The position numbers and the translations under genes were made by a program. The notes beneath the pieces were generated by a model, which saw only the letters and a list, made by a program, of their open reading frames with translations, was not told the origin of the DNA and made no database searches. This document shows positions 1-64,000 of a DNA stretch of 64,000 nt, one piece after another. Source of the DNA: a bacterium. GTDB lineage: Bacteria > Pseudomonadota > Alphaproteobacteria > Rhizobiales > JAKIUO01. The DNA lies in the NCBI GenBank assembly GCA_024228495.1, contig JAAETJ010000576.1, forward strand, positions 1,658 through 65,657, written 5' to 3'. Within the stretch, counting starts at the first letter, position 1. Each line of letters begins with the position of its first letter.

Positions 1-103
1 CAACTGCTTGATTGAAGGAAGTTTAGCGTCAACTTTGTGTGCGAACAGGTGCTATGTCCCATGATCAAGGTTCCTTCTTCTTCGCTCTCAATGGTGCACG
101 ATG

Positions 104-144
104 CTCCACCCCATCTCAAAAAGATATGGGGTGGAGCGTTTTTA
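104..144. terminator. Terminator-like hairpin at the convergent junction just beyond the fdhB stop
   Basis: Perfect 11-bp inverted repeat CTCCACCCCAT (104-114) / ATGGGGTGGAG (126-136), followed by CGTTTTTA on the + strand. It lies about 20 nt past the fdhB stop on the - strand. Confidence 0.5.
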
Positions 145-157
145 TCGGGAAGGGGCT

Positions 158-757
158 TTATCGGCCGCCACTTTGACCGGGATATGCACGACCCCAACCC
201 CAGGCACCAGAGCCAAACCCGCGCGACACAACACGTTCGCGGTAAGTATCGGCAACCTTGTCACCATCTCCTGCCAGCAGGGCTTTGGTGGCGCACATTT
301 CTGCACATAGGGGAAGCTTGCCTTCAGCCAAGCGGTTACGTCCATATTTCTGGAATTCGGCCGCTGAGTTGTCATCTTCAGGGCCACCAGCACAAAAAGT
401 GCATTTATCCATTTTTCCGCGCGAGCCAAAATTGCTGGCTTGCGGGAATTGGGGCGCGCCAAAGGGACAGGCATAGAAGCAATAACCACAGCCGATGCAC
501 AGATCCTTGGAATGAAGGACAACGCCATCATCCGTCTGGTAAAAGCAATCGACAGGGCAAACAGCCATGCAGGGCGCATCAGAGCAATGCATGCAAGCGA
601 CCGAGATCGAACGCTCGCCCGGCTTGCCATCATTGATAGTAACAACCCGTCGGCGGTTGATACCCCAAGGGACTTCGTTTTCGTTTTTACAGGCTGTGAC
701 ACAGGCGTTGCATTCAATGCACCGTTCGGCATCACAGAGGAATTTCATTCTAGCCAT
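158..757 (-). CDS. fdhB: Formate dehydrogenase iron-sulfur (beta) subunit, poly-4Fe-4S ferredoxin type, with no signal peptide and no membrane anchor
   Basis: ORF 158..793. Start moved to the ATG at 757 (MARMKFLCD...), which has a GGAGAC RBS and sits 14 nt after the fdhA stop. Cys clusters: CIECNACVTAC, CMHCSDAPCMAVCP, CIGCGYCFYACP, CTFC...CAEMC. Confidence 0.9.
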   Translation of the reverse strand: MARMKFLCDAERCIECNACVTACKNENEVPWGINRRRVVTINDGKPGERSISVACMHCSDAPCMAVCPVDCFYQTDDGVVLHSKDLCIGCGYCFYACPFGAPQFPQASNFGSRGKMDKCTFCAGGPEDDNSAAEFQKYGRNRLAEGKLPLCAEMCATKALLAGDGDKVADTYRERVVSRGFGSGAWGWGRAYPGQSGGR

Positions 758-771
758 AATAACGTCTCCTC

Positions 772-3669
772 TTATGCTTTGGTGATTTTGCACAGGGACG
801 CCTTCGTCTCCTGCATCTGGGTAACACTGTCATAACCATAAGTCATCGCCGTATTGGCAGCTTCACCAAGGACGTATGGATCTGCGCCTTCAGGATATTT
901 CGAGCGCAAGTCCTTACCCTGGAAATGACCGCCAAAGTGGAACGGCAAGAAGGCGACGCCCTGACCAACGCGTTCGGTGACAAGGGCTTTGACCTTGATC
1001 TTGCCCTTTTCTGGTCCTTCAACCCAAACCATCTGACCATCTCTGACACCCATATCATTGGCATCAGACAGGTTGATCTCAACAAACATGTCTTGTTGCA
1101 GCTCAGCCAGCCATGGATTGGATCTGCTTTCATCACCGCCACCTTCATATTCAACCAGACGCCCCGTAGTCAGGATGATCGGATAGTCTTTCGAATAATC
1201 GACCTCCTGAATGGACGCGTAGCGGGTCGGCAGGCGATAGGCCTGTTTATCGCTATAGGTTGCATATTTGGGTAACAGGTCGCGTCTGGACGTATAGAGC
1301 GGTTCGCGATGAAGTGGCACAGGGTCAGGGAAGTTCCAGACCACGGTCCTCGCTTTGGCGTTCCCAAATGGTGCACAACCATGCTTGATGGCGACCCGCT
1401 GTATGCCACCCGACAGATCGGTTTTCCAGTTGGTCTTGTCACCGGCAACCTTCTCGATGGCTTCTTTTTCGTCCGCTGTCAGATCCCCGTCCCAGCCGAG
1501 TTTTTTCAGCATGGCCATGCTGAACTCGGGATAACCGTCCTTGATTTCGGATCCAACTGGATAGGACGAACCCTCCAGCGTCCCTTCGGCAAGCAAATTC
1601 TCACCGCCCCATTTGTCAGGAGCCTTGACACCAAATCTGGCTCGGAAACTAAGGCCGCCTTCGGCAACTGGTGAAGAAGGGTCATACAGGTTGGGAGTAC
1701 CTGGATGTTTCATCTCTCCAGTGCCCCAGCAAGGCCATGGCAAACCATAAAACTCACCATCGGCCGGACCGCCCTTGGCTTGAAGAGTGGTCTTGTCGAA
1801 GGTGTGCTGATGAGCCATGTGCAGCTTCAACCGCTCTGGCGTTTGGCCGGTATAACCAATGGTCCACATACCCTTGTTATATTCGCGGGTAATGTCTTCG
1901 ATCAACGGCTCGTCATTGGTCACCTTGATATGCTTGAACATCTCCTTGTCCATGCCAAACTTTTTTGCAAATTTGTACATGATCGTATGATCTGGGAGAG
2001 ATTCAAAAATGGGATCAATAATTTTTTCCCGCCATTGCAAGGACCTGTTTGAAGCTGTGATCGAGCCATAGGTTTCATACTGGGTCGCTGCTGGTAGCAG
2101 ATAGACGCCGTCTTTGCGATCATGCATAACCGCGGATACCGTTGGGTATGGATCAATGACCACCATGAGATCTAGTTTCTCCATGGCTTTTTTCATATCA
2201 TTGCCTCGGGTCTGTGAATTGGGAGCATGTCCCCAGAACACCATGGCACGAAGATTGTCTTTTTGATCAATCTTGTCCTTGTTTTCCAACACGCCATCAA
2301 TCCAACGTGACACCGGGATGCCCTTGGAGTGCATCATCTTTTCGCTCTGGAACCGGCCCATGAGATAATCATAGCTGGTGTCCCAAACTCTGGACCAATG
2401 CTTCCAGGAGCCTTTTTTGAGGCCGTAGTAGCCAGGCAGCGTGTGCGAGAGAACACCAAAATCGGTGGCCCCTTGTACATTGTCATGACCGCGGAAAATA
2501 TTGGCACCACCACCGGCCTTGCCAATATTGCCAAGGGCAAGCTGCAAGATGCAGTAGGCTCTGGTATTATTGTTGCCGGTTGTATGCTGCGTACCACCCA
2601 TGCACCAGATCAGCGTTCCTGGGCGATTATCGACCAGCGTGCGAGCAACGCGTTTTAATTGTGAGCCGGGAACGCCTGTGACTTGCTCTACTTCTTCCGG
2701 GTTCCATTTTTTGACTTCGTCGCGAATATGATCCATGCCCCAGACGCGTTGGCGGATATATTGCTTGTCTTCCCATTTATTCTCAAAAATATGGTAGAGA
2801 ATACCCCAGATCAGAGCCACATCAGTGCCGGGACGAAAGCGTACATATTCCGTGGCATGAGCGGCCGTTCTTGTGAAACGTGGGTCACAAACGATAAGAG
2901 CCGCGTTATTTTGCTCTTTGGCTTTCATTAAATGTTGCAAGGCAACCGGATGTGCTTCGGTGGGATTTGATCCAAACAGGATCATGCTTTTTGAATTGTG
3001 AATGTCATTATAGGAGTTAGTCATGGCTCCGTAGCCCCAGGTGTTGGCAACACCGGCGACCGTCGTTGAATGACAGATCCGCGCCTGATGGTCCCCATTA
3101 TTGGTTCCCCAATAGGCGTAGAATTTACGGAACAGATAAGCCTGCTCGTTATTGTGTTTGGCAGATCCGAGCCAATAGACACTATCTGGTCCAGAGGTCT
3201 CGCGAATATTCAGCATTTTGTCGCCGATCTCGTCGATCGCCTTGTCCCAGCTGACTTTTTTCCACTTACCGCCTTCAAGTTTCATTGGATATTTGAGACG
3301 ACGCTCGCCATGAGCATGCTCACGAACCGACGCTCCTTTGGCACAATGGGCTCCCAGATTAAACGGGCTGTCGAAACCAGGTTCTTGTCCGATCCAGACG
3401 TTGTCTTGTACTTCCGCGATCACAGAGCAACCAACCGAACAATGTGTGCAAACCGACTTTTTAATCTCGATATTGCCTTGGCCTTCGCCTGCTGCTTCCG
3501 CTTTTTGTACGCGCCCGGCGCTCAATGCAGTTGCGGCGACCAGACCAGTTGCTGCAAGGCCGGAGCCGCGCAAAAATGTCCGTCGGTCTACGACACTCTT
3601 TTCTGTTTGTGTCAGGGTAGACGACAATCGGGGGCCGTTCGCAACCCCGTTTATCTTCTTCCGTAGCAT
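772..3669 (-). CDS. fdhA: Formate dehydrogenase catalytic (alpha) subunit, bis-MGD molybdo/tungstopterin enzyme, Tat-exported, Cys-type
   Basis: 965 aa. Twin-arginine signal DRRTFLRGSGLAATGLV...KAEA and N-terminal FeS motif CTHCSVGCS. The active-site stretch HQARICHSTTVAG matches the HQARIUHS stretch of Sec-type FdhA/FdnG, but carries Cys (TGT at 3073-3075). Confidence 0.92.
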   Translation of the reverse strand: MLRKKINGVANGPRLSSTLTQTEKSVVDRRTFLRGSGLAATGLVAATALSAGRVQKAEAAGEGQGNIEIKKSVCTHCSVGCSVIAEVQDNVWIGQEPGFDSPFNLGAHCAKGASVREHAHGERRLKYPMKLEGGKWKKVSWDKAIDEIGDKMLNIRETSGPDSVYWLGSAKHNNEQAYLFRKFYAYWGTNNGDHQARICHSTTVAGVANTWGYGAMTNSYNDIHNSKSMILFGSNPTEAHPVALQHLMKAKEQNNAALIVCDPRFTRTAAHATEYVRFRPGTDVALIWGILYHIFENKWEDKQYIRQRVWGMDHIRDEVKKWNPEEVEQVTGVPGSQLKRVARTLVDNRPGTLIWCMGGTQHTTGNNNTRAYCILQLALGNIGKAGGGANIFRGHDNVQGATDFGVLSHTLPGYYGLKKGSWKHWSRVWDTSYDYLMGRFQSEKMMHSKGIPVSRWIDGVLENKDKIDQKDNLRAMVFWGHAPNSQTRGNDMKKAMEKLDLMVVIDPYPTVSAVMHDRKDGVYLLPAATQYETYGSITASNRSLQWREKIIDPIFESLPDHTIMYKFAKKFGMDKEMFKHIKVTNDEPLIEDITREYNKGMWTIGYTGQTPERLKLHMAHQHTFDKTTLQAKGGPADGEFYGLPWPCWGTGEMKHPGTPNLYDPSSPVAEGGLSFRARFGVKAPDKWGGENLLAEGTLEGSSYPVGSEIKDGYPEFSMAMLKKLGWDGDLTADEKEAIEKVAGDKTNWKTDLSGGIQRVAIKHGCAPFGNAKARTVVWNFPDPVPLHREPLYTSRRDLLPKYATYSDKQAYRLPTRYASIQEVDYSKDYPIILTTGRLVEYEGGGDESRSNPWLAELQQDMFVEINLSDANDMGVRDGQMVWVEGPEKGKIKVKALVTERVGQGVAFLPFHFGGHFQGKDLRSKYPEGADPYVLGEAANTAMTYGYDSVTQMQETKASLCKITKA

Positions 3670-3732
3670 GGGACTTTCCTCTCAATAATTGTGATACCAG
3701 AATGGGGTTCTAGTATGACTTGTTGGATGAAA

Positions 3733-3942
3733 TTAGAATTTTGCCAGTTCGTAGTAACGTTTCACGTGGTCCGTTTCGCGATATCCAGAACCTTTTGCTT
3801 TGTCGTTAGGAAGCTCACTTGCACTTGCAACACCGCCAAGGGCCGAGGCGACCCCAACCGTTGTTCCCAATCCCGCGAGCTTTAAAAAGCCTCGCCGCCC
3901 TATTGGATCTTTTTTGGGGGGGGCGTGTTGTTTGGTTTTCAC
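3733..3942 (-). CDS. Small Tat-signal protein of the 'formate dehydrogenase region TAT target' type
   Basis: 69 aa. Tat motif GRRGFLKLAGLGTTVGVASALGGVASA followed by a mature peptide of only about 28 aa. It lies directly upstream of fdhA in the same orientation. Confidence 0.7.
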   Translation of the reverse strand: MKTKQHAPPKKDPIGRRGFLKLAGLGTTVGVASALGGVASASELPNDKAKGSGYRETDHVKRYYELAKF

Positions 3943-4011
3943 TGTCGGACTCCTTTTCTTTTTGGTTATGTTCGTCAGAACAATTGTCCAGCGATGCGCT
4001 GGCTCTCAGTA

Positions 4012-4650
4012 TCAACTCATTGAAAACGCCTGCTCCTCGATTTCAAGAAACAAGCGTCCAACGGCGCCGACTGGCTTATAGAAGTTGGCTGTTTTGGCCG
4101 CTTCCAGATCTTTGAAAAAATGTGAAGCCCAAGGTGATAAATGGGTGCGGAAGAATTTGTGCTGTTGCTCTAGAGTGGAAGCTTCGCCATATTCGCCCAA
4201 TATCAACCCGGCCATGATCTCAAGCAGGGTGCTGATATGATCCTCGGGCTCGCTGAGGTCGGGCTGTTTGGCGATTCCCAGATCTCTAAGATCCTGGCGT
4301 AATCTGACCAGCGGTTTTTCGTTTAAAAATCCGGTCAGATAGTAAGAGGCGTGGGGCACAAGTTCGCCGCGCCCAACACCAATAAACAGCTGCGAATATT
4401 CATCTTCGATCTGGTCGGGATTGGCTCGTGAGGCGTGACGTGACACTGTGCCAAGTGCCTCACCAAGCGGTGTTTCCTCTGACCCAAGTTCGGTCAGTAG
4501 CGTTAATTCTTGTTGCTGTGGAGTGCGCCCGAGCAAAACGGCGAGTGTACGATAAAGTGCTGCTCGCATAACATCTTCGGACGGTACGTCAATCTTGGCA
4601 AGGCTCTGATAGGCTGCAGTGTCGGAGTGTGGATCGGGAGTAGTTTGCAT
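4012..4650 (-). CDS. TorD/DmsD-family redox-enzyme maturation chaperone, presumably for FdhA
   Basis: ORF 4012..4779. Start moved to the internal ATG at 4650 (MQTTPDPHSD...). TorD-like stretch EYSQLFIGVGRGELVPHASYYLTGFL...PEDHISTLLEIMAGL. First gene of the fdh operon. Confidence 0.75.
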   Translation of the reverse strand: MQTTPDPHSDTAAYQSLAKIDVPSEDVMRAALYRTLAVLLGRTPQQQELTLLTELGSEETPLGEALGTVSRHASRANPDQIEDEYSQLFIGVGRGELVPHASYYLTGFLNEKPLVRLRQDLRDLGIAKQPDLSEPEDHISTLLEIMAGLILGEYGEASTLEQQHKFFRTHLSPWASHFFKDLEAAKTANFYKPVGAVGRLFLEIEEQAFSMS

Positions 4651-4856
4651 AAAATCCAGACTTTCGGAAAGATCTAAATTTGTACGCGTTCCGGGCCGTA
4701 TGAACTTTTTGAACCGACGCGCCAATATTGTTCTGACTATGCGCCTCGCCAAGTACAAATGCAAGTTGATTTGCAGCATAATTACAGTATTAAAACATTC
4801 AATTGTTCAGATGTTAATTGGTCTGGATATTCGCGTGGACCAATTAAAAGGAAACT

Positions 4857-4870
4857 TTGAGCCAGATCAA
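4857..4870. promoter_or_regulatory. FNR/CRP-family box in the divergent region between the fdh operon and moaA
   Basis: TTGAG-CCAG-ATCAA gives a 9/10 match to TTGAT-N4-ATCAA. Its centre is 68 nt upstream of the moaA start and about 213 nt upstream of the TorD-like start. Confidence 0.45.
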
Positions 4871-4931
4871 TGATTTTTGCTTTATTGTCCATTCTTGATC
4901 GTATATCGTAAGCTCACGAATTAATCCCAAT

Positions 4932-5993
4932 GTGTCGATAATCTGTACTGTGTGGGAGACCTCATTGAATATACCCTTGCCAAACCAACAAACGGACAGT
5001 GGGCTGATCGATCCGTTCGGTCGCGCCGTCACTTATTTAAGAGTGTCAGTGACAGATCGTTGCGATTTTCGCTGTACCTATTGTATGGCCGAGAACATGA
5101 CGTTTCTTCCGCGCAAAGAACTTTTGAGCCTTGAGGAGCTTGATCGCATTTGCTCCTGTTTTGTTGGCAAGGGTGTTAGGAGACTGCGCCTGACTGGTGG
5201 CGAACCGCTGGTGCGTCGTAATATCATGTGGCTGATCAAACGATTGTCCCGTCATCTTGACAGTGGCAAGCTCGAAGAGCTGACGCTTACCAGCAATGGC
5301 AGCCAACTCGAGAAATATGCCAAGGAGCTTTTCTCTTGCGGTGTACGACGGGTCAATATTTCTCTCGATACACTTGACCCCGCCATCTTCAAAGACATTA
5401 CCCGGCGCGATCATTTCGGCAAAATCATGCGCGGTATTGATGCTGCGCAAGAGGCCGGGTTGCTCATCAAGATCAATATGGTTGCTCTGAAAAACCTCAA
5501 CGAGCATGAAATTGCGACAATGGTTCGTTGGTGCCATGAGCGTGGCATGGATCTGACTTTAATTGAAACCATGCCGATGGGGCAAGTGGATGGCGACCGC
5601 TATGACAATTATCTGCCGCTTTCAACGGTCAAGGAACAGTTGCGCGAAAACTGGACCCTCACGCCCCTTGATTATCGAACCGGCGGCCCGTCGCGATATT
5701 ATGAAGTCGAACAAACCGGTGGCAAGCTTGGCTTCATTACGCCGCTTAGTCATAAATTTTGTGAAAGCTGCAACCGAGTTCGACTGACCTGTACCGGTAT
5801 TTTATATATGTGCCTGGGCCAGGATGACGCCAAGGACCTGCTGACGCCGTTGCGCTCCTCAGGACATGATCTGGCCTTGCGTGCAGCGATTGATGAAGCA
5901 ATCTCACTCAAACCAGAGGGGCATGATTTTCATATTGACCGGCGCAATCAAAAACCTGCAATGACGCGCCATATGAGTGTAACAGGTGGATAG
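4932..5993 (+). CDS. moaA: GTP 3',8-cyclase (radical SAM, Moco biosynthesis step 1)
   Basis: 353 aa with a GTG start. Radical-SAM motif CDFRCTYCM and C-terminal cluster motif [13 protein letters not shown]. The N-terminal start position is uncertain. Confidence 0.9.
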
Positions 5994-6025
5994 TTGATAC
6001 CAACCGAGGAAGAGTTTGAACTTGT

Positions 6026-6907
6026 ATGGACGAATTCACTCTAAGACCTGATCCGCTTGACAAGAGCCTCTCGGTGAGTGTTGAGGGATTTGATCAAAAC
6101 GACAACAGTGTCACCACCACGGTTGTTGTTGAGCGGCCTCTCACTTTGTTCCTGAATGCTCAGGAAATCGTCACTATGATGACTATCGGTGATTATCCCG
6201 ATCTGCTGGCGGTCGGCTATTTGCTCAATCAGAACATGTTGAAATCAGATGATGAGATCATGGCGATTGAGCATGACAAAGACCTTGGTGTCATTGTTGT
6301 GCGGACCAAACGCAAAACCAATTACGAAGAAAAACTGAAGAAGAAAACCCAGACGTCGGGCTGTGCACAGGGCACAGTATTCGGTGACTTGATGGAAGAA
6401 TTTGAAGATGTGGCACTGAACGAGCAGGCGTGCGTTCGTACCTCGTGGCTGTATGAGCTGCAAAACAAGATCAATCGCTCGCCCTCTCTTTATTTGAGCG
6501 CTGGCGCCATCCATGGTTGCGTCCTGTGTAAAAAAGACAAGCCCTTGCTCTATGTCGAAGATGTGGGACGTCATAATGCGGTGGATAAAATCGCCGGCTA
6601 TATGTTTCTCAATAAAACAGAGCCGCACGACAAACTGTTTTATACCACAGGCCGATTGACCAGTGAGATGGTCATCAAAACCGTTAAAATGGGTATTCCA
6701 GTGCTCTTGTCGCGTTCGGGTTTTACCGCATGGGGGGTCGATTTGGCAAAGCAGTCCGGGCTGACTCTGATCGGTCGTTTGCGCGGTGCACGCTTTATGG
6801 TGCTGGCTGGCAAAAGCCGCATGATCTATGATTTGAAGCCGGACAAATTGCCAACTGAATCGACTAAGCATCAACAAAAATCGGGTCAGGAGAAGGATGT
6901 TTCCTGA
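6026..6907 (+). CDS. fdhD: Formate dehydrogenase accessory sulfurtransferase FdhD
   Basis: 293 aa. FdhD-like stretch AIHGCVL...VEDVGRHNAVDKIAGYM...GRLTSEMVIK. Confidence 0.85.
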   Translation: MDEFTLRPDPLDKSLSVSVEGFDQNDNSVTTTVVVERPLTLFLNAQEIVTMMTIGDYPDLLAVGYLLNQNMLKSDDEIMAIEHDKDLGVIVVRTKRKTNYEEKLKKKTQTSGCAQGTVFGDLMEEFEDVALNEQACVRTSWLYELQNKINRSPSLYLSAGAIHGCVLCKKDKPLLYVEDVGRHNAVDKIAGYMFLNKTEPHDKLFYTTGRLTSEMVIKTVKMGIPVLLSRSGFTAWGVDLAKQSGLTLIGRLRGARFMVLAGKSRMIYDLKPDKLPTESTKHQQKSGQEKDVS

Positions 6908-6934
6908 AACCCAAGTGAAGAGAGATCAACCTCT

Positions 6935-7564
6935 ATGACCAGAACAACGAAAGAGGTTGTCGGTATAGTATTGGCCGGAGGACAAGCACGGCGCATGGGG
7001 GGTGGCGACAAATGCTTTCTGGAGATCGGCGGCCAGAGTTTGCTGGCTCGTACTATAGATCGGCTTTCGCCACAAGTTTGTGATCTTGTCATTAACGCCA
7101 ATGGGGACGCGGCACGTTTTGCCTCTTTTGAGCATCCTGTCGCGAAAGATACCATTGAAGGTTTCGTGGGGCCGCTGGCAGGGGTTTTGGCCGGAATGCG
7201 CTGGGCGCAAAGCCATGCTCCAGATGTTCCTTTTATCCTCACTGCCGCCTCGGATACCCCTTTTTTCCCCCGTGATCTCACGCAGCGATTATTGCAAGGT
7301 GCGGGAAATGGCAAGTTGAGCATTGTTCTTGCTGCTTCGAACGGGCGTGTGCATCCGGTATTTGGGCTATGGCCTGTGGCGCTTGCCAATGATTTGGATG
7401 AAGCGCTGGTTTCGGGCTTGCGAAAAATTCTCGATTGGACCGATATGCACAAGATGGTCGAGGTGGTGTTTGAGACCGATGCAGCGCAGATTGATCCATT
7501 CTTTAACGTCAACTGTCCAGAAGATTTGGCCAAAGCCGAATTGATCGCAGAGAGTATTTTATGA
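6935..7564 (+). CDS. mobA: Molybdenum cofactor guanylyltransferase
   Basis: 209 aa with N-terminal GIVLAGGQARRMGGGDK motif. 4-nt overlap with mobB. Confidence 0.88.
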   Translation: MTRTTKEVVGIVLAGGQARRMGGGDKCFLEIGGQSLLARTIDRLSPQVCDLVINANGDAARFASFEHPVAKDTIEGFVGPLAGVLAGMRWAQSHAPDVPFILTAASDTPFFPRDLTQRLLQGAGNGKLSIVLAASNGRVHPVFGLWPVALANDLDEALVSGLRKILDWTDMHKMVEVVFETDAAQIDPFFNVNCPEDLAKAELIAESIL

Positions 7565-8085
7565 CAAATCCACGCTTAATCGGCATAGTCGGTTGGAAAA
7601 ATTCGGGTAAAACAACGCTGGTTGCACGTTTGGTTGAAGAGTTTTGTGCGCGTGGGCTCAAGGTTTCGGCGATTAAACACGCTCACAATCAATTTGATAT
7701 TGATCATAAAGGGCGGGACTCGTGCCATATGCGCGAGGCTGGAGCCTACCAGATCGCGCTCGTTTCGCAACGGCGATGCGCTTTGATGACTGAATTGCGC
7801 GGAGAAGAGCCACCAACCCTTGCACAGATCATCGATAGTCTCGATGTATGCGATCTCATTCTTGTGGAAGGTTACAAAAAAGAGAAGCACATCAAAATAG
7901 AGGTGCGGGGGGAGGGAGCAATCAAACAGCAGGCGCTGGCGCCAAGCGATCCCTCAATCATTGCGGTCGTGACTCAGTCAGGAACGGCGAAGGATACTCT
8001 TCCTTGCTTTAATCGAATTAAGGTAACGCAAATTGCCGATTTTATTGCGGATAAATGTGAACTTGACCTAGTTCCCGCAAAATAA
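7561..8085 (+). CDS. mobB: Molybdopterin-guanine dinucleotide biosynthesis adaptor protein
   Basis: 174 aa. P-loop GWKNSGKTTL; ...LILVEGYK. Confidence 0.85.
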   Translation: MTNPRLIGIVGWKNSGKTTLVARLVEEFCARGLKVSAIKHAHNQFDIDHKGRDSCHMREAGAYQIALVSQRRCALMTELRGEEPPTLAQIIDSLDVCDLILVEGYKKEKHIKIEVRGEGAIKQQALAPSDPSIIAVVTQSGTAKDTLPCFNRIKVTQIADFIADKCELDLVPAK

Positions 8086-8096
8086 CCGGATCAGCT

Positions 8097-8732
8097 TCAG
8101 GACGTCTCGATTATCTCTTGAAGTGTATTAGTTGCGACTTGATCTGACACCGTTTCCTCGGCTATATCATTCGCTTCATGATCGCCCAGCTCTTCATCCT
8201 TAGGGACTTCACTATCCGTATCATCTGCGGAAGCGACTTGAACTTCTTCGTTAGCTGCTCTTTTCTTTTCTTCCTCGGCGGTCATGTATCCTTTGCCCAT
8301 GTTCCAGGCTGATTCAATGGCCTTGGTCATCGGTTCTACAATCGTAAAATCCTCATCATAATCATTCAGGCCATCCAGATTGGCGAACACCGGGTCGGAG
8401 TTCCATAGAGCACGTAACGCCTTTCGTTTGACAATATCGGGGACATTCCTGGCCATGAACTGTGTATAGTCGCTGTCATAGTCGAGCGCGTCAAAATCAA
8501 TGTTGGCAAATTTCTCGGTATCAATTTCGTCTTCGGGGGGCAGGGCTGCTTGCTGTTCCACGTTCTTTTCATCCGGTTGTTCGGAAAGCTCGCTTGGCTG
8601 CGCAGATTGCAGCATTGTACCGGGATCGCTTACGATTTCATCGGGCGCATCAGAAGTTATTTTCCCCTCCTGTACCAGTATTTTTCGTTGCGACCATCGC
8701 GAAAGCGGGCTGTCAGCTTTTTTTGTCGTCAT
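8097..8732 (-). CDS. DUF3306-family protein (acidic, function unknown)
   Basis: 211 aa. N-terminal LSRWSQRK and C-terminal ALRALWNSDPVFANLDGLNDYDEDF, which I recognise as the DUF3306 signature. 20-nt overlap with the upstream DUF3305 gene. Confidence 0.7.
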   Translation of the reverse strand: MTTKKADSPLSRWSQRKILVQEGKITSDAPDEIVSDPGTMLQSAQPSELSEQPDEKNVEQQAALPPEDEIDTEKFANIDFDALDYDSDYTQFMARNVPDIVKRKALRALWNSDPVFANLDGLNDYDEDFTIVEPMTKAIESAWNMGKGYMTAEEEKKRAANEEVQVASADDTDSEVPKDEELGDHEANDIAEETVSDQVATNTLQEIIETS

Positions 8733-9291
8733 TATTGATGCTCCCGCTCATGCGTTGCTTTGTTTCAAAAATGGGTTCCTGACCAAATTTGTGTTCCTGG
8801 ACATCAAGCTTGTCACGTTTGCGCTTGCGGAATTTCTCTTCTTGATGATGTTCGGCGATAAAGGCAGTTATCTGGTCAAGAAGGACATCTGGCAAAGGGA
8901 TGCGCTCAACAATATCTTCGCCTGTATCCAGATAGTCCTGAGCTTCGAACGGTGAAGCGGTAACGAGATGGACTTCGAGGGGGACATCCTCACTGGTTTC
9001 CTCGGATGCATCATCATCGCTGTCATCATTTTCACGCAAGATCACATAAATCGAGGGTTCTTTGTCATTGATGTTGGAGAGATAGGATTCTGTTTCGCCT
9101 CGGAACAATTGCAGCTCTGAAGAGACGATATAATGGGTGGATTTCTCGCTACTTGATAACTTCTTCCAACAGATCTCGGAGGGGAATTCGAGGGCGATGC
9201 CATTGGCCTTCCAGATATGATCGACCCAGGGATTGTCGAAGACTTCTTTGGCCATAATAACGCCGATTGGTATTGTTTTTGAGCGCTTCAT
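8713..9291 (-). CDS. DUF3305-family protein (function unknown)
   Basis: ORF 8713..9435. Start moved to the ATG at 9291 (MKRSKTIPIGVIMAKEVFDNPWVDHIWK...). Also LFRGETESYLSN...VHLVTASPFEAQDYLDTGEDIVERIPLP...RKRKRD, typical of DUF3305. Confidence 0.7.
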   Translation of the reverse strand: MKRSKTIPIGVIMAKEVFDNPWVDHIWKANGIALEFPSEICWKKLSSSEKSTHYIVSSELQLFRGETESYLSNINDKEPSIYVILRENDDSDDDASEETSEDVPLEVHLVTASPFEAQDYLDTGEDIVERIPLPDVLLDQITAFIAEHHQEEKFRKRKRDKLDVQEHKFGQEPIFETKQRMSGSINNDDKKS

Positions 9292-9400
9292 TATACTACC
9301 ATCTCTCCAATCGCTATGATAAGTTAGACCTGAAAGTACTTTGTAAATCCTACAAAAATATAGGCCAATGTACAAGGGCAATACAGCAAGGACCCTCAAA

Positions 9401-11455
9401 ATGACTACTGAAAAGCTCGCAAGAAAGCTGCTCATTTGTAATTGCGATCAAACCATGCCGCTAAACGGCGCAAAACTTTCTGTGGCGCTTGATTTACCGA
9501 GTGAACTGTTTATCAATTCTTCCTTGTGCCGCTCGCAAATCGATAATTTTCGCTCTGCTCTCAAGAAAAATGAGGGATTGCTGGTTGCCTGTACGCAAGA
9601 GGCACCATTGTTTCGCGAAATTGCCAGTGAAGAAGACGGGTGCGGCGAGGATAATGTCAGTTTCGTCAATATTCGTGAATTGGCTGGCTGGTCGGACGAA
9701 GCTGAAAAGTCACAGCCAAAAATGGTTGCGCTCATTGAAGCCAGTGATTTGAAAGGCCAACCTACCCGATTGATGACGCTCCGCTCAAGCGGCAATTGCC
9801 TTGTATATGGGGGAGGGCAGATAGTTTACGATACGGCTCTTAAATTGTCGCAGCGACTGAGCGTCATCCTTGTTCTCTCCGACCCCGATGATTTAATTGT
9901 CCCGGCGACCAATCTGTTTCCCATGGCCATTGGTAAAATTGAAAAACTGCAGGGGGCGCTTGGTCGATTTAAAATATCGCTCAAAGATTATGCGACGGCC
10001 GCTCCATCTTCTCGTAGCGAGCTATCTTTTGGCAATGATCGTACTTCGATGGAGCTCTCTTGCGATCTCGTGTTTGATCTTTCGGGAGAGCACCCTTTGG
10101 TTACGAGTGCCGTTTCACGCGATGGCTATTTTCGAGTTGATCCAAGCCAGGCGGCGGAAATAGCCAGCACCATGTACGAGATATGCGATTTTGTCGGAGA
10201 GTTCGAAAAGCCGATATATGTGGACTATGAAAAGGAGATCTGTGCTCACGGGCGCAGCGGCAAGGTTGGCTGTACGAAATGTCTCGATCATTGCCCCGCA
10301 TCGGCCATTACCAGCGCCGGGGATTTTGTGCTTATCGATGGTGGCGTTTGTGGGGGCTGCGGAAATTGTCATGCCTTGTGCCCAACAGGCGCCATTCAAT
10401 ATTCCTATCCGCGACTTGATGATCTCGTCACACGCATCCAGCAACTGTTAAAGTCCTATAAGGCCGCCAGGGGCAGTCATCCTGCTTTGCTTTTTTGTGA
10501 TGAAGCTCATGGCCTGCCAATGATCAGCGCCATGTCGCGCTATGGCAAAGGATTGCCCGCCAATGTGCTACCGGTGTCCTTACATTCTGTACTGTCGCTT
10601 GGTCACGAAACTTTACTGGCGGCATTTGGAGCAGGTGCGAGCCATGTGAAGGTGCTGGTGCCCCCGGCAAGGCGCGAAGAGCTGAGCGCTCTCAATGATC
10701 AGATCGGCCTTTGCAATAGCGTGTTGGAGGGGCTTGATTTTGTTGCCAACCCGCAAGTCGACATGCGTGCCCAGGTGCTCATCGAGCAAGACCCATTTGT
10801 ACTTGAGGCAGCTTTATATGAGTTGCCATCGAACGACCCCATAGGGGCCAATCTATTCACCGCGACGGGCAGCAAGCGTGATATTGCCCATATGGCCTTT
10901 AACAGCCTGTTTGAAGCCTCATCCTTGGCCAATGAGCAGATGGAACTGCCCGGCGGGGCGCCCTATGGTATCATTCAAGTAGACAGTGCCAGTTGTACAT
11001 TATGCCTTGCTTGCGTTGGCAGCTGTCCAGCCCATGCTCTGCTTGATGGAGTCGAACAACCCCAATTGCGTTTCCATGAACGAAATTGCGTGCAGTGCGG
11101 CTTGTGCGCAGCAACCTGTCCGGAAAATGCTATCACGCTCGCCCCGCGTTATAATTTTTCCCGGAATGTGCAATCTGCAGTTGTTCTACATGAGGATGAG
11201 CCGTTGGACTGCATCCGCTGTAACGAACCGTTTGGCTCCAAGCGTGCCATTGAGCGGGTCTCATCCATTCTGGCAGGCAAAAACCCCATGTTCCAAACCA
11301 GTTCACAGCTGGATTTGCTGAAAATGTGTGATGATTGCCGTATTATTTCGCAGTCAGAATCCAGCGATAATCCTATGGCCATGGGAGAGGTGCCACGGGT
11401 ACGCACAACAGAAGAATATCTGAACAGTGTTAGTTCGGATACAGAGGAAAGTTGA
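9401..11455 (+). CDS. Large cytoplasmic polyferredoxin (two 2x[4Fe-4S] ferredoxin domains) associated with DUF3305/DUF3306
   Basis: ORF 9368..11455; the ATG at 9401 is preferred (MTTEKLARKLLICNCDQTM). FeS motifs: CTKCLDHCP, CGGCGNCHALCP, CTLCLACVGSCP, CVQCGLCAATCP. C-terminal CIRCNEPFG...MCDDCR. No signal peptide or TM segment. Confidence 0.8.
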   Translation: MTTEKLARKLLICNCDQTMPLNGAKLSVALDLPSELFINSSLCRSQIDNFRSALKKNEGLLVACTQEAPLFREIASEEDGCGEDNVSFVNIRELAGWSDEAEKSQPKMVALIEASDLKGQPTRLMTLRSSGNCLVYGGGQIVYDTALKLSQRLSVILVLSDPDDLIVPATNLFPMAIGKIEKLQGALGRFKISLKDYATAAPSSRSELSFGNDRTSMELSCDLVFDLSGEHPLVTSAVSRDGYFRVDPSQAAEIASTMYEICDFVGEFEKPIYVDYEKEICAHGRSGKVGCTKCLDHCPASAITSAGDFVLIDGGVCGGCGNCHALCPTGAIQYSYPRLDDLVTRIQQLLKSYKAARGSHPALLFCDEAHGLPMISAMSRYGKGLPANVLPVSLHSVLSLGHETLLAAFGAGASHVKVLVPPARREELSALNDQIGLCNSVLEGLDFVANPQVDMRAQVLIEQDPFVLEAALYELPSNDPIGANLFTATGSKRDIAHMAFNSLFEASSLANEQMELPGGAPYGIIQVDSASCTLCLACVGSCPAHALLDGVEQPQLRFHERNCVQCGLCAATCPENAITLAPRYNFSRNVQSAVVLHEDEPLDCIRCNEPFGSKRAIERVSSILAGKNPMFQTSSQLDLLKMCDDCRIISQSESSDNPMAMGEVPRVRTTEEYLNSVSSDTEES

Positions 11456-11456
11456 G

Positions 11457-12200
11457 CTAGCTGATGTCGTCAAGGAGTTTGAATTGGTTGACGAGAAAGA
11501 GGGTTTTGGTCCTGCCGCTTGGTAATTCAATCAACAGGTTTCCACTATCATCGATGCCGGTGGGTTTGCCGGTAATCATTTCACCATTCAGTTCAAACTG
11601 ACGAGCGTCGTTTGCTGGCTCAATGCGCAAGCCCCACATTCTTTGATAGCTGGCAAGGCCGTCATTTTGCCAGCCATTGATGGCTGCGAGTAAATGCCGA
11701 CACAGGCTTTCTATCAGATCATTTGATGTTAGCTCAGGACATCCCTCTTCGCCAAGCGTCGTGAACTCAGGATTTTCACCGGGTTCTTTGTCAGCTGGAT
11801 CATGAAGCAGTCTTATGGAAAATCCAATGACGAGCTTATCAGGGATTTTGTCGACATCAGTAGTGCTGATCGCGCAACGTGCCACAGCGACTTTTGCTCC
11901 GTTGGCACGTATTTGATTAGGCCAGTCATACGTGATGGCAACCTTGGGCGGGGCTAGTGTGGCCACACTGTTGCCAAGCGCATCCAGGGCAACCGGCAAT
12001 ATCTGGCAGGCTTTTGTGGACTTGTCTTCCGGCTCAAGGACGATGGCCAGATTGACATGAAAATCATCTATCCTCCAAAATATATCACCAGCGTCAGCCT
12101 TTTGTTTTGCTGCCAGCTTGCAGGCCGTTTCAAAACTGTCTTCCTCCAGCAGCAATGCATGCCCGGTAAGCAAAGAGGGAAGTGTTGGAAATGAGGACAT
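11457..12200 (-). CDS. Biotin/lipoate-protein-ligase-fold family protein, apparently degenerate
   Basis: 247 aa. ITYDWPNQIRANGAKVAVARCA aligns by eye with BirA VKWPNDLYLQDRKLAGILVE. I found no GRGRxGR biotin loop. Confidence 0.55.
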   Translation of the reverse strand: MSSFPTLPSLLTGHALLLEEDSFETACKLAAKQKADAGDIFWRIDDFHVNLAIVLEPEDKSTKACQILPVALDALGNSVATLAPPKVAITYDWPNQIRANGAKVAVARCAISTTDVDKIPDKLVIGFSIRLLHDPADKEPGENPEFTTLGEEGCPELTSNDLIESLCRHLLAAINGWQNDGLASYQRMWGLRIEPANDARQFELNGEMITGKPTGIDDSGNLLIELPSGRTKTLFLVNQFKLLDDIS

Positions 12201-12268
12201 GGGCGGTGACTATCGTTTCAATTACGGGAGGGAGCCAAGGTCATGAGCAAGCCAAACAAGATTCAGGC

Positions 12269-12463
12269 TCAGGACAAATCAATGTTACCTTCAATGACGT
12301 GATTAAGGTCAGTACCTTCTGCCGTGAGGACCATCTTCATTTTCAAGGAACCGCTCTGCCCGTCACCAAGTGCATTGATTGTCTCTTCAATCTTTTTTTG
12401 TGATGTGACACCGACCTGTTTGAGAAATTTACGGATAGCCATGTTCAGTTTATCTTCATCCAC
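12269..12463 (-). CDS. Small conserved hypothetical protein (possibly DUF6494-like)
   Basis: 64 aa: MDEDKLNMAIRKFLKQVGVTSQKKIEETI... It is co-oriented directly upstream of the BPL-fold gene. The family name comes from memory only. Confidence 0.45.
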   Translation of the reverse strand: MDEDKLNMAIRKFLKQVGVTSQKKIEETINALGDGQSGSLKMKMVLTAEGTDLNHVIEGNIDLS

Positions 12464-12735
12464 GCCTGTTACTCCTGTTCTTGTTTTGAATGATTGCTAT
12501 TTGTTTATAGGTTCGTTTCGGTACTGTTTCAATTTTAATTCAGCGCTTTTAATGTAAAGCAGACAATTATTATGGATTTTCTGTTAACCATGATTAATAA
12601 TAATATGGGCTGTTACAGAACTCTTGCGACGTTAAAATGACGGCAAGTTGATCATTTGCCGGGAGTGAAATAGGCTATACACAGCTTTTAAAAGCTGTAA
12701 GATCAAGTAACATCAGTCCAGTATGAGGAACGTCT

Positions 12736-13443
12736 GTGGGAGATTTTGCACAAGCATTTCAGATAGCGTTCAATTTGCTCTGGTCAATGGACCTCGAGCT
12801 ATACTCGATTGTCTATCTCTCCTTGAAAGTCTCCATTAGCGCTGTTCTAATCTCGTGTGCCATCGGGTTTGTGATTGGCGCGGCTCTGACGGTTTTCAGA
12901 TTTCCCGGTCGGCGTTTCCTCCTCATTTTATTTAATGCCTTGATGGGATTGCCACCGGTTGTTGTTGGCTTGATGGTTTATATGGTTCTGTCGCGCGCGG
13001 GGCCGCTTGGCGTGCTTGGCTTGCTCTATACGCCAACCGCTATGATCGTCGCACAAACGGTGCTGATCACGCCACTTGTTGCGGCGCTTTCCGCGCAGGT
13101 TTTGCAAGAATTACATCTAGAATATGATGAGTTTTTTCGCTCATTGCAGCTATCTGCACGAGAGAAGTTGATGGCTCTTTTGTGGGAGGGGCGCTTTGGT
13201 CTGGTGACGGTGGGGCTGGCTGGCTTTGGACGCGCCATATCGGAAGTTGGAGCGGTGATGATTGTCGGTGGCAATATTAATCATATGACGCGCATCATGA
13301 CCACCGCGATTGCGCTTGAAACGTCCAAGGGAACACTGGCCCTTGCATTGGCGTTGGGCATTATCCTCATTGTCATTTCCTTGTTGGTGAATACCTCTGT
13401 TGCGCTGATACGGGCCAAAGCTAGAGAAGCGATCTATGCTTGA
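12736..13443 (+). CDS. tupB: ABC transporter permease, tungstate (TupB-like) type
   Basis: 235 aa polytopic membrane protein with a GTG start. 8-nt overlap with the ATPase gene. The operon contains a TupA-type binding protein. Confidence 0.75.
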   Translation: MGDFAQAFQIAFNLLWSMDLELYSIVYLSLKVSISAVLISCAIGFVIGAALTVFRFPGRRFLLILFNALMGLPPVVVGLMVYMVLSRAGPLGVLGLLYTPTAMIVAQTVLITPLVAALSAQVLQELHLEYDEFFRSLQLSAREKLMALLWEGRFGLVTVGLAGFGRAISEVGAVMIVGGNINHMTRIMTTAIALETSKGTLALALALGIILIVISLLVNTSVALIRAKAREAIYA

Positions 13444-14218
13444 ACAAACAAACAGAACTGTGAAAAGCACTTTTGCACGACGATGCAAACCGCTGCAATT
13501 TGAAGACGTGGTCCTTGAGATCAATGGCATTACACTTATTCACCAGATCAATTGTACATTGGAGGCCAGCGGGAAAACCGTTGTGCTAGGGCCAAATGGC
13601 GCGGGCAAAAGTCTGTTTCTGCGTTTGATGACAGGTTTGATGGAGCCCACCAACGGATCGATCACCGGGGGACTTGAAGAACAAGAGGGGGCACTGACGT
13701 CATACCAGGATAATGGGGCGCCTTGTATGTCACTGGTTTTTCAAAACCCGATAATGTTGCGCCGCACAGCTTATGAAAATATCGCTTTTGTGTTGAGGCA
13801 TCACCGCGTTCCAAAGCTAGAAATCGCCGGGAAGGTCGCTGCAGCGCTCTCGATAGCAAGACTTGAAACCAGAGCGCAGGTGCCGGCGCGTCGATTGTCT
13901 GGGGGGGAGCAGCAACGTCTGGCGCTGGCTCGCACCTTGATTATCAATCCGCATGCCTTGCTGCTCGACGAGCCAACGGCAAGTCTTGATCCCTTGTCGA
14001 CCTCCATCGTCGAAGATATGATAGAGCAGGCCGATGGTATGGGCACAAAAATAGTGTTCGTCACCCACGATATAAAACAGGCCAAGCGCATGGCGGATGA
14101 TATCTTGTTTATCCATGAAGGTAGGGTGCTGGCCCACAAATCAAAACGGGACTTTTTCAAGGATCCCGGCAGCAAACAGGCGCAGGCCTATCTTGATGGT
14201 CGCGTGCTAGAAAAATAG
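13436..14218 (+). CDS. tupC: ABC transporter ATP-binding protein (TupC-like)
   Basis: 260 aa. Walker A GPNGAGKS, signature LSGGEQQR, Walker B LLLDEPT. Confidence 0.8.
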   Translation: MLEQTNRTVKSTFARRCKPLQFEDVVLEINGITLIHQINCTLEASGKTVVLGPNGAGKSLFLRLMTGLMEPTNGSITGGLEEQEGALTSYQDNGAPCMSLVFQNPIMLRRTAYENIAFVLRHHRVPKLEIAGKVAAALSIARLETRAQVPARRLSGGEQQRLALARTLIINPHALLLDEPTASLDPLSTSIVEDMIEQADGMGTKIVFVTHDIKQAKRMADDILFIHEGRVLAHKSKRDFFKDPGSKQAQAYLDGRVLEK

Positions 14219-14244
14219 ATTGTTCACAAATAGGAGCTCGAGAA

Positions 14245-14547
14245 TTGGACAAGCAAACGCAAACAGAAATTGAAGCCGCCGCCTATCGTGGACTGGTGGA
14301 GCATTTACGTAAACGCACTGATGTGCAAAATATCGACTTGATGATCCTTGCTGGCTTTTGTCGTAATTGCCTGGCCAAATGGGTCAAGAAAACCGCGGTC
14401 AAAAAGGGACTGGATATGGACTATGACCAGGCCCGCGAATTCGTCTATGGCATGCCATATGAAGAATATAAGCAGAAACATCAGCTGGAATCGACGCATG
14501 AACAACGCGATGCATTCAAAAAAGCCGATAAGGCCATCATAGAATAA
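14245..14547 (+). CDS. DUF1244-family protein
   Basis: 100 aa with a TTG start 8 nt after AGGAG. EAAAYRGLVEHLRKRTDVQNIDLMILAGFCRNCLAKW is typical of DUF1244. Confidence 0.65.
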   Translation: MDKQTQTEIEAAAYRGLVEHLRKRTDVQNIDLMILAGFCRNCLAKWVKKTAVKKGLDMDYDQAREFVYGMPYEEYKQKHQLESTHEQRDAFKKADKAIIE

Positions 14548-14566
14548 GAATGTTGGAGACCCTGAA

Positions 14567-15406
14567 ATGAGCAAGAGAACAATTGGTTTTGTCGGCGGCC
14601 TTGTTTGGGTATGGCTTGCATTGACGTCTATTGCGCATGCTGGCGAGCAAAAATCGATCATTGTTCAATCAACGACTTCTACCCAGAATTCTGGCCTTTT
14701 TGATTTTATACTGCCACGGTTTAAAAAGCATTCCGGCATCACCGTAAATGTCGTCGCCGTTGGTACGGGGCAGGCTTTGAAAAATGGACGTAATGGCGAT
14801 GGAGATGTGTTGCTGGTGCATGCTAAATCCGATGAAAAAAAGTTCGTTTCAGATGGCTATGGCGTCAAGCGCTTTGACGTCATGTACAACGATTTTATGA
14901 TTGTTGGCCCGCGCGAAGATCCAGCCGATCTGGCAGGTGAGAAAAATATTATCGCGGCGTTGAGAAAAATTTCGGCCGCCAAAGCAGTCTTTACATCAAG
15001 GGGCGATGATAGTGGCACCAATAAGAAAGAGCGGCAGCTTTGGAAGCAGGCAGGCATTGATGTCGCCAATAGCAGTGGTAGCTGGTATCGCGAAACAGGT
15101 TCTGGTATGGGCGCCACGCTCAATATAGCGGCGGGTATGAACGCCTACACACTTACAGACCGCGCCACATGGATAGTTTTTAATAATAAGGGAAACTTGA
15201 AGATCATGAGTGAGGGCGACAAGCGTTTGTTCAACCAATATGGCGTTTTGCTGATCAATCCCGAAAGGCACAAGCATGTAAAACTGTTGCAGGGGCAGAC
15301 TTTTATCAGATGGCTAACCGGAGCCAAAGGGCAGGCGGCCATCGCTTCATATAAACAAAAGGGCAAACAGCTGTTTTTTCCCAATGCCCCGTCGATGACA
15401 CACTAA
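14567..15406 (+). CDS. tupA: Periplasmic tungstate-binding protein (TupA-like)
   Basis: 279 aa with a signal peptide ending AHA. TTSTQNSGL motif near the mature N-terminus, as in TupA-type oxyanion binders. Confidence 0.75.
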   Translation: MSKRTIGFVGGLVWVWLALTSIAHAGEQKSIIVQSTTSTQNSGLFDFILPRFKKHSGITVNVVAVGTGQALKNGRNGDGDVLLVHAKSDEKKFVSDGYGVKRFDVMYNDFMIVGPREDPADLAGEKNIIAALRKISAAKAVFTSRGDDSGTNKKERQLWKQAGIDVANSSGSWYRETGSGMGATLNIAAGMNAYTLTDRATWIVFNNKGNLKIMSEGDKRLFNQYGVLLINPERHKHVKLLQGQTFIRWLTGAKGQAAIASYKQKGKQLFFPNAPSMTH

Positions 15407-15414
15407 GACAAAAG

Positions 15415-16707
15415 GTGCTGCAAGAGACCAACCATATGGACAAAAAAAATCTTAATGACTGCTTTGCGCACGATGGAGCGATGCTCACCCATGAGCAGGC
15501 TCTGGAAAAACTTACTACGGGTCTCGTGGCGATCACCGGTACGCGTAGCGTTGCGCTTGATGATGCGGTGGGAGAAGTATTGGCAAAGCCTGTTTTGGCA
15601 CCGCGCAATATTCCTGCACATACCAATAGCGCCGTTGATGGCTATGGTTTTTGCTTTGCCGACTATGACGCGCAGGCCGGGACAACGTTTCCAGTCACCG
15701 GCATGATGGCCGCTGGTTCTCCTCTTGAGGGGATCGCCTTGCCTCAGAGCGCCATCCGTATTTTTACCGGTGCTGCTGTGCCAGATGGATTTGAGACGGT
15801 GGTTATGCAAGAGGATGTGGAACTGGTTTCTACTGAAGATGGTGAACAGGTTAAAATACCAGCCGGATTGAAACGAGGGGCCAATGTGCGCTTGGCTGGA
15901 GAAGATGTGCATGAGGGGGCCACCGTACTGCCTCCTAACCGGCGTTTGTCTCCCCAGGATCTGGCGGCGATTGCGTCAACGGGTACGCTTGGTGTTGAGT
16001 GTTTTCGTCCCCTAAAGGTAGCGATTTTTTCAACCGGGGATGAAGTCATTCGCCCGGGCACGCCCTTTGAACATGGTAAGGTTTATGACAGCAATGCCGC
16101 AATGCTGCGCGGGTTGGTCGTCAAAGCGGGAGCTTTGTGTGATGACCTTGGCGTATTGCCCGACGATGCGCAACTGATAGAGACAGCACTATCGAAGGCT
16201 GCGCAAGCTTATGACGTGTTGTTAACATCGGGTGGTGTTAGCGTTGGGGAACTGGATTTTGTGCTTGAAGCGTTGAACAAGCTTGGCTCCCTACATCTTT
16301 GGAAAATCGCCATCAAGCCCGGTCGGCCCATGAGTTTTGGTCAGATTAACAATTGTATGATGTTGGGTTTGCCCGGTAATCCCGTTGCGGCGTTTTTATG
16401 CTTTCTACTTTATGCGCAACCGGTGCTGACGATTTTATCTGGGCAAAAATGGCAAGCGCCATTGCGCTATAAAATCCGGGCAGGGTTTTCCATGAGCAAA
16501 AAAACGGGCCGTCGAGAGTTTTTACGTGGTGTGCTGGAGTACAGCGAAGATGGCAGTTTGCTGGTCAATAAATATGCGCGCGATGGGTCGGGACTGATCT
16601 CGTCACTGACGCAGGCGGACGGATTTATCGAGCTTGGCGAGTACGTGGTTGAGATCAAGCACGGCGAGTTGGTCGATTTCATACCATTTGGTAGTTTTGG
16701 CTTGTAA
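15415..16707 (+). CDS. moeA: Molybdopterin molybdo/tungsto-transferase MoeA, paralogue 1
   Basis: 430 aa with MoeA architecture: ...NSAVDGYGF..., ...IFSTGDEV..., TSGGVSVGELDF, GLPGNPVAAF. An alternative ATG start lies at 15436. Confidence 0.88.
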   Translation: MLQETNHMDKKNLNDCFAHDGAMLTHEQALEKLTTGLVAITGTRSVALDDAVGEVLAKPVLAPRNIPAHTNSAVDGYGFCFADYDAQAGTTFPVTGMMAAGSPLEGIALPQSAIRIFTGAAVPDGFETVVMQEDVELVSTEDGEQVKIPAGLKRGANVRLAGEDVHEGATVLPPNRRLSPQDLAAIASTGTLGVECFRPLKVAIFSTGDEVIRPGTPFEHGKVYDSNAAMLRGLVVKAGALCDDLGVLPDDAQLIETALSKAAQAYDVLLTSGGVSVGELDFVLEALNKLGSLHLWKIAIKPGRPMSFGQINNCMMLGLPGNPVAAFLCFLLYAQPVLTILSGQKWQAPLRYKIRAGFSMSKKTGRREFLRGVLEYSEDGSLLVNKYARDGSGLISSLTQADGFIELGEYVVEIKHGELVDFIPFGSFGL

Positions 16708-16739
16708 GAAAGTTACAAAAGTGAGCGGACAGATAATTG

Positions 16740-17957
16740 ATGCAGAATAAGCTTACCCCTCTTGAAGAGGTCCTCGACCTGTTGGAACAAAGTGCAAAGC
16801 CGCTGGATGATCGCGAAACGGTCGCGCTGGGCGAGGCCAGTGGCCGCATCCTTGCGCAAGATCTCATATCGCCATTCGATGTGCCAGCATTTGATAATAG
16901 CCGCATGGATGGTTATGCGGTGCGCGCAGATGAGTGCACCACTCCCTTGCTGATCTCGCAGGTGATCGCTGCTGGTCATCCGGCAACTCCTTTGGAACAA
17001 GGCACCGCCGCGCGTATTTTTACCGGTGCTCTCTTGCCAGCTGGTGCTGATAGCGTGGTGATGCAGGAAAATACTCAAACGGACGGCAAGACTGTCACCT
17101 TCAACAAGGCCGTCGAAGCCAATCAGTTTATCGGGCGAACAGGAGAAGACATTGCCAAAGGGCAGATCGTTCTGCAGGCCGGACACAGATTGCAGCCGCA
17201 AGATGTGGGACTGGCGGCCTCTATGGGGGTCGCTACCTTGTCAGTGATCAGGCGTCCGCGCGTCGCAATGTTCTCAACGGGCGATGAGTTGAAAGAACCT
17301 GGCGAATCGCTGGAAACGGGTCAAATTTATAACTCAAATCGCTATCAACTTAGTGCGCTGATAAAGGGATCAGGTTGCGAATTGATGGATTTTGGTATTG
17401 TTGCCGATGATCTTGAGCAAACGCAAGCAAAGCTCGCCGAGGCCGCGCAAGATGCCGATATGGTGATTACCAGCGGCGGCGTGTCGGTTGGTGAAAAAGA
17501 CTATCTGCGAGACGCGCTCGACAAGATCGGCAAGCTCAATCTTTGGTGCATTAATATCAAGCCCGGCAAGCCTTTGGTATTTGGGCACTTGAACGCCGCG
17601 AGCGCGAAGCAAACCCCCTATATGGGACTTCCCGGCAATCCGGTTTCTGTTTTCGTAACCTATTTGATGTTGGCGCAACCTTTCTTGTTTAAGCTGGCCG
17701 GAGCCAATATCTCAAGACCGCAAAGTTTTAGGGTCGTTGCCGGGTTTGATCAGTCTCGTGCTCAGTCACGGCGGCAATTTCTGCGATGTCGTCTGGAAGT
17801 TCAAGATGGACAACTCACCGCAGTTCCCTTCGACAATCAATCCTCTTCCATTTTGAGTTCTACCAGCAGCTCAAACGGTCTTGGAGTTGTTATGGAGGAG
17901 CGTACGCTTGCAAGAGGAGATTTGATCGATTTTTACCCCTATCAAGGATTGCTCTAG
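16740..17957 (+). CDS. moeA: Molybdopterin molybdo/tungsto-transferase MoeA, paralogue 2
   Basis: ORF 16737..17957; ATG at 16740. Motifs NSRMDGYAV, MFSTGDEL, TSGGVSVGEKDY, GLPGNPVSVF. Confidence 0.88.
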   Translation: MQNKLTPLEEVLDLLEQSAKPLDDRETVALGEASGRILAQDLISPFDVPAFDNSRMDGYAVRADECTTPLLISQVIAAGHPATPLEQGTAARIFTGALLPAGADSVVMQENTQTDGKTVTFNKAVEANQFIGRTGEDIAKGQIVLQAGHRLQPQDVGLAASMGVATLSVIRRPRVAMFSTGDELKEPGESLETGQIYNSNRYQLSALIKGSGCELMDFGIVADDLEQTQAKLAEAAQDADMVITSGGVSVGEKDYLRDALDKIGKLNLWCINIKPGKPLVFGHLNAASAKQTPYMGLPGNPVSVFVTYLMLAQPFLFKLAGANISRPQSFRVVAGFDQSRAQSRRQFLRCRLEVQDGQLTAVPFDNQSSSILSSTSSSNGLGVVMEERTLARGDLIDFYPYQGLL

Positions 17958-17959
17958 GT

Positions 17960-18229
17960 GTTCGTAGCCAGGGTCAGGACCTATTACCCCAGGGGCGAGA
18001 AAAAGCATGAACGACAGGTGGCCGCGGATCTGATATTCGGTCCGTCATCCAGGAGATTATAGATCTGCTGCAAGACGAGTACCTTGAACATCAACACCTC
18101 GTCCCAGGGGGGCGACCGCCATTGGATTTGCGCTGCTTTTTGTTTTGATCGAAGCCGGGCGGCTGGCGCAACAAGCGTGTTCGTGCCTACTCGGCATCCG
18201 AAAAGCTGAACAACAGGGGAAAGTCTCAA
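17960..18229 (-). mobile_element. IS5-family (DUF772-type N-terminus) transposase remnant, frameshifted and truncated
   Basis: The - strand reads ...PPWDEVLMFKVLVLQQIYNLLDD. After a frame change it continues TEYQIRGHLSFMLFLAPGV..., which matches the conserved GRPP..MFK.L.LQ..YNLSD...EYQIRDRLSF..FL N-terminal block. It abuts the moeA stop and no DDE domain follows. Confidence 0.6.
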
Positions 18230-18245
18230 TAAGTGGGCTGACGGC

Positions 18246-18776
18246 TCAATCTTGGATGACTAAGTCAGCTACACATCGCAATTTTCTATATTCGATGAAA
18301 TGGTAAAGTCCTTTTACAAGTAGAAGGATGCCAGCAACCATTGCCCCATAGAAAATAGCATACTCGCTACCCCCATCCTTGTATGCTGCCTTAAGGTAGT
18401 CGTCCAGCGTCAAGGCAATACCGGCAAGCAGAATCAAACTTCCTAAAGCTGTTTGGACGATTGCACGTCGCCTTATCGAGGCAAGTTCAGCCTCGCTGGA
18501 AGCCTCCTGTGACTGTTGCACAAAGATATTGATCTGCTTGAACGCCTTTGGCCATGCAGCAAATTTCCAAATATTTTCCCCTGCTGTGATTGCTACGTTA
18601 TGGCCACTCCTGGCAAATCTGATAAGCTCGAACTGCGAGAAGGCCTCTTCTGGTGTGAATGATGCGGCAACCTGGCTATCTGGCATCAAGAGCAGCGCAG
18701 ATTGACCTTCCAACTTTATTTGCCATTTTTCACCGTGATATTCCTTGTCTACCCGCGTCAGCGCAAGTGTAGTCAT
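18246..18776 (-). CDS. Hypothetical membrane protein (soluble N-domain plus 2 predicted TM helices)
   Basis: 176-aa ORF between the two IS wrecks. Hydrophobic segments ALGSLILLAGIALTL and AIFYGAMVAGILLLV. I recognise no family. Confidence 0.4.
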   Translation of the reverse strand: MTTLALTRVDKEYHGEKWQIKLEGQSALLLMPDSQVAASFTPEEAFSQFELIRFARSGHNVAITAGENIWKFAAWPKAFKQINIFVQQSQEASSEAELASIRRRAIVQTALGSLILLAGIALTLDDYLKAAYKDGGSEYAIFYGAMVAGILLLVKGLYHFIEYRKLRCVADLVIQD

Positions 18777-18931
18777 AAATCATCCTCGTCTTATTTGAGT
18801 TAAGCACGGCACGCACAAGCTTGTTTTCGATTAAGCTCGAATACTATCAGCAGTTTATCGATACACGATAAATCTCTTAAATCCAACGAAGAATGAAGGG
18901 AGTACTATCACGTCTTAACCACCCTCTTTAA

Positions 18932-19303
18932 CAGCATTACATTCCCAACGAGGATAAATGCCTATCCAAAATTACAATCAACCCAGCGATTTACATTTTT
19001 CTCGACAATGGCCGTTATCACCACGCCAAGGTGGTGAAAAAATGGATAAAATCAACAAATAGTCGCATAAAGCTGATGTTTCTACCGGCCTGCGCGCCAC
19101 ATCTTAATCGGATCGAACGATTATAGGGTGTAATGAATAAATATATCACCCACAACGAATTCTATGAACAATTTAGCGATTTTGCAGATGCCATTCTTGA
19201 ATGTTTGAACAAAACCATATCCGAAAAATGGCGCAACTTTCGTGATCGCGTCATTGATAATTTCCGCGTAAACCTGCACAATAGTTTTCGGGTTTTGAAG
19301 TAG
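18932..19303 (+). mobile_element. IS630-family transposase C-terminal remnant with an in-frame stop
   Basis: Translation gives ...IYIFLDNGRYHHAKVVKKWI...IKLMFLPACAPHLNRIERL*GVMNKYITHNEFY...FRDRVIDNFRV. This is the DDE-motif region (DNxxxH, P.LN.IE..W) with TAG at 19124-19126 in place of Trp. The N-terminal two thirds are missing. Confidence 0.7.
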
Positions 19304-19556
19304 GGTGGGTATATTTCCAGATATGTTGTGATACCGTGTAAAGACGGCCTAACTTATGTCCGGCCTAGACGGGCTTAACAACGGTCAAAGTATGTTGTTT
19401 GGGATGGACTAGGATAATGAATATTGTTCTACCGGTAAGACTAAATCTTATCGTTTCATTCCAAAGGATGAGTTATCATTCTCTATGCTATCAATAGTAA
19501 TTTCACACTATAACTATTGAATAGTATGAAGAGTTGGAATAATTAAGGAGAAAAGC

Positions 19557-20234
19557 GTGAATTTAAAATCTGTTGGAGGGTTCATGCAGCCAATTGGATT
19601 TTCGCAGATGGGAAAGTTTACTGTAACTGTTCTTTTTTCCGTTCTGTTGGCAGGGGCTACATTCAGTTTCGTTTCAATGGCTGTAGCCGATAAAACGCTG
19701 CCAAACCCTTTCGCCAACAAGAAAATGTTGACGCGCCTTGCTTCCGGCCAGGTGCGCAATTTTAAATATCCAGATAAACCTCTACCACCACTCGTCGTTA
19801 GTTTTTTTGACGAGATGGGGAATAAACACAAGCTGGCAGAATGGCGCGGCAAAACGGTGCTAGTGAATTTCTGGGCGCCGTGGTGTGAAAGCTGCAAGCG
19901 CGAGTTGCCGTCACTTAATAGATTGCGACATCGTTTCAAAAAACAGGAATTTGATATTGTCATTATCAATATCGAAGAAAATGTCAAAAAAAACAGAGCC
20001 TATCTCGACAAGCTGAAAATAAAGAATATTTCCTCCATGCTGGACAAGGATAACGCTGCTCTCAAGACATTCAGCGCAATTGGTATTCCAACGAGCATTT
20101 TGGTTGATTGCCATGGCCGCGAACTTGGCCGGCTGAAGGGGAGCGCGGTCTGGGATTCAGATTCCGCCATTCTGTTGACCAAAGGTATGATGCGTGCAGC
20201 GGGCTGTTATGATGAAGAGCGCGAGATATTATGA
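19557..20234 (+). CDS. TlpA/ResA-family periplasmic thiol:disulfide oxidoreductase
   Basis: 225 aa with a GTG start 7 nt after AAGGAG. N-terminal membrane anchor/signal and thioredoxin motif FWAPWCESCKRELP. Confidence 0.8.
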   Translation: MNLKSVGGFMQPIGFSQMGKFTVTVLFSVLLAGATFSFVSMAVADKTLPNPFANKKMLTRLASGQVRNFKYPDKPLPPLVVSFFDEMGNKHKLAEWRGKTVLVNFWAPWCESCKRELPSLNRLRHRFKKQEFDIVIINIEENVKKNRAYLDKLKIKNISSMLDKDNAALKTFSAIGIPTSILVDCHGRELGRLKGSAVWDSDSAILLTKGMMRAAGCYDEEREIL

Positions 20235-20995
20235 GTGACGATCTGTCCAGGAGTTTTGGTTGCAAAGAGGTTTCTGTTGAAGAACGCCGCAGGCGGATAC
20301 GCCTTGTTTTTGACAATGTCGCTCGTCGCTATGACCTGATGAACGACTTTATGAGTTTTGGCGTCCATCGGTTGTGGAAGAAATCGCTTGTACGGCTGAC
20401 GCAGCGCTATCCGGGAGACCAGATTGTTGATCTTGCCGGGGGAACGGGTGATATTGCACGGCTTCTTGCAAAGAAGCGTGCGAGTCGTACCACGGTTGTG
20501 GATGCCAGCCTGGAGATGATGCTTGTCGGCCGGAAGAGCACAGACCATCTGATTGATTGGGTGTGCGCGGAAGGGGAAGCCCTGCCGATTGGTAGCAACA
20601 GTCTTGATCTCGTAACAGTGTCTTTTGGATTGCGGAATATGACATCTCCGACGAAAGCCCTTGTTGAAGTGTTACGTTGCCTCAAACCGAGCGGTGGATT
20701 TGTCTGCCTGGAGTTTTCTCGTCCGCAGTCCTGGTTCCGACCTTTCTATGATCTCTATTCCTTTATTGTCATACCTCGTCTGGGTTCCATGATCGCTGGA
20801 GAGCCACGCGCCTACCAATATTTGATCGAGAGTATTCGCCGTTTTCCAGAACAACGGGATCTCGAAAGATTAATGACCAACGCCGGTTTTGAGAATGTAG
20901 GATATCGTAATTTAATGTTTGGCGTGGCCTGTTTGCATTGGGGAGAAAAAGGTATGGAGCAAGAAGAGAGTGCAAGAAGTGAGATGCTTAATTGA
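20231..20995 (+). CDS. ubiE: Demethylmenaquinone/ubiquinone C-methyltransferase (UbiE/MenG family)
   Basis: 254 aa. FDNVARRYDLMNDFMSFGVHRLWK and SAM motif VDLAGGTGD. 4-nt overlaps with both tlpA-like and menA. Confidence 0.85.
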   Translation: MSDDLSRSFGCKEVSVEERRRRIRLVFDNVARRYDLMNDFMSFGVHRLWKKSLVRLTQRYPGDQIVDLAGGTGDIARLLAKKRASRTTVVDASLEMMLVGRKSTDHLIDWVCAEGEALPIGSNSLDLVTVSFGLRNMTSPTKALVEVLRCLKPSGGFVCLEFSRPQSWFRPFYDLYSFIVIPRLGSMIAGEPRAYQYLIESIRRFPEQRDLERLMTNAGFENVGYRNLMFGVACLHWGEKGMEQEESARSEMLN

Positions 20996-21984
20996 TGTCA
21001 TTTGTACTATTACGCACTGACCTGAAACTCTGGTTTATGGCCATTCGACCTTTAACACTTCCGTTGTCGGCTACTCCAGTACTCGTTGGAACCACGCTGG
21101 CTATCGCGGTTAGTGAAGTGCTCAACTGGTTTGTTTTACTAGCAAGTCTGGTCGCGGCGATCTCGATTCAGGTTGGCACAAATCTGTTAAACGATGCAGA
21201 AGATTATGAACGCGGTAATGACACACCCGAGCGGCGCGGGCCGCCGCGCGTCACAGCAAAAGGCTGGGCATCTTCAGAAGAAGTACACGAGGCTGCCACC
21301 ATTGCATTTTTCATCGCAGCTATTGCCGGACTCTATCTCATCAGCATCGGAGGCTGGCCGATTTTTTGGCTTGGGTTGCTTTCTATCATGGCCGGCATTT
21401 CCTATTCGTCAGGGCCGGTTCCAATCTCTCACACCCCGTTGGGAGAGATTTTCGTGTTCTTTTTTTTTGGAATAGTCGCTGTTGCCGGGACTTTCTATTT
21501 GCAAACCGGTTTTGTCTCGTCAGAAGCGCTATTTTCTGGCATGGCGATGGGGAGTTTCGCGGCAGCTGTTCTCTATACCAATAATGCCCGTGACTTGAAG
21601 GAAGACCGCGTGGCCGGCCGGCGGACACTCGCCATGTTCAGCAATGATTATTTTTTTGGTAAACGCGGAGAAGTAAAAGCAAATCGCAGGAATTTGGTCA
21701 GCACAGCGATCTATACGCTGTTTCTACTAGCACCATTCGGTTTTCTGGGAAGGCAGGTTCAACTTCTAGAGACAAATATCAAAACTTTTCAGGAAGTTTC
21801 CGGGCTACAGCCGACCTCTCCTTCAGCTTTTTGGCTGTCGTTATTCTGTCTGCCTGGCGCCTTATATGCCATATACGCTTTTTTTAACGCTGAAACCGGA
21901 GGACAGTATAACCGCCTTCTGGTCATGACGATTGGTTTGCAACTTCTGTTTGCGACTTTGACCTGCATCGGAATACTGATTTAA
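20992..21984 (+). CDS. menA: 1,4-dihydroxy-2-naphthoate polyprenyltransferase (UbiA superfamily, MenA-like)
   Basis: 330 aa polytopic protein. NLLNDAEDYERGND (NxxxD-type prenyl-PP motif) and second motif YTNNARDLKEDRVAGRRTLA. Confidence 0.75.
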   Translation: MMSFVLLRTDLKLWFMAIRPLTLPLSATPVLVGTTLAIAVSEVLNWFVLLASLVAAISIQVGTNLLNDAEDYERGNDTPERRGPPRVTAKGWASSEEVHEAATIAFFIAAIAGLYLISIGGWPIFWLGLLSIMAGISYSSGPVPISHTPLGEIFVFFFFGIVAVAGTFYLQTGFVSSEALFSGMAMGSFAAAVLYTNNARDLKEDRVAGRRTLAMFSNDYFFGKRGEVKANRRNLVSTAIYTLFLLAPFGFLGRQVQLLETNIKTFQEVSGLQPTSPSAFWLSLFCLPGALYAIYAFFNAETGGQYNRLLVMTIGLQLLFATLTCIGILI

Positions 21985-22000
21985 ACAGGATGGACGGGTT

Positions 22001-22897
22001 ATGGAAAGCGCAAATATCGACATATTATTAGTGTTATCCAAACTTCTTTCCAGACTACTTCCTCTGGGTCTGGCTTTTATTATGTTTTCGCTCGGACTAA
22101 CTCTAAGAATAGCGGATTTTGCGCGCGTTTTCGTCAATCCCCGCGGTATTCTTATTGGCCTTTTTCTGCAGATAGTTATATTACCCTTGGCTGCTTTCAG
22201 CTTGCTACAAAGCTGGTCAGTGAGTTCGGTATTGGCTGTCGGCATCATGATTCTCGCCGGGGCTCCCGGCGGCATTACCTCAAATCTGCTTACGCAACTG
22301 GCGCGAGGGGATACCGCTCTTTCCGTTATGCTGACTGCAATTAGCTCACTCGCAGGAATGGTGACCGTCCCGTTTATTGTCGGTTTTTCCATAAGCTATT
22401 TCATGCCGGAAAAACTGGTCACTGATCTGCCGGTCTCTAACTTGATAATCGGTGTGTTTTTGGTCTCTACTTTACCGGTCATGATAGGGCTCACCATAAA
22501 TCAGATCTGGCCTCAAAGGGCCAGGCAAATTTCTCATACTGCCAAACCATTATCGACTGGTATTTTTCTGCTCATTGTTCTGGGCGCTTTTATATCTTCG
22601 TGGCAGGTCATGATGGAGAATATATCGGTTATTGGCCCCTTTATGCTGCTCTTGAATGCTCTTATCATGATAGCGGGGTGGCTGATGGCGCTCGGGGGCG
22701 GCCTTTCCAGGCCGTCAGCGACAGCCATCGCTCTTGAAGGTGGGCTTCAGAACGGCGCGCTCGGAATTTTTGTCGCTCTCACCCTATTGCGGGATGAGAC
22801 CATGATGATCCCTAGCATCACCTATGCCCTCATCATGAATATAACGGCGGCCGTGATGATTTTCTGGCGGTTTAAAAAGGCCTCGCACCGGCTCTAA
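22001..22897 (+). CDS. Bile acid:sodium symporter (BASS/SBF) family transporter
   Basis: 298 aa with about 9-10 TM segments. SBF-like stretches LAFIMFSLGLTL and LAGAPGGITSNLLT. Confidence 0.7.
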   Translation: MESANIDILLVLSKLLSRLLPLGLAFIMFSLGLTLRIADFARVFVNPRGILIGLFLQIVILPLAAFSLLQSWSVSSVLAVGIMILAGAPGGITSNLLTQLARGDTALSVMLTAISSLAGMVTVPFIVGFSISYFMPEKLVTDLPVSNLIIGVFLVSTLPVMIGLTINQIWPQRARQISHTAKPLSTGIFLLIVLGAFISSWQVMMENISVIGPFMLLLNALIMIAGWLMALGGGLSRPSATAIALEGGLQNGALGIFVALTLLRDETMMIPSITYALIMNITAAVMIFWRFKKASHRL

Positions 22898-23790
22898 GGT
22901 AAGTCACCGCGCCGAAATATCAAATAGCCAAGCGTGCCCAGTACTAATCCCAGAAGGGCAGGATAAAATAGCGCCCAAGCGAGATAGCCAGCATATCCAA
23001 GATTGTCTAGGATAATATAAGCCGATGGCCCCAGCATGATTAGCTGGGGATCGAAGATCATCATGGCACCGGCACGAAAAGCTTGCAACGGATTGAGCAG
23101 CGCGATTATCACGACAAGGCCGGTTGGAGCCTGTTCCTGAATCATCAATCCAAGCAGGATCAGGTCAAGGAACAAGAGCAGTAAAAGCCAGATGAAGAAC
23201 GCGGCTCCTTGAGCAATGTCCGTTGCTCTGGTCATCGAAGAGATTAAAAAGCCGATACCAAGGAAACAGATGGCCAGTGAAACAAGCATGCCGGTGTAAA
23301 GTGCAAATTCACGCCATGGCAGATCGGCCCCTTTCAGAACCCCGTAAAGGGAGCCAAGAAGCATTGCTGCGAAAACCGGAATAAATACCACCGCAAAGCG
23401 GCCGATAAAGCGTCCCCAATACCATGCTTTCAGAGAGACTGGCAGGGAGAGCATATATTCAAATACACCCGCTTCACGGTCGCCAGCCAGAGATCGTACA
23501 GTTGTAATCAGAACGAAGATCGGCAAAATGGCCATGGAAAGCTGGATATAGGTCACGAGCATGCGTGATAGGCCCGTAAAACCCATGATACGGCTGTCAG
23601 CAAGACCAAATATAAACAGTGAAGTAATGATGCCGCCAAACACCAGAGAATAGAGCAGGAACCATTTGGCGCGCAGGGATTCGGCAACATCCAGACGTGC
23701 AGTTAGCAACAGGTCATTGGCGGAGAGCCCGGTTTCATCTGCTTGACGCTGTGAACCTTTAAAATCTAATCGCATCGTATTCATGTCCAA
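22894..23790 (-). CDS. nosY: ABC-2 type permease NosY
   Basis: 298 aa polytopic membrane protein at the end of the nosD-G-H-F-L-Y string. Confidence 0.75.
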   Translation of the reverse strand: MDMNTMRLDFKGSQRQADETGLSANDLLLTARLDVAESLRAKWFLLYSLVFGGIITSLFIFGLADSRIMGFTGLSRMLVTYIQLSMAILPIFVLITTVRSLAGDREAGVFEYMLSLPVSLKAWYWGRFIGRFAVVFIPVFAAMLLGSLYGVLKGADLPWREFALYTGMLVSLAICFLGIGFLISSMTRATDIAQGAAFFIWLLLLLFLDLILLGLMIQEQAPTGLVVIIALLNPLQAFRAGAMMIFDPQLIMLGPSAYIILDNLGYAGYLAWALFYPALLGLVLGTLGYLIFRRGDLP

Positions 23791-23817
23791 AAACTCGTTC
23801 TATTGATCGTTAAAGCC

Positions 23818-24291
23818 CTAGGAGGACCGCTGTTCGGCTGGAAGGCAGTGATAGGTCGATCCGCGTTGTCTTACTTTTTTTACCATTTCTTCAAAACTGA
23901 CCGAACCCTTGCGATTGTCTTCGACTGCCCCAAATCCATAATTCATCGGGGTTGTTTGGTTGGGCATGTAGCGCACTTTGCGGGCGTCAAGCCACTTTGA
24001 ACCAGTATCCATATCCATTACCCACAGTTCGACCTTTGGATCATTTTTCCAGGTTTGGACGTCGAGCCAATGGACAAGTTCTCCCATGTCATCAAATTTG
24101 TATGCCTTGTGCTTTGGCCCCCCCCGTAATTGTGCTGCGTAATGTCGATCCGAAATCAACATGCGGCAAACTTCACAGGTATCTCTGTCCCATTTGATTT
24201 CAACAGGACCTGTTTCAGGGTCTCCAAAACAACCCGCTGTCAACAAGGGCAGCGCAATTACAAATACAATTCTGGCCAACAGCTTGTTCAT
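23818..24291 (-). CDS. nosL: Copper-chaperone lipoprotein NosL
   Basis: 157 aa. Lipobox LLTAGC, then DRDTCEVCRMLISDRHYAAQL, typical of NosL. ATGA overlap with the nosF stop. Confidence 0.8.
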   Translation of the reverse strand: MNKLLARIVFVIALPLLTAGCFGDPETGPVEIKWDRDTCEVCRMLISDRHYAAQLRGGPKHKAYKFDDMGELVHWLDVQTWKNDPKVELWVMDMDTGSKWLDARKVRYMPNQTTPMNYGFGAVEDNRKGSVSFEEMVKKVRQRGSTYHCLPAEQRSS

Positions 24292-25163
24292 TGACGTTTC
24301 CCTTTTTGCACTTCCTGGACGGCTTCTATTTGCACTGAGGCTAATACTCCAGCATAGCGGGACAGCGTACCCAGAAAGCGTAGTCGGTCAGGGGCTGCGA
24401 CTTCCCCCTTCCATTGAAGTTCTGTTGCGTCGCTGGTGAAGTTCCATTCCCCGATTGCTTTGGCAAAGGCATCATTGGGGCGGGTTAAAACCAGCGTGGA
24501 TTTCTGCAATGCAGCTCCATCTACCATGTCACTTACACGGTCATCCAGAACAATACGTCCGCGGTCCATCTCTATCACTCTGTTAACGAGGCTTGAAACT
24601 TCCTCAAGTCGATGAGATGAAATGAGGATAGGTCTGTCAATGCGCTCCGACAATAGCTCAAACAGGATTTGCCGGGCCGTCGGATCAAGATTGGCAGTCG
24701 GCTCATCCAGAATAAGGAGTTTTGTTTCACGGCCAAGAGCAATGGCAACAAGTATCTTTTGTTTTTGTCCGCCAGATAGTCTGTTGAATGGCTTGGTCTT
24801 GACCTCGGAATAGTCAAGTCCCATGCGTTCAGTCAGCTCAATCATATGGTCCGGGCTGGCATTGCAAACACCGGCAGAAAAATGAATGAGCTCGAATACT
24901 GGCATTTTCAGAGGCGGTGGAAGTTGTGGTACAAAACCGATATCAGAGAGTACCTTGGTTCGCTCATGGCGCGGCGAAATACCGTCGATTTCAGCAAGCC
25001 CTTCGTGAACATATTGCCCCATGAGACATCTTATCAGTGTGGTTTTCCCAGCCCCGTTGGAGCCAATCAGGGCGACCCGGTCGTCACTGGCGATGTCAAG
25101 CGAGAGGTTGTCGAGGACCGTGTGGGCACGAAAGGTTTTGCTGATGTTAGACAGGCGGATCAT
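24288..25163 (-). CDS. nosF: ABC ATPase NosF
   Basis: ORF 24288..25214. Start moved to the ATG at 25163 (MIRLSNISKTF), which overlaps the nosH stop as ATGA. Walker A GSNGAGKTT, signature LSGGQKQK, Walker B LLILDEPT. Confidence 0.85.
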   Translation of the reverse strand: MIRLSNISKTFRAHTVLDNLSLDIASDDRVALIGSNGAGKTTLIRCLMGQYVHEGLAEIDGISPRHERTKVLSDIGFVPQLPPPLKMPVFELIHFSAGVCNASPDHMIELTERMGLDYSEVKTKPFNRLSGGQKQKILVAIALGRETKLLILDEPTANLDPTARQILFELLSERIDRPILISSHRLEEVSSLVNRVIEMDRGRIVLDDRVSDMVDGAALQKSTLVLTRPNDAFAKAIGEWNFTSDATELQWKGEVAAPDRLRFLGTLSRYAGVLASVQIEAVQEVQKGKRQ

Positions 25164-26137
25164 ATGAGGTCCCCGGTTCCACGGATTTTGAAATTCAATG
25201 CGCCTGTTGGGCAAACCTCAAGACACATTGCACAGCGTGTGCAGTCCGCGCCGATGTCGATTATCTCGTCATGTGCACGGTTTTTCTTTGTCATCTCCAG
25301 TACATGCGGCACCATGCAGACATTGCGGCATTCTCCCTCGTGCAGACAATGATTGAGATCATAGCGAATGACTACCGGTGAGATACTACCAACAAAGCCA
25401 TATGTCAGGCCGATCGGGCAGATATATCGGCACCAGAAGCGTCTTGAATAAAAGATTTCGATGAGCAGCAATACCGCAACCAAAACCAATCCGAACCCGG
25501 CACCATAGATCAATGACCGGCTCAAAATACCAACTGGATTGACGGTTTCAAATACAGTGTAGCCTGTGATGAAGGCGAGGGCTGCAAATACTACCCACAT
25601 GACGGTTCTGGTAGATCGACGCATCGGGTGATCTTTCACGATACCCTTGTCAACGAGCTTGATATGCAGCATTTCAGCAATTTCTGCCAGCAGATGATAG
25701 GGACATACCCAGGAACAAAAGGAACGACCGCCAACGAACCACCAGATCAGGAGCACTGTAACGACGCCAATAACAAGATTGATCAAAATAACTTTGTAGG
25801 CTAGCACCACTTGCAGGGCGGAATTCAAATCGGCCAGATGAAAGCCGACAAAGCGCGATGCAGTTAGCGCTCCCTCGACAAGCTGAACATCAAACCAATA
25901 GGACAATACGAATATCATGTTGACGATGATAATCGAGGCCCAACGCTGGATGCGCCAGCGATAATTTTTGACCTTGTTGCCCAGTTCTTCGTGAATAGAG
26001 GCAATACGGAGTTTACGCTGTTCGGGGGTTTGTTTGAAAGTGTGAATATCCCGGGCAGCCTGAGAGTGGTCGTCCTTACTCCACTTTTGAGGGGCACTAC
26101 CAAGCATGGTGCGTAATTCGTCGATAAAAAACTTCAT
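25160..26137 (-). CDS. nosH: NapH-like membrane-bound iron-sulfur protein NosH (putative quinol dehydrogenase subunit)
   Basis: ORF 25160..26161. Start at 26137 (MKFFIDEL) overlaps the nosG stop as ATGA. About 4 TM segments, CSWVCP and CRYICP motifs, and C-terminal ferredoxin motifs CLHEGECRNVC and CTRCAMCLEVCP. Confidence 0.75.
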   Translation of the reverse strand: MKFFIDELRTMLGSAPQKWSKDDHSQAARDIHTFKQTPEQRKLRIASIHEELGNKVKNYRWRIQRWASIIIVNMIFVLSYWFDVQLVEGALTASRFVGFHLADLNSALQVVLAYKVILINLVIGVVTVLLIWWFVGGRSFCSWVCPYHLLAEIAEMLHIKLVDKGIVKDHPMRRSTRTVMWVVFAALAFITGYTVFETVNPVGILSRSLIYGAGFGLVLVAVLLLIEIFYSRRFWCRYICPIGLTYGFVGSISPVVIRYDLNHCLHEGECRNVCMVPHVLEMTKKNRAHDEIIDIGADCTRCAMCLEVCPTGALNFKIRGTGDLI

Positions 26138-26955
26138 GCCTGCTTTCCTTTCTGGTCCCATTTTTTGCGTTCATCTATGATGATTGCAGCGGGTTCCACC
26201 GGGCAAATCATTTCGCACATACCGCACCCAACGCAGGCTTCATGAACAACGGGTTTACGCCGTTTGTCATCGGGCTTATCGCTCACTGGTTGCAGACTAA
26301 TGGCGTCTTTGATCGGGCATTCGCGTACACACAAATCACACAGTGGGAGATCATATTTATGATCGCTGATTTTGATGGGATTCCATCGATCAACCTTGAC
26401 GTAGCGATGCAGTCCATTGAATTTGGCCCCGCGCGCGATGCCTTTAAATCCTTTGCCCTGGTGAGCCAGGCATAGATCGGGTTTGTCGAGGCGAGCAAGT
26501 CCCATACGAGTCTGCTCTTTTTTGTCGAGGTCATGAGACAAGGCGCCGGTGGGGCAGGCGAGAACACACTGCACCACATCGCAAGAAAAATCACAGGCTT
26601 GTTTGCGGGCGTCAAGATAGGGGACACCAATGCCAAACCCTTCTCTGATATCAGCGAGTTTGATGGCTTCTACCGGGCATACCTGTACGCACTGCCCGCA
26701 TTTAATACATGATGCTAGAAACTCCTGCTCGTCGAGAGCACCGGGGGGGCGCAAGCGGAGTTCTTTGGCGTTCATGATCGGCACATAGCCAAGCAGTGAA
26801 ACGCCAATGGTAGCTCCCCCCGCCAGGAAGGATAGCAAAAGAGCGCGTCGTTCCCGCTCCTTGCGTGTGGGCAATCGATGGCGTGGTGGTTGGTTGGTTA
26901 CGGGTTTGTTCCTGGTGGAATTGTTGTCTGTTGTCGTCATGTCATTTGACCGCAT
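26134..26955 (-). CDS. nosG: NapG-like Tat-exported poly-ferredoxin NosG
   Basis: 273 aa. Tat-like RERRALLLSFLAGGATIG. FeS motifs CIKCGQCVQVCP, CVLACP, CDLCVRECP, CVGCGMCEMICP. An alternative start at 26940 lies 1 nt after the nosD stop. Confidence 0.75.
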   Translation of the reverse strand: MRSNDMTTTDNNSTRNKPVTNQPPRHRLPTRKERERRALLLSFLAGGATIGVSLLGYVPIMNAKELRLRPPGALDEQEFLASCIKCGQCVQVCPVEAIKLADIREGFGIGVPYLDARKQACDFSCDVVQCVLACPTGALSHDLDKKEQTRMGLARLDKPDLCLAHQGKGFKGIARGAKFNGLHRYVKVDRWNPIKISDHKYDLPLCDLCVRECPIKDAISLQPVSDKPDDKRRKPVVHEACVGCGMCEMICPVEPAAIIIDERKKWDQKGKQA

Positions 26956-28384
26956 CGATATTGAACGGGTCCAGGCGTTTCATGCTGGTCCCGGATTTAG
27001 TGTTGGCATTTGTAGCTCCCCCAAAGGTCTTTAATGTCTGCCCCGCATTGCCATTTGATTTGTCACTAGCAGCGTTGGTGAACGGTTTAAAGATTCTCGA
27101 AACTCGAGGTTTTTTATCTTCGAGCATCAACAAAGGTGTTGTGAACGGTGCAAGGCGTTCCAAGAAATCGAGCATGGAAAGCACGGGTGCACCTCTGAAA
27201 AAAGCAGCCGGTTTTACATCCATCCAGAGGCGGTCAGCATAGACTTTTGGGCGGTAGGGGGAGTCGCCGATCTTGTTATCATCGCCATCAAACCCCTGAT
27301 AGTCATCCCAGTAGTTGCCTTCCCAGATATTGTGAGTTGCGCCCGCGAATGAGCTAACCGAGACATGATGGCTATTGCTGGAGAAAATATTGTCTTTAAA
27401 ATGGTTGCCAGGCCAATCATTAAGAAACGCGACGCCTAAATCGTTGTAGGCAATCTTGTTGCGGTAAATACGATTTGTCGTGTCGGGCTGGAACGGCGAC
27501 AGGTCAAGATAAAGACCTGTGCTGTTATATAATATATCATTGTCGTGAATATCGCAGTTACTGGCTTCCTTGAAACCGATACCAACGCCTGCAGCACCAA
27601 GTGCCTGAACGACCCTGTTGCCACGGATAACCACACTGTCAGAATACATCAAAAAGATGCCGACAGCATTTTTATAGAAGCTGTTGTTTTCGACGAGATT
27701 ATATTTCGAATACATGAAATGCAGGCCGTAACGACCGCCAGCAACATCATTGTTGGCGATGACGTTGTCGGCGGAATACCATACCACTATGTCACGAGAA
27801 TTACGGATCTTGTTTTTTTCGATCCGGTTGTTTCGCGAATACCATAGGCGTATGGCGTCGCCTCTGATGCCAAGCGTAGCATCGCTTTTCGACGAGATCA
27901 TATTGTTCCGAATAACGTTATTACTTGACTGCTGCAGATCTATGCCGAACAGGCTTTCGGTAATCGTGTTATTTTTAATGACATTGAAGTCACCGCGCAC
28001 CTGAATACCAGCGTCAATATCATTGTGTTGTGCACCGGTATTTGTGAGATACAGATTCTTGAGCACGGCACCGTTGGTTTTTAGGTAGATCACTGAGCCT
28101 TTGCCACCTGCATCAATAGAAACCTTGTTCTGTCCATCCAGGGTGATGGCTTTGTTGATGGTCACTGGGCCTTGGTAGATGCCTGGAGGAGGGGTGAGAA
28201 TATCCCCTTGTTTGGAGCGGTCAATAAGTGTTTGCAGGTTTTTCAACCTTGAGGCTGCATAGGCTTTTTGTGGGTTGTTTCCGGTCAATAGATATGAACC
28301 GCAAGTGATTGCACCAATTGCCAAAAGGCTATAGACGGCCACAGGAAATCGGTGATTTGCGGTAATTTTTATCAGACTGATCAC
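26942..28384 (-). CDS. nosD: Periplasmic parallel-beta-helix copper-cluster maturation protein NosD
   Basis: 480 aa with an N-terminal signal/anchor. Repetitive ...N.I..N.. beta-helix repeats (IKNNTITESLFGIDL, VIRNNMISS, IEKNKIRNS, VIANNDVAGG, VENNSFYKN). Confidence 0.85.
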   Translation of the reverse strand: MISLIKITANHRFPVAVYSLLAIGAITCGSYLLTGNNPQKAYAASRLKNLQTLIDRSKQGDILTPPPGIYQGPVTINKAITLDGQNKVSIDAGGKGSVIYLKTNGAVLKNLYLTNTGAQHNDIDAGIQVRGDFNVIKNNTITESLFGIDLQQSSNNVIRNNMISSKSDATLGIRGDAIRLWYSRNNRIEKNKIRNSRDIVVWYSADNVIANNDVAGGRYGLHFMYSKYNLVENNSFYKNAVGIFLMYSDSVVIRGNRVVQALGAAGVGIGFKEASNCDIHDNDILYNSTGLYLDLSPFQPDTTNRIYRNKIAYNDLGVAFLNDWPGNHFKDNIFSSNSHHVSVSSFAGATHNIWEGNYWDDYQGFDGDDNKIGDSPYRPKVYADRLWMDVKPAAFFRGAPVLSMLDFLERLAPFTTPLLMLEDKKPRVSRIFKPFTNAASDKSNGNAGQTLKTFGGATNANTKSGTSMKRLDPFNIDAVK

Positions 28385-28442
28385 AATTTATTTCCTTCCC
28401 AAATAAACCGTTTATCCTCCCGCAACGGCCTCTACAAAAACA

Positions 28443-29741
28443 CTAAGAGTTAATCTCGCTCAGGTGTTTGCGCCGGACAAGGGCCGCAAAAGTCAGCAGG
28501 GCCGCCATCAACATCATCAGCGCAAAGCCGATTTCTGGATAGGAGTGGGTTTTGAATTGCGCCACTTTTCCCTGGCCAAATACTGTTGGCATGAAGGGCT
28601 TAAGGGTAAAGGCTCCCATCTCGTTGAGTGTGTGTCCATACCACCAGAGCCATGCAGAATATTCAATGAGGAAGAACAGTGGCAGTCCGATCGGTACAAG
28701 AATAAGCAACCAGTGTAACAAGCTGTTATCACGCCCTGCAAAAACCAGAAATACCATGCCGAGTATGATGATCCCGAATAGAGTATCGCCTGCCAGTTTT
28801 ATGGTCGCTACCATTGGTAGATTGACCTCGGGATTGTTAAACCAGCGACCAAGTGCTTTTTCGTAATGCCAAGCCATAACCTGGCGACCGGTTCCAGTCC
28901 ACTCTACACCTTCGCCTTTGTTCTTTTGTGCCTGACCCGCATCATAAACGCCTTTTAGAACCTCGATATTCCGTTCTTTACCGCTTTTCCGGCTGTTTTC
29001 TGCCTCGGCGAGGATCTGCTTGAGAGTTTTCGATTTACCGGTTTGGCTACCGCTCCCTTCGTCGAGACGGGCAATAATATCCGACAGGCGTTTTTGGCCG
29101 CTCTTTTTCAATGACTTTTGAAAGTCGGTTTTACTAGCATTGGCGCCAATCCCACTTTCTAGCAAGGATTCTTGTAATTTTTCGATGATCGGGCTAATGG
29201 CTTCCCCTTCTTCCTCATGGCCTTGCCCTAGCGAGGTAACCATAGCGTTGAGATAGCCACCGGTCTGATATTTGATACCCCCCTTACCGTAGTAGGTAAG
29301 ATACATGAACAAAGCAATGACCGCGAAGCCCACGGCCATGAAAATCATACGTTTTTTGGGATCAAACAGATTAAAACCGATGAGCATTACGACCATCAGG
29401 CCGAACATGAATGGACCGAACATCTTTTCGACCACACCTCCGCTCGCAATCGGAAACATGCCGACAAAATGATTGATAGCATCCATCTCATGCACACAGT
29501 CGAGGGCTTTTTCTTCTTCGATCTCGGCTTTGTTCAACAGTTTGCAACCGTTGAAAACGCCATTGATGTGGAAGTTAATCTTGACACCATCGGGAAAGCT
29601 TTCGGCCGGGTAATTGGGGGCGGTCAACGACACCCACCAGATTGGCGAATAGAAGATTGCAATGAGCAGCAGCACGGATATCGCTGACAGAACATGAACG
29701 ACCATACTGCGTTTTTGTTGTTGTTGTTCGCTATCAGCCAT
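28443..29741 (-). CDS. nosB: Polytopic membrane protein, NosB-like by position in a clade II nos cluster
   Basis: 432 aa with about 6 TM helices. A hydrophilic insert of roughly 130 aa lies in the middle (GHEEEGEAISPIIEKLQ...KNKGEGVEW). It sits between the cytochromes and nosD. The identity is inferred from context only. Confidence 0.5.
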   Translation of the reverse strand: MADSEQQQQKRSMVVHVLSAISVLLLIAIFYSPIWWVSLTAPNYPAESFPDGVKINFHINGVFNGCKLLNKAEIEEEKALDCVHEMDAINHFVGMFPIASGGVVEKMFGPFMFGLMVVMLIGFNLFDPKKRMIFMAVGFAVIALFMYLTYYGKGGIKYQTGGYLNAMVTSLGQGHEEEGEAISPIIEKLQESLLESGIGANASKTDFQKSLKKSGQKRLSDIIARLDEGSGSQTGKSKTLKQILAEAENSRKSGKERNIEVLKGVYDAGQAQKNKGEGVEWTGTGRQVMAWHYEKALGRWFNNPEVNLPMVATIKLAGDTLFGIIILGMVFLVFAGRDNSLLHWLLILVPIGLPLFFLIEYSAWLWWYGHTLNEMGAFTLKPFMPTVFGQGKVAQFKTHSYPEIGFALMMLMAALLTFAALVRRKHLSEINS

Positions 29742-29859
29742 TGCAGCTTCATGCTCCTCGAAAAGGTCAAAGGAAACTGACCTACTGTTATAAATTCAGA
29801 TAAAGTGTGCTGGTTGTAACCAGACCACGCGAGGTCCGGTTACAACTCAAAATCGGGGA

Positions 29860-30621
29860 TCAATCATAATCTGGATTGAGCCAGTCCTTGCTTTTTGCAA
29901 CCTTGTCAGATGCTGGTTTCATGCGCGAAACATAGTCTACGACAGCTTTCATGTCCTTTTCGGTAAAGCCATTGATCTGTTTGATCATGTCAGGATTTGC
30001 ATTGCGGCGTTTTCCATCACGGATCCATTCGAACTGACGCAGCAAATATTTGTAGTGCTGTCCTTGAATGAGCGGGAAGAATTTAGTCTTGTGTCCTTCA
30101 CCATTTTCGCCGTGGCATTTGACACAGTTATCTTTGTAGAGCTTTGCACCATGCTCAAGGTCCGTACCGGCACCAACGCCGGGGTCCGGGTTCATCGGAA
30201 TATTTTCAATATATCGAGCGACAGCAGCGATGGCATATGGTCCACCACCTACTTCAGGAGCAGCGTTTTTGATCTCCTTTGGTAGCGCAAAGGGGTACAT
30301 TGTCGGGTTATCGCGGTTTTTGGCGCGAATATCTGCGAGCTGCTTGATGATCACTGTTGCAGGCTGTCCGGAAATTTGCGGGAACGTACCATCTTTCGAT
30401 CCCCATCCTTCAGTAAGGTGACAGGCCGAACAGATCTCGTAGACGGCGATACCGTCTTTTCTGATTTTGGCGAGTTCTTCAGGAGTTTTTTTCTTGAAGG
30501 TTTCGTAGATTTTGGTGGCCTCATCCTTTTCTCCACCTCCTTCATTCCAGGCCATAACTGGTGCGGAGGCTAAAATGCCGGCAGCAAGTGCACCTCCAAG
30601 GATCAGTTTTAATTTTGTCAT
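29860..30621 (-). CDS. Periplasmic dihaem c-type cytochrome (cytochrome c4-like)
   Basis: 253 aa with a signal peptide ending VMA. Two CxxCH motifs: CSACH and CVKCH. Confidence 0.85.
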   Translation of the reverse strand: MTKLKLILGGALAAGILASAPVMAWNEGGGEKDEATKIYETFKKKTPEELAKIRKDGIAVYEICSACHLTEGWGSKDGTFPQISGQPATVIIKQLADIRAKNRDNPTMYPFALPKEIKNAAPEVGGGPYAIAAVARYIENIPMNPDPGVGAGTDLEHGAKLYKDNCVKCHGENGEGHKTKFFPLIQGQHYKYLLRQFEWIRDGKRRNANPDMIKQINGFTEKDMKAVVDYVSRMKPASDKVAKSKDWLNPDYD

Positions 30622-30655
30622 GGTTTTTCCTTCTCAATGACATGTTTTCTAAAGA

Positions 30656-31519
30656 CTACTTTTTGCTCCGGTCGATCTGCGAAAGATATTCGGCAATCAT
30701 CGCAATCTGCTCATTCGACAGCTTTTTGACGAAGGGCAGCATGAGTTTACTTTTCCCATTGGATCTTGCTTTGTCCCTGATATCAACTAATTGCATGAAG
30801 ATATATTCGCGCTTTTGACCAGCAATAAATGGATATCCCTTGAGCGGTTTTCTACCTTCTTTACCGTGGCAGGAGACACACTTTTTGAATAGCTTTTTAC
30901 CTGTCGCAATGTTTTCGGCAGGGTAGGGTGTTTCCGGTATTTTGGGTTTGGCTGGCGGAAGATCCTTCAACCAGCTAGCCAACTGTACGATATCATCATT
31001 CGTAATACGAAACGCGCCTTCCGGATTGACAAGGGCGCCGCGCATCGATTCAGTACGATGATGGCCAGTATCAGCGTCGATGCCGCCTTTACGCTTGCCG
31101 GACATAATGTCCTTTATCTGGGCAATCATGTATTTTTTGTCTTGTCCAGCTATGGCTGGATAATAGGAAATGGCGCGCTGCCCCTTGCGCCCATGACAGG
31201 CCGCACAGGCTCCTTTACGCAAATAAATCTTGCGACCGGGGTGGCGCTTCTTTTTCTTTGGCTTGGCAGCGGCAACTGGTGTAGTTGCCTGTGTTGGGGT
31301 ATTCGCTACTGCCGGTACCGGTTTAGCTACTTCAACAGGCTGAGAAGCTTGTTTTGACGGAGCAGCAGCCATTTTGTCACCGGTATTATTAGCTTGTATT
31401 ATTTCCGATGATCCGGTTGGGTCATATGCGACATCAACGAGTACGCTAATGGCGTAAATCCCCAGAATGGAAATAATCAGCGCGATAGCAAACTGACCGG
31501 CAAACCTAAAGAAATGCAT
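30656..31519 (-). CDS. Membrane-anchored dihaem c-type cytochrome with a Pro/Ala/Lys-rich linker
   Basis: 287 aa. N-terminal TM helix FAIALIISILGIYAISVLV, linker ...PVEVAKPVPAVANTPTQATTPVAAAKPKKKK, and two CxxCH motifs (CAACH, CVSCH). Confidence 0.85.
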   Translation of the reverse strand: MHFFRFAGQFAIALIISILGIYAISVLVDVAYDPTGSSEIIQANNTGDKMAAAPSKQASQPVEVAKPVPAVANTPTQATTPVAAAKPKKKKRHPGRKIYLRKGACAACHGRKGQRAISYYPAIAGQDKKYMIAQIKDIMSGKRKGGIDADTGHHRTESMRGALVNPEGAFRITNDDIVQLASWLKDLPPAKPKIPETPYPAENIATGKKLFKKCVSCHGKEGRKPLKGYPFIAGQKREYIFMQLVDIRDKARSNGKSKLMLPFVKKLSNEQIAMIAEYLSQIDRSKK

Positions 31520-31593
31520 AAATTTTTCCTCACTAAAACTGATCAGGCAGATAGATAATTGTCGCCAAATACAGTTTTCCCTATTCCCGATTC

Positions 31594-31645
31594 AAAGAGG
31601 CAGGGCCAACGCTCCTGGAGTTGGTTTGGCCCTGCCTCTTTTTTT
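31594..31645. terminator. Strong symmetric hairpin (A-run / stem / T-run) between nosZ and the downstream nos genes
   Basis: AAAGAGGCAGGGCCAA (31594-31609) pairs with TTGGCCCTGCCTCTTT (31626-31641), and the T-run continues to 31645. It lies 28 nt after the nosZ stop on the - strand. Confidence 0.6.
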
Positions 31646-31672
31646 GATCTGGATCAATAGCAATAAATCAGG

Positions 31673-33967
31673 CTATTTGACCTTTTTGGCTCCGTTTTGC
31701 TCCAGATAGGTCTTGGCGCGCAGGCCCATATCAGCAGTCTTGACCTGATACTGGAACCATTGCTGTGCCCACAATGTGGCATTTTGCCAATCACCTTTTG
31801 CAGCGAAGTTTTCGGATTTCTTTTTGCTCTCAGCAGCAAAATTAAGCTGATCCGTAGCATCCGTTACGAGGCCGACAACAGTTGGGAAGTCCTTGAAGTT
31901 CCGCTCTGTGATAAACTTCACAACAGAGTTGATGACGCCCTGCGTCGCAACATTGTTTTTGATCTGTTTGTCATAGTCGGTCTTGGTGTATTTTGTGCCT
32001 TCCTTGAGGGCGGCATTTTCCAACTTGGTGCCTTTCGGGCGGACCATCATAATACCTTGCATTTCCAAATGCAGCGCTGAGCAGAACTCGGTGCAGTAGT
32101 ATGGGAATACACCTGAATTAGGAACTTTAAAGGTTGCTGAAGCGGTTTTACCCGGCTCGATCGACAAGTTGACATTATGACCGTAGATCGCGAAACCATG
32201 AGTTTCGTCTTCAGCACGTTCAACGTTGGTCAGATGCAGTGAGACCGTTTCACCTTCTTCAACCTCAATGATTTCAGGTGTGATATGTGAGCGGATCACC
32301 GTACCATAGACGTGCACGAGACCATCTTTGCGTACGATCTTCTCCCGACCTGGACGCGTACGGAATTCGGACCTTTTGTCGGTACGACTGTTGGTTCCCA
32401 ATTTATACCGCACCTTGGGTTTCAGCTTGTCAGCAGAGATTGCCACAACATAATGCGGTTCGCCAAGCGGCACAGCCATATCATAGAGAAGCTGCATCTT
32501 GTCGCCGGAAATATCGATCAACTGGTGGTTCTGTGGATGCAGAGGACCAACAGGGTTGAAGCGATCAATAGTTAGCTTGTTGAGTGCTACAAGATATTTG
32601 CCTTTTGGTGTGACGCTGTCACCTTCCATGGTGACGAGATGACCAATATTGTAATGGATGTGGATCTTGTCGAGCACCTTGAGGTTGCAGTAATCCCATT
32701 TGGTTACTTGGCTATCCACATAGATTGACGTATAGACGATACACTTTTTGCTGTCATACTGGGTATGAAGCGGACCAAGGCCAACCGATAGCTGGCCATG
32801 CAGGCTCTTTTTGAGATCAAGGATTGGAATGCCATAGGCATCTTTACCTGCGAAATCTTTTTTCTTGATCAGATCAAAGACCTTGGCGAAGCTGTAAACC
32901 GATGCATGTGTATCGAGCTTGCCGGCGACGATGAAGAACTTGCCGTCAGGGCTGATATCAACACCATGAGGTGATTTTGGTTCGGGGATTAGAAATAATA
33001 TCCCTTCTTTGATGGCTGTATCCATCATGATGACATTATGACCATTGATCTTGGTTGTTTTGCCTGCCTTGGCGACTTCGGCAGCTTTTTTCCAGTTGAT
33101 CATATGGACAAAGTCGGTATCTTTTTGCGAACAGCCAGCCTCGAACGGTGGACGTCCTTTCATGATGCCACCGACATAGCGTTCAGTACAGAACGAGTTG
33201 GTAAGCGACCAGCCATCACTGGGGCCCTTGCCGAAGTCGGAAAGATCCTGCGAGTAGGGTGGCAGTTCCAGCGAGAAGGATGCAGCCTCGTCAATCCGAC
33301 CTTTTTTGCGGTCAAATTTCCAATAGGTTACAGCTCCACGAAATTTTTCGTTGAACTGCGACAAAGGATAGTGCTTTCTATCAAGCGGTGCAGGATACTG
33401 AGCGGCTTGAATGATATAGTCGGTATTGGGTGAAACGAAAGGACCGCCATGCTCCGAACTCATGATCGGGTTTTTAACAATCTGCTTGGTTTCAAAATCC
33501 TTCATGTCAATAACGGCGATACGCGGATTGGCCTTGTCATTGATAAAGGCATATTCACCATCATATTCGCCTTTCGTTTCCGAAAAAGCGGGATGATGAG
33601 TATCACCGTAGGTAATTGTTGTATCGTTAATATCGCTGCCCTTTTTTAACACGGCCTTTGATTCATCATCAAAGCCATAACCCTGCCAGGGTTCGGGCGT
33701 AAACACGGCGATATATTTGAGGATACGCATAGAAGGGATGCCGTAGACAAATACTTGTCCGCTTTGACCTCCTGAGCTTAGTGCGATAAATTCATCGCGC
33801 CCGCCAGTAGGAATGTAGGTTTTAGCGGCGGCCAGGACGTCTTTTTGCGTCAGCCCACGTTCTTTCATCACCTCGTCAAGCGTTTTCGCGCTTGCGGAGT
33901 TGACCATGGCGGACATTCCAAGCCCAAAGGCTATAGCTGTCAGGCCATATATGTTACATTTTTTCAT
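31673..33967 (-). CDS. nosZ: Nitrous-oxide reductase NosZ, clade II (Sec-type signal), with a C-terminal extension
   Basis: 764 aa. Signal MKKCNIYGLTAIAFGLGMSAMVNSASA has no RR, and an in-frame TAA lies 7 codons upstream of the ATG. Beta-propeller His motifs include YGDTHHP. CuA motif YCTEFCSALHLEMQG. 118 aa follow MMVRPKG. Confidence 0.92.
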   Translation of the reverse strand: MKKCNIYGLTAIAFGLGMSAMVNSASAKTLDEVMKERGLTQKDVLAAAKTYIPTGGRDEFIALSSGGQSGQVFVYGIPSMRILKYIAVFTPEPWQGYGFDDESKAVLKKGSDINDTTITYGDTHHPAFSETKGEYDGEYAFINDKANPRIAVIDMKDFETKQIVKNPIMSSEHGGPFVSPNTDYIIQAAQYPAPLDRKHYPLSQFNEKFRGAVTYWKFDRKKGRIDEAASFSLELPPYSQDLSDFGKGPSDGWSLTNSFCTERYVGGIMKGRPPFEAGCSQKDTDFVHMINWKKAAEVAKAGKTTKINGHNVIMMDTAIKEGILFLIPEPKSPHGVDISPDGKFFIVAGKLDTHASVYSFAKVFDLIKKKDFAGKDAYGIPILDLKKSLHGQLSVGLGPLHTQYDSKKCIVYTSIYVDSQVTKWDYCNLKVLDKIHIHYNIGHLVTMEGDSVTPKGKYLVALNKLTIDRFNPVGPLHPQNHQLIDISGDKMQLLYDMAVPLGEPHYVVAISADKLKPKVRYKLGTNSRTDKRSEFRTRPGREKIVRKDGLVHVYGTVIRSHITPEIIEVEEGETVSLHLTNVERAEDETHGFAIYGHNVNLSIEPGKTASATFKVPNSGVFPYYCTEFCSALHLEMQGIMMVRPKGTKLENAALKEGTKYTKTDYDKQIKNNVATQGVINSVVKFITERNFKDFPTVVGLVTDATDQLNFAAESKKKSENFAAKGDWQNATLWAQQWFQYQVKTADMGLRAKTYLEQNGAKKVK

Positions 33968-34090
33968 TACGGTTTCCCAGTTGAGTTAAAGAGGCCAGTA
34001 TTGACCGAACCCGTTGGATAGCTTTCCCGTCAGATGGTGATAGAGTAAACAATCCAACTTTAAGATTTTCACGGAAGAGCGGCAGCGAAA

Positions 34091-34124
34091 TTGATAAATG
34101 TCAATATTTTTTAATGAATGTCAA
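34091..34124. promoter_or_regulatory. Two tandem FNR/Dnr/NnrR-type boxes in the nosZ / cytochrome c divergent promoter region
   Basis: TTGAT-AAAT-GTCAA (34091-34104, 9/10 to TTGAT-N4-ATCAA) and TTAAT-GAAT-GTCAA (34111-34124, 8/10). Their centres are 20 bp apart. The first box centre is about 130 nt upstream of the nosZ ATG. Confidence 0.55.
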
Positions 34125-34879
34125 GAATTTGGCGAATTATGACTTATTATAAGCGGTCTAATTGTCGCAGGAAGAAGGGATTTGATCGAGTGTTGGTTTG
34201 TCAGCGTATTGTGAGCGCCATTGTTACGATGTTCCTGCTCGTGCTTTTTTCTAAATTAGGCGCAGTAGAGAGTTTTGATCGAGAACTGGCTATCGAAATA
34301 AATTATACTTGTGCCGGTTGTCATGGCGAGTACGGGCAGGGCGTCGCAGACGGAACCTATCCACGTCTTGCCGGGATGGATGCAGATTATCTTGCTCGTC
34401 AGCTTAGATTATTCAAATCACGCAAGCGGCTCAACATTCCCATGTTTCCCTACGCGATTGATCGTGATTTGCCAGAAGAAGATGTCGTTGCTATTTCGCA
34501 ATTTCTTTCGTCAATCGAGCTGCTCGCGAAATTGCCACCAATCGATGACAAGACCTACGATCCGCTAAAACGTTTGAAGCTTGCGAAACAGGTTTTTAGT
34601 GTTCCTCGTTATTCAGGGGATGTCAAAACAGGAAAATTTTTTTATAACAAGGAGTGTGCCAACTGTCATGGCCGGGACGGGCTCGGGAAACGCAAGAAAA
34701 AAACTGTTGTTCCCCGTCTAGCCGGGCAACACAGCCTATATTTATTGCGCCAGATTGAAATCATAGGCAAAGGCTTGCGACTACACGACGAAGCAGGTGA
34801 TGCAGCAGTTTTTAAGTCTTATTCGAAAACGGAGATTGCCAATGTTCTTGCCTACCTCTCGGTACTCGATGATGAATAG
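34118..34879 (+). CDS. Dihaem c-type cytochrome (c4-like), divergent from nosZ
   Basis: 253-aa ORF with two CxxCH motifs (CAGCH, CANCH). The real start is probably downstream: GTG at 34190 gives a clean signal peptide MLVCQRIVSAIVTMFLLVLFSKLGA, or ATG at 34139. The ORF-track ATG lies inside FNR box 2. Confidence 0.8.
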   Translation: MSRIWRIMTYYKRSNCRRKKGFDRVLVCQRIVSAIVTMFLLVLFSKLGAVESFDRELAIEINYTCAGCHGEYGQGVADGTYPRLAGMDADYLARQLRLFKSRKRLNIPMFPYAIDRDLPEEDVVAISQFLSSIELLAKLPPIDDKTYDPLKRLKLAKQVFSVPRYSGDVKTGKFFYNKECANCHGRDGLGKRKKKTVVPRLAGQHSLYLLRQIEIIGKGLRLHDEAGDAAVFKSYSKTEIANVLAYLSVLDDE

Positions 34880-35023
34880 GCGCAAATTAGCCCCTTTGGT
34901 CGTTGGGGTGATAGCTCTTTTTTCTGTGGTTAATCATTTGACGCGGTTGCCCTGATACAGGGAAATTGTAAAAAACCTGCGTCACGTAGCGACCTGCGTC
35001 ACTGCTCGTTCAAGGGGCGTCAT

Positions 35024-35266
35024 ATGCAAAATGTTGATTTGCATGGGGCGGATCTCTCCAATGTGAAATTTGAAAATGCGCGAATGAGTGGTTGTGATCT
35101 ATCCGGGGTGTTGCTTGTCGGTGCAAATTTCAAATGGGCGGCACTGCCCAAATGCAATATGCGTCGTACAGACCTGCGTGGTGCTGACTTTGTTCATGCC
35201 AATCTCGATGAAGTTGATTTGACAGGTTCAGATATGCGCAAGGCCTTCTTATTCGTACTTCTTTGA
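35024..35266 (+). CDS. Pentapeptide-repeat protein, 5' part of a probably frameshifted gene
   Basis: 80 aa of A(D/N)LXX-type repeats (ADLSN VKFEN ARMSG CDLSG ... VDLTG SDMRK) that end abruptly. Confidence 0.55.
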   Translation: MQNVDLHGADLSNVKFENARMSGCDLSGVLLVGANFKWAALPKCNMRRTDLRGADFVHANLDEVDLTGSDMRKAFLFVLL

Positions 35267-35556
35267 GCTTTGCACGGGCCGATCAGGTAGATCTACGCGG
35301 TGCAAATATGAAAGATGTAGTTATCGAAGAAACGCGATTTCGCCGCGCGAATCTTTCTGGCGTTTTCATGTTTCGCGGAGTAATGGAGAGAGCCAACTTC
35401 CGGGGAGCAACTCTCATATCTTCCAAGTTTATTGGCGCGAGCTTGCGGGGTGCCGATTTTAGCCATGTCCGTTTCCAGAATACATTTTTTCTGGGAGCTG
35501 TGCATGTTCCCGACAGTGTAAAGAAGAAAATATCGAGCAACTGGCGGGCGAATTGA
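35263..35556 (+). CDS. Pentapeptide-repeat protein, 3' part of a probably frameshifted gene
   Basis: 97 aa with a TTG start per the track. Repeats VDLRG ANMKD ... ANLSG ... ASLRG ADFSH. The same frame, read upstream of 35263, continues the repeat register (GLLIR TSLSF ARADQ). Confidence 0.55.
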   Translation: MSFARADQVDLRGANMKDVVIEETRFRRANLSGVFMFRGVMERANFRGATLISSKFIGASLRGADFSHVRFQNTFFLGAVHVPDSVKKKISSNWRAN

Positions 35557-35696
35557 CTTGAACACACGGTAAATATTTAAAAATGAAAACCCGGCATCCT
35601 TTTAGCAAGTAGTTTGCACAACCTGCGATATTTTCTCAACAAGGGAGAACAGGAATGCCGGGCTACGTTGGGAAAACGTAATTATGTTTGTTGGGA

Positions 35697-36134
35697 TTAC
35701 ATGACTGGGGGGCCACGAGGCGTGCCTGATCCCTTTCGATTTACTGACGGACAAAAGAGATTAGTTGGAGGTGTGGCCGCTTCAACCATACCTCCACTGA
35801 ACTCTATTGTTATAACAGCAATCGAACCTTTTGCAGCATCTGTTACGAAAGCTACGCTACATACAAAACAGTTTTCGCTGGAAGGAGGTGAGGCCGGTTT
35901 TTGCTCACCTAATCCCGTGCCAGCAGGCGGCAAAATGCTGATGAGCCCCTGAGCCGTACAAATCTTTATCAAACCAAGGGGATTTCCGCTAGGCCCTCCT
36001 CTTGCTGATGCGGCAGCCAATGCGGAGGCGTGATCAATAGCAAAAATTGACTGAAGCAAAATCGCCCACAGGGACAGGTAAATTGCTGCCCGGCTGTGAC
36101 GTATTTGTTCCATATATGCCTTTGAATATTTCAA
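35697..36134 (-). CDS. DUF2946-like small secreted Cys-containing protein (copper-associated family)
   Basis: 145 aa (alternative start MEQIRH at 36113). Signal-like AAIYLSLWAILLQSIFAIDHASA, then ICTAQG...NCFVC. Family call from memory; low certainty. Confidence 0.4.
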   Translation of the reverse strand: MKYSKAYMEQIRHSRAAIYLSLWAILLQSIFAIDHASALAAASARGGPSGNPLGLIKICTAQGLISILPPAGTGLGEQKPASPPSSENCFVCSVAFVTDAAKGSIAVITIEFSGGMVEAATPPTNLFCPSVNRKGSGTPRGPPVM

Positions 36135-36487
36135 AATCCAGATGGCTCCCGAATGCTCTTGTCTAGATTATTATGTTTTTGGTGAAAGCCCGTCTTTGTC
36201 ATTTATCAAGTTCTTGAAGGTCGATACCAGGATGGACAAGCAAGGAACGCTTTGGGATTCACGAGAAACTCCAGTTAGTTTCCCAGAACAATCCAGGCAA
36301 GGGTAGCAATCAAATTGCCAATTATTACTGGCGATGATAAGGTCACGTTGCGTTTATAGGTGGTAGGTGCAAGGTTCGCTGCTCTCCATACAATCATAAA
36401 TCTACCGCTCTTAACTAACGAACGCTGTAGCGTATTTCGCGCGAATGCCGGTGCTCCAATCGTATGTGCCGACCGGTAAATCGTGTG

Positions 36488-37795
36488 TCAGCTCTTGTCA
36501 AACACCCGCTCAAAGATCGTATCGACATGTTTGGTGTGATAGCCAAGGTCAAACTTGTCTTCCAGTTCTTCAGCAGACAAGGCGTTCATGACATCGCTAT
36601 CGGCTTTGAGTTCTGTCAGAAAATCCTTTTGCTGCTCCCATACTTTCATGGCGTTGCGCTGCACGATACTATAGGCGTTTTCGCGTGAAACACCAGTTTG
36701 GGTCAGCGCTAGCAGGACGCGCTGCGAGTGCATCAAGCCGCCGAGTTTATCCATGTTTTTTTGCATACGGCCGGGATAAACGATGAGTTTTTCAATGACG
36801 CCAGACAGGCGCGTTAGGGCAAAGTCGAGGGTAATGGTTGCGTCAGGTCCAACCATACGTTCAACGGACGAGTGTGAGATATCACGCTCATGCCACAGAG
36901 CGATATTTTCCATGGCTGGCATGGCATAGGCGCGGACCATACGAGCAAGCCCGGTGAGGTTTTCCGTGAGGATTGGGTTACGCTTGTGCGGCATGGCGGA
37001 AGAACCTTTTTGCCCGGGAGAGAAATATTCCTCGGCTTCGAGCACTTCGGTTCGTTGTAGATGGCGGATCTCTACCGACAGACGCTCAACGGAGCTGGCA
37101 ATGACGCCAAGGGTTGCAAAAAACATGGCGTGGCGATCTCGTGGGATGACTTGCGTGGACACGGGTTCCACTGTCAGTCCCATTTTTTTTGCAACATGAG
37201 CTTCAACCTGCGGGTCGATATTGGCGAACGTGCCAACGGCCCCGGAAATGGCGCAAGTGGCGATCTCTTCTCTGGCAAGGATCAGGCGTTTTTTTGCGCG
37301 ATCAAATTCGGCATAAGCAGTTGCCATTTTAAGACCAAAGGTGATGGGCTCAGCATGGATCGCATGGGAGCGGCCGATGCAAACGGTGTTTTTATATTCG
37401 TAGGCACGTTCCTTGAGGGCATCAAGTAATCGATCAAGATCGGCGATCATCAAGTCGGCAGCCTTGGTGAGCTGCACGTTAAAACAGGTGTCGAGCACAT
37501 CAGATGAGGTCATGCCTTGATGGATAAAGCGGGCTTCGTCACCAACGATCTCAGACAAGTGGGTCAAGAAAGCTATGACGTCATGTTTGACTTCACGCTC
37601 GATTTTATCGATGCGGTCAATATCGAAGGTCGCGCTACCGCCTTTGTCCCAGATCACCTTGGCTGCTTCAGTGGGGATCACCCCCATATCAGCGAGGGCA
37701 TCAGCAGCGTGTGCCTCAATTTCGAACCAGATGCGGAATTTATTTTCCGGGGACCAGATGTCGGTCATCTCTTTACGTGAATAGCGGGGGATCAT
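36488..37795 (-). CDS. purB: Adenylosuccinate lyase
   Basis: ORF 36488..37900. Start moved to the ATG at 37795 (MIPRYSRKEMTDIW...). Fumarate-lyase signature GSSAMPHKRNP. Confidence 0.92.
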   Translation of the reverse strand: MIPRYSRKEMTDIWSPENKFRIWFEIEAHAADALADMGVIPTEAAKVIWDKGGSATFDIDRIDKIEREVKHDVIAFLTHLSEIVGDEARFIHQGMTSSDVLDTCFNVQLTKAADLMIADLDRLLDALKERAYEYKNTVCIGRSHAIHAEPITFGLKMATAYAEFDRAKKRLILAREEIATCAISGAVGTFANIDPQVEAHVAKKMGLTVEPVSTQVIPRDRHAMFFATLGVIASSVERLSVEIRHLQRTEVLEAEEYFSPGQKGSSAMPHKRNPILTENLTGLARMVRAYAMPAMENIALWHERDISHSSVERMVGPDATITLDFALTRLSGVIEKLIVYPGRMQKNMDKLGGLMHSQRVLLALTQTGVSRENAYSIVQRNAMKVWEQQKDFLTELKADSDVMNALSAEELEDKFDLGYHTKHVDTIFERVFDKS

Positions 37796-38025
37796 GAGCC
37801 AACTCTTTTGTGATTGAGGCCGGTTGGGGCGGTTAGGGTGATGCAGAACGCATTGATCTATTGAATAAAACCAGCTTGCGACCAGAAGTCGAGAGGGCAA
37901 AATGGCCGAGCCAGTTGTTCTTTAGCAAACCCGCCTGCAAGTTTCAAACCCGCCCGTGTATAAAAAGCGATATTTCTTGAGACACAATCGCACATCATCG
38001 CTGGCAATATCTGTCGTGGCGGCGA

Positions 38026-38892
38026 TCAGTGAAACACCACCGTTTTCATATTATTGATGAGTACGCGGTGTTCGATATGATATTTGATAGCGCGTGCCAG
38101 TACCCGGCGCTCGATCTCGCGTCCGCCAATGACGAGATCATCGGCAGACATATTGTGGGTGACGCGCTCGGTTTCTTGCTCGATGATCGGTCCCTCGTCA
38201 AGGTCGGGTGTCACATAATGAGCCGTGGCACCGATAATTTTAACACCTCGGGCGTGGGCCTGATGATAGGGGCGGGCGCCTTTGAAACTTGGTAGGAAGG
38301 AGTGATGAATATTGATTACCCGGCCCAGATAGTCGTTGGCCAATCGATTTGAGAGAATTTGCATATAGCGCGCCAGCACGATGAGATTGGCACTGTCTTC
38401 CTCTATCATTTTGCGCAGGGCAGTTTCTTGTTGCTTTTTGTTGCTTTTGGTGATTGGCAGGCAATCAAAACGCAGCCCTTCACGCTCAACTATCTCGCGG
38501 CAGGTTTCATGATTTGACACAACACGGGTTATTTCAACCGGCAAGGAACCAATACGCCAGCGATACAAGAGGTCTGACAGGCAGTGGTCGTGCTTTGAGA
38601 CCATGATCAACATGTGCGCTTTATGGGCGTGCGGGTGCAACTCCCACCACATGGAGTAGCGCTTTGCTAATGGACGAAAGTGATCTCGCAATTGATCAAT
38701 ATCTACCTCTGGCGGGGATGAAAAATGCAATCTCATGAAAAAGTGCCCGGTATGGGTATCACCAAACTGGGAACTTTCTTCAATATTGCAATCAAGATCG
38801 GCGAGTGTACCGGCCACTGCGGTGACAATGCCGCGCTGATCCGGGCATTTGAGGATCAATATATAGTGAGAGGGACGTTTGGTGTTTGTCAT
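38026..38892 (-). CDS. purU: Formyltetrahydrofolate deformylase
   Basis: 288 aa with an N-terminal ACT-like domain and a formyltransferase core (INIHHSFLPSFKGARPYHQA). Confidence 0.9.
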   Translation of the reverse strand: MTNTKRPSHYILILKCPDQRGIVTAVAGTLADLDCNIEESSQFGDTHTGHFFMRLHFSSPPEVDIDQLRDHFRPLAKRYSMWWELHPHAHKAHMLIMVSKHDHCLSDLLYRWRIGSLPVEITRVVSNHETCREIVEREGLRFDCLPITKSNKKQQETALRKMIEEDSANLIVLARYMQILSNRLANDYLGRVINIHHSFLPSFKGARPYHQAHARGVKIIGATAHYVTPDLDEGPIIEQETERVTHNMSADDLVIGGREIERRVLARAIKYHIEHRVLINNMKTVVFH

Positions 38893-39042
38893 GGGGGCAA
38901 CTCGATTTTATAAAATTCTCTTTATCTCAATAACTGGCTGCAAAAAACAGATCAACTAAATTGCTGAAAATTGATGGTGTGGATTGATTGTACGTTGGAA
39001 AATCGTTTAAAGTCATTGATAAAACATAAAAGGGGAACTGCA

Positions 39043-40410
39043 ATGGCTGACAATACTCTCAAATATAACCTTCCTGAAACGAGTATTCCGAAATCCTGGT
39101 ATAATATCTCCGCTGATTTGCCCGAACCATTGGCTCCGGTTCTTCACCCGGGGACCGGTCAGCCGATCGGGCCTGAAGATCTGGCGCCTCTTTTCCCCAT
39201 GGCGTTGATCGGACAAGAAGTGTCCGTTGAACGTGAAATTGAAATCCCTGATCCGGTTCGTGACATTTATCGCATGTGGCGACCAACCCCTCTTTATCGT
39301 GCCAGACGGCTTGAAAAAGCGCTGGGGACACCCGCCAAGATTTTTTATAAATATGAAGGTGTCAGCCCTGGCGGTAGTCATAAACCCAATTCGGCGGTTG
39401 CTCAGGCCTTTTACAATAAAGAAGAGGGGGTCACCAAGCTTTGCACTGAAACTGGTGCCGGGCAATGGGGGTCGTCATTGGCACTTGCCGGTTCCTTCTT
39501 TGACATTGATGTCAAAATATATATGGTTCGTGTGTCCTTTGACCAAAAGCCATACCGCAAGGCCTTGATGCAGACTTATGGCGCTACCTGCGTGGCTTCA
39601 CCGTCGAATGAAACCGAGGCAGGCCGCGTTATTCTCGCTCAGGATCCAAATACCTCTGGAAGTCTTGGTATAGCCATTTCAGAAGCGGTTGAAGTGGCCG
39701 CCAAAAGCGATGATACAAATTATGCGCTTGGGTCTGTTCTCAATCACGTATTGCTGCATCAATCAGTGATTGGCCGTGAGGCTATTGAGCAGATGGCGAT
39801 GGCGGATGCTTATCCAGATGTGGTGATTGGTTGCGCCGGTGGGGGATCGAATTTTGCAGGACTGGCTTTTCCGTTCCTTGGCGAAATGTTGAAAGGTGGG
39901 CCCGCTATCAAAGCCATCGCTATCGAGCCGGCGGCTTGCCCCACCATGACGCGTGGTAGTTTCGCCTATGATTATGGGGACACAGCACATTTAACACCGC
40001 TGGTAAAAATGTATACGCTGGGCGCATCCTTTGTGCCGCCAGGCTTTCATTCTGGTGGCTTGCGTTATCATGGCATGTCGCCGCTGGTTAGCCATTTGAA
40101 ACAGCTGGGGCTGGTCGAAGCTCGCTCCTACCATCAAACCAAATGTTTTCAAGACGGGGTGGCTTTTGCCCGGACCGAGGGCATTGTCCCCGCTCCTGAA
40201 TCAACCCATGCCGTGCATGCGGCCATTGAAGAGGCCCTTATTGCCAAGCGCGATGGGCAGGAAAAGACTATTTTATTCAATCTTTCGGGGCATGGTCATT
40301 TCGATATGGCTGCTTATATGGATTTCTTTGATGGCAATCTTGAAGACATGGACTATGATGCTGCAGAATTGGAGCGGTCCTTGTCAGAACTACCCGATAT
40401 ATCATCGTAG
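39043..40410 (+). CDS. TrpB-like PLP enzyme (tryptophan synthase beta, type 2 / TrpB2 family), stand-alone
   Basis: ORF 38971..40410; the ATG at 39043 follows an AAAGGGGA RBS. PLP-lysine region YEGVSPGGSHKPNSAVAQA and GCAGGGSNFAG. No trpA is adjacent. Confidence 0.8.
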   Translation: MADNTLKYNLPETSIPKSWYNISADLPEPLAPVLHPGTGQPIGPEDLAPLFPMALIGQEVSVEREIEIPDPVRDIYRMWRPTPLYRARRLEKALGTPAKIFYKYEGVSPGGSHKPNSAVAQAFYNKEEGVTKLCTETGAGQWGSSLALAGSFFDIDVKIYMVRVSFDQKPYRKALMQTYGATCVASPSNETEAGRVILAQDPNTSGSLGIAISEAVEVAAKSDDTNYALGSVLNHVLLHQSVIGREAIEQMAMADAYPDVVIGCAGGGSNFAGLAFPFLGEMLKGGPAIKAIAIEPAACPTMTRGSFAYDYGDTAHLTPLVKMYTLGASFVPPGFHSGGLRYHGMSPLVSHLKQLGLVEARSYHQTKCFQDGVAFARTEGIVPAPESTHAVHAAIEEALIAKRDGQEKTILFNLSGHGHFDMAAYMDFFDGNLEDMDYDAAELERSLSELPDISS

Positions 40411-40554
40411 GGTACTGGGATGCGCCAATCCCTTGACCATCGAGCAAACAGAATTAACTGTATACCGTAGGTAGACTATACAGGTGTGATTAGATCGCTA
40501 GAGTTTTGACAAGTACTGATACGGCTAGAATCTGCACAAATATGAAGTGGAACT

Positions 40555-42930
40555 ATGGGCGAGCAAACAACAGCACGAGATGATGGTGCTAAAGGCGATA
40601 GTGACGATCTACAGTCGCTTGAAGAGACATCATTAAAACCCGGCAAGAAATTGGGGTTGGGGCTTGGTTTGGAGCGGATCGGCTCCGTGGCCATCAAACG
40701 GCCCGGGACTTGGCTGTTAATCATCTTGTTGATCTCATTGATCACTGGCTATGGTCTGACAAGGATCAATGTTGATGACAGTTTAACCGAGCTGTTTCGT
40801 TCTGATTCTTTGGAATTTAAAAAATATGAAGTACTAACCAAGCGTTTTCCGGCCAGTGAATATGATGTACTCATTGTTGTGGAGCATCCTGACCTGCTAA
40901 CCCCTGACCGGATTGAGCGTTTGCGCGAAATTACGCTTGAACTCGACTTTATCGAAGCCAACCGTGGTATCATTTCTATATTCTCAGCACGCGAACCACC
41001 CAGCGACAAGCCAATACCAGCGCCATTGATCCCGGCCGAAATACCCAAGGGGGAAAATTTCAGCACTCTCAAGCAGCGTATTTTGAACGACGAGATTGTT
41101 GGCGGAAAAATGATCTCGAAAGATGGCACTCTGGCGCTCATCGTCATGGCACTGAAACGTGAGACAGTGGTCAAAGAAGGTTTGGAAACCATCATCGCCA
41201 ATATCAGAACCGCGGTGAATGAGCAGGTTGGCGGGACGAAAATGAAGGTCACGCTTTCGGGACCTCCAGTGATGCAATTGGAAATTCGCAATGCAGTGCT
41301 TGCGGACCGGCTGATCTATAATAGTCTTGGCTTTATTCTTGGCACCATTGTCTGCCTGTTCTTTTTCCGCTCGATCGCGCTGACATTGATCACCATCGCC
41401 GCTCCTGCCATGGCCATTTTATGGTCACTGGGCGTATTGGGGTTGGTGGGTATCGAATTGAACCTGTTTTTGAATGTCATCACGCCGTTGATCATGGTGA
41501 TCGCCTATTCGGATGCGACCCATATGATGTTTGTCATCCACCGTCATTTGCGCTTGGGGTATAACAGCGTCGATGCCGTCAAGCGGGCGATTTATGAAGT
41601 GGGGCCAGCCTGTGTTTTAACCTCGTTTATAACGGCCGTGGCGCTGTCGTCATTGATTTTTGCAAGCTCGGCGCTGATCCGCACATTTGGTGTTGTTGCC
41701 GCGCTCTCGACCATCATTTCATTTCTGGCGGTGATCATCCTGGTACCGGTCCTCAGCGTGCTGCTTTTGCGTAATGAAGCAAAGTTTAAAGCACCCCCGA
41801 CAAAGAGCGTCAGTTTTGGCAAGTTGCTCTCAAATGGGGCCTCCTGGCTGGGAGATAGTGTGCGCCAGTATGCTCGATGTTATGCGCTTGTAGGCTATCT
41901 GGCGACCATCGTTTTTGGAGCGGCTTATCTGTCGCTTGAACCGCGCTATCGCCTTGCTGATCAGGTGCCTGACCGCGAAGAGGCTATTGCGGCTTCCGGG
42001 ATGCTGGACGAAAAGCTAACAGGTGCAAATCCGGTTCATATAATGATTGAGTTTGGTGAAAGCAAACGCCTTTATAGCCGTGAAACGCTTGGTCTTATTG
42101 CCGAGGCACAAAAGATCATGGAAAAATCGGAGAATGTCGGCAATATCTGGTCGCTTGAAGTGTTGCGCCGCTGGTTGATCGACAAAGGTGAAATCAGTAC
42201 CGAGACCTTGAAGGAATATGTCGATGTTCTGCCCAAGACACTGACCCGGCGATTTATCTCTGAAGATGAAAAAACAGTGCTGATTACGGGTCGCATGCCC
42301 GATCTCAATGCCGCCAGCCTGTTGCCGGTTGTTGACAAGATCGACAAGCAGTTGCGCCTGTTGCGGATTGCCCATGCCGATTATGAACTCTCGGTCACAG
42401 GGCTACCAGCCATTGCGGCGCACAATAGCGCTCAGATGATCGGCGAATTGGGTTTTGGTCTGATGTCCACAATTGCCATCGTAGTAGCGCTTATCGCGGT
42501 GGTATTTCGCTCGTTTTTTGCCGCGCTGGCTAGTGTTATCCCCAATCTGTTTCCCGTATTTGTGGCGGGAGCCGTGCTTTATATAACGGGATATGGCTTG
42601 CAGTTTTCGTCAGCTGTTGCCCTGACCGTGGCCTTTGGTCTGGCTGTAAATGATACCATCCACTTCTTGCATCGATTGCATCTCGAGCGACAGAACGGTC
42701 ACAAGGATGCCGTAACCCGTACAGTCAAACTAATGGGACCAGTCTTGATGTTGACGACTATCGTGCTGGTACTTGGCCTGGCAGTTACCGCCTTTTCAGG
42801 GCTGCCCAGCCTTCGTATGTTCGGCTGGCTTTCAGCGATCACCCTGATTGCGGCCTTTATTGGCGATATTATTTTGTTACCTGCATATTTCAATCTTGAA
42901 AAACGCATCACTGGTAGAGGAGATGAATGA
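40555..42930 (+). CDS. MMPL/RND-superfamily transporter
   Basis: 791 aa with two bundles of about 6 TM helices, each preceded by a large hydrophilic loop (the 12-TM RND/MMPL layout). Confidence 0.75.
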   Translation: MGEQTTARDDGAKGDSDDLQSLEETSLKPGKKLGLGLGLERIGSVAIKRPGTWLLIILLISLITGYGLTRINVDDSLTELFRSDSLEFKKYEVLTKRFPASEYDVLIVVEHPDLLTPDRIERLREITLELDFIEANRGIISIFSAREPPSDKPIPAPLIPAEIPKGENFSTLKQRILNDEIVGGKMISKDGTLALIVMALKRETVVKEGLETIIANIRTAVNEQVGGTKMKVTLSGPPVMQLEIRNAVLADRLIYNSLGFILGTIVCLFFFRSIALTLITIAAPAMAILWSLGVLGLVGIELNLFLNVITPLIMVIAYSDATHMMFVIHRHLRLGYNSVDAVKRAIYEVGPACVLTSFITAVALSSLIFASSALIRTFGVVAALSTIISFLAVIILVPVLSVLLLRNEAKFKAPPTKSVSFGKLLSNGASWLGDSVRQYARCYALVGYLATIVFGAAYLSLEPRYRLADQVPDREEAIAASGMLDEKLTGANPVHIMIEFGESKRLYSRETLGLIAEAQKIMEKSENVGNIWSLEVLRRWLIDKGEISTETLKEYVDVLPKTLTRRFISEDEKTVLITGRMPDLNAASLLPVVDKIDKQLRLLRIAHADYELSVTGLPAIAAHNSAQMIGELGFGLMSTIAIVVALIAVVFRSFFAALASVIPNLFPVFVAGAVLYITGYGLQFSSAVALTVAFGLAVNDTIHFLHRLHLERQNGHKDAVTRTVKLMGPVLMLTTIVLVLGLAVTAFSGLPSLRMFGWLSAITLIAAFIGDIILLPAYFNLEKRITGRGDE

Positions 42931-43062
42931 TTGACCGCTCCCAACAAGCATAGAGGGACAGAATGCAAAAAGATGATCATCAAGCTTGCTTACCATCGCA
43001 AAAGCTGTGAGAAACAAGTTTAGCTCTTTCCAAAACAACCTAGGTGCATTACATCAACGCCG

Positions 43063-46000
43063 ATGCCCAAAAGAACAGACATAAAAACCATCCTGATCAT
43101 CGGGGCAGGTCCAATTGTGATTGGGCAGGCTTGCGAGTTTGATTATTCGGGGACCCAGGCGTGCCGGGCGCTGAAAGATGACGGCTATCGCGTTGTGTTG
43201 GTGAATTCCAACCCCGCCACCATCATGACCGATCCAGTGTTGGCGGACGCCACCTATATCGAACCGATCACCCCCGAAATTGTTGCGATGGTCATCGAAA
43301 AAGAACGCCCTGACGCATTATTGCCAACCATGGGGGGACAAACCGCGCTCAATACCGCGCTGTCGCTGGAACGCGATGGGGTCCTGAAAAAATATGGTGT
43401 GGAACTGATCGGCGCCAAGGCGCATGTTATCGACAAGGCAGAAGATCGCGATCTGTTTCGCCAGGCCATGACAAAGATCGGACTTGATACCCCTCATGCT
43501 ATATTTGTCAACACATCCAAATTGAAGAGCCGCTTTGAAAAGGAATATAATGCAGCTGTTGCCGAAATGGAAAAAACCACACATGCGGGGAATAAACGCG
43601 ACGAAATGCGCGTTAGATTTGAGAAAGAATGGACGGGGTCGGAATGGATTCGCCGTGAGGAACATCGGGTTGATGCCATGCGCCAGGCCTTGGAAGCGTT
43701 CCAGATCACCGGTTTACCCGCGATTGTCCGCCCGTCCTTCACGATGGGAGGGGCAGGCGGGGGCATTGCCTATACGCCGGACGAGCTTTACGACCTCGTG
43801 CTGTCAGGTGTTGATGCCTCCCCCACAAATGAAGTGCTAGTCGAAGAATCCGTTCATGGCTGGAAAGAGTATGAAATGGAAGTCGTTCGCGACAAGGATG
43901 ATAATTGTATCATCATATGTTCCATTGAAAATGTTGATCCCATGGGCGTTCATACCGGTGACAGTATCACCGTTGCACCCGCTTTGACCCTCACGGACAA
44001 AGAATATCAAGTCATGCGTAACGCCTCGATAGCGGTATTGCGCGAAATTGGTGTTGAAACCGGTGGTTCCAATGTGCAATTTGCGGTGAACCCCGATGAT
44101 GGGCGTCTGATCGTCATTGAAATGAACCCGCGGGTCTCGCGCTCCTCGGCATTGGCGTCAAAAGCAACCGGCTTCCCGATTGCCAAAGTCGCAACCAAAC
44201 TGGCGATTGGCTATACGCTTGATGAGCTAGAGAACGAAATTACCGGTGGTGCGACCCCGGCAAGTTTCGAGCCCACCATAGATTATGTGGTCACCAAAAT
44301 CCCGCGGTTTGCCTTTGAAAAATTCCCGGGCACGCAACCGCTTCTGACAACGGCCATGAAGTCTGTTGGTGAGGTTATGGCTATTGGCCGGACCTTTACA
44401 GAGAGCTTGCAAAAGGCTTTGCGCTCTCTTGAAACAGATCTGGACGGGCTCGATGAAGTTGCCTTTGAGGGGCTGGGGCAGGGAGATGACAAGAACGTCA
44501 TTCGCTCGCTATTGTCCAAAGCCACGCCGGATCGCTTGTTAAACGTCGCCCAGGCTCTTCGCCACGGGGTCAGCCATGAGCGCATTTATGATCTTTGCCG
44601 TATCGATCCGTGGTTTATCGACAGGTTGCAAGAAGTGGTCGATCTGGAGGAGCAGATCAAGGCTCATGGATTGCCGCAATGCGCCGAGCTTTTTGCCAAT
44701 TTGAAATCCTTTGGATTTTCTGATCGGCGGCTTGCCACCCTTGCAGGTCTGGATGCTAAAACTGTGCGCGCGCAACGCCATGCTCTGGGCATTCGTCCCG
44801 TGTTCAAGCGGATCGATAGTTGCGCCGCTGAATTTGCTTCGCCAACGGCCTATATGTATTCGACCTATGAACGCCCCTTGCTGCATGAGCCGATTTGCGA
44901 ATCTCGTCCCAGTAATGAGGCCAAAGTGATCATTCTTGGTGGTGGACCAAACCGTATCGGACAGGGCATCGAGTTTGATTATTGCTGCTGTCACGCCGCT
45001 TTTGCCCTGCAAGATATCGGCATTGAGACCATCATGGTCAATTGTAATCCTGAAACAGTGTCCACAGATTACGACACCTCTGATCGCTTGTATTTCGAAC
45101 CTTTGAGCGAAGAAGATGTGCTGGAGATCATCCATAAGGAACAACAAAACGGCACGCTGAAAGGGATCATTGTACAGTTGGGAGGGCAGACGCCCTTGAA
45201 GCTTGCAGGGGCTTTGGAGCGTGAGAATATCCCTATTTTGGGCACAGAACCGGACGCTATCGATCTGGCCGAAGATCGTGACCGCTTCAAGGAACTGGTG
45301 GAAAAACTGGGTCTCAAGCAGCCAAATAACGGCATTGCTCATACGGAAGACGAGGCGCGCGAGATTGCTAAGCGGATTGGCTTTCCAGTGGTCATTCGCC
45401 CCTCCTATGTGCTTGGTGGGCGTGCAATGGAAATCGTCCATGATGAGCAACAGCTAGATCGCTATATCGCGGAAGCTGTGAATGTTTCCGGCGATAGCCC
45501 CGTGTTGATCGACAGTTTTTTACGAGATGCCATCGAAGTGGATGTGGACGCAATATGCGATGAAAATGATATCTTCGTGAGTGGCATCATGCAGCATATC
45601 GAAGAAGCCGGTATCCATTCAGGTGATAGCGCCTGTTCTTTGCCACCTTATTCTCTCGATGATGACATCTTGCAAGAGCTGCACAAGCAAACGGGTGCTC
45701 TGGCTCGCGCGCTGCGCGTGAAAGGTCTTATGAATGTGCAATTTGCCATTAAGGACCGGGATATATATCTGATTGAGGTCAATCCAAGGGCATCGCGTAC
45801 TGTGCCTTTCGTAGCCAAAGTCATCGGGCTACCGCTGGCAGGTATTGCCACAAAGGTGATGGCGGGCACGCCTTTGGCAGATTTTGAGCTGAAAACACCA
45901 CAATATGATCATATCGCCGTCAAGGAAGCGGTTTTCCCCTTTGATCGCTTTTCCGGGGTTGATCCGGTTCTTGGCCCAGAAATGCGCTCTACAGGCGAAG

Positions 46001-46485
46001 TCATGGGCATAGATCGCGATTTTGCCATCGCTTTTGCTAAAAGCCAACTTGGTGCGGGCGCTGTTTTGCCGCTCACTGGAACGGTCTTTGTTTCGGTACG
46101 CGATATTGACAAGGAACGGGTTCTTGGATCGGTTCGGCATCTGGTCAAGATGGGCTTTGAGGTCATTGCAACCGGCGGGACACAGCGCTATTTCGTAAAA
46201 AACGGGCTTGCATGTGAGCGTGTCTTCAAGGTCCATGAGGGGCGTCCAAATATTGTTGATGCGATCAAGAATGGTGAAGTTGACATGGTTATTAACACGA
46301 CGGAGGGGGCCAAGGCACATTCAGACAGCGCCTCGATTAGACGAACGGCCTTGCTTCATCATGTTCCTTACTATACAACCATCGCCGGGGTGAATGCTGT
46401 AACCAAAGCAATACAGGCTTTGAAGGACGAGCGTTTAGACGTAGTGCCTATTCAGAACTACACAGTATTTCCGCCTTTGGTATGA
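43063..46485 (+). CDS. carB: Carbamoyl-phosphate synthase large subunit
   Basis: 1140 aa. [33 protein letters not shown], duplicated ATP-grasp halves and an MGS-like C-terminus. An insertion of about 65 aa ([17 protein letters not shown]...) lies in the first ATP-grasp domain. Confidence 0.95.
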
Positions 46486-46588
46486 CCGCGTAGTTTCGGT
46501 ATAACGAGCAGAAATGCTTGCAATCCCAAGTAAAAGATAATGAGTCGAAGAGAGAGGTGAGTTGTCTCACCGCGGGAGGAAAGATATT

Positions 46589-47068
46589 ATGTCAATCGAT
46601 AAAGTCCCGATGACACCAGCAGGGCATGCGGCGCTTGAAAAAGAAGCCAAACACTTGAAGTCCGTCGAACGTCCACGGATCATCAAGGCGATTGCCGAAG
46701 CGCGCGCTCATGGTGATTTGTCGGAAAATGCCGAATACCACGCTGCCAAGGAGCAGCAAGGCATGGTCGAAGCCAGGGTGAAAGAGCTGGAGAGTACTCT
46801 ATCGCGTGCTGAAATAATTGATATCTCCTCGATGGATAGCGACAGAATCAAATTTGGGGCGACCGTGACGGTTGTAGATGAGGATACGGATGAAGAGATC
46901 AGCTATCAGCTCGTTGGCGATTATGAATCAGATGCCAGTAATGGAAAAATATCAGTCAGTTCACCGGTTGCACGCGCCTTGATGGGCAAGGAAGTCGGCG
47001 ATTCGACGGAAGTCGCAACGCCAGGTGGCGGACGCTATTTCGAGATTTTGAAAATCAAATATATTTAA
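46589..47068 (+). CDS. greA: Transcription elongation factor GreA
   Basis: ORF 46562..47068; the ATG at 46589 follows a [29 protein letters not shown] motif. Confidence 0.92.
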
Positions 47069-47118
47069 AGCACTCTGATCAACACGGTGTGTCAGTTACA
47101 AAATTGAACGACAAGACA

Positions 47119-47165
47119 AGACGGCTGCACAGCGATTATTCGTTGTGCAGCCGTCTCTTTGTTCG
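47119..47165. terminator. Bidirectional intrinsic terminator between the convergent greA and rpmE genes
   Basis: 12-13-bp stem AGACGGCTGCACA / TGTGCAGCCGTCT, followed by CTTTGTTCGTTT on the + strand and by TGTCTTGT on the - strand. Confidence 0.7.
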
Positions 47166-47177
47166 TTTATAGGGCTT

Positions 47178-47399
47178 CTAGCCAAGAAATCCGTCATATT
47201 TGGCCTTAAAGCGAGATAGACGACCACCACGGTCGGTCAAATGCTGTCCACCACCGGTCCAGGCCGGATGCGTATTGGTATCAATATCGAGCTTTAGTTC
47301 TTCATTTTCCTTGCCATAGGTCGAATATGTCTCAAATGTTGAGCCATCGGTCATGACAACGGTGATTTTGTGGTATTCTGGGTGTAGTTCTTTTTTCAT
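47178..47399 (-). CDS. rpmE: 50S ribosomal protein L31
   Basis: 73 aa: [27 protein letters not shown]...HPAWTGG...RFKAKY. Confidence 0.92.
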
Positions 47400-47529
47400 G
47401 TGCCTTCATCCTGCAAGGATCTGGAGGCATTTGGCACAAAGCGCAAATACCAGACATTGGAATGTCAAGCGGGTCTTATATCCTATTCGAAGAAGACAGA
47501 CAAGTCTTAAAACCTCAAATAATTGACTG

Positions 47530-48020
47530 TTGAAGATGTGCTATGTTTGGGCGGGGAACCATCGGGAAAGCGATCGTCGAATAATCAGGTTTTTATGCCT
47601 GCATCCATCCAGGTCCTTTTCCGGGTGTTCCCAATCGTTTGATGAGTTGAAGGGACTCAACGCCCACAGACAATTACAAATCGGGGACACGAACTATTAT
47701 GACAAAACGTGCCAGACAAGATAATTATTTCCACATCGGTATAGCAAAGCTGTCGACCATTATTTGATAGCAGGATATCAATGCGGCTGTTTTTTCCATG
47801 CGGCGCTTCACGTTTCATTTTTTCATATCCCACCAGTTCATGAACCTGTCCGGATTCTATGGCCTCAAACGCTAGTTTATTGGGGTGCATGGTATTGATG
47901 CCGACAAGTATCTTCTTGCCGTGAATGTCGATTTCCGCAAGTCCCCAGCTATAGGAGAGTTTGCGTTTCGGGGTATCGCTTTACGAGTGTTGCGAGGATC
48001 AAAGGTTCTTTGAAGTTCAT
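47530..48020 (-). pseudogene. sfsA: Decayed sfsA (sugar fermentation stimulation protein A homologue)
   Basis: The ATG at 48020 overlaps the aminotransferase stop (ATGA) and encodes MNFKEPLILATLVKRY (SfsA N-terminus), which then hits a stop. Another frame reads SDTPKRKLSYSWGLAEIDIHGKKILVGINTMHPNKLAFEAIESGQVHELVGYEKMKREAPHGKNSRIDILL...CYTDVE. The C-terminal half is unrecognisable or deleted. Confidence 0.6.
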
Positions 48021-49237
48021 CGGTTTTTGATCCAGGGTTTCAGGCGCTTGATGGCTTCTTGCATATCGTCCAGCGAGCGCGCATAGGAAAAACGTAAAAA
48101 ATACTTTCCCCGGATGGCGTCAAAATCCTGCCCCGGTGTGATGGCGACGCCGGTCTCGTCGAGGATCGTGCGGGCAAAGCTCAGGCTGTCATCGGTGAGG
48201 TCACTGATATCGACATATAGGTAAAAGGCCCCGTCAGCTGGCAGTATTTTCCCAAAACCTGCACCAGGAAGCTCGTTCAACAGATAATCGCGATTTATCT
48301 GATAGGCGTTTTTGTAGGATTCCAGCTCGTCAATACAATCAAATGCCTTGATGGCGGCGAGTTGCGATAAGGTCGGGGCATTGATGTAAAGGTTTTGCTG
48401 TAGCCGCTCAATCGGCCTGACAAGATGATCGGGCACGATCATCCAGCCGATCCGCCATCCTGTCATCGAAAAATATTTCGAAAAACTGTTGATGATGATG
48501 GTGTCTTGATTATAGGTAAGCGCCGTTGGGGCTGGCGCGCCATAGGTTAGACCATGGTAGATTTCATCTGAAATAAAACTGATATTGTTGCTGGCGCAAT
48601 GAGTGGTAAGTTTTTGCAAGGAGGGGGCATCCAGCATCGCACCAGTAGGATTGGCGGGAGACGCCAATAACAGCCCCTCAAGGCTGCCGTGCTTTGAAGT
48701 CAGGTCCGCTAACTGAGAGCTGGTTGGGAACCAGCGCGATAGTTCATTTGTTTCGATAAATATGGGCTGAATATCAAGGGCGCGCAAAATGTGCGGGTAA
48801 CAGGGATAGCCCGGCACCGGCAGGGCAACTTTAGCTCCCTTGTCAAAAAGTGCAAGAAAAGCCAACACAAAGCCCGCTGAACTGCCCGTCGTGACGATTA
48901 TACGTTCAGCCGGGACGTCTAGATTGTAGCGGTTTTGATAATGCTGCGATATACGCCCTCGCAGCTCTGGCAGGCCTTTGGCATCTGTATATCCAAGGCG
49001 ATCAGCATCAAGAGCACGATGGGCTGCGGCAATCACTTTAGAGGGGGCATTGGTCGAGGGTTGGCCTACCTCCATGTGAATAATATGCTCGCCCGCAGCC
49101 TCTTTTCCATTGGCTGCTCTCATCATGTCCATGACGATAAAGGGAGGAATATGGGAGCGGCTGGCGATTCTGGGCTTTGATCTCACGTCAATTGTCCTGT
49201 CGCATCGTAAATCATCGAGGTAAGCAATTTGATTCAT
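48017..49237 (-). CDS. Class I/II PLP-dependent aminotransferase (aspartate/aromatic type)
   Basis: 406 aa. PLP-lysine motif NSFSKYFSMTGWRIGW; ...GYTDAKGLPELR... Confidence 0.85.
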   Translation of the reverse strand: MNQIAYLDDLRCDRTIDVRSKPRIASRSHIPPFIVMDMMRAANGKEAAGEHIIHMEVGQPSTNAPSKVIAAAHRALDADRLGYTDAKGLPELRGRISQHYQNRYNLDVPAERIIVTTGSSAGFVLAFLALFDKGAKVALPVPGYPCYPHILRALDIQPIFIETNELSRWFPTSSQLADLTSKHGSLEGLLLASPANPTGAMLDAPSLQKLTTHCASNNISFISDEIYHGLTYGAPAPTALTYNQDTIIINSFSKYFSMTGWRIGWMIVPDHLVRPIERLQQNLYINAPTLSQLAAIKAFDCIDELESYKNAYQINRDYLLNELPGAGFGKILPADGAFYLYVDISDLTDDSLSFARTILDETGVAITPGQDFDAIRGKYFLRFSYARSLDDMQEAIKRLKPWIKNR

Positions 49238-49490
49238 ATCAGATATTGAGGATCAATTGCGGGCGAAAAGTCTTGATATTGCCCTATTGGGCAGGTCTGA
49301 TCGGTTGAAACAATCAATATCAGCAACAATTGCGGTTTTACTTGGTTGACCTTTGTCTGGTTGAACCATAAATCTGTTGCAGAGGTAAAGAGTGTTTGGG
49401 AATAGGGGGTGTTTTGCTACGATGATCCCTTGCCACCCGGTGGTATTTTAAAGCAACCAGAACGAAACGACAAAAGGTGTTGGACTGTTA

Positions 49491-50867
49491 ATGCGCTTTT
49501 TTCTAGATAAGCTGAAATTGCACAAGCTGCTGGTTTCTGCATTGGCCGCCACAGTGGTTATGGTCTCGGTTTTTACAAATGCGGCGCAGGCTCGCGGTCT
49601 AATACGCGATACTGAAACCGAGAATTTGATTCGAGAATACGCGCGGCCGATTTTTAAAGCTGCGGGACTGTTTGGTCAAAATATCAAGATCCATATTGTC
49701 TCCGACCGGGCTTTTAATGCTTTTGTGGTCGATGGTCAGAACATGTTCATCCATATAGGTGCCATCACCAACTCCAAGACCCCTAATCAGCTGATAGGTG
49801 TAATCGCTCATGAAACGGGTCACATCACCGGTGGTCATCTCGCCAGATTTCGCTCACAGCTTAAAAAGGCCCAGTCGGCAAGTCTGATGCTACAAATATT
49901 GAGCATTGCCGCGATGGTTGGCGGGGCTGCGGCTGGGAGCGAATTTGGCCAGGCCGGTGGGGCCGCCTTGATGGGTGGCAATACAATTATTCAGAAAAAC
50001 ATACTGGCCTATCGCCGGGTTGAAGAAAGTGCTGCCGACCGCGCTGCCATGACTTTTTTGAACGGTACACATCAATCGGCTAAGGGCATGTTGAAAACAT
50101 TTGAATTCTTTGCCGATCAGGGGCTGGCGTCCCTGCGACAGGCTGATCCTTACCTGCAAAGCCATCCCATGCCCCGCCAACGCCTGGCACAATTGCGGGA
50201 CATTGCCCGTCGCAGTCCTTATTTTAATGTGCTTGACCGCCCGTCACTGCAAAGACGTCACGAAATGGTGAAGGCCAAACTTATTGGTTTTCTTGAAAAT
50301 CCAGCTATTGTGTTCAATCTGTACAACAGGCGCAATACGAGCCTGCCCGCGCGTTATGCAAGAGCAATTGCCTCTTATCGTCGTGGGGGCCTCAAATCGT
50401 TTTTGCCTAAAATTAATGCGTTGATATCAGAGCATTCAGACAATCCCTTTTTTCATGAGATCAAGGGGCAGTTCTTATTCGAGGGAGGACGGCCGACAAC
50501 GGCAATCAAACCTTTGCGCAAAGCCGTTAGTCTCGCACCAGACGCCCCCTTGATCCGTGTCTTGTTGGCGCAGGCATTGTTGGCAAGCAATGATGATTTG
50601 CTTGTCGATGAGGCGATTCGTCATCTTCGCAAGGGGTTGGGACGAGAAGATAAATATGCGCTCGGATATCGGCAATTGGCGAACGCTTACGCTAGAAAAA
50701 GGAAAATATCGAGAGCAGAGATTGCATCTGCACAAGCCTATTTTTACGAGGGACGGCTAAAACTTGCGAAACAGCAGGCCAAGAGGGCGAAAAAGAAATT
50801 GAAAAATGGCAGTGCCCAGTGGTTGATCGCGGATGATATTCTGAGATTTCAACAACCTAAACGATAA
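49491..50867 (+). CDS. M48-family Zn metalloprotease with a TPR-like C-terminal domain
   Basis: 458 aa with a signal peptide, HExxH (IAHETGHITGGH) and a helical-repeat C-terminus. Confidence 0.85.
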   Translation: MRFFLDKLKLHKLLVSALAATVVMVSVFTNAAQARGLIRDTETENLIREYARPIFKAAGLFGQNIKIHIVSDRAFNAFVVDGQNMFIHIGAITNSKTPNQLIGVIAHETGHITGGHLARFRSQLKKAQSASLMLQILSIAAMVGGAAAGSEFGQAGGAALMGGNTIIQKNILAYRRVEESAADRAAMTFLNGTHQSAKGMLKTFEFFADQGLASLRQADPYLQSHPMPRQRLAQLRDIARRSPYFNVLDRPSLQRRHEMVKAKLIGFLENPAIVFNLYNRRNTSLPARYARAIASYRRGGLKSFLPKINALISEHSDNPFFHEIKGQFLFEGGRPTTAIKPLRKAVSLAPDAPLIRVLLAQALLASNDDLLVDEAIRHLRKGLGREDKYALGYRQLANAYARKRKISRAEIASAQAYFYEGRLKLAKQQAKRAKKKLKNGSAQWLIADDILRFQQPKR

Positions 50868-50994
50868 ATGCGGTATTGGTATTTTGTTGGTCTGATTTGA
50901 GGCAGGTTGCATAGAATATATATGGAATACATATTAATTTATTGAAGCGTCAGAATGAAACTGTTGCTTTAAGTATGATGAGGAGTGAAAGAAC

Positions 50995-51849
50995 ATGGGA
51001 ATGAGATTGTTGACGAGGTTTCTGGCAATCGGCCTTGCGGGGTTGTTGCTGGCATCTTGCGCCGAAGAGCAAAGCTCTAATGAGAGCAAAGCTAAACCTG
51101 ACGCCGGTGCCAAGATAGAAAGGGTTGCCAAAGCGGTTGCCAATAAAAAGACATCCCAGAAAGGCTTTTCCCGTGAGCAGGAAGAAGCCATTGCCAGGAT
51201 CGTCCGCCAAACATTGGTTTCAAGGCCCGAAATCATCCAGGAAGCGATTGTGGCCCTGCAGCAAAAAGAAAAAGCACAAGAAGCAAAGCGGAAAATTTCA
51301 GCGCTCTCTGACAATGCCGAGACTTTATACCGTTCAAAATTTGATCCAGTCGCAGGCAATCCCGACGGAGATGTCACAGTGGTCGAGTTTTTCGATTATA
51401 ATTGTCCCTATTGCCGTAAGGGTTTCAAAACACTTGAGAAGGTAGTGAAGCAGGACAAAAATATTCGTGTGGTGTTCAAGGAATTTCCGATTTTCGGCAA
51501 TGCATCTTTGACAGCAGCGCGTGCGGCTCTGGCCTCCAAGGAGCAGGGTAAATATTACGTATATCACAAAGCTTTGCTTGAAGCGGACGGGCGCCTTACG
51601 GATAGCTCTGTGTTTACGATTGCCCGGCAGGTTGGCCTTGATATTGATCGCTTGAGAAAAGACATGGAAAGCCCAGAGGTCGCCCAATCTATTGGCGAAA
51701 CAAAAGATCTGGCCAATCGGCTCGGGATCACCGGGACACCAGCTTATTATGTTGGTGATAAATTCATCGGCGGAGTGCCACCAAATCTAAGTGAAGTGAT
51801 GAAAAGGCACGCATCAGATATCCGTAAGAATGGCTGTAAAATCTGCTAG
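50995..51849 (+). CDS. DsbA-family thiol:disulfide oxidoreductase lipoprotein
   Basis: 284 aa with lipobox LLLASC and thioredoxin motif FFDYNCPYCRK. Confidence 0.85.
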   Translation: MGMRLLTRFLAIGLAGLLLASCAEEQSSNESKAKPDAGAKIERVAKAVANKKTSQKGFSREQEEAIARIVRQTLVSRPEIIQEAIVALQQKEKAQEAKRKISALSDNAETLYRSKFDPVAGNPDGDVTVVEFFDYNCPYCRKGFKTLEKVVKQDKNIRVVFKEFPIFGNASLTAARAALASKEQGKYYVYHKALLEADGRLTDSSVFTIARQVGLDIDRLRKDMESPEVAQSIGETKDLANRLGITGTPAYYVGDKFIGGVPPNLSEVMKRHASDIRKNGCKIC

Positions 51850-51930
51850 AATCACTTATTGGAAACTCAGAATGTTGAGTGGCAGGGCACTATTGTTCGG
51901 CCACTCAAGTTTTAATGATGAGGCTTGTTG

Positions 51931-52332
51931 ATGAGAATTTCTGTGAAAAACTTTTGGCGTTTATTTGTGATTGGCTGGCTATTTCTGATCGGGTTTGGAT
52001 TGACATTTACACAGGTGTCTGCTGAAAAAATCAATAATAATATCGCGGTTTTTGCGGCTCTCGATAAAGTTTCCGCGCGCATTTCTCATTTGGAAGTGCC
52101 ACTCAATACCACTGTGGAATTTGGGGCTTTATTGATCACTCCAAGAGCCTGCCATACACGCCCTCCAACGGAAACGCCTCACACAACCGCCTTCGTCGAA
52201 GTGCAAGAGGTGCAACTGAACCAGGCCAAAGCGCCTTTGTTTATGGGCTGGATGTTTGCTGAAAGCCCCGGTATTCATGGCGTTGAGCATCCTGTGTTTG
52301 ATGTCTGGCTGACTAGCTGCAAAACCTTGTGA
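51931..52332 (+). CDS. DUF2155-family periplasmic protein
   Basis: ORF 51925..52332; ATG at 51931. Signal peptide, then AALDKVSARISHLEVPLNTTVEFGALLITPRACHTRPPTE, typical of DUF2155. Confidence 0.7.
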   Translation: MRISVKNFWRLFVIGWLFLIGFGLTFTQVSAEKINNNIAVFAALDKVSARISHLEVPLNTTVEFGALLITPRACHTRPPTETPHTTAFVEVQEVQLNQAKAPLFMGWMFAESPGIHGVEHPVFDVWLTSCKTL

Positions 52333-52889
52333 GTTGATAGCTGCATTGGTTCTTGCAAAAAGTCCGCGGGTTTTGCCAGCGCATCTATCAGTTTTTTGCG
52401 ATACACTTTTTGTTCAATTTCTATGCCGCCAAGGCTGCGCAAGTGATTGGTCAAAAACTGGGTATCCAGAAGCGAAAAGCCGCAATGATTCATGCGTGCG
52501 ACAAGATTTGCCAAGGCAACCTTGCTGGCATCCCGCTCAAATGAGAACATGCTTTCGCCGAAAAATGCGCCGCCAATGTGAACACCATAAAGCCCGCCCA
52601 CCAACTTGCCATCCCTCCAGGTTTCAATGGTATGGCATTGGCCCTGATCAAAAAGTTCGCCATATAATTTGCGAATGGGCTTGTTGATCCAGGTACTGAT
52701 ACGCCCGGCTTTAGACGAGCTGCAGCCTCCAATCACACCCTCAAAATCACAATTGACGCGGATTTCAAAATTTTCTTTTAGAATGAGCCGCTTGAGACTT
52801 TTGGAGAGATGAAAGCCATTCAGCGGAATTATCCCACGCTCTGTTGGCTCGATCCAGAACAGTGTCTCGTCATCGGCATCCTCACCCAT
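52275..52889 (-). CDS. aat: Leucyl/phenylalanyl-tRNA--protein transferase
   Basis: 204 aa. GGLYGVHIGGAFFGESMFS and LLDTQFLTNHLRSLGG motifs. The start is uncertain (see findings). Confidence 0.85.
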   Translation of the reverse strand: MGEDADDETLFWIEPTERGIIPLNGFHLSKSLKRLILKENFEIRVNCDFEGVIGGCSSSKAGRISTWINKPIRKLYGELFDQGQCHTIETWRDGKLVGGLYGVHIGGAFFGESMFSFERDASKVALANLVARMNHCGFSLLDTQFLTNHLRSLGGIEIEQKVYRKKLIDALAKPADFLQEPMQLSTHKVLQLVSQTSNTGCSTP

Positions 52890-53012
52890 GGGAAAAGTGC
52901 CGTTCGAGTAGGCGTCGAGGAGAATATCCGTCGTTAATTCGCCGATTTCAGCACAAGTATAGATTGGAAGCTCCCTGATCTGTCGATTGTTACTGTTACG
53001 TAAATCTTGAGA

Positions 53013-54353
53013 CTAGAGCTTTTCGAGGTATTTTTCCAGCCAATGAATATCATATAGGCCATTGATGATATCTTGCTCATTGATGAGGGTTGAGAACAGT
53101 GGAATGGTGGTTTCAATGCCATCAATGACAATTTCGTCCAATGAGCGCTTCAGTCTCATCATACATTCATTGCGGTTTTTACCGTGCACAATCAGCTTGC
53201 CGATCAGACTGTCATAATAAGCAGGGATGGTATAACCGGCGTAAACACCAGAATCGACGCGTACCCCAAGCCCGCCAGGAGGATGGAAATAGGAGATCGT
53301 TCCAGGGGAGGGCATAAAGGTTGAGGGGTTTTCTGCTGTGATCCGACATTCAATAGAGTGCCCGCTCAAACGCACGTCTTCTTGTGAGAGACTCAACGGC
53401 GCACCAGAGGCGATACGGATCTGCTCGATAACAATATCAACACCTGTGATCATCTCTGTGACAGGATGCTCGACCTGCAACCGAGTGTTCATTTCGATAA
53501 AATAGAAATCGCCATCTTCATAGAGAAACTCGACCGTGCCGACGCCTTCATATTGAAGCTCGGCGATCGCATTGGCAACGATCATGCCGATCTCTTCGCG
53601 TTGATCAGTATTGAGAGCGGGTGAGGGGGCTTCTTCCCATACTTTTTGATGGCGGCGTTGCAGCGAGCAATCACGTTCGCCAAGATGTATGGCATTCCCT
53701 TTACCATCACCAATAACTTGCACCTCGATATGACGGGGTGTTCCAAGATATTTTTCCAGATACATGGTGTCATCACCAAAGGCAGCTTTTGACTCGGCCC
53801 TGGCGGTTGCTAAAGACATGGAAAGCTGATCTTCTGATGTGGCGACCTTCATACCGCGACCCCCGCCGCCAGCTGAAGCCTTGATGATCACTGGATATCC
53901 AATTTCCTTGGCGACTTTCATGGCTTGTTTGTCGCTTGTCACGCCTCCTTGAGAGCCGGGTACAACCGGGATGCCAAGTCGTTTGGCCGTTTTTTTTGCT
54001 TCGATCTTGTCTCCCATCAGGCGGATATGTTCGGCGCTAGGGCCAATAAATGTAATTCCGTGCTCATGTAAAATATCGGCGAATCGGGCATTTTCAGATA
54101 GAAACCCGTAGCCAGGATGCAAGGCATCAGCGCCAGAAATTTCGCAAGCTGCCAGCAGTGCGGGGATTTTCAGGTAGCTTTCGGTAGCTGATGGCGGGCC
54201 AATGCAAACGCTTTCATCGGCTAACTTGACATGCATGGCATCGGCGTCAGCCGTGGAGTGAACGGCAACCGTTGCAATGCCCAGTTCTTTGCATGCGCGT
54301 AGAATGCGAAGGGCGATTTCACCGCGATTGGCAATTAGTACCTTGTCAAACAT
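53013..54353 (-). CDS. accC: Acetyl-CoA carboxylase biotin carboxylase subunit
   Basis: ORF 53013..54386 (TTG start). The ATG at 54353 ([26 protein letters not shown]), preceded by AAGGA, is preferred. ATP-grasp fold. Confidence 0.95.
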
Positions 54354-54406
54354 GAAGTTTCCTTGGTTACGCCCGGCAAATGACAAGCAGGCTCGTCGCT
54401 TGGTAG

Positions 54407-54919
54407 TTACTCGATGATCAAAAGCGGCTCACCGAATTCAACTGGTTGTTGATCTTCAATCAAGATGCTGGTGATTCTACCGCTGCGCGGCGCGGGAATG
54501 TGGTTCATGGTCTTCATTGCCTCGACAATCATCAAAGTGTGGCCTTCAGAGACCGTTTCACCAACTTTGACAAATGGGTCAGCTCCAGGTTCCGGGGACA
54601 GATAAACCGTACCGACCATTGGAGAAGGAACGGCGCCTGGATGGGTGGCTTCTTCGACAGGCATGGTGTTTGTTGGTGCACTGCTTGTGGCTGCGACGGG
54701 TGCGACACTGATCGCTGGTTGCATCATCCCGGCAGGCGCGGCGTTACGGGCAACGCGGATGCGCAGATCGGGTTGCTCGATCTCGATCTCGCTAAGGCCC
54801 GTTTCGGTCAGTAACTCGGCCAGTTCACGAATTAGTTCGTGATCAAGGCCTTTACCGGATTTGGATGTGCTCGTTTTTGCCATGCCTTGTTTCATGCTCC
54901 CGTTCGTTTGCCTGGTCAT
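54407..54919 (-). CDS. accB: Acetyl-CoA carboxylase biotin carboxyl carrier protein
   Basis: 170-aa ORF with alternative starts at 54895 and 54883. Ala/Pro linker and biotinyl-lysine motif [10 protein letters not shown]. Confidence 0.92.
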
Positions 54920-54920
54920 T

Positions 54921-55358
54921 TTATGTTATGCTGTCGTTGAGGGCCAGCAGTGCCAAATCATACCCTTTTGCCCCGAGGCCGCTGATGATTCCAAGCGAAA
55001 CTTTGGAGACATATGAGTGGTGGCGAAAGTCTTCGCGTTTAAAAATATTAGACAGGTGGACTTCTATGCAATCACATTCGACCGCCATCAAGGCATCCAT
55101 CAAGGCAACGGAGGTATGGGTGTAGGCACCGGCATTTAGAATAATCGCGGCCTTTTTCTCACCAGCCTCATGAATCCAGTCGATCAGTTCACCTTCGTGA
55201 TTGCTTTGACGAAAATCTACCTTGACCCCAAGATCCCCGGCGAGCTTCTTCAAGCGAGTTTTTATATCTTCAAGCTTAAAGTCCCCATAGATTTCAGGCT
55301 CCCGGGTGCCCAGAAGGTTTAGATTGGGGCCATTGAGGACAAAAATCTGCTTGTTCAT
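54921..55358 (-). CDS. aroQ: Type II 3-dehydroquinate dehydratase
   Basis: 145 aa: VLNGPNLNLLGTREPEIYG...FRQSNHEGELIDWIH...NAGAYTHTSVA. Confidence 0.93.
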   Translation of the reverse strand: MNKQIFVLNGPNLNLLGTREPEIYGDFKLEDIKTRLKKLAGDLGVKVDFRQSNHEGELIDWIHEAGEKKAAIILNAGAYTHTSVALMDALMAVECDCIEVHLSNIFKREDFRHHSYVSKVSLGIISGLGAKGYDLALLALNDSIT

Positions 55359-55537
55359 GTGAGTATGGATCGGTTCTGCTGAATTTGAGGAAATAAGAGG
55401 TCAATGGTATAATCACCAAAAATCCCTGTTGAAAATACTGACGCTGTTTCTAGCAGTTTTTCACTGCTGACGCAAAGGCATATGGCACAAGTGATGAACG
55501 GATTATTATCTGTCCCTGTAACAATTCTGCCTGTCAC

Positions 55538-55945
55538 TTATTCAGGTCGCCAAGGCTCATAAGTTTTTGGCGCGCTCGATGATTTGGCACCAGCAAGCAG
55601 CGAGCCTTGAGGGCGGTAAGCCTTACCCGTGCCGGTATAGTTTGGAGAATGGCGCTTTTGCCAGTGCCGTGGCTGGTAGTTCTCTTTGTTTGGTAGCTGG
55701 TCAACAGTATAATGCAGCCAGCCATGCCAGTCAGCTGGCACCGTTGATGCTTCAGCTAGACCATTGAACGTGACCCAGCGGCGCGGAATACCAAGTGGAC
55801 CAACCCCTTTGTGCTGGATATAGTAGCTATTACCAAACTCGTCTTCGCCAACCAGTTCCCCCTTGCGGAACGTGAAAAAGCGAGTGCCCCACGTATTACC
55901 GTTCCACCATGTAAAGACTTCGTTGAACAGTCCCATATATGCCAA
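55538..55945 (-). CDS. NDUFA12-family (NADH:ubiquinone oxidoreductase 17.2-kDa-like) protein
   Basis: 135 aa (alternative start 55936): FTWWNGNTWGTRFFTFRKGELVGEDEFGNSYY...RRWV...VPADWHGWLH. Confidence 0.8.
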   Translation of the reverse strand: MAYMGLFNEVFTWWNGNTWGTRFFTFRKGELVGEDEFGNSYYIQHKGVGPLGIPRRWVTFNGLAEASTVPADWHGWLHYTVDQLPNKENYQPRHWQKRHSPNYTGTGKAYRPQGSLLAGAKSSSAPKTYEPWRPE

Positions 55946-56167
55946 TCCTTGTCGATTTAGTGCGAGATTTCACCTCGCTTAGAGCTTTGCACGACTATGG
56001 CAGCATTGATTTCGTGTGTCCAGCCTTCCAGCAAAGCCAAATATGCTGATTTCCGGCATCTTGAGAGGCTGTACGATCTACTGATTTGAATTCTTACAAA
56101 ATAGTGCTAACTTCTCACCTTGTTACGCAAAGTAACGCTATTTAATAATCAGATATGAGGATATAGA

Positions 56168-57973
56168 GTGGCGGTCAAAGCCCGAAATCGTGCTGGAAAA
56201 ACAGCAATTAAAAAAGGTGGAAAAAGCCGCTCAATCGGTCCCCTTAAATCTTTAAAACCATATTTGTTGCGCCATAGAACAATGGTGATCGGCGCTCTGG
56301 TGGCGCTTGTTGTCGCCGCTTTGGCAACGTTGACCGTGCCTGTCGGTGTGCGCCGGATGATCGATGCCGGGTTTTCGGCCTCCAATTCCGAGACCATCAA
56401 TACCTATTTCATAGCCATGTTTGCTGTTGGATTGGTTCTGGCATTAGCAAGTGCTGTACGCTTTTATTTTGTCAGCTGGCTGGGAGAGCGAATCGTTGCG
56501 GATCTTCGCACAGATGTTTTTAAGCGGTTGGCGACCCTAAGCCCGGCCTTTTATGATGTTACTCATTCAGGGGAGGTCATGTCACGTCTGACAGCTGATA
56601 CTACCCAGATCAAAAGTGCGGTCGGAAGTTCAGCGTCGCAGGCTCTGCGTAATTTTATCATGACCATTGGCGCTGTTGTCATGATGTTTGTGACCAGCCC
56701 CAAACTGGCTGGACTGGTGGTGCTGGCGATCCCGCTGATTGTGGTTCCGTTGGTTGGGCGTGGACGTTCGGTGCGCAAATTATCGCGCGATGCACAAGAT
56801 ACTTTGGCCATATCATCATCGGTTGCCGCTGAAAACCTGTCTTCCATACGCACCATGCAGGGCAATAGTTTCGAATCATCGGTGACACAGAGATTTTCGG
56901 CGGCTGTCGACAAAAGTTTTGAGGCTGCCAGAGTGCGCATGAAAGCACGCGCTGGCCTAACCGCTATCGCCATTTTTCTGGTGTTTGCCAGCATAATCAG
57001 TATCCTCTGGTATGGGGCCCAAAGTGTCCTGTCGGGTAATATGAGCGGCGGCACGCTTGGCCAATTTGTGCTCTATGCCGCAATTGCGGCTGGTTCGCTC
57101 GGTGGTTTAAGTGAGGTTTGGGGGGAAGTACAGGAAACCGCTGGTGCTGCGGAGCGATTGGCGGAGCTGTTAAAAACCAGTTCGGATGTCAAAGACCCAC
57201 AAAACCCGGCCAGTTTTGTCAAGGATAAAGCTGGATATATTTCCTTTAAGGATGTGCAGTTTTCCTATCCCTCACGCCCCGATACATCAGCCCTTGATGG
57301 GGTGTCGTTTGAGGTGAGTCCTGGCGAAACCGTCGCTATTGTAGGGGCTTCTGGTTCTGGAAAGAGTACGGTATTCAACCTGATCTTGCGCTTCTATGAT
57401 GCTGACAAAGGCTCGGTTTCAATCGATGGCCTTGATGTCAGTGATGTCAGACTAAGTGATCTGCGTAACCGCATGGCGCTGGTTCCCCAGGATATTGCTT
57501 TGTTTGCCGATACGGTTGCCGCCAATATTGCCTATGGTACCGATGGCGCGATCCGGGAAGATATCGTTAAAGCCGCCAAAGCCGCCTATGCTCATGATTT
57601 TATCAGTGAGCTTGATCGTGGTTATGATACGCCGCTTGGTGAACATGGTGTGACCTTGTCGGGAGGACAGCGTCAGCGTATTGCCATCGCACGCGCGGTC
57701 TTGCGTGATGCCCCCATTCTTCTATTGGATGAAGCAACCAGCGCGCTCGATATCGTGAGCGAGCGAGAAGTGCAAACCGCGCTTGAAGCCTTGAAAGAAG
57801 GCCGTACCACGCTCATTATCGCCCATCGCTTGTCGACGGTGCAAGATGCCGACCGTATTCTTGTCATTGACGGGGGGCATGTCAGCGAAGAGGGCACCCA
57901 CTCGACCCTCATTGATCGCGGTGGTTTATATAAAGAACTGGTAGATCTCCAGTTTTCCGAATCCTCGGTATAG
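56168..57973 (+). CDS. ABCB-type half transporter (fused 6-TM permease plus ATPase exporter)
   Basis: 601 aa with a GTG start. Walker A GASGSGKST, signature LSGGQRQR, Walker B LLLDEATSALD. Confidence 0.88.
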   Translation: MAVKARNRAGKTAIKKGGKSRSIGPLKSLKPYLLRHRTMVIGALVALVVAALATLTVPVGVRRMIDAGFSASNSETINTYFIAMFAVGLVLALASAVRFYFVSWLGERIVADLRTDVFKRLATLSPAFYDVTHSGEVMSRLTADTTQIKSAVGSSASQALRNFIMTIGAVVMMFVTSPKLAGLVVLAIPLIVVPLVGRGRSVRKLSRDAQDTLAISSSVAAENLSSIRTMQGNSFESSVTQRFSAAVDKSFEAARVRMKARAGLTAIAIFLVFASIISILWYGAQSVLSGNMSGGTLGQFVLYAAIAAGSLGGLSEVWGEVQETAGAAERLAELLKTSSDVKDPQNPASFVKDKAGYISFKDVQFSYPSRPDTSALDGVSFEVSPGETVAIVGASGSGKSTVFNLILRFYDADKGSVSIDGLDVSDVRLSDLRNRMALVPQDIALFADTVAANIAYGTDGAIREDIVKAAKAAYAHDFISELDRGYDTPLGEHGVTLSGGQRQRIAIARAVLRDAPILLLDEATSALDIVSEREVQTALEALKEGRTTLIIAHRLSTVQDADRILVIDGGHVSEEGTHSTLIDRGGLYKELVDLQFSESSV

Positions 57974-58071
57974 ATATGTTTCTAGAATGGATCACGAACT
58001 GTTTATTGGTCATATATTGCGGTTCGAAGATATGCTTGTGCATTGTTTTCAAACTGAGGTGACTAATCAAC

Positions 58072-58632
58072 ATGAGTATATTTGGTCGAACTTTACTCCT
58101 CTCAATTGTTATTGGACTATCCGTGCCAGCGGCATCTGTCGCCAAAAACCTGCCCCCGCATATATCTTTGCCGGCTCCTGAATGGGAAATATCGGAATGG
58201 ATCAACTCCAAAGGGTTCAAACTGTCGGAGCTTAAGGGCAAGGTGGTTGTGATCGATTTCTTCCAGCTATGGTGCCCAGGCTGCAATAGTTTCTCGGTTC
58301 CCCTGATGCACAAGTGGGAACAAAAATACGCCGATCAGGTGAAAGCAGGGAAGATACAGTTTGTGAGTATTCATACTGTCTTTGAAGGTCACAACTATCA
58401 AAACCCGGCACGCCTGAAAAAATATTTGAAGGAGAAGGGGATTGAGCATCCCGTTGGCGTTGATAAACAGCAAAAGGGTCACTATGTGCCCCTGACCATG
58501 CGCAGGTTTAATACCAAAGGCACGCCAGAGATGGCTATCATCGACAAGCAGGGCCGTATTCGCTTTCAGCGCTTTGGTTCATTTGATGTCGCCGCGTCCG
58601 AGCAGCTGATCGACCAATTGTTGAGCGAATAG
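58072..58632 (+). CDS. Periplasmic TlpA/redoxin-family thioredoxin-fold protein
   Basis: 186 aa with a signal peptide and FFQLWCPGCNSF motif. Confidence 0.8.
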   Translation: MSIFGRTLLLSIVIGLSVPAASVAKNLPPHISLPAPEWEISEWINSKGFKLSELKGKVVVIDFFQLWCPGCNSFSVPLMHKWEQKYADQVKAGKIQFVSIHTVFEGHNYQNPARLKKYLKEKGIEHPVGVDKQQKGHYVPLTMRRFNTKGTPEMAIIDKQGRIRFQRFGSFDVAASEQLIDQLLSE

Positions 58633-58637
58633 GGAAG

Positions 58638-59672
58638 CTACTGATTGGTCAATTTGAGCTCGATACGCCTGTTGCGGCGATAAATTTCGGGATCATCACC
58701 AAGAGCAAGGGGCTTGAACTCCCCAAAACCTGCGGCCATCAGTCTTGAAGGTTTAACCCCTTGTGACGTGAAATAGCGCACAACACTGAGCGCTCTTGCG
58801 GATGACAGCTCCCAATTGCTTGGAAATTGTACGGTCTGAATGGGCGTTGCATCTGTGTGTCCATCAACCCGTAATATCCAGTTGATTTCCTCGGGGATCT
58901 CGCCTTCCAGTGAGACAAGTGCCTGCGCAAATTGATTGAGCTGAATGGCAGCGAGGGGGTTGAGTTCGGCTGAACCGGCTGAAAACAGCACTTCTGACTG
59001 GAACACGAATCGATCGCCCACTACGCGGATATCATCACGATCACCCAGCACCTGCCGCAAACGTCCAAAAAACTCTGAACGATAGCGAGACAATTCTTGA
59101 ACTTTACGGGCCAGAGCGATATTTAAACGCCTGCCAAGGTCGGCAATCCGCGTTTTATTTTTGTTTTCGCGTGCTTGTGCGGCATCAAGAGACGCGTTGA
59201 TCGCAGCTAGTTGACGGCGCAAGGCCGCCATTTGATGATTGAGTAACTCCACTTTGGCGAGGGCACCAGTGCTGATCTTCTTTTGATCTTCCAGCGAGCT
59301 TGAAAGTCCTGAAACCTTTGTATTGGCGGCTTTAGACTTGTTACTTTCAACGCCAATGAGGCCCTGCAGACGTGATTTTTCGCCATCAGAGGTCGCAAGC
59401 GAGGCTGAAAGCGAGGCGATACTGTCTTCGAGCTTTTGTTTTTTGGTCTGTTCCAACGACAATAGTTCGGTCAGCTGAGTGATTTGCTGGGTCAGGCGTT
59501 GCAGAGCCGTGTCCTTGCCGCTGACTTCTTGCGAAACGAAGAAATTGGTCAGCATGAAAACGGATAGCAAAAAAGTCATGACCAATAGCAAGGTGGCCAT
59601 CGCGTCAACGAAGCCAGGCCAATAATCGGTGCTAGCGTTTGATCGGCGGGTTGATCGCGCATAGGAAGCCAT
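58638..59672 (-). CDS. MotB/OmpA-family protein: MotB-like TM with a conserved Asp, long coiled coil, and C-terminal OmpA-like peptidoglycan-binding domain
   Basis: 344 aa. N-terminal YWPGFVDAMATLLLVMTFLL, heptad-like region of about 160 aa (LQRLTQQITQLTELLSLEQTKKQKLED...), and C-terminal RVDGHTDATPI...SNWELSSARALSVVRYF. Confidence 0.75.
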   Translation of the reverse strand: MASYARSTRRSNASTDYWPGFVDAMATLLLVMTFLLSVFMLTNFFVSQEVSGKDTALQRLTQQITQLTELLSLEQTKKQKLEDSIASLSASLATSDGEKSRLQGLIGVESNKSKAANTKVSGLSSSLEDQKKISTGALAKVELLNHQMAALRRQLAAINASLDAAQARENKNKTRIADLGRRLNIALARKVQELSRYRSEFFGRLRQVLGDRDDIRVVGDRFVFQSEVLFSAGSAELNPLAAIQLNQFAQALVSLEGEIPEEINWILRVDGHTDATPIQTVQFPSNWELSSARALSVVRYFTSQGVKPSRLMAAGFGEFKPLALGDDPEIYRRNRRIELKLTNQ

Positions 59673-59675
59673 GAT

Positions 59676-60689
59676 CTATCTCCGGAAAGGTCCTGGCGGC
59701 TTGCCGCTCATGGTTTTGAGTGCCGAGGCAATATCTGATTGTTGATTGGCTTGCTCGTCCATCCATTCACGTACCACTTGTTGTTCGGCACGCATTTGTT
59801 TGACGAGCCCGTCAATGCCACTGGCGAGGTCCCGAACGCCTCCGTCTGCGCCGCCGCCGCTACCCTGTTGCAGATTTTGGGTGAGCAAGGCGATACTGCG
59901 CTGCAGTTCCTGCACTGCATAGCCAATTTGCGATGCTTCCGAGCCTGAATGAGCATCGGTTTCTCCAAGCGTCGTGATGGAGGCCAGCCAATCTTCGAGT
60001 TCATTGTAAAAACGATTTTGCGCATGGGACGCCTGAAGATCAAGAAAGCCAAGGATCAATGAGCCTGCCAGTCCAAACAAAGAAGAACTAAAGGCCGTGC
60101 CCATTCCGGACAACGGCGCTTTTAGACCGGAGATCAGGTCTTCCAATCCGCTTAGATTGTCGCCGCCAGTTGGTAGCGCCCCAATGGTTTTGCCGACAGA
60201 ATTAATGGTTTCCAACAATCCCCAGAAGGTGCCTAGCAGTCCAAGAAACACGAGTAGGCCGATCAGATAACGAGATGTGTCGCGCGCTTCATCAAGGCGA
60301 GAGCCAACCGAATCTAGAATTGAGCGCATGGATCCGGTTGAAAGCGCGATCGAGCCGGGGCGATCACCGAGCAGCTTGACCATGGGCGAGAGTAGCACCG
60401 GTGGTTTTCTCTGAGATTTGGTGATGTCAGACAGGCGAAAATGATTGACCCAGTTTATTTCTGGATAAAGTCGGATGATTTGGCGAAAGGAATAGATGGT
60501 GCCGAACAGCAAAACCCCGGCAATCAGGCCGTTGAGACCCGGATTGGCCATGAAGGCCCGAAATATTTGCGAATAAAGCAATAGGCCAATAAAACCGCAG
60601 GCCATCAGGAACAAGAACATCCAGCGCAGAAATACAGACGGTTTGGTCAGTGAATTCTGATAGTGCATTTCAACCATCTTTTCGCACAT
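59676..60689 (-). CDS. MotA/TolQ/ExbB-family proton-channel protein with a C-terminal coiled-coil tail
   Basis: 337 aa (alternative starts 60677 and 60668). Four TM segments, channel motifs LLGTFWGLLETI and MGTAFSSSLFGLAGSLILGF, and a helical tail of about 110 aa. There is a 3-nt gap to the MotB-like gene. Confidence 0.75.
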   Translation of the reverse strand: MCEKMVEMHYQNSLTKPSVFLRWMFLFLMACGFIGLLLYSQIFRAFMANPGLNGLIAGVLLFGTIYSFRQIIRLYPEINWVNHFRLSDITKSQRKPPVLLSPMVKLLGDRPGSIALSTGSMRSILDSVGSRLDEARDTSRYLIGLLVFLGLLGTFWGLLETINSVGKTIGALPTGGDNLSGLEDLISGLKAPLSGMGTAFSSSLFGLAGSLILGFLDLQASHAQNRFYNELEDWLASITTLGETDAHSGSEASQIGYAVQELQRSIALLTQNLQQGSGGGADGGVRDLASGIDGLVKQMRAEQQVVREWMDEQANQQSDIASALKTMSGKPPGPFRR

Positions 60690-60837
60690 CCCCCCAAAGG
60701 ATTTTATTTACAAGGATCTAACGCTTGTGGTTGATCCCGTTTTGTCGGCCCGATCTACAATATATAGATATTGTGGCAGGATAAATGCAAATCTATTGCA
60801 AAATCCCGGCTTTTGCCAGAGCTAATGGGTCCTGAGC

Positions 60838-61629
60838 TCAGGAATTGGGTGCGATGGTTTTTTGCAGCTCTTGCTGAATAGGGGCAGTGCCGGCAACGAT
60901 GCTGCCTTTGGTCAACATATTTTGTCCACCCTCGGCATCTGATACGAGACCACCTGCTTCGCGTACCAGCGCGATTCCTGCTGCCATATCCCAGGCCTGG
61001 ATACCGCGCTCCCAATACCCATCGAAGCGGCCAGCTGCCACCCAGGCCAGGTCAATCGCAGCAGATCCGGTGCGCCGTATACCAACAACGGATTGCATGA
61101 CGTCCCGGCATTCTTGAATAAATACCTCTTTACCTGACTTACCGCGATGAGGAACGCCGGTTACAATCACCGCATCTTCGAGCTTCTCGCGTCCCGCAAC
61201 CCGGATACGCCGGTCATTCAAGAAGGCACCCGATCCTTTTTCGGCGGTGAACATTTCATCCATGACGGGATTGTAGATCAAGCCAGCCACCAGTTTGCCG
61301 TCACGCTCGAGAGCGATCGATATGGCGAACTGGGGGATGCCGTGCAAATAATTGGTGGTGCCGTCCAGCGGATCGACGATCCACCGGTGTGTTTTGTCCG
61401 TGCCCTCGACAATGCCGCGCTCTTCCATCAGGAAGTTATAGTGTGGGCGGGCGTGGGACAATTCCTCATAGATGATTTTTTCGGCCCGGTGGTCGGCGCG
61501 TGAAACGAAATCTGCGGGGCCCTTGGTGGCCACCTGCAAATGCTCTACTTCCCCAAAGTCGCGTGACAAAGCACGACCCGCTTTGCGTGCGGCCTTGGTC
61601 ATGACATTCATAAGCGCCGATGCTGGCAT
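60838..61629 (-). CDS. suhB: Inositol monophosphatase family protein (SuhB-like)
   Basis: 263 aa. Motifs WIVDPLDGTTNY and WDMAAGIALV. Confidence 0.88.
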   Translation of the reverse strand: MPASALMNVMTKAARKAGRALSRDFGEVEHLQVATKGPADFVSRADHRAEKIIYEELSHARPHYNFLMEERGIVEGTDKTHRWIVDPLDGTTNYLHGIPQFAISIALERDGKLVAGLIYNPVMDEMFTAEKGSGAFLNDRRIRVAGREKLEDAVIVTGVPHRGKSGKEVFIQECRDVMQSVVGIRRTGSAAIDLAWVAAGRFDGYWERGIQAWDMAAGIALVREAGGLVSDAEGGQNMLTKGSIVAGTAPIQQELQKTIAPNS

Positions 61630-61701
61630 ATCTGTCCCCGGTTCTGATCAGTGGATATACATAAGAGTAAGAACGGGGTTTTCCCGCATTGAGATCAGGC
61701 T

Positions 61702-62556
61702 CTACCCTATAACGGCGATATTGTCGATAAGCCTTGTGCGCCCAAGCGTAGCAGCGATTAATAGTCGCGCCGGTTGGCCTTTATATTGTTTCAACGGAGC
61801 CAGCGTATTGGCATCGCACAATTCAAAATAGTCAAGCTGGAAGCCAGCCCTGGATAAAAGCTCAATTGTTTGTTGTGCAGCTTTGATCATGGGAGCGCCT
61901 TTTTGTAGTCGTGCGCGCGTTTCAAGTAGCCCCTTATGGAGCAGGGGGGCTGTCTGACGATCTGTTTTGGACAAATATATATTGCGTGAGGATCGCGCCA
62001 GCCCGTCGTTTTCGCGCACGATGGGACCGCTCATCACATCAACAGGCAGATCAAGATCAATCACAAGGCGCCTGATCACCAGCAATTGCTGGTAATCTTT
62101 TTCCCCAAATAACGCGATATCTGGAGTGCAATGCAGCAATAATTTTGTGACCACCGTCGCTACACCACCAAAAAAATGCGGACGTGAAGCACCGCAAAGT
62201 CCTTCAGAAATACCCGTTACGGAAATATTGGTTGAAAACCCCTGGGGGTAAATCTGGCTAGCGTCAGGGGCGTAGACAAGATCGACTCCGATTGTTTTGA
62301 GTTTGTTGAGATCGGCGCTCAGGTCGCGAGGATATTGATCGAGATCCTCGCCTTGTCCAAACTGCTTTGGATTGACAAACACGGAGACAATCACTTTGTT
62401 CGCAACGGTGCGCGCCAGCTTAACCAGCGACAAATGACCTTCGTGCAGAGCGCCCATTGTCGGCACCAAAGCGATCGTTTGGCTATTGTGTCGCCATTTT
62501 GATCTCACAGATTGGAGATCGGCAAGCTTGGATATGGTGCTCAAATCAATGCTCAT
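61702..62556 (-). CDS. panC: Pantoate--beta-alanine ligase
   Basis: 284 aa. VPTMGALHEGHLSLV and FGEKDYQQL motifs. Confidence 0.92.
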   Translation of the reverse strand: MSIDLSTISKLADLQSVRSKWRHNSQTIALVPTMGALHEGHLSLVKLARTVANKVIVSVFVNPKQFGQGEDLDQYPRDLSADLNKLKTIGVDLVYAPDASQIYPQGFSTNISVTGISEGLCGASRPHFFGGVATVVTKLLLHCTPDIALFGEKDYQQLLVIRRLVIDLDLPVDVMSGPIVRENDGLARSSRNIYLSKTDRQTAPLLHKGLLETRARLQKGAPMIKAAQQTIELLSRAGFQLDYFELCDANTLAPLKQYKGQPARLLIAATLGRTRLIDNIAVIG

Positions 62557-63065
62557 AAGCTGTGTTTTTTCTTACTCTATATATAGGCGGGTATTTCAAA
62601 CGTTATAAAAGCATGCCCCTTAAGGTTTTCATACCACTATTGCGATCGGCCAAAACAGGTGGATATTACAGGTACTGTCGGGACGGCAAGTGTGGAAACT
62701 ACAGGCGTTCGCTAACTCTGTACATATTGTCGTGGCACAAATGACACAACCTTGCCACATTTCCTTAATGAACCGTTAATGCGTGTTTACAGTTCCGAAC
62801 CAATAGTCTAATCCTGAAATAGAACAAACAGGAAGGGCCAGGTTCAGGTCGTCGAGGTTTGCCCCCATAATTTAGTTGGGGGCGGGTTCTTGGATCAAAA
62901 AGGTTCAGAGTTCGTTTGTGGGGTGAAACCCATCTAGGTTCAGGCCCTGTGGGATTGGTTAGGATCCCGGCCTGGTTGTGTAACTAAAAGAGTTATGTTG
63001 TTGTTGTGTCAGTTCGGGTATGGCAGTCAATGTAGCGGAAAATTAAAGTTAAGTGGAGAAGTAGT

Positions 63066-64000
63066 ATGATTGGGGGACTTTTAAAGTCAACAAGCAGCCT
63101 GGCTATTGTTGCCGCTGCTGGTATGTTCATCGGTGGTTTGGCCCTTACACCAGCAATGGCTGCTGATTTGGGTGGAGATTGCTGTGCGGATCTCGAAGAG
63201 CGCGTTGCTGATCTTGAAGCGACAACTGCTCGCAAGGGTAACCGCAAAGTTTCATTGACAGTTTCAGGCTGGGTCGCTCGCGATTTTGGCTGGATTGATG
63301 ACGCAGATGGCTTCAGTGAATTTTATGCAAGTGGTCATGGTCCATCAGGATCACGCGTCCAGTTCGCTGGTAGCGCTAAAATGTCATCAAACTGGACTGC
63401 AGGTTATGTGCTTCGTTTTCGGATTACAGAAGATCGTAACAGCACTACGCTTACAAATGCTGGTTCCAGTCAGGGTGGTGGATTTGTCCACCCAACAAAG
63501 CTTGACAAAAACTATATCTACTTCAAAAATGCTGGATTTGGTACATTTGTTCTTGGGCATACTTATGCTCCAACCGATGGTGTTGCCGAGATTTCTCTTG
63601 GTGGACGCGGTGTAACAGGTGCATCTAGTGCGAGCCTTTGGAATGCAACTGATTTGAATGGTTTCAATCTGGAAAACGGCGATCATGAAGCGGTTGCTTA
63701 CATCTCACCAACAATAGCTGGCTTCACTCTCGCTGTTGCCTGGGCCGATCTCGATGATCATGTCACCGCACTTGGTGGTGGTGTAGATGTATGGGATATG
63801 GCTCTTCGTTATGCCAACGAATTTGGTCCAATCCGCATCGCTGCTGGTATTGGTTACACAACAACTGATGATGATACCAATGCAGCAGGTGCTGCTGTAG
63901 ATGGTGCAAATGTCATGGGTTCAATCGCCCTGTTGCATGTTCCTACCGGTTTGAACGTAGCATTCGCTGCTGGTACAGAGGTCGACGGTGGTCTCGGTAC
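63066..64000 (+). CDS. Outer-membrane porin (alphaproteobacterial Porin_2 type), 5' part; continues beyond the window
   Basis: Not in the ORF track because no stop lies within the window. The ATG at 63066 follows a GGAGAAG RBS. MIGGLLKSTSSLAIVAAAGMFIGGLALTPAMA signal, then ADLGGDCCADLEERVADLEATTARKGNRKVSLTVSGWV and beta-strand-like repeats. Confidence 0.8.
   Translation, partial: MIGGLLKSTSSLAIVAAAGMFIGGLALTPAMAADLGGDCCADLEERVADLEATTARKGNRKVSLTVSGWVARDFGWIDDADGFSEFYASGHGPSGSRVQFAGSAKMSSNWTAGYVLRFRITEDRNSTTLTNAGSSQGGGFVHPTKLDKNYIYFKNAGFGTFVLGHTYAPTDGVAEISLGGRGVTGASSASLWNATDLNGFNLENGDHEAVAYISPTIAGFTLAVAWADLDDHVTALGGGVDVWDMALRYANEFGPIRIAAGIGYTTTDDDTNAAGAAVDGANVMGSIALLHVPTGLNVAFAAGTEVDGGLG

Follow-up and report, generated by a model that had tools for sequence, protein, structure and literature searches.

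Organization of the locus

The window analysed here, a 64,000-nucleotide stretch of DNA, contains four intact, open and tightly packed genes on the plus strand (19557–22897). They encode a TlpA-like periplasmic thiol:disulfide oxidoreductase (19557–20234), a second UbiE/MenG-type C-methyltransferase (ubiE2, 20231–20995), a MenA-type 1,4-dihydroxy-2-naphthoate (DHNA) polyprenyltransferase of the UbiA family (20992–21984) and a BASS (SBF) family transporter (22001–22897), a proposed importer of a naphthoate head group. The tlpA-like gene begins with GTG, 7 nt after an AAGGAG, and overlaps ubiE2 by the sequence ATGA. The initial annotation gave 4-nt overlaps at both this junction and the next. 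The first is confirmed, but the ubiE2/menA overlap measures 4 nt only with a TTG start at 20992 and shrinks to 1 nt (TGATG) with the ATG at 20995, which is the start of a 329-residue database copy of MenA and the likely start here. The four genes are predicted to form a single operon. The transporter gene ends in a TAA (22895–22897) that overlaps, as first described, the stop codon of nosY on the opposite strand (22894–22896), so that the two genes meet stop to stop. The cassette sits behind insertion-sequence debris, in which the remnant of an IS630-type transposase C-terminus can be read (18940–19300, plus strand), and a pattern search places a weak FNR-like box with 2 mismatches 26 nt from its start.

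The adjoining nos cluster lies on the minus strand. nosY (22894–23790) encodes an ABC-2 permease (Pfam ABC2_membrane_2) with 57–87% identity to the NosY proteins of related nos clusters. Beyond it are a nosL-like gene (23818–24291), which has a weak Pfam NosL match and a position conserved in related clusters, and nosF (24288–25214), an ABC ATPase gene assigned from Pfam ABC_tran and synteny. nosH (25160–26161) encodes a NapH-type membrane FeS quinol dehydrogenase subunit (TIGR02163 NapH/MauN, 238.7 bits, above cut-off), nosG (26134–26955) a NapG-type periplasmic ferredoxin of the MauM/NapG family (NCBIfam NapG, 152.7 bits, below cut-off), and nosD (26942–28384) matches TIGR04247 with 381.9 bits, above cut-off. 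The nosB-like membrane protein (28443–29741) found no NCBIfam match in a profile search and is recognized by its location between the cytochromes and nosD and by 49–78% identity with its relatives. Two dihaem c-type cytochrome genes (29860–31519), identified by dihaem cytochrome models, are followed by a clade II, Sec-dependent nosZ (31673–33967) of 764 residues, which scores 866.6 bits on TIGR04246 (cut-off 625) in a match that ends at residue 644. Pattern searches revealed a perfect FNR-type palindrome, TTGATCTGGATCAA, in the gap between nosZ and the cytochrome genes (31644–31657, 0 mismatches) and an FNR/Dnr-type box, TTGATAAATGTCAA, upstream of nosZ (34091–34104, 1 mismatch).

The cassette and the nos genes had been regarded as an island, and comparison with same-genus genomes by blastn and tblastn reveals a true insertion. 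Homology with the congeners stops at 17956–17958 and resumes at 36490, which delimits a variable 18.5-kb block (17958–36489) between moeA2 and purB containing IS remnants, the menaquinone cassette, the clade II nos cluster and a divergent cytochrome c gene. The moeA–purB interval is 4.6 kb long and free of nos in two congeners (G481 and G483), and 14 kb long in a third (G485), which carries a clade I nos cluster in this slot and has no MenA. As judged from these alignments, one and the same insertion brought in the cassette and the clade II N2O reductase. A short way upstream, the window has a W/Mo formate dehydrogenase region.

Proteins encoded by the cassette

The first protein has a Redoxin/AhpC-TSA fold (Pfam Redoxin, 59 bits), a WCESC active site and an N-terminal signal or anchor, a hydrophobic segment ending in AVA, and so combines an exported thioredoxin fold with a CxxC motif. 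Its best NCBIfam model is TlpA (NF047696), but the score of 129.2 bits is below the equivalog cut-off of 230 bits, and it is therefore filed as TlpA-like only. Among PDB sequences it matches Bradyrhizobium TlpA best (1JFU, E 2.5e-25). That protein is likewise exported and shares the fold and CxxC site, although its motif is CVPC rather than CESC and the protein described here is an extra copy, with two other TlpA/CcmG-like genes in the host genome. Two further cysteines form a pair conserved across four close copies; all four show translational coupling of the gene to ubiE, and two of the four are away from nos. Bradyrhizobium TlpA is the reductant of ScoI and of the CuA cysteines of CoxB. By analogy, the exported TlpA-like protein may keep periplasmic cysteines reduced, with the CuA cysteines of the Sec-exported NosZ, or a copper/haem handling partner, as predicted targets.

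The ubiE2 product matches PF01209 (Ubie_methyltran, 234 bits) and TIGR01934 (253.2 bits, cut-off 158.35) and contains the SAM-binding glycine motif VDLAGGTGD. It remains below the cut-off of the bifunctional UbiE equivalog (252 vs 351), whereas the housekeeping copy, at 404, exceeds it. The existence of a second ubiE in the genome, raised as a question at the outset, is thereby settled: the nos-linked gene is a paralogue with 45% identity to the housekeeping gene, which is located beside ubiB on contig C134.

The prenyltransferase is, in line with the initial identification, of the MenA/UBIAD1 kind. It scores 156.1 bits on TIGR00751 (cut-off 102.15), and 227 on the narrower NF004751 model, below the cut-off of 264. 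Both Asp-rich motifs of UbiA-superfamily prenyltransferases, NLLNDAEDYERGND and NNARDLKEDRVAGRRT, are present. Across 24 homologues, residues N64, N67, D68, D71, D77, N197, N198, D201 and D205 do not vary. An AlphaFold model (pLDDT 88.9, pTM 0.88 overall) has the all-helical membrane fold of the UbiA type, with UBIAD1 (8DJK, TM 0.76 by target) as the best PDB fold match, followed by archaeal UbiA homologues. An insert had been noticed initially; it is real, but there are two, one of ~15 residues right after the second Asp-rich motif, common to the nine nearest homologues, and a 12-residue segment, IKTFQEVSGLQP, unique to the MenA of this window. Both are located in loops or helix extensions (pLDDT 74 and 71 in these blocks). 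We propose that the product of 20992–21984 uses DHNA as the prenyl acceptor. The insertions, together with Pfam and NCBIfam matches that stop near residue 215–249, the IS remnants upstream, the more diverged MenA-like paralogues of other nos clusters, and a closest solved relative, UBIAD1, that acts on menadione rather than DHNA, would also suit an enzyme that prenylates a different acceptor and yields, with the methyltransferase, a special prenylated cofactor instead of bulk menaquinone, or a cassette that is a decaying passenger. We regard this as very improbable: all four reading frames are intact, every column invariant across the 24 homologues is kept, the C-terminal helices are conserved, the model is confident, and the MenA encoded in the complete men operon of L068 shares 42% identity with that of the window and falls within the same protein family tree.

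The transporter is well above the gathering score of Pfam SBF (116 vs 24.3 bits) and is the sole BASS protein of the host genome at E<1e-10. It aligns with ASBT_NM (3ZUX) over 279 residues and keeps the motifs GG.(T/A)SN and E.G.QN, which we take to be the sodium ligands of ASBT_NM. It thus belongs to the same fold family as ASBT_NM and PanS-type transporters, but differs from them in scoring below the cut-offs of both TIGR00841 (171.5 vs 326.3) and the PanS model. Judged by its genomic surroundings, the substrate is more probably a naphthoate than bile acid or pantoate.

Quinone background of the host

The neighbours of PurB place the host, an uncultured bacterium, in the Hyphomicrobiales, in agreement with its initial assignment to the Alphaproteobacteria. 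It is a soil or water bacterium of the ubiquinone type, with a normal ubiquinone pathway that includes the housekeeping ubiE–ubiB pair and a ubiA elsewhere in the genome. In this assembly, 99.4% complete by marker genes, the MenA of the window is the sole MenA. Profile searches of the genome detected neither a MenB over cut-off nor MqnA/D (PF02621), and tblastn with MenF, MenD, MenH, MenB, MenC and MenE of L068 gave no match for MenD or MenH and otherwise generic paralogues only. The naphthoate head group therefore cannot be made: late menaquinone enzymes are present, and neither a men nor a futalosine route to DHNA accompanies them. The suggestion that the island brings its own quinone must be revised accordingly, as it carries the last two steps and a transporter, not a whole pathway. 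The initial annotation held that the absence of a DHNA pathway would speak against menaquinone; this absence, which we do observe, points in our reading to salvage instead of refuting menaquinone use.

Conservation and linkage to clade II nos clusters

The tlpA–ubiE–menA–BASS set, with the same 4-nt tlpA/ubiE overlap, recurs in all three of the nearest metagenomic relatives. In one, it directly follows nosY on the same strand; in the other two it is not beside nos, and predicted FNR/Dnr-type boxes lie upstream. The close relatives have no other gene conserved alongside the cassette, and what follows BASS differs in each of them. More widely, many Alpha- and Betaproteobacteria have a ubiE–menA–BASS core either behind a clade II nos cluster or facing it, and in the Magnetospirillum and Terasakiella types ubiE starts at the end of nosY. 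Some Gammaproteobacteria have a whole men operon beside clade II nos instead of the cassette; at L068, a full menF-D-H-B-A-C...E operon adjoins nos.

The tie between menA and clade II nos proposed at first is thus strongly recurrent across Proteobacteria. Clade II nos genes are found at most 10 kb away at 32 of 80 species-level MenA loci. An even sample of 400 Alphaproteobacteria contains one genome with NosZ-II besides the host, and it too has a MenA-like gene adjoining nosY. In an even sample of Gammaproteobacteria as defined by GTDB, 14 of the 21 NosZ-II genomes have a MenA over cut-off compared to 20 of the 378 others, a 13-fold enrichment (raw Fisher p 5e-12). Dependence on MenA is not universal, since two of the 21 are devoid of any MenA-like gene.

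A cassette for general anaerobic respiration, supplying menaquinone to formate dehydrogenase, nitrate reductase and others and traveling with nos as mobile "anaerobic" DNA while NosGH uses ubiquinol, would account for the two close cassettes not beside nos, and an FNR-type box suits any anaerobic regulon. The proximity of formate dehydrogenase in the window fits as well, but congeners without the cassette also possess the formate dehydrogenase and moeA region; the cassette itself came in the nos insert. Together with the MenA-free congener whose slot is occupied by clade I nos, the abutment of ubiE and nosY in several lineages and the enrichment of MenA in NosZ-II genomes, this makes such a role unlikely.

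Both MenB and Mqn are missing from 45 of the 80 MenA-bearing genomes, isolates and a closed chromosome among them, and Mqn was found in none of the 80. All 22 cases in which a BASS gene adjoins menA are in MenB-less genomes, and none is in the 35 MenB-positive genomes. This exclusive association supports import of a naphthoate precursor, as suggested initially. Of the MenB-less genomes in which no BASS adjoins menA, five encode one of 36–47% identity elsewhere, whereas in five MenB-positive genomes no BASS exceeds 33% identity. When relatedness is allowed for, the contrast comes down to 2–4 independent pairs on the MenA tree, a number at which a sign test cannot reach significance. The many genomes without MenB and Mqn might also reflect an unrecognised pathway to a naphthoate or another aromatic head group, in which case BASS would have a different cargo, for instance a precursor acid or an exported product. 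Substrates of BASS transporters are diverse (the related structures 8OYF and 8OYG are presumably a pantoate complex), and cultured carriers such as magnetospirilla denitrify, and some respire N2O, in pure culture, so the source of their head group needs explaining. Such a pathway nevertheless seems quite unlikely to us, as no additional gene is conserved with the cassette and the presence of BASS orthologues goes with the lack of MenB, whether beside menA or elsewhere in the genome.

Proposed role in N2O respiration

We favor, with some reservation, a model in which the four genes serve to salvage DHNA and to supply the NosGH/NosB electron path with menaquinone. BASS would take up DHNA, or a close naphthoate, released by neighbouring menaquinone producers; MenA would add a polyprenyl tail from the polyprenyl diphosphate pool common to ubiquinone, and the second UbiE would methylate the resulting demethylmenaquinone. 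The naphthoquinone may then act as quinol substrate, or as a bound cofactor, of the NapGH-like NosGH/NosB entry module of the clade II N2O reductase. Several points count against this model: the cassette here is convergent to nos and not co-transcribed with it, has only a weak FNR-like box and lies behind IS debris, N2O reduction has no thermodynamic need for a low-potential quinone, and E. coli NapGH uses ubiquinol. Taken together, our analysis suggests that clade II N2O respiration in this host runs on a borrowed quinone. We extend this only tentatively to a general dependence of clade II N2O respiration on naphthoquinone in ubiquinone-type Proteobacteria, many of which would scavenge DHNA via a dedicated sodium-coupled BASS importer.

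The late steps resemble those of E. coli in having the same two families, both above TIGR cut-offs and with their Asp-rich and SAM motifs. They differ in that menFDHBCE are absent from the genome, the methyltransferase is a second paralogue, MenA has two loop insertions and both genes form a chain with a thioredoxin-like gene and a transporter gene. DHNA is salvaged by Streptococcus agalactiae and lactic acid bacteria, which keep only the late steps. The host shares with such auxotrophs a MenA, a missing head-group pathway and a predicted reliance on the DHNA of neighbours, but it is a ubiquinone-making proteobacterium with a proposed dedicated BASS-type transporter and a tie to clade II Nos. 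Excerpts from the literature describe DHNA salvage by bacteria that retain only the late steps, and stimulation of the growth of Porphyromonas gingivalis by DHNA. Our literature search found no paper describing a menaquinone-finishing cassette tied to clade II nos. We know of no dedicated DHNA importer, and the model, if true, would identify the first and reveal what a bacterial BASS subfamily transports.

Bacteria with clade II NosZ are considered important in removing the greenhouse gas N2O. Should salvage prove real, their N2O reduction would depend on community members that release DHNA and the capacity of the sink would be conditional on a cross-fed vitamin K precursor, which would matter for culture media, for N2O mitigation in wastewater and soil, and for reading nosZ counts as activity. 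To our knowledge, the electron route to the clade II enzyme is poorly understood outside Wolinella. The genomic tie between NosGH-type clusters and menaquinone supply, in the form of a whole men operon in some lineages and of the last two steps plus transporter in many others, makes the quinone question directly testable.

In Wolinella succinogenes, as here, nosG, nosH, nosB and c-type cytochrome genes (NosC1/C2) cluster with a Sec-type nosZ. Wolinella makes menaquinones only and therefore needs no extra quinone genes, whereas the pool of the present host is ubiquinone and its nos cluster comes with menaquinone-finishing genes. One report (PMC13685413, citing Hein et al. 2017) gives the proposal that in clade II electrons pass from menaquinol to N2O reductase through NosGH. 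The reductases differ as well, with a C-terminal extension in the NosZ described here and a haem c domain in that of Wolinella.

Organization of the cassette

The four genes of the cassette (19557–22897, forward strand) all have open reading frames. The first encodes a TlpA-like protein of 225 residues with a Redoxin/AhpC-TSA fold and a WCESC motif. Its top NCBIfam model is TlpA, at 129 bits (below the equivalog cut-off of 230 bits), and among solved structures its sequence matches Bradyrhizobium TlpA best (1JFU, E 2.5e-25). The protein carries an extra pair of cysteines, which in an alignment to 1JFU may or may not correspond to the second disulfide of TlpA. The second gene, ubiE2, encodes a UbiE/MenG methyltransferase of 254 residues (PF01209, 234 bits; TIGR01934, 253 bits against a cut-off of 158). 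It is followed by MenA (329–330 residues; TIGR00751, 156 bits against a cut-off of 102), with both Asp-rich motifs present, and by an SBF/BASS transporter of 298 residues (Pfam, 116 bits), which aligns with ASBT_NM (3ZUX) over 279 residues and keeps the GG.(T/A)SN and E.G.QN motifs.

The initial annotation described 4-nt overlaps between the first three genes. This holds for tlpA/ubiE2 (ATGA), while the ubiE2/menA overlap is 4 nt only with a TTG start and shrinks to 1 nt with the ATG at 20995, where the database copy of MenA begins. A gap of 16 nt separates menA from the BASS gene, the stop codon of which overlaps that of nosY on the opposite strand, as had been read from the sequence. Downstream, on the reverse strand, lies a complete clade II nos cluster consisting of nosY, nosL, nosF, nosH, nosG, nosD, a nosB-like gene, two dihaem cytochrome genes and a Sec-type nosZ (31673–33967; TIGR04246, 867 bits). 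NosZ has 764 residues and the clade II NosZ model stops at residue 644, leaving a C-terminal extension of ∼120 residues.

An insert in MenA had also been proposed, and alignment with 23 homologues resolves it into two separate insertions. The first, of ∼15 residues directly after the second Asp-rich motif, is common to the nine closest relatives; the second, of 12 residues (IKTFQEVSGLQP), occurs only in the protein of the window. In a model predicted from the homologue alignment (pLDDT 88.9, pTM 0.88), confidence is lower only at these two insertions, the second of which extends a helix. In fold, the model most resembles UBIAD1, the homologue of MenA in animals (TM 0.76), with archaeal UbiA-type enzymes next. 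All columns invariant across the 24 sequences are retained, and neither the alignment nor the predicted model shows any sign of decay of MenA.

Quinone genes of the host genome

The PurB encoded on this contig shares 88% identity with a protein of a Hyphomicrobiaceae metagenome-assembled genome (MAG) and ∼80% with those of Kaistia, Rhodobium and Nitratireductor, which places the host among the uncultured Hyphomicrobiales. Its assembly comprises 5.1 Mb in 1255 contigs (median 1.3 kb), with 99.4% completeness and 4.5% contamination. Genomes of the same genus measure 2.7–3.8 Mb, and part of the small-contig fraction of this assembly may belong to another organism. The contig of the window is anchored to the genus by flanks 76–87% identical to those of congeners.

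The genome contains one MenA gene and one BASS gene, together with a proteobacterial UbiA and two haem O synthases. A search for a second ubiE, suggested in the initial annotation, found the housekeeping UbiE directly upstream of UbiB and above the equivalog cut-off for bifunctional UbiE; the nos-linked UbiE is just 45% identical to it. On a small contig (C1165; 893 bp, 52% GC) lies part of a third UbiE-like gene (39% identity to UbiE2; 156 bits with PF01209), which could be contamination or a further paralogue.

The search for men and mqn genes proposed at the same time indicated that the head-group pathway is absent from this genome. Profile searches found neither MenB above cut-off nor MqnA/MqnD (PF02621), and tblastn with the proteins of a complete men operon gave no match to MenD or MenH. 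The MenF, B, C and E queries retrieved only generic paralogues of 23–31% identity. The classical men route was rejected, as these matches are crotonase, TrpE/PabB-like, enolase-superfamily and acyl-CoA ligase paralogues. The futalosine route was rejected because PF02621 is missing both from this genome and from all 80 MenA-bearing genomes described below; a single match of 27.8 bits (genome G005) was regarded as noise. Thus, with MenA and UbiE2 present and MenB, MenD, MenH and Mqn lacking, menaquinone synthesis is represented in this genome by its last two steps, with no gene for making the head group.

Association of menA with clade II nos clusters

The MenA alignment, searched against a single genome of each species, yielded 80 loci from Alpha-, Beta- and Gammaproteobacteria, the nos neighbours of which were located by tblastn with the proteins of the window. 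In 32 of these loci, menA has clade II nos genes as neighbours within 10 kb, and clade II NosZ is encoded in 49 of the 80 genomes. The usual layout is nosZ...nosD-G-H-F-L-Y followed by ubiE, menA and BASS; in the Paramagnetospirillum and Terasakiella types, ubiE starts at the end of nosY. The MenA clade closest to the window (SH-aLRT 98) is found in five Hyphomicrobiales MAGs, where ubiE-menA-BASS and nosZ are divergently oriented. In a Lamellibrachia tubeworm endosymbiont, a complete menF-D-H-B-A-C...E operon adjoins the clade II nos cluster (L068, 5402–15291), and MenB is also found inside four other nos-holding loci (L062, L069, L073 and L079). Rhodocyclales-type clusters have a second MenA-like gene (27% identity) and a thioredoxin-like gene before ubiE-menA-BASS (L051, 7642–8755; L074, 8129–8743). 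In nine clusters of this type, a second NosD-like gene (37–44% identity) follows BASS (L029, L034, L039, L051, L054, L074, L084, L093 and L096).

Among 399 species of Gammaproteobacteria (as defined by GTDB, and so with the former Betaproteobacteria), MenA above cut-off occurs in 14 of the 21 genomes with clade II NosZ compared to 20 of the 378 others, and at E≤1e-15 in 19 of 21 compared to 51 of 378; these are raw counts, uncorrected for relatedness. Two of the 21 genomes have no MenA-like gene. Clade II nosZ and menA share a contig, 1.4–34 kb apart, in seven of the sampled clade II genomes, or eight with the centre genome (G031). In an evenly drawn sample of 400 alphaproteobacterial species, clade II NosZ was found in only one genome besides that of the window, and MenA in five at E≤1e-25. 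This single genome (G211) contains a MenA-like gene of 30% identity, below our cut-offs, near its nos cluster (L101, 4195–5716), past nosY and a cytochrome gene and with a RatA/Coq10-like START gene after it. Upstream of this MenA-like gene are an FGE/PvdO-like gene and a gene for a 690-residue methyltransferase-containing protein.

The three nearest homologues of the MenA of the window, with 54–62% identity, are all from metagenomes (L018, L019 and L020). The cassette is conserved as a unit: each lies in a tlpA-ubiE-menA-BASS set with the identical 4-nt tlpA/ubiE overlap, and the window and these three relatives alike have the tlpA-like gene coupled to ubiE. In L019, the set shares the strand of nosY and begins 59 nt after it, where a nos cluster 70–87% identical to that of the window ends; no nos genes were found within the flanks fetched for L018 and L020. 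Thioredoxin-like genes also occur near menA and nos, in varying order, in other alpha- and betaproteobacterial loci. A new head-group pathway encoded by extra conserved genes was considered and rejected, since no two of the relatives have matching genes downstream of BASS.

BASS and head-group synthesis

Of the 80 MenA-bearing genomes, 35 encode MenB and none encodes Mqn. BASS adjoins menA in 22 of the 80 loci, all 22 of them in genomes that lack MenB. Each of five MenB-less genomes with no BASS next to menA encodes a BASS elsewhere (36–47% identical), and of five MenB-positive genomes checked, three have no BASS and two only relatives of 30–33% identity. Both states occur within Rhodospirillales (Phaeospirillum-type versus Magnetospirillum-type) and within betaproteobacterial clades of the MenA tree. 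On this tree, 2–4 independent contrasts are available, all in the expected direction, and these are too few to bring a sign test to significance. As just 2–4 informative pairs remain after phylogenetic correction, the raw Fisher p, 2.7e-7, which ignores kinship, is not used here as support. Among the carriers without MenB are isolates (Paramagnetospirillum kuznetsovii, P. caucaseum, Terasakiella sp. PR1 and Azospirillum sp. TSO22-1) as well as a closed Sedimenticolaceae chromosome; therefore, incompleteness alone does not explain the pattern.

Gene content thus suggests that BASS may substitute for the head-group pathway. Salvage of 1,4-dihydroxy-2-naphthoate (DHNA) with only the late steps is reported for certain Gram-positive bacteria and for Porphyromonas. 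In the simplest mechanism, BASS would import DHNA, MenA would prenylate it and UbiE2 would methylate the product to menaquinone, which would then feed, or be bound by, the NapGH-like NosGH/NosB module. For clade II, a recent review (PMC13685413, which cites Hein et al. 2017) gives NosHG as the proposed route of electrons between menaquinol and N2O reductase. The TlpA-like protein, which is predicted to be exported, can reasonably, if only by inference, be assigned to keeping the CuA cysteines of the Sec-exported NosZ reduced; a role in the handling of cytochrome c or of a copper chaperone is equally plausible.

We found no paper linking menA, ubiE or naphthoate to nos clusters among open-access full texts, and a subscription review may hold one. 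DHNA salvage and menaquinol-fed clade II N2O reduction are both known already, and in our reading the cassette would join the two. Our reading of the cassette is directly testable in cultured carriers.

Genomic context and regulation

MenA of the window is absent from all five species representatives of the same genus. Similarity to congener DNA extends as far as the moeA2 stop codon (17956–17958) and resumes at the purB stop codon (36490), so that relative to these congeners the block between them is an insertion. The moeA2-purB interval spans 4.6 kb and lacks nos genes in two congeners (G481 and G483). In a third (G485), it spans 14 kb, contains a nos cluster of clade I (NosZ 32% identical) and lacks MenA. 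In the window it spans 18.5 kb, occupied by insertion sequence (IS) remnants together with the cassette and the clade II cluster. The clade II nosZ of a fourth congener is 88% identical to that of the window and lies on a contig that ends after the cytochrome genes. The interval is a variable "nos slot" of the genus, a single location that accommodates clade I nos without menaquinone genes and clade II nos with them. At the borders of the block, a search for integration-site repeats found only short repeats at chance level. The region upstream of the cassette (17958–19556) is IS debris, in which the C-terminal remnant of an IS630-type transposase is readable (∼19060–19130) and an orphan reading frame of 176 residues is located (18246–18776).

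FNR/Dnr-type boxes precede tlpA in L018 and L020 (TTGATAATTATCAA at −191 and TTGATTATTGTCAA at −119). In the window, an FNR-like box 26 nt before the tlpA start has 2 mismatches and was judged not convincing. Co-regulation within the window was rejected, as this weak box is the only one at the cassette, while good boxes are found in the nos region and in L018 and L020. Between 18.7 and 23.9 kb, promoter-like sites show no excess (7 compared to a shuffle mean of 6.9) and terminator-like sites do (13 compared to a mean of 5.5, sd 2.6); all but one of the latter are within coding regions, and none clearly marks the end of an operon. Within the nos cluster, a perfect FNR palindrome (TTGATCTGGATCAA, 31644–31657) lies between nosZ and the cytochrome genes, and Dnr-type boxes are located upstream of nosZ (34091–34124).

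Follow-up and report, generated by a model that had tools for sequence, protein, structure and literature searches.

Identification of an intact clade II nos cluster

The locus described here is very probably an intact N2O-respiration cluster of the proteobacterial/myxococcal clade II type, chromosomal and long resident in Alphaproteobacteria. Within the window, the 64-kb stretch of DNA that was analysed, the nos cluster occupies positions 22894-33967 on the minus strand and comprises nosZ, two genes for dihaem cytochromes c, nosB, nosD, nosG, nosH, nosF, nosL, and nosY. No nos ORF is truncated, and adjacent ORFs either abut closely or overlap. NosZ, NosD, and NosH exceed curated cutoffs, with a match significance far beyond chance. 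The features described in an earlier note on this DNA were all found where that note had placed them. Its assignment to a clade II, Sec-dependent, nosR-less type containing nosB, nosG, and nosH was supported by the NosZ score against TIGR04246, by the HMM searches, and by the NosB motifs. Judged from the sequence, the host is a marine bacterium of the Hyphomicrobiales (Alphaproteobacteria) that has not been cultured. The best named matches of its CarB were from Methyloceanibacter (73-74%), with other relatives at 84-85%, confirming the proposed Hyphomicrobiales backbone.

The nosZ gene (31673-33967, minus strand) encodes a nitrous-oxide reductase of 764 aa, which scored 866.6 bits against the Sec-dependent model TIGR04246 (cutoff 625, E = 6.6e-261) and 374.6 bits, under the model cutoff, against the Tat-type model TIGR04244. 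Signal peptides were read by eye rather than with a predictor; the N-terminus of NosZ is MKKCNIYGLTAIAFGLGMSAMVNSASA/K. RR is absent and an in-frame TAA lies at codon -7, bearing out the Sec-type signal. The CuA residues H590, C625, C629, H633, and M636 are invariant among 82 homologues, as are the propeller histidines, and a C-terminal extension of ~120 aa carries no CXXCH motif. In an unbootstrapped neighbour-joining tree, computed without a clade I outgroup, the alphaproteobacterial NosZ proteins form one group, sister to Gammaproteobacteria, and the window NosZ nests among Hyphomicrobiales MAGs beside its closest homologue (90% identity). This grouping speaks against a recent import, within the limits of such a tree. 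None of the ORFs scanned in the 64-kb window matched FMN_bind, ApbE, or full NosR, in agreement with the reported absence of nosR and nosX.

Electron-transfer and maturation proteins

Two cytochrome genes follow nosZ on the minus strand. The first (30656-31519, NosC1 position) encodes a dihaem protein of 287 aa with two CXXCH motifs, matches to PF00034 and PF13442, a membrane helix at its N-terminus, and a linker rich in Pro and Ala; the second (29860-30621, NosC2 position) encodes a dihaem c4-type protein of 253 aa with a Sec signal and two CXXCH motifs. Two dihaem cytochromes are thus present as the earlier note described, but they are hardly a peculiarity, since the pair lies 3' of nosZ in nearly all related loci, with the second member kept in essentially all. 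A dihaem first cytochrome is common to essentially all alphaproteobacterial loci, whereas elsewhere this protein is monohaem and about 105 aa long. The dihaem form is a marker of the alphaproteobacterial subgroup.

NosH (25160-26137, minus strand), a NapH-like membrane quinol dehydrogenase subunit, scored 238.7 bits against TIGR02163 (cutoff 213, E = 7.2e-71) and carries CSWVCP and CRYICP as well as two Fe-S motifs. NosG (26134-26955, minus strand) is a NapG-like ferredoxin that carries four [4Fe-4S] motifs and is exported by Tat; its scores against NapG models (152.7 and 128.5 bits) were both under cutoff, its Tat motif RRALLLSF and Cys clusters were read directly, and its gene position is conserved in related loci. 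Both Fe-S proteins had been recognised in the earlier note and were confirmed in place.

The polytopic membrane protein NosB (28443-29741, minus strand) is 432 aa long, contains an extended hydrophilic insert, and gave no match in Pfam, NCBIfam, or PDB searches. It was identified as NosB because its motifs INHFVGM (at residue 89) and YGHT (at 368) match the published signature motifs LNHYIGM and YGHN (PMC9697520), and INH[YF][VI]GM is missing from only one NosB candidate detected in related loci. NosD (26942-28384, minus strand; PF05048), a periplasmic beta-helix maturation protein, scored 381.9 bits against TIGR04247 (cutoff 300, E = 2.3e-114). The copper-chaperone lipoprotein NosL (23818-24291, minus strand) has the lipobox LLTAGC and a CEVCRM motif. 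On its own it scored 20.6 against PF05573, under the cutoff of 24; PF05573 was matched by 21/24 NosL orthologues, and the family profile matched the NosL chains in PDB 7osf and 7znq (E = 5e-6). The ABC ATPase NosF (24288-25163, minus strand; PF00005) and the ABC-2 permease NosY (22894-23790, minus strand; PF12679, E = 6.5e-19), encoded by the last gene of the cluster, are both conserved in position.

Of the three ATGA overlaps claimed previously, the one at nosF/nosL exists in the listed ORFs. The longest ORFs of nosH (25160-26161) and nosF (24288-25214) instead produce overlaps of 28 nt at nosG/nosH and 55 nt at nosH/nosF; these become ATGA only if NosH starts at its ninth codon (ATG 26137) and NosF at its 18th (ATG 25163), the starts adopted here.

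Gene order and distribution

The earlier note regarded the gene order as non-canonical and the cluster type as unusual for Alphaproteobacteria, and neither view held. The order from nosZ to nosY, F-L-Y included, is collinear with the window in 54/54 related loci showing the whole cluster, which come from Alpha-, Beta-, and Gammaproteobacteria and from Myxococcota. The Wolinella order differs, but that of the window is the norm for its subgroup. Among the best 80 genome loci (species genomes with close NosZ relatives), 26 are alphaproteobacterial. Public records already name a "Sec-dependent nitrous-oxide reductase" for Magnetospira and Terasakiella, and Rhodobium orientis, Afifella, and Magnetovibrio have close homologues as well.

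A variable position with native-like composition

The cluster appears to occupy a segment prone to rearrangement (about 17.96-36.3 kb), with IS remnants at its border. Relative L084 loses collinearity with the window exactly at 17958 and relative L082 just left of purB; the breaks in synteny fall at 17958 and near 36.3 kb. On its left, the variable segment is edged by a non-coding or decayed stretch (17984-19126) with fragments of an IS5-type transposase (DUF772, 17984-18229, E = 0.0095) and an IS630-type transposase (DDE_3, 19031-19126; 31 aa, E = 1.1e-5, under the Pfam cutoff). The "IS wrecks" noted earlier at 17.96-19.3 kb do exist as transposase fragments, but they are two in number, short, and weakly scoring. 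Together, the synteny breaks and these two short remnants suggest relocation and are the sole signs of it.

These signs could also be read as a recent lateral respiratory island, brought from a non-alphaproteobacterial clade II lineage into a Hyphomicrobiales backbone. In keeping with such an origin, the nearest nos clusters (L081 and L094) sit in other neighbourhoods, with Mla/TRAP transporter genes in one and cadherin/Calx-beta adhesin genes in the other, and GC drops by 2-3 points between 27 and 36 kb. However, GC3 and tetranucleotide usage in the nos genes stay inside the range seen for the backbone, and the cluster does not stand out by its GC, GC3, or tetranucleotide profile. Neither a tRNA gene in the window, an integrase domain among the window ORFs scanned, nor convincing flanking repeats were found, and no relative showed a clean empty site. 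Identities to the nearest relatives cover the same range for nos proteins (70-90%) and backbone proteins (75-93%), and in other hosts the GC of the cluster tracks that of the host from 45% to 65%. The placement of NosZ within the alphaproteobacterial group and the alpha-specific dihaem first cytochrome likewise speak against a foreign source. Only positional variability and the IS remnants favour mobility; we consider the island proposed in the earlier note improbable and prefer a long-resident cluster.

Companion genes on both sides of the cluster

The functional unit is predicted from conserved linkage to be wider than 22894-33967, extending over about 19557-35556; conserved companion genes on both sides had been omitted from the boundaries drawn earlier. 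A third dihaem cytochrome c (34118-34879, plus strand) is divergent from nosZ, with a 73%-identical copy at the same position in L081 and homologues adjoining the cluster in 24 related loci. Beyond it, two small pentapeptide-repeat proteins (35024-35266 and 35263-35556, plus strand; PF00805) recur as a pair beside nos in L081 (70% and 61%), L009, L011, and L012, and as a single gene in L020 and L025 (34% and 43%). A formate-dehydrogenase-like locus also adjoins the cluster.

On the other side, a plus-strand operon converges on nosY. It encodes a membrane-anchored, periplasmic TlpA/ResA-type thiol:disulfide oxidoreductase (19557-20234; WCESC, Redoxin and AhpC-TSA domains; 129 bits against NF047696, cutoff 230), a UbiE/MenG-type quinone C-methyltransferase (20231-20995; TIGR01934, 253 bits, cutoff 158), a MenA-like 1,4-dihydroxy-2-naphthoate polyprenyltransferase (20992-21984; TIGR00751, 156 bits, cutoff 102), and, last, a BASS/SBF-family transporter (22001-22897; PF01758, E = 2.1e-33), whose stop overlaps that of nosY. 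All equivalog models for the UbiE-type protein and those for the MenA-like protein were under cutoff; the latter has two Asp-rich stretches, NDAEDYERGND and NNARDLKEDRVAGRRTL.

Regulatory boxes and stem-loops

Using the FNR box consensus from PMC11539149, five exact matches were found in the window against 2.0 expected, 3/5 of them in intergenic DNA of anaerobic-respiration loci. One, the FNR/Crp-type box TTGACATTTATCAA (34091-34104; exact TTGA-N6-TCAA), lies in the divergent intergenic region between nosZ and the cytochrome c gene, and a degenerate second copy, TTGACATTCATTAA, was read off the sequence ~20 nt further upstream of nosZ. A second exact palindrome, TTGATCCAGATCAA (31644-31657), lies between the nosZ stop and a hairpin; for a promoter element, a site upstream of such a terminator-like structure is unusual. 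The hairpin itself (31594-31641, minus strand) has a perfect 16-bp stem directly 3' of nosZ (-40.2 kcal/mol, z = -5.9) and may be a partial terminator or mRNA stabiliser. In addition, a 14-bp stem-loop (29813-29846, minus strand) separates the second cytochrome gene from nosB, and the intergenic RNA containing it gave -40.5 kcal/mol (z = -4.6).

Proposed mechanism and the role of the quinone genes

From homology, Sec would export apo-NosZ unfolded, and its CuA and CuZ would be loaded in the periplasm by NosDFY, an ABC complex, together with NosL, a lipoprotein that chaperones copper. Two clade II electron routes have been proposed (PMC11539149). Here, electrons would leave the quinol pool via NosGH, with NosH as the membrane subunit and NosG as the Tat-exported poly-ferredoxin, and pass through the membrane-anchored and the soluble dihaem cytochrome c to CuA and then CuZ, where N2O would be reduced to N2. 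NosB, a membrane protein required in Wolinella, would participate. An FNR/Crp-family regulator acting at the exact TTGA-N6-TCAA boxes probably switches expression on, and the ratio of transcripts is probably set by the stem-loops that follow nosZ and the cytochrome pair. The third dihaem cytochrome, the pentapeptide-repeat proteins, and the tlpA-ubiE-menA-BASS operon would also belong to the working unit.

Alternatively, an intact cluster could act as an electron sink or detoxify N2O without conserving energy, instead of supporting growth by respiration. A Flavobacterium with clade II nosZ is reported to consume N2O without growth (PMC9697520), and nir and nor genes were not seen in the 64-kb window. 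However, the flavobacterial cluster lists only nosZ, a nosL-annotated gene (argued to be a NosB-NosL fusion), nosD, nosF, and nosY (PMC9697520), whereas the window cluster combines NosB and three cytochromes with a complete NosGH quinol-dehydrogenase module. The FNR-type boxes and the formate-dehydrogenase-like neighbour, moreover, fit an anaerobic respiratory programme, and we judge a mere sink very improbable. Less clear-cut is whether tlpA-ubiE-menA-BASS are housekeeping quinone/thiol-redox genes, neighbours by chance or through shared anaerobic regulation with no specific N2O role, which we regard as a substantial, if somewhat doubtful, possibility. UbiE proteins occur universally, MenA homologues (40-43%) are found elsewhere in a DUF3305/3306 molybdoenzyme cluster (L096) and a ubiTUV-like cluster (L095), the four genes are less conserved (58-74% identical between the window and L094) than the nos genes, and in many of the related loci they are absent from the surrounding 10 kb. 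Against this, all four genes lie in the same order directly 3' of nosY in a close alphaproteobacterial relative and two Betaproteobacteria (L093, L094, and L097), where tlpA follows nosY and a UbiA-family gene precedes an SBF gene; there they are co-directional with nos, whereas in the window the block is inverted. MenA-like homologues adjoin nos clusters in 14 genome loci as well as in these three, and parts of the set recur, in several arrangements, in 27/84 loci scanned (window included) from Alpha-, Beta-, and Gammaproteobacteria. Because the linkage spans classes, chance adjacency is not expected.

Respiratory clusters of this type have been annotated before in many marine bacteria, and the gene order seen here is the norm for them. 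Its only less familiar feature is the adjoining quinone-synthesis genes that travel with such clusters; the literature searched described no link of these genes to NosGH, and the conserved linkage of tlpA-ubiE-menA-BASS hints at such a quinone connection.

A Sec-dependent clade II NosZ

The earlier note had read the NosZ as a Sec-dependent clade II enzyme, and the family models agreed: TIGR04246 scored 866.6 bits (cutoff 625), whereas the Tat-type model TIGR04244 reached 374.6 (cutoff 625). In the curated HMM scan, the clade III L-NosZ model scored 176 on this protein, under its cutoff of 700. The N-terminus (MKKCNIYGLTAIAFGLGMSAMVNSASA, followed by K), read directly by eye, is a Sec-type signal without a twin arginine. 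Moreover, the in-frame TAA at codon −7 upstream of NosZ is present, and a longer leader is therefore ruled out. In 82 homologues, no variation was seen at the CuA ligands (H590, C625, C629, H633, and M636) or at the propeller histidines, among them the DTHH pair (positions 124 and 125). In a neighbor-joining (NJ) tree of 82 relatives, built without clade I and clade III sequences and without bootstrap, the window NosZ was placed among proteins annotated as Sec-dependent NosZ. The PDB comparison gave only 239–313 bits against solved NosZ structures, which we take to be clade I enzymes.

Residues 645–764 (31673–32035) form a C-terminal extension of about 120 aa past the cupredoxin domain; homologues keep the full length, and the extension has neither a CXXCH motif nor a Pfam match. 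Close NosZ homologues in Rhodobium orientis and one Afifella record carry the label 'cytochrome C', which looks like a mis-annotation in some public records of these proteins.

Accessory proteins of the nos cluster

The cluster consists of ten contiguous ORFs on the minus strand (22894–33967). NosD scored 381.9 bits on TIGR04247 (cutoff 300), and the NapH-like protein, NosH, scored 238.7 bits on the NapH/MauN model TIGR02163, over its cutoff of 213. The NapG-like protein, NosG, has a twin-arginine leader and four Cys clusters, and NapG models were its best matches, all below cutoff. Related loci keep nosG and nosH at this position. NosF is an ABC ATPase (ABC_tran) and NosY an ABC-2 permease (ABC2_membrane_2). 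In addition, the cluster encodes two c-type cytochromes, with two CXXCH motifs each.

NosB (28443–29741), a protein of 432 aa encoded between the cytochromes and nosD, has no relative in Pfam, NCBIfam, or PDB, and neither Pfam nor NCBIfam offers a curated NosB model. Its earlier description as a NosB-like polytopic membrane protein was borne out by INHFVGM and YGHT, counterparts of the signature motifs published for NosB, LNHYIGM and YGHN (PMC9697520). The first motif occurs in every NosB candidate detected in related loci except one. The window protein is among the long forms, as relatives span about 210 to 450 aa; this variation is due to a hydrophilic insert between the INH[YF][VI]GM and YGH[TSN] motifs. 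The NosL candidate, a 157-aa lipoprotein encoded in the nosF–nosY interval, alone scored just short of the NosL cutoff, and PF05573 was matched by 21 of 24 orthologues. Furthermore, the NosL family profile gave a nearly full-length match to the NosL chains of PDB 7osf (E = 5e-6) and 7znq.

As the earlier note had stated, nosR and nosX are missing: FMN_bind, ApbE, and a full NosR were absent among the window ORFs scanned. Against the NosR model, only the NapH-like region of NosH aligned, weakly and locally (E = 1.4e-4). A NosR candidate at 9368–11455, a 695-aa poly-ferredoxin, was rejected; it has Fer4-type domains only and is a member of the DUF3305/3306 molybdoenzyme locus. The ATGA overlaps reported at the nosG/nosH, nosH/nosF, and nosF/nosL junctions are present on condition that NosH and NosF start at the internal ATGs at 26137 and 25163, which is the likelier reading.

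Gene order and distribution

The scan used one genome per species and returned hundreds of relatives. Alphaproteobacteria account for 26 of the best 80 loci, and the remainder belong to Gamma- and Betaproteobacteria and Myxococcota. The alphaproteobacterial carriers include Hyphomicrobiales, Rhodospirillales, Rhodobacterales, and Robiginitomaculum, together with the cultured Rhodobium orientis and Magnetovibrio blakemorei; for Magnetospira and Terasakiella, a Sec-dependent NosZ is already named in public records. The order Z-cyt-cyt-B-D-G-H-F-L-Y was found as the earlier note had given it, but it had been called non-canonical, and all 54 loci spanning nosZ to nosY share it. Likewise, the dihaem pair wedged after nosZ is present, but it is not unusual, as a cytochrome pair follows nosZ in nearly all 54 loci. 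The window order, though unlike that of Wolinella, is the canonical order of this large subgroup. The first cytochrome is a dihaem protein of 230–300 aa in essentially all alphaproteobacterial loci, and elsewhere a monohaem protein of about 105 aa.

The alphaproteobacterial clusters of Magnetospira sp. QH-2, Terasakiella, Rhodobium orientis DSM 11290, Afifella, Magnetovibrio blakemorei MV-1, and many Hyphomicrobiales and Rhodospirillales MAGs share the window's architecture and its two dihaem cytochromes. Their NosZ proteins are 74–90% identical to that of the window, and several are publicly annotated as Sec-dependent nitrous-oxide reductase. The collection searched contains no record identical to the window NosZ. 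The neighbourhoods differ, however, and the menA, ubiE, tlpA, BASS, third-cytochrome, and pentapeptide genes are placed and oriented in other ways. The nosZ-to-nosY order is also common to Azonexus/Dechloromonas (GCA_041909275.1), Sulfuritalea (GCA_021738385.1), and the gammaproteobacterial and myxococcal clusters. In these beta- and gammaproteobacterial and myxococcal clusters, NosZ is of the Sec type with the same C-terminal extension and about 70% identity, whereas the first cytochrome is monohaem (about 105 aa) rather than the membrane-anchored dihaem protein of 287 aa in the window. A second, divergent NosD-like beta-helix gene lies just past the nos cluster or companion operon in Azonexus/Dechloromonas (L093, 11806–13029), Sulfuritalea (L097, 9799–11001), and several Myxococcota; no copy was found in the window.

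In Wolinella succinogenes, the order is reportedly nosZ-B-D-G-C1-C2-H-F-Y-L. Both clusters have a Sec-dependent NosZ, NosB, a NosGH quinol-dehydrogenase module, two c-type cytochromes, and NosDFYL, and both are without nosR and nosX. Unlike the Wolinella enzyme, the window NosZ has no haem c domain (the CXXCH motif is absent). The window cytochromes are dihaem and lie between nosZ and nosB, whereas in Wolinella the cytochrome genes separate nosG from nosH. The window cluster ends in F-L-Y, that of Wolinella in F-Y-L. With the clade I nosRZDFYLX system of Pseudomonas stutzeri and Paracoccus denitrificans (PDB 3sbp, 1fwx, and 7osf), the window shares the copper centres used in catalysis and the maturation proteins NosDFY and NosL, the NosL profile matching 7osf. 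However, clade I NosZ is exported by Tat and the window NosZ presumably by Sec, and NosR and NosX (ApbE) are replaced by NosB, NosG, NosH, and cytochromes. Compared with NapGH of the periplasmic nitrate reductase, NosH passes the NapH/MauN cutoff and NosG shares the Tat signal and four Fe-S motifs, but NosG is below the NapG equivalog cutoffs and both genes sit inside a nos operon without napA and napB.

Companion genes on both sides of the cluster

The cluster boundaries drawn in the earlier note proved too narrow, as companion genes lie on both sides. A third dihaem cytochrome gene (34118–34879) and two pentapeptide-repeat genes (35024–35556) are divergent from nosZ, an arrangement kept in the nearest relative with 61–73% identity. 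On the other side, an operon convergent with nosY (19557–22897, plus strand) encodes a TlpA/ResA-type thiol:disulfide oxidoreductase, a UbiE/MenG-type methyltransferase, a MenA-like prenyltransferase, and a BASS-family transporter. The MenA-like gene (20992–21984) scored 156 on TIGR00751 (cutoff 102), and all NF0047xx equivalog models were below cutoff. Its product keeps both Asp-rich stretches typical of the UbiA superfamily, NDAEDYERGND and NNARDLKEDRVAGRRTL, which presumably are the catalytic motifs. No men or mqn genes were found within the 64-kb window.

The same four genes follow nosY in the same order and direction in one of the nearest nos clusters (L094, NosZ 89% identical) and in the Azonexus and Sulfuritalea loci, where the annotations after nosY read redoxin, UbiE, UbiA, and SBF. 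Counting the window itself, parts of the companion set lie within 10 kb of the cluster in 27 of 84 scanned loci. The operon is co-directional with nos in Azonexus/Dechloromonas and Sulfuritalea, whereas in the window it is inverted and convergent, with IS remnants at its outer end. At the inner end of the inverted operon there is no intergenic DNA, and the BASS and nosY stop codons overlap by 4 nt (22894–22897). In locus L096 (8001–8876), a 43%-identical MenA homologue lies within a DUF3305/3306-TorD-molybdoenzyme-Mob/Moe/FdhD locus of the same kind as that at 0.7–18 kb of the window, and in locus L095 (8001–12207) a 40%-identical homologue lies beside redoxin, SCP2, and two U32 peptidase genes resembling ubiT/U/V. 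In Robiginitomaculum (L015 and L016, about 6700–9040), a ubiTUV-like trio is located immediately upstream of nosZ. Quinone-biosynthesis genes are therefore recurrent alongside this type of cluster. No paper linking quinone-biosynthesis genes with nosZ clusters was found in the literature searched, which is not proof of novelty.

Genomic setting

The right flank runs from purB through purU, a trpB-like gene, an MMPL transporter gene, carB, and greA to accC and accB. Two uncultured relatives, with proteins 75–93% identical, are collinear with this flank, and the best named matches of CarB are from Methyloceanibacter (73–74%). The backbone is therefore from Hyphomicrobiales, in agreement with the earlier note. 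CarB (43063–46485) has 1140 aa; its eight closest homologues (78–85% identity) have 1067–1094 aa and those of Methyloceanibacter 1135–1146 aa, a pattern that suggests an indel of about 50 aa independent of overall similarity. A second redoxin/thioredoxin-like protein is encoded in the backbone at 58072–58632, beside MsbA-like, OmpA-family, and MotA/ExbB-like genes. Between the pentapeptide genes and purB, a 145-aa ORF with a TTG start (35697–36134, minus strand) matched DUF2946 with 24.5 bits (cutoff 23.7); it is overlapped by a 112-aa plus-strand ORF without a family match. The DUF2946 family is a frequent neighbour of copper-uptake genes.

In the left part of the window, a large locus (158–17957) encodes a formate-dehydrogenase-like Mo/W enzyme with Tat export (772–3669). 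It also encodes a TorD-like chaperone, MoaA, FdhD, MobA, MobB, DUF3306 and DUF3305 proteins, the 695-aa poly-ferredoxin, a biotin/lipoate-ligase-family protein, a TupBCA-like (tungstate-type) ABC transporter, and tandem MoeA paralogues (15415–16707 and 16737–17957). An exact FNR-type box lies within this locus at 4857–4870.

Proposed residence and relocation of the cluster

The earlier note had proposed a laterally acquired island. Recent acquisition is mostly unsupported, as the composition is native-like, the usual hallmarks are absent, and the NosZ tree agrees with the host class. The nos-gene values lie inside the backbone range: GC is 0.47–0.53 and GC3 0.47–0.55 in the nos genes, against mostly 0.48–0.54 and 0.48–0.57 in the backbone (36.5–64 kb). 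The tetranucleotide correlation is 0.85–0.92 for the cluster and 0.89–0.92 for the backbone, and the lowest values were obtained for the decayed IS-remnant stretch (17.5–22.5 kb) and the left end of the window (1–5 kb). No break in base composition or codon usage between the nos cluster and the flanking chromosome was detected in the window. In addition, the window contains no tRNA genes, no integrase domain was found among the ORFs scanned, and no meaningful direct or inverted repeats bracket 16–37 kb, the best pairs being chance-like (17–28 nt, 75–88%). The NJ tree placed the alphaproteobacterial NosZ proteins in one group, sister to Gammaproteobacteria; Betaproteobacteria and most Myxococcota also formed separate groups, and some Myxococcota and deltaproteobacterial proteins a further basal group. 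The window NosZ lies beside a 90%-identical relative, among Hyphomicrobiales MAGs. In other hosts, the GC content of the cluster equals that of the host, from 45% to 65%. Moreover, nos proteins (70–90%) and backbone proteins (75–93%) show comparable identity to those of the nearest relatives.

The evidence for mobility is positional. Right of the cluster, synteny with relatives holds, but in the nos region it breaks at 17958 and at about 36.3 kb. L084, the one close contig recovered with MoeA2 in a metagenome scan, matches the window DNA at 81.7% identity as far as the MoeA stop codon (17958); past that point it is unrelated, with no join to purB. The relative L082 is collinear with the window only right of about 36.3 kb, and left of purB it carries GGDEF and lactamase_B genes that the window lacks. 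No empty nos site was seen in L082 and L084, because their flanks are not joined to each other. The nos clusters of the nearest relatives sit in other neighbourhoods. The 'IS wrecks' of the earlier note do contain transposase remnants, but only a 31-aa DDE_3 fragment (19031–19126) and a weak DUF772 fragment (17984–18229). No family matched a 176-aa ORF between these fragments (18246–18776, minus strand), for which two membrane helices are predicted at the C-terminus. We read the cluster as long resident in Alphaproteobacteria, with local relocation that may have been IS-mediated.

Putative regulatory signals

Five exact TTGA-N6-TCAA boxes, the consensus used in PMC11539149, were found in the window versus 2.0 expected. 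Three of them are intergenic and belong to anaerobic-respiration loci: one lies upstream of nosZ, one directly follows it, and one separates the TorD-like gene from moaA. Strong stem-loops follow nosZ (z = −5.9) and the cytochrome pair (z = −4.6). Sigma-70-like promoter matches in the window were at chance level (24 vs. 22.7 expected), and no sigma-70 promoter is therefore claimed. No Rfam family matched anywhere in the window at gathering thresholds. Anaerobic control of the FNR type is putative.

Discussion

As judged from the named families, apo-NosZ would be exported via Sec, and its copper centres would be assembled by NosDFY and NosL. Quinol would deliver electrons to NosGH, from which the dihaem cytochromes would carry them to CuA and CuZ, and NosB probably has a role in the N2O reduction system. 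The lineage of the window is expected to rely on ubiquinone. The companion genes raise the possibility, which we consider unlikely, that proteobacterial clade II nos clusters bring a quinone-supply module of their own, with (demethyl)menaquinone as the preferred donor to NosGH. Speculatively, the BASS transporter might import 1,4-dihydroxy-2-naphthoate (DHNA), MenA would prenylate it, and the UbiE-type enzyme would methylate the product to give (demethyl)menaquinone for NosGH. The TlpA-type reductase might keep Sec-exported apo-NosZ and apocytochromes reduced. The adjacent tungsten/molybdenum formate-dehydrogenase-like locus may feed the same quinone, and the result would be a self-contained chain of donor, quinone, and N2O.

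The locus belongs to a well-populated and already annotated kind of cluster. It adds one more marine Hyphomicrobiales carrier and leaves the picture of clade II clusters unchanged. Clade II carriers are regarded as important and under-studied sinks. For annotation, it is useful that four major lineages all keep the order Z-c-c-B-D-G-H-F-L-Y, down to its F-L-Y tail, and that the alphaproteobacterial branch is recognisable by its dihaem first cytochrome. Of greater interest as a lead, clade II nos clusters are linked across classes to tlpA-ubiE-menA-BASS and, in Robiginitomaculum, to ubiTUV-like genes. If functional, this linkage would reveal which quinone feeds NosGH and would bear on the energy yield of clade II N2O respiration.
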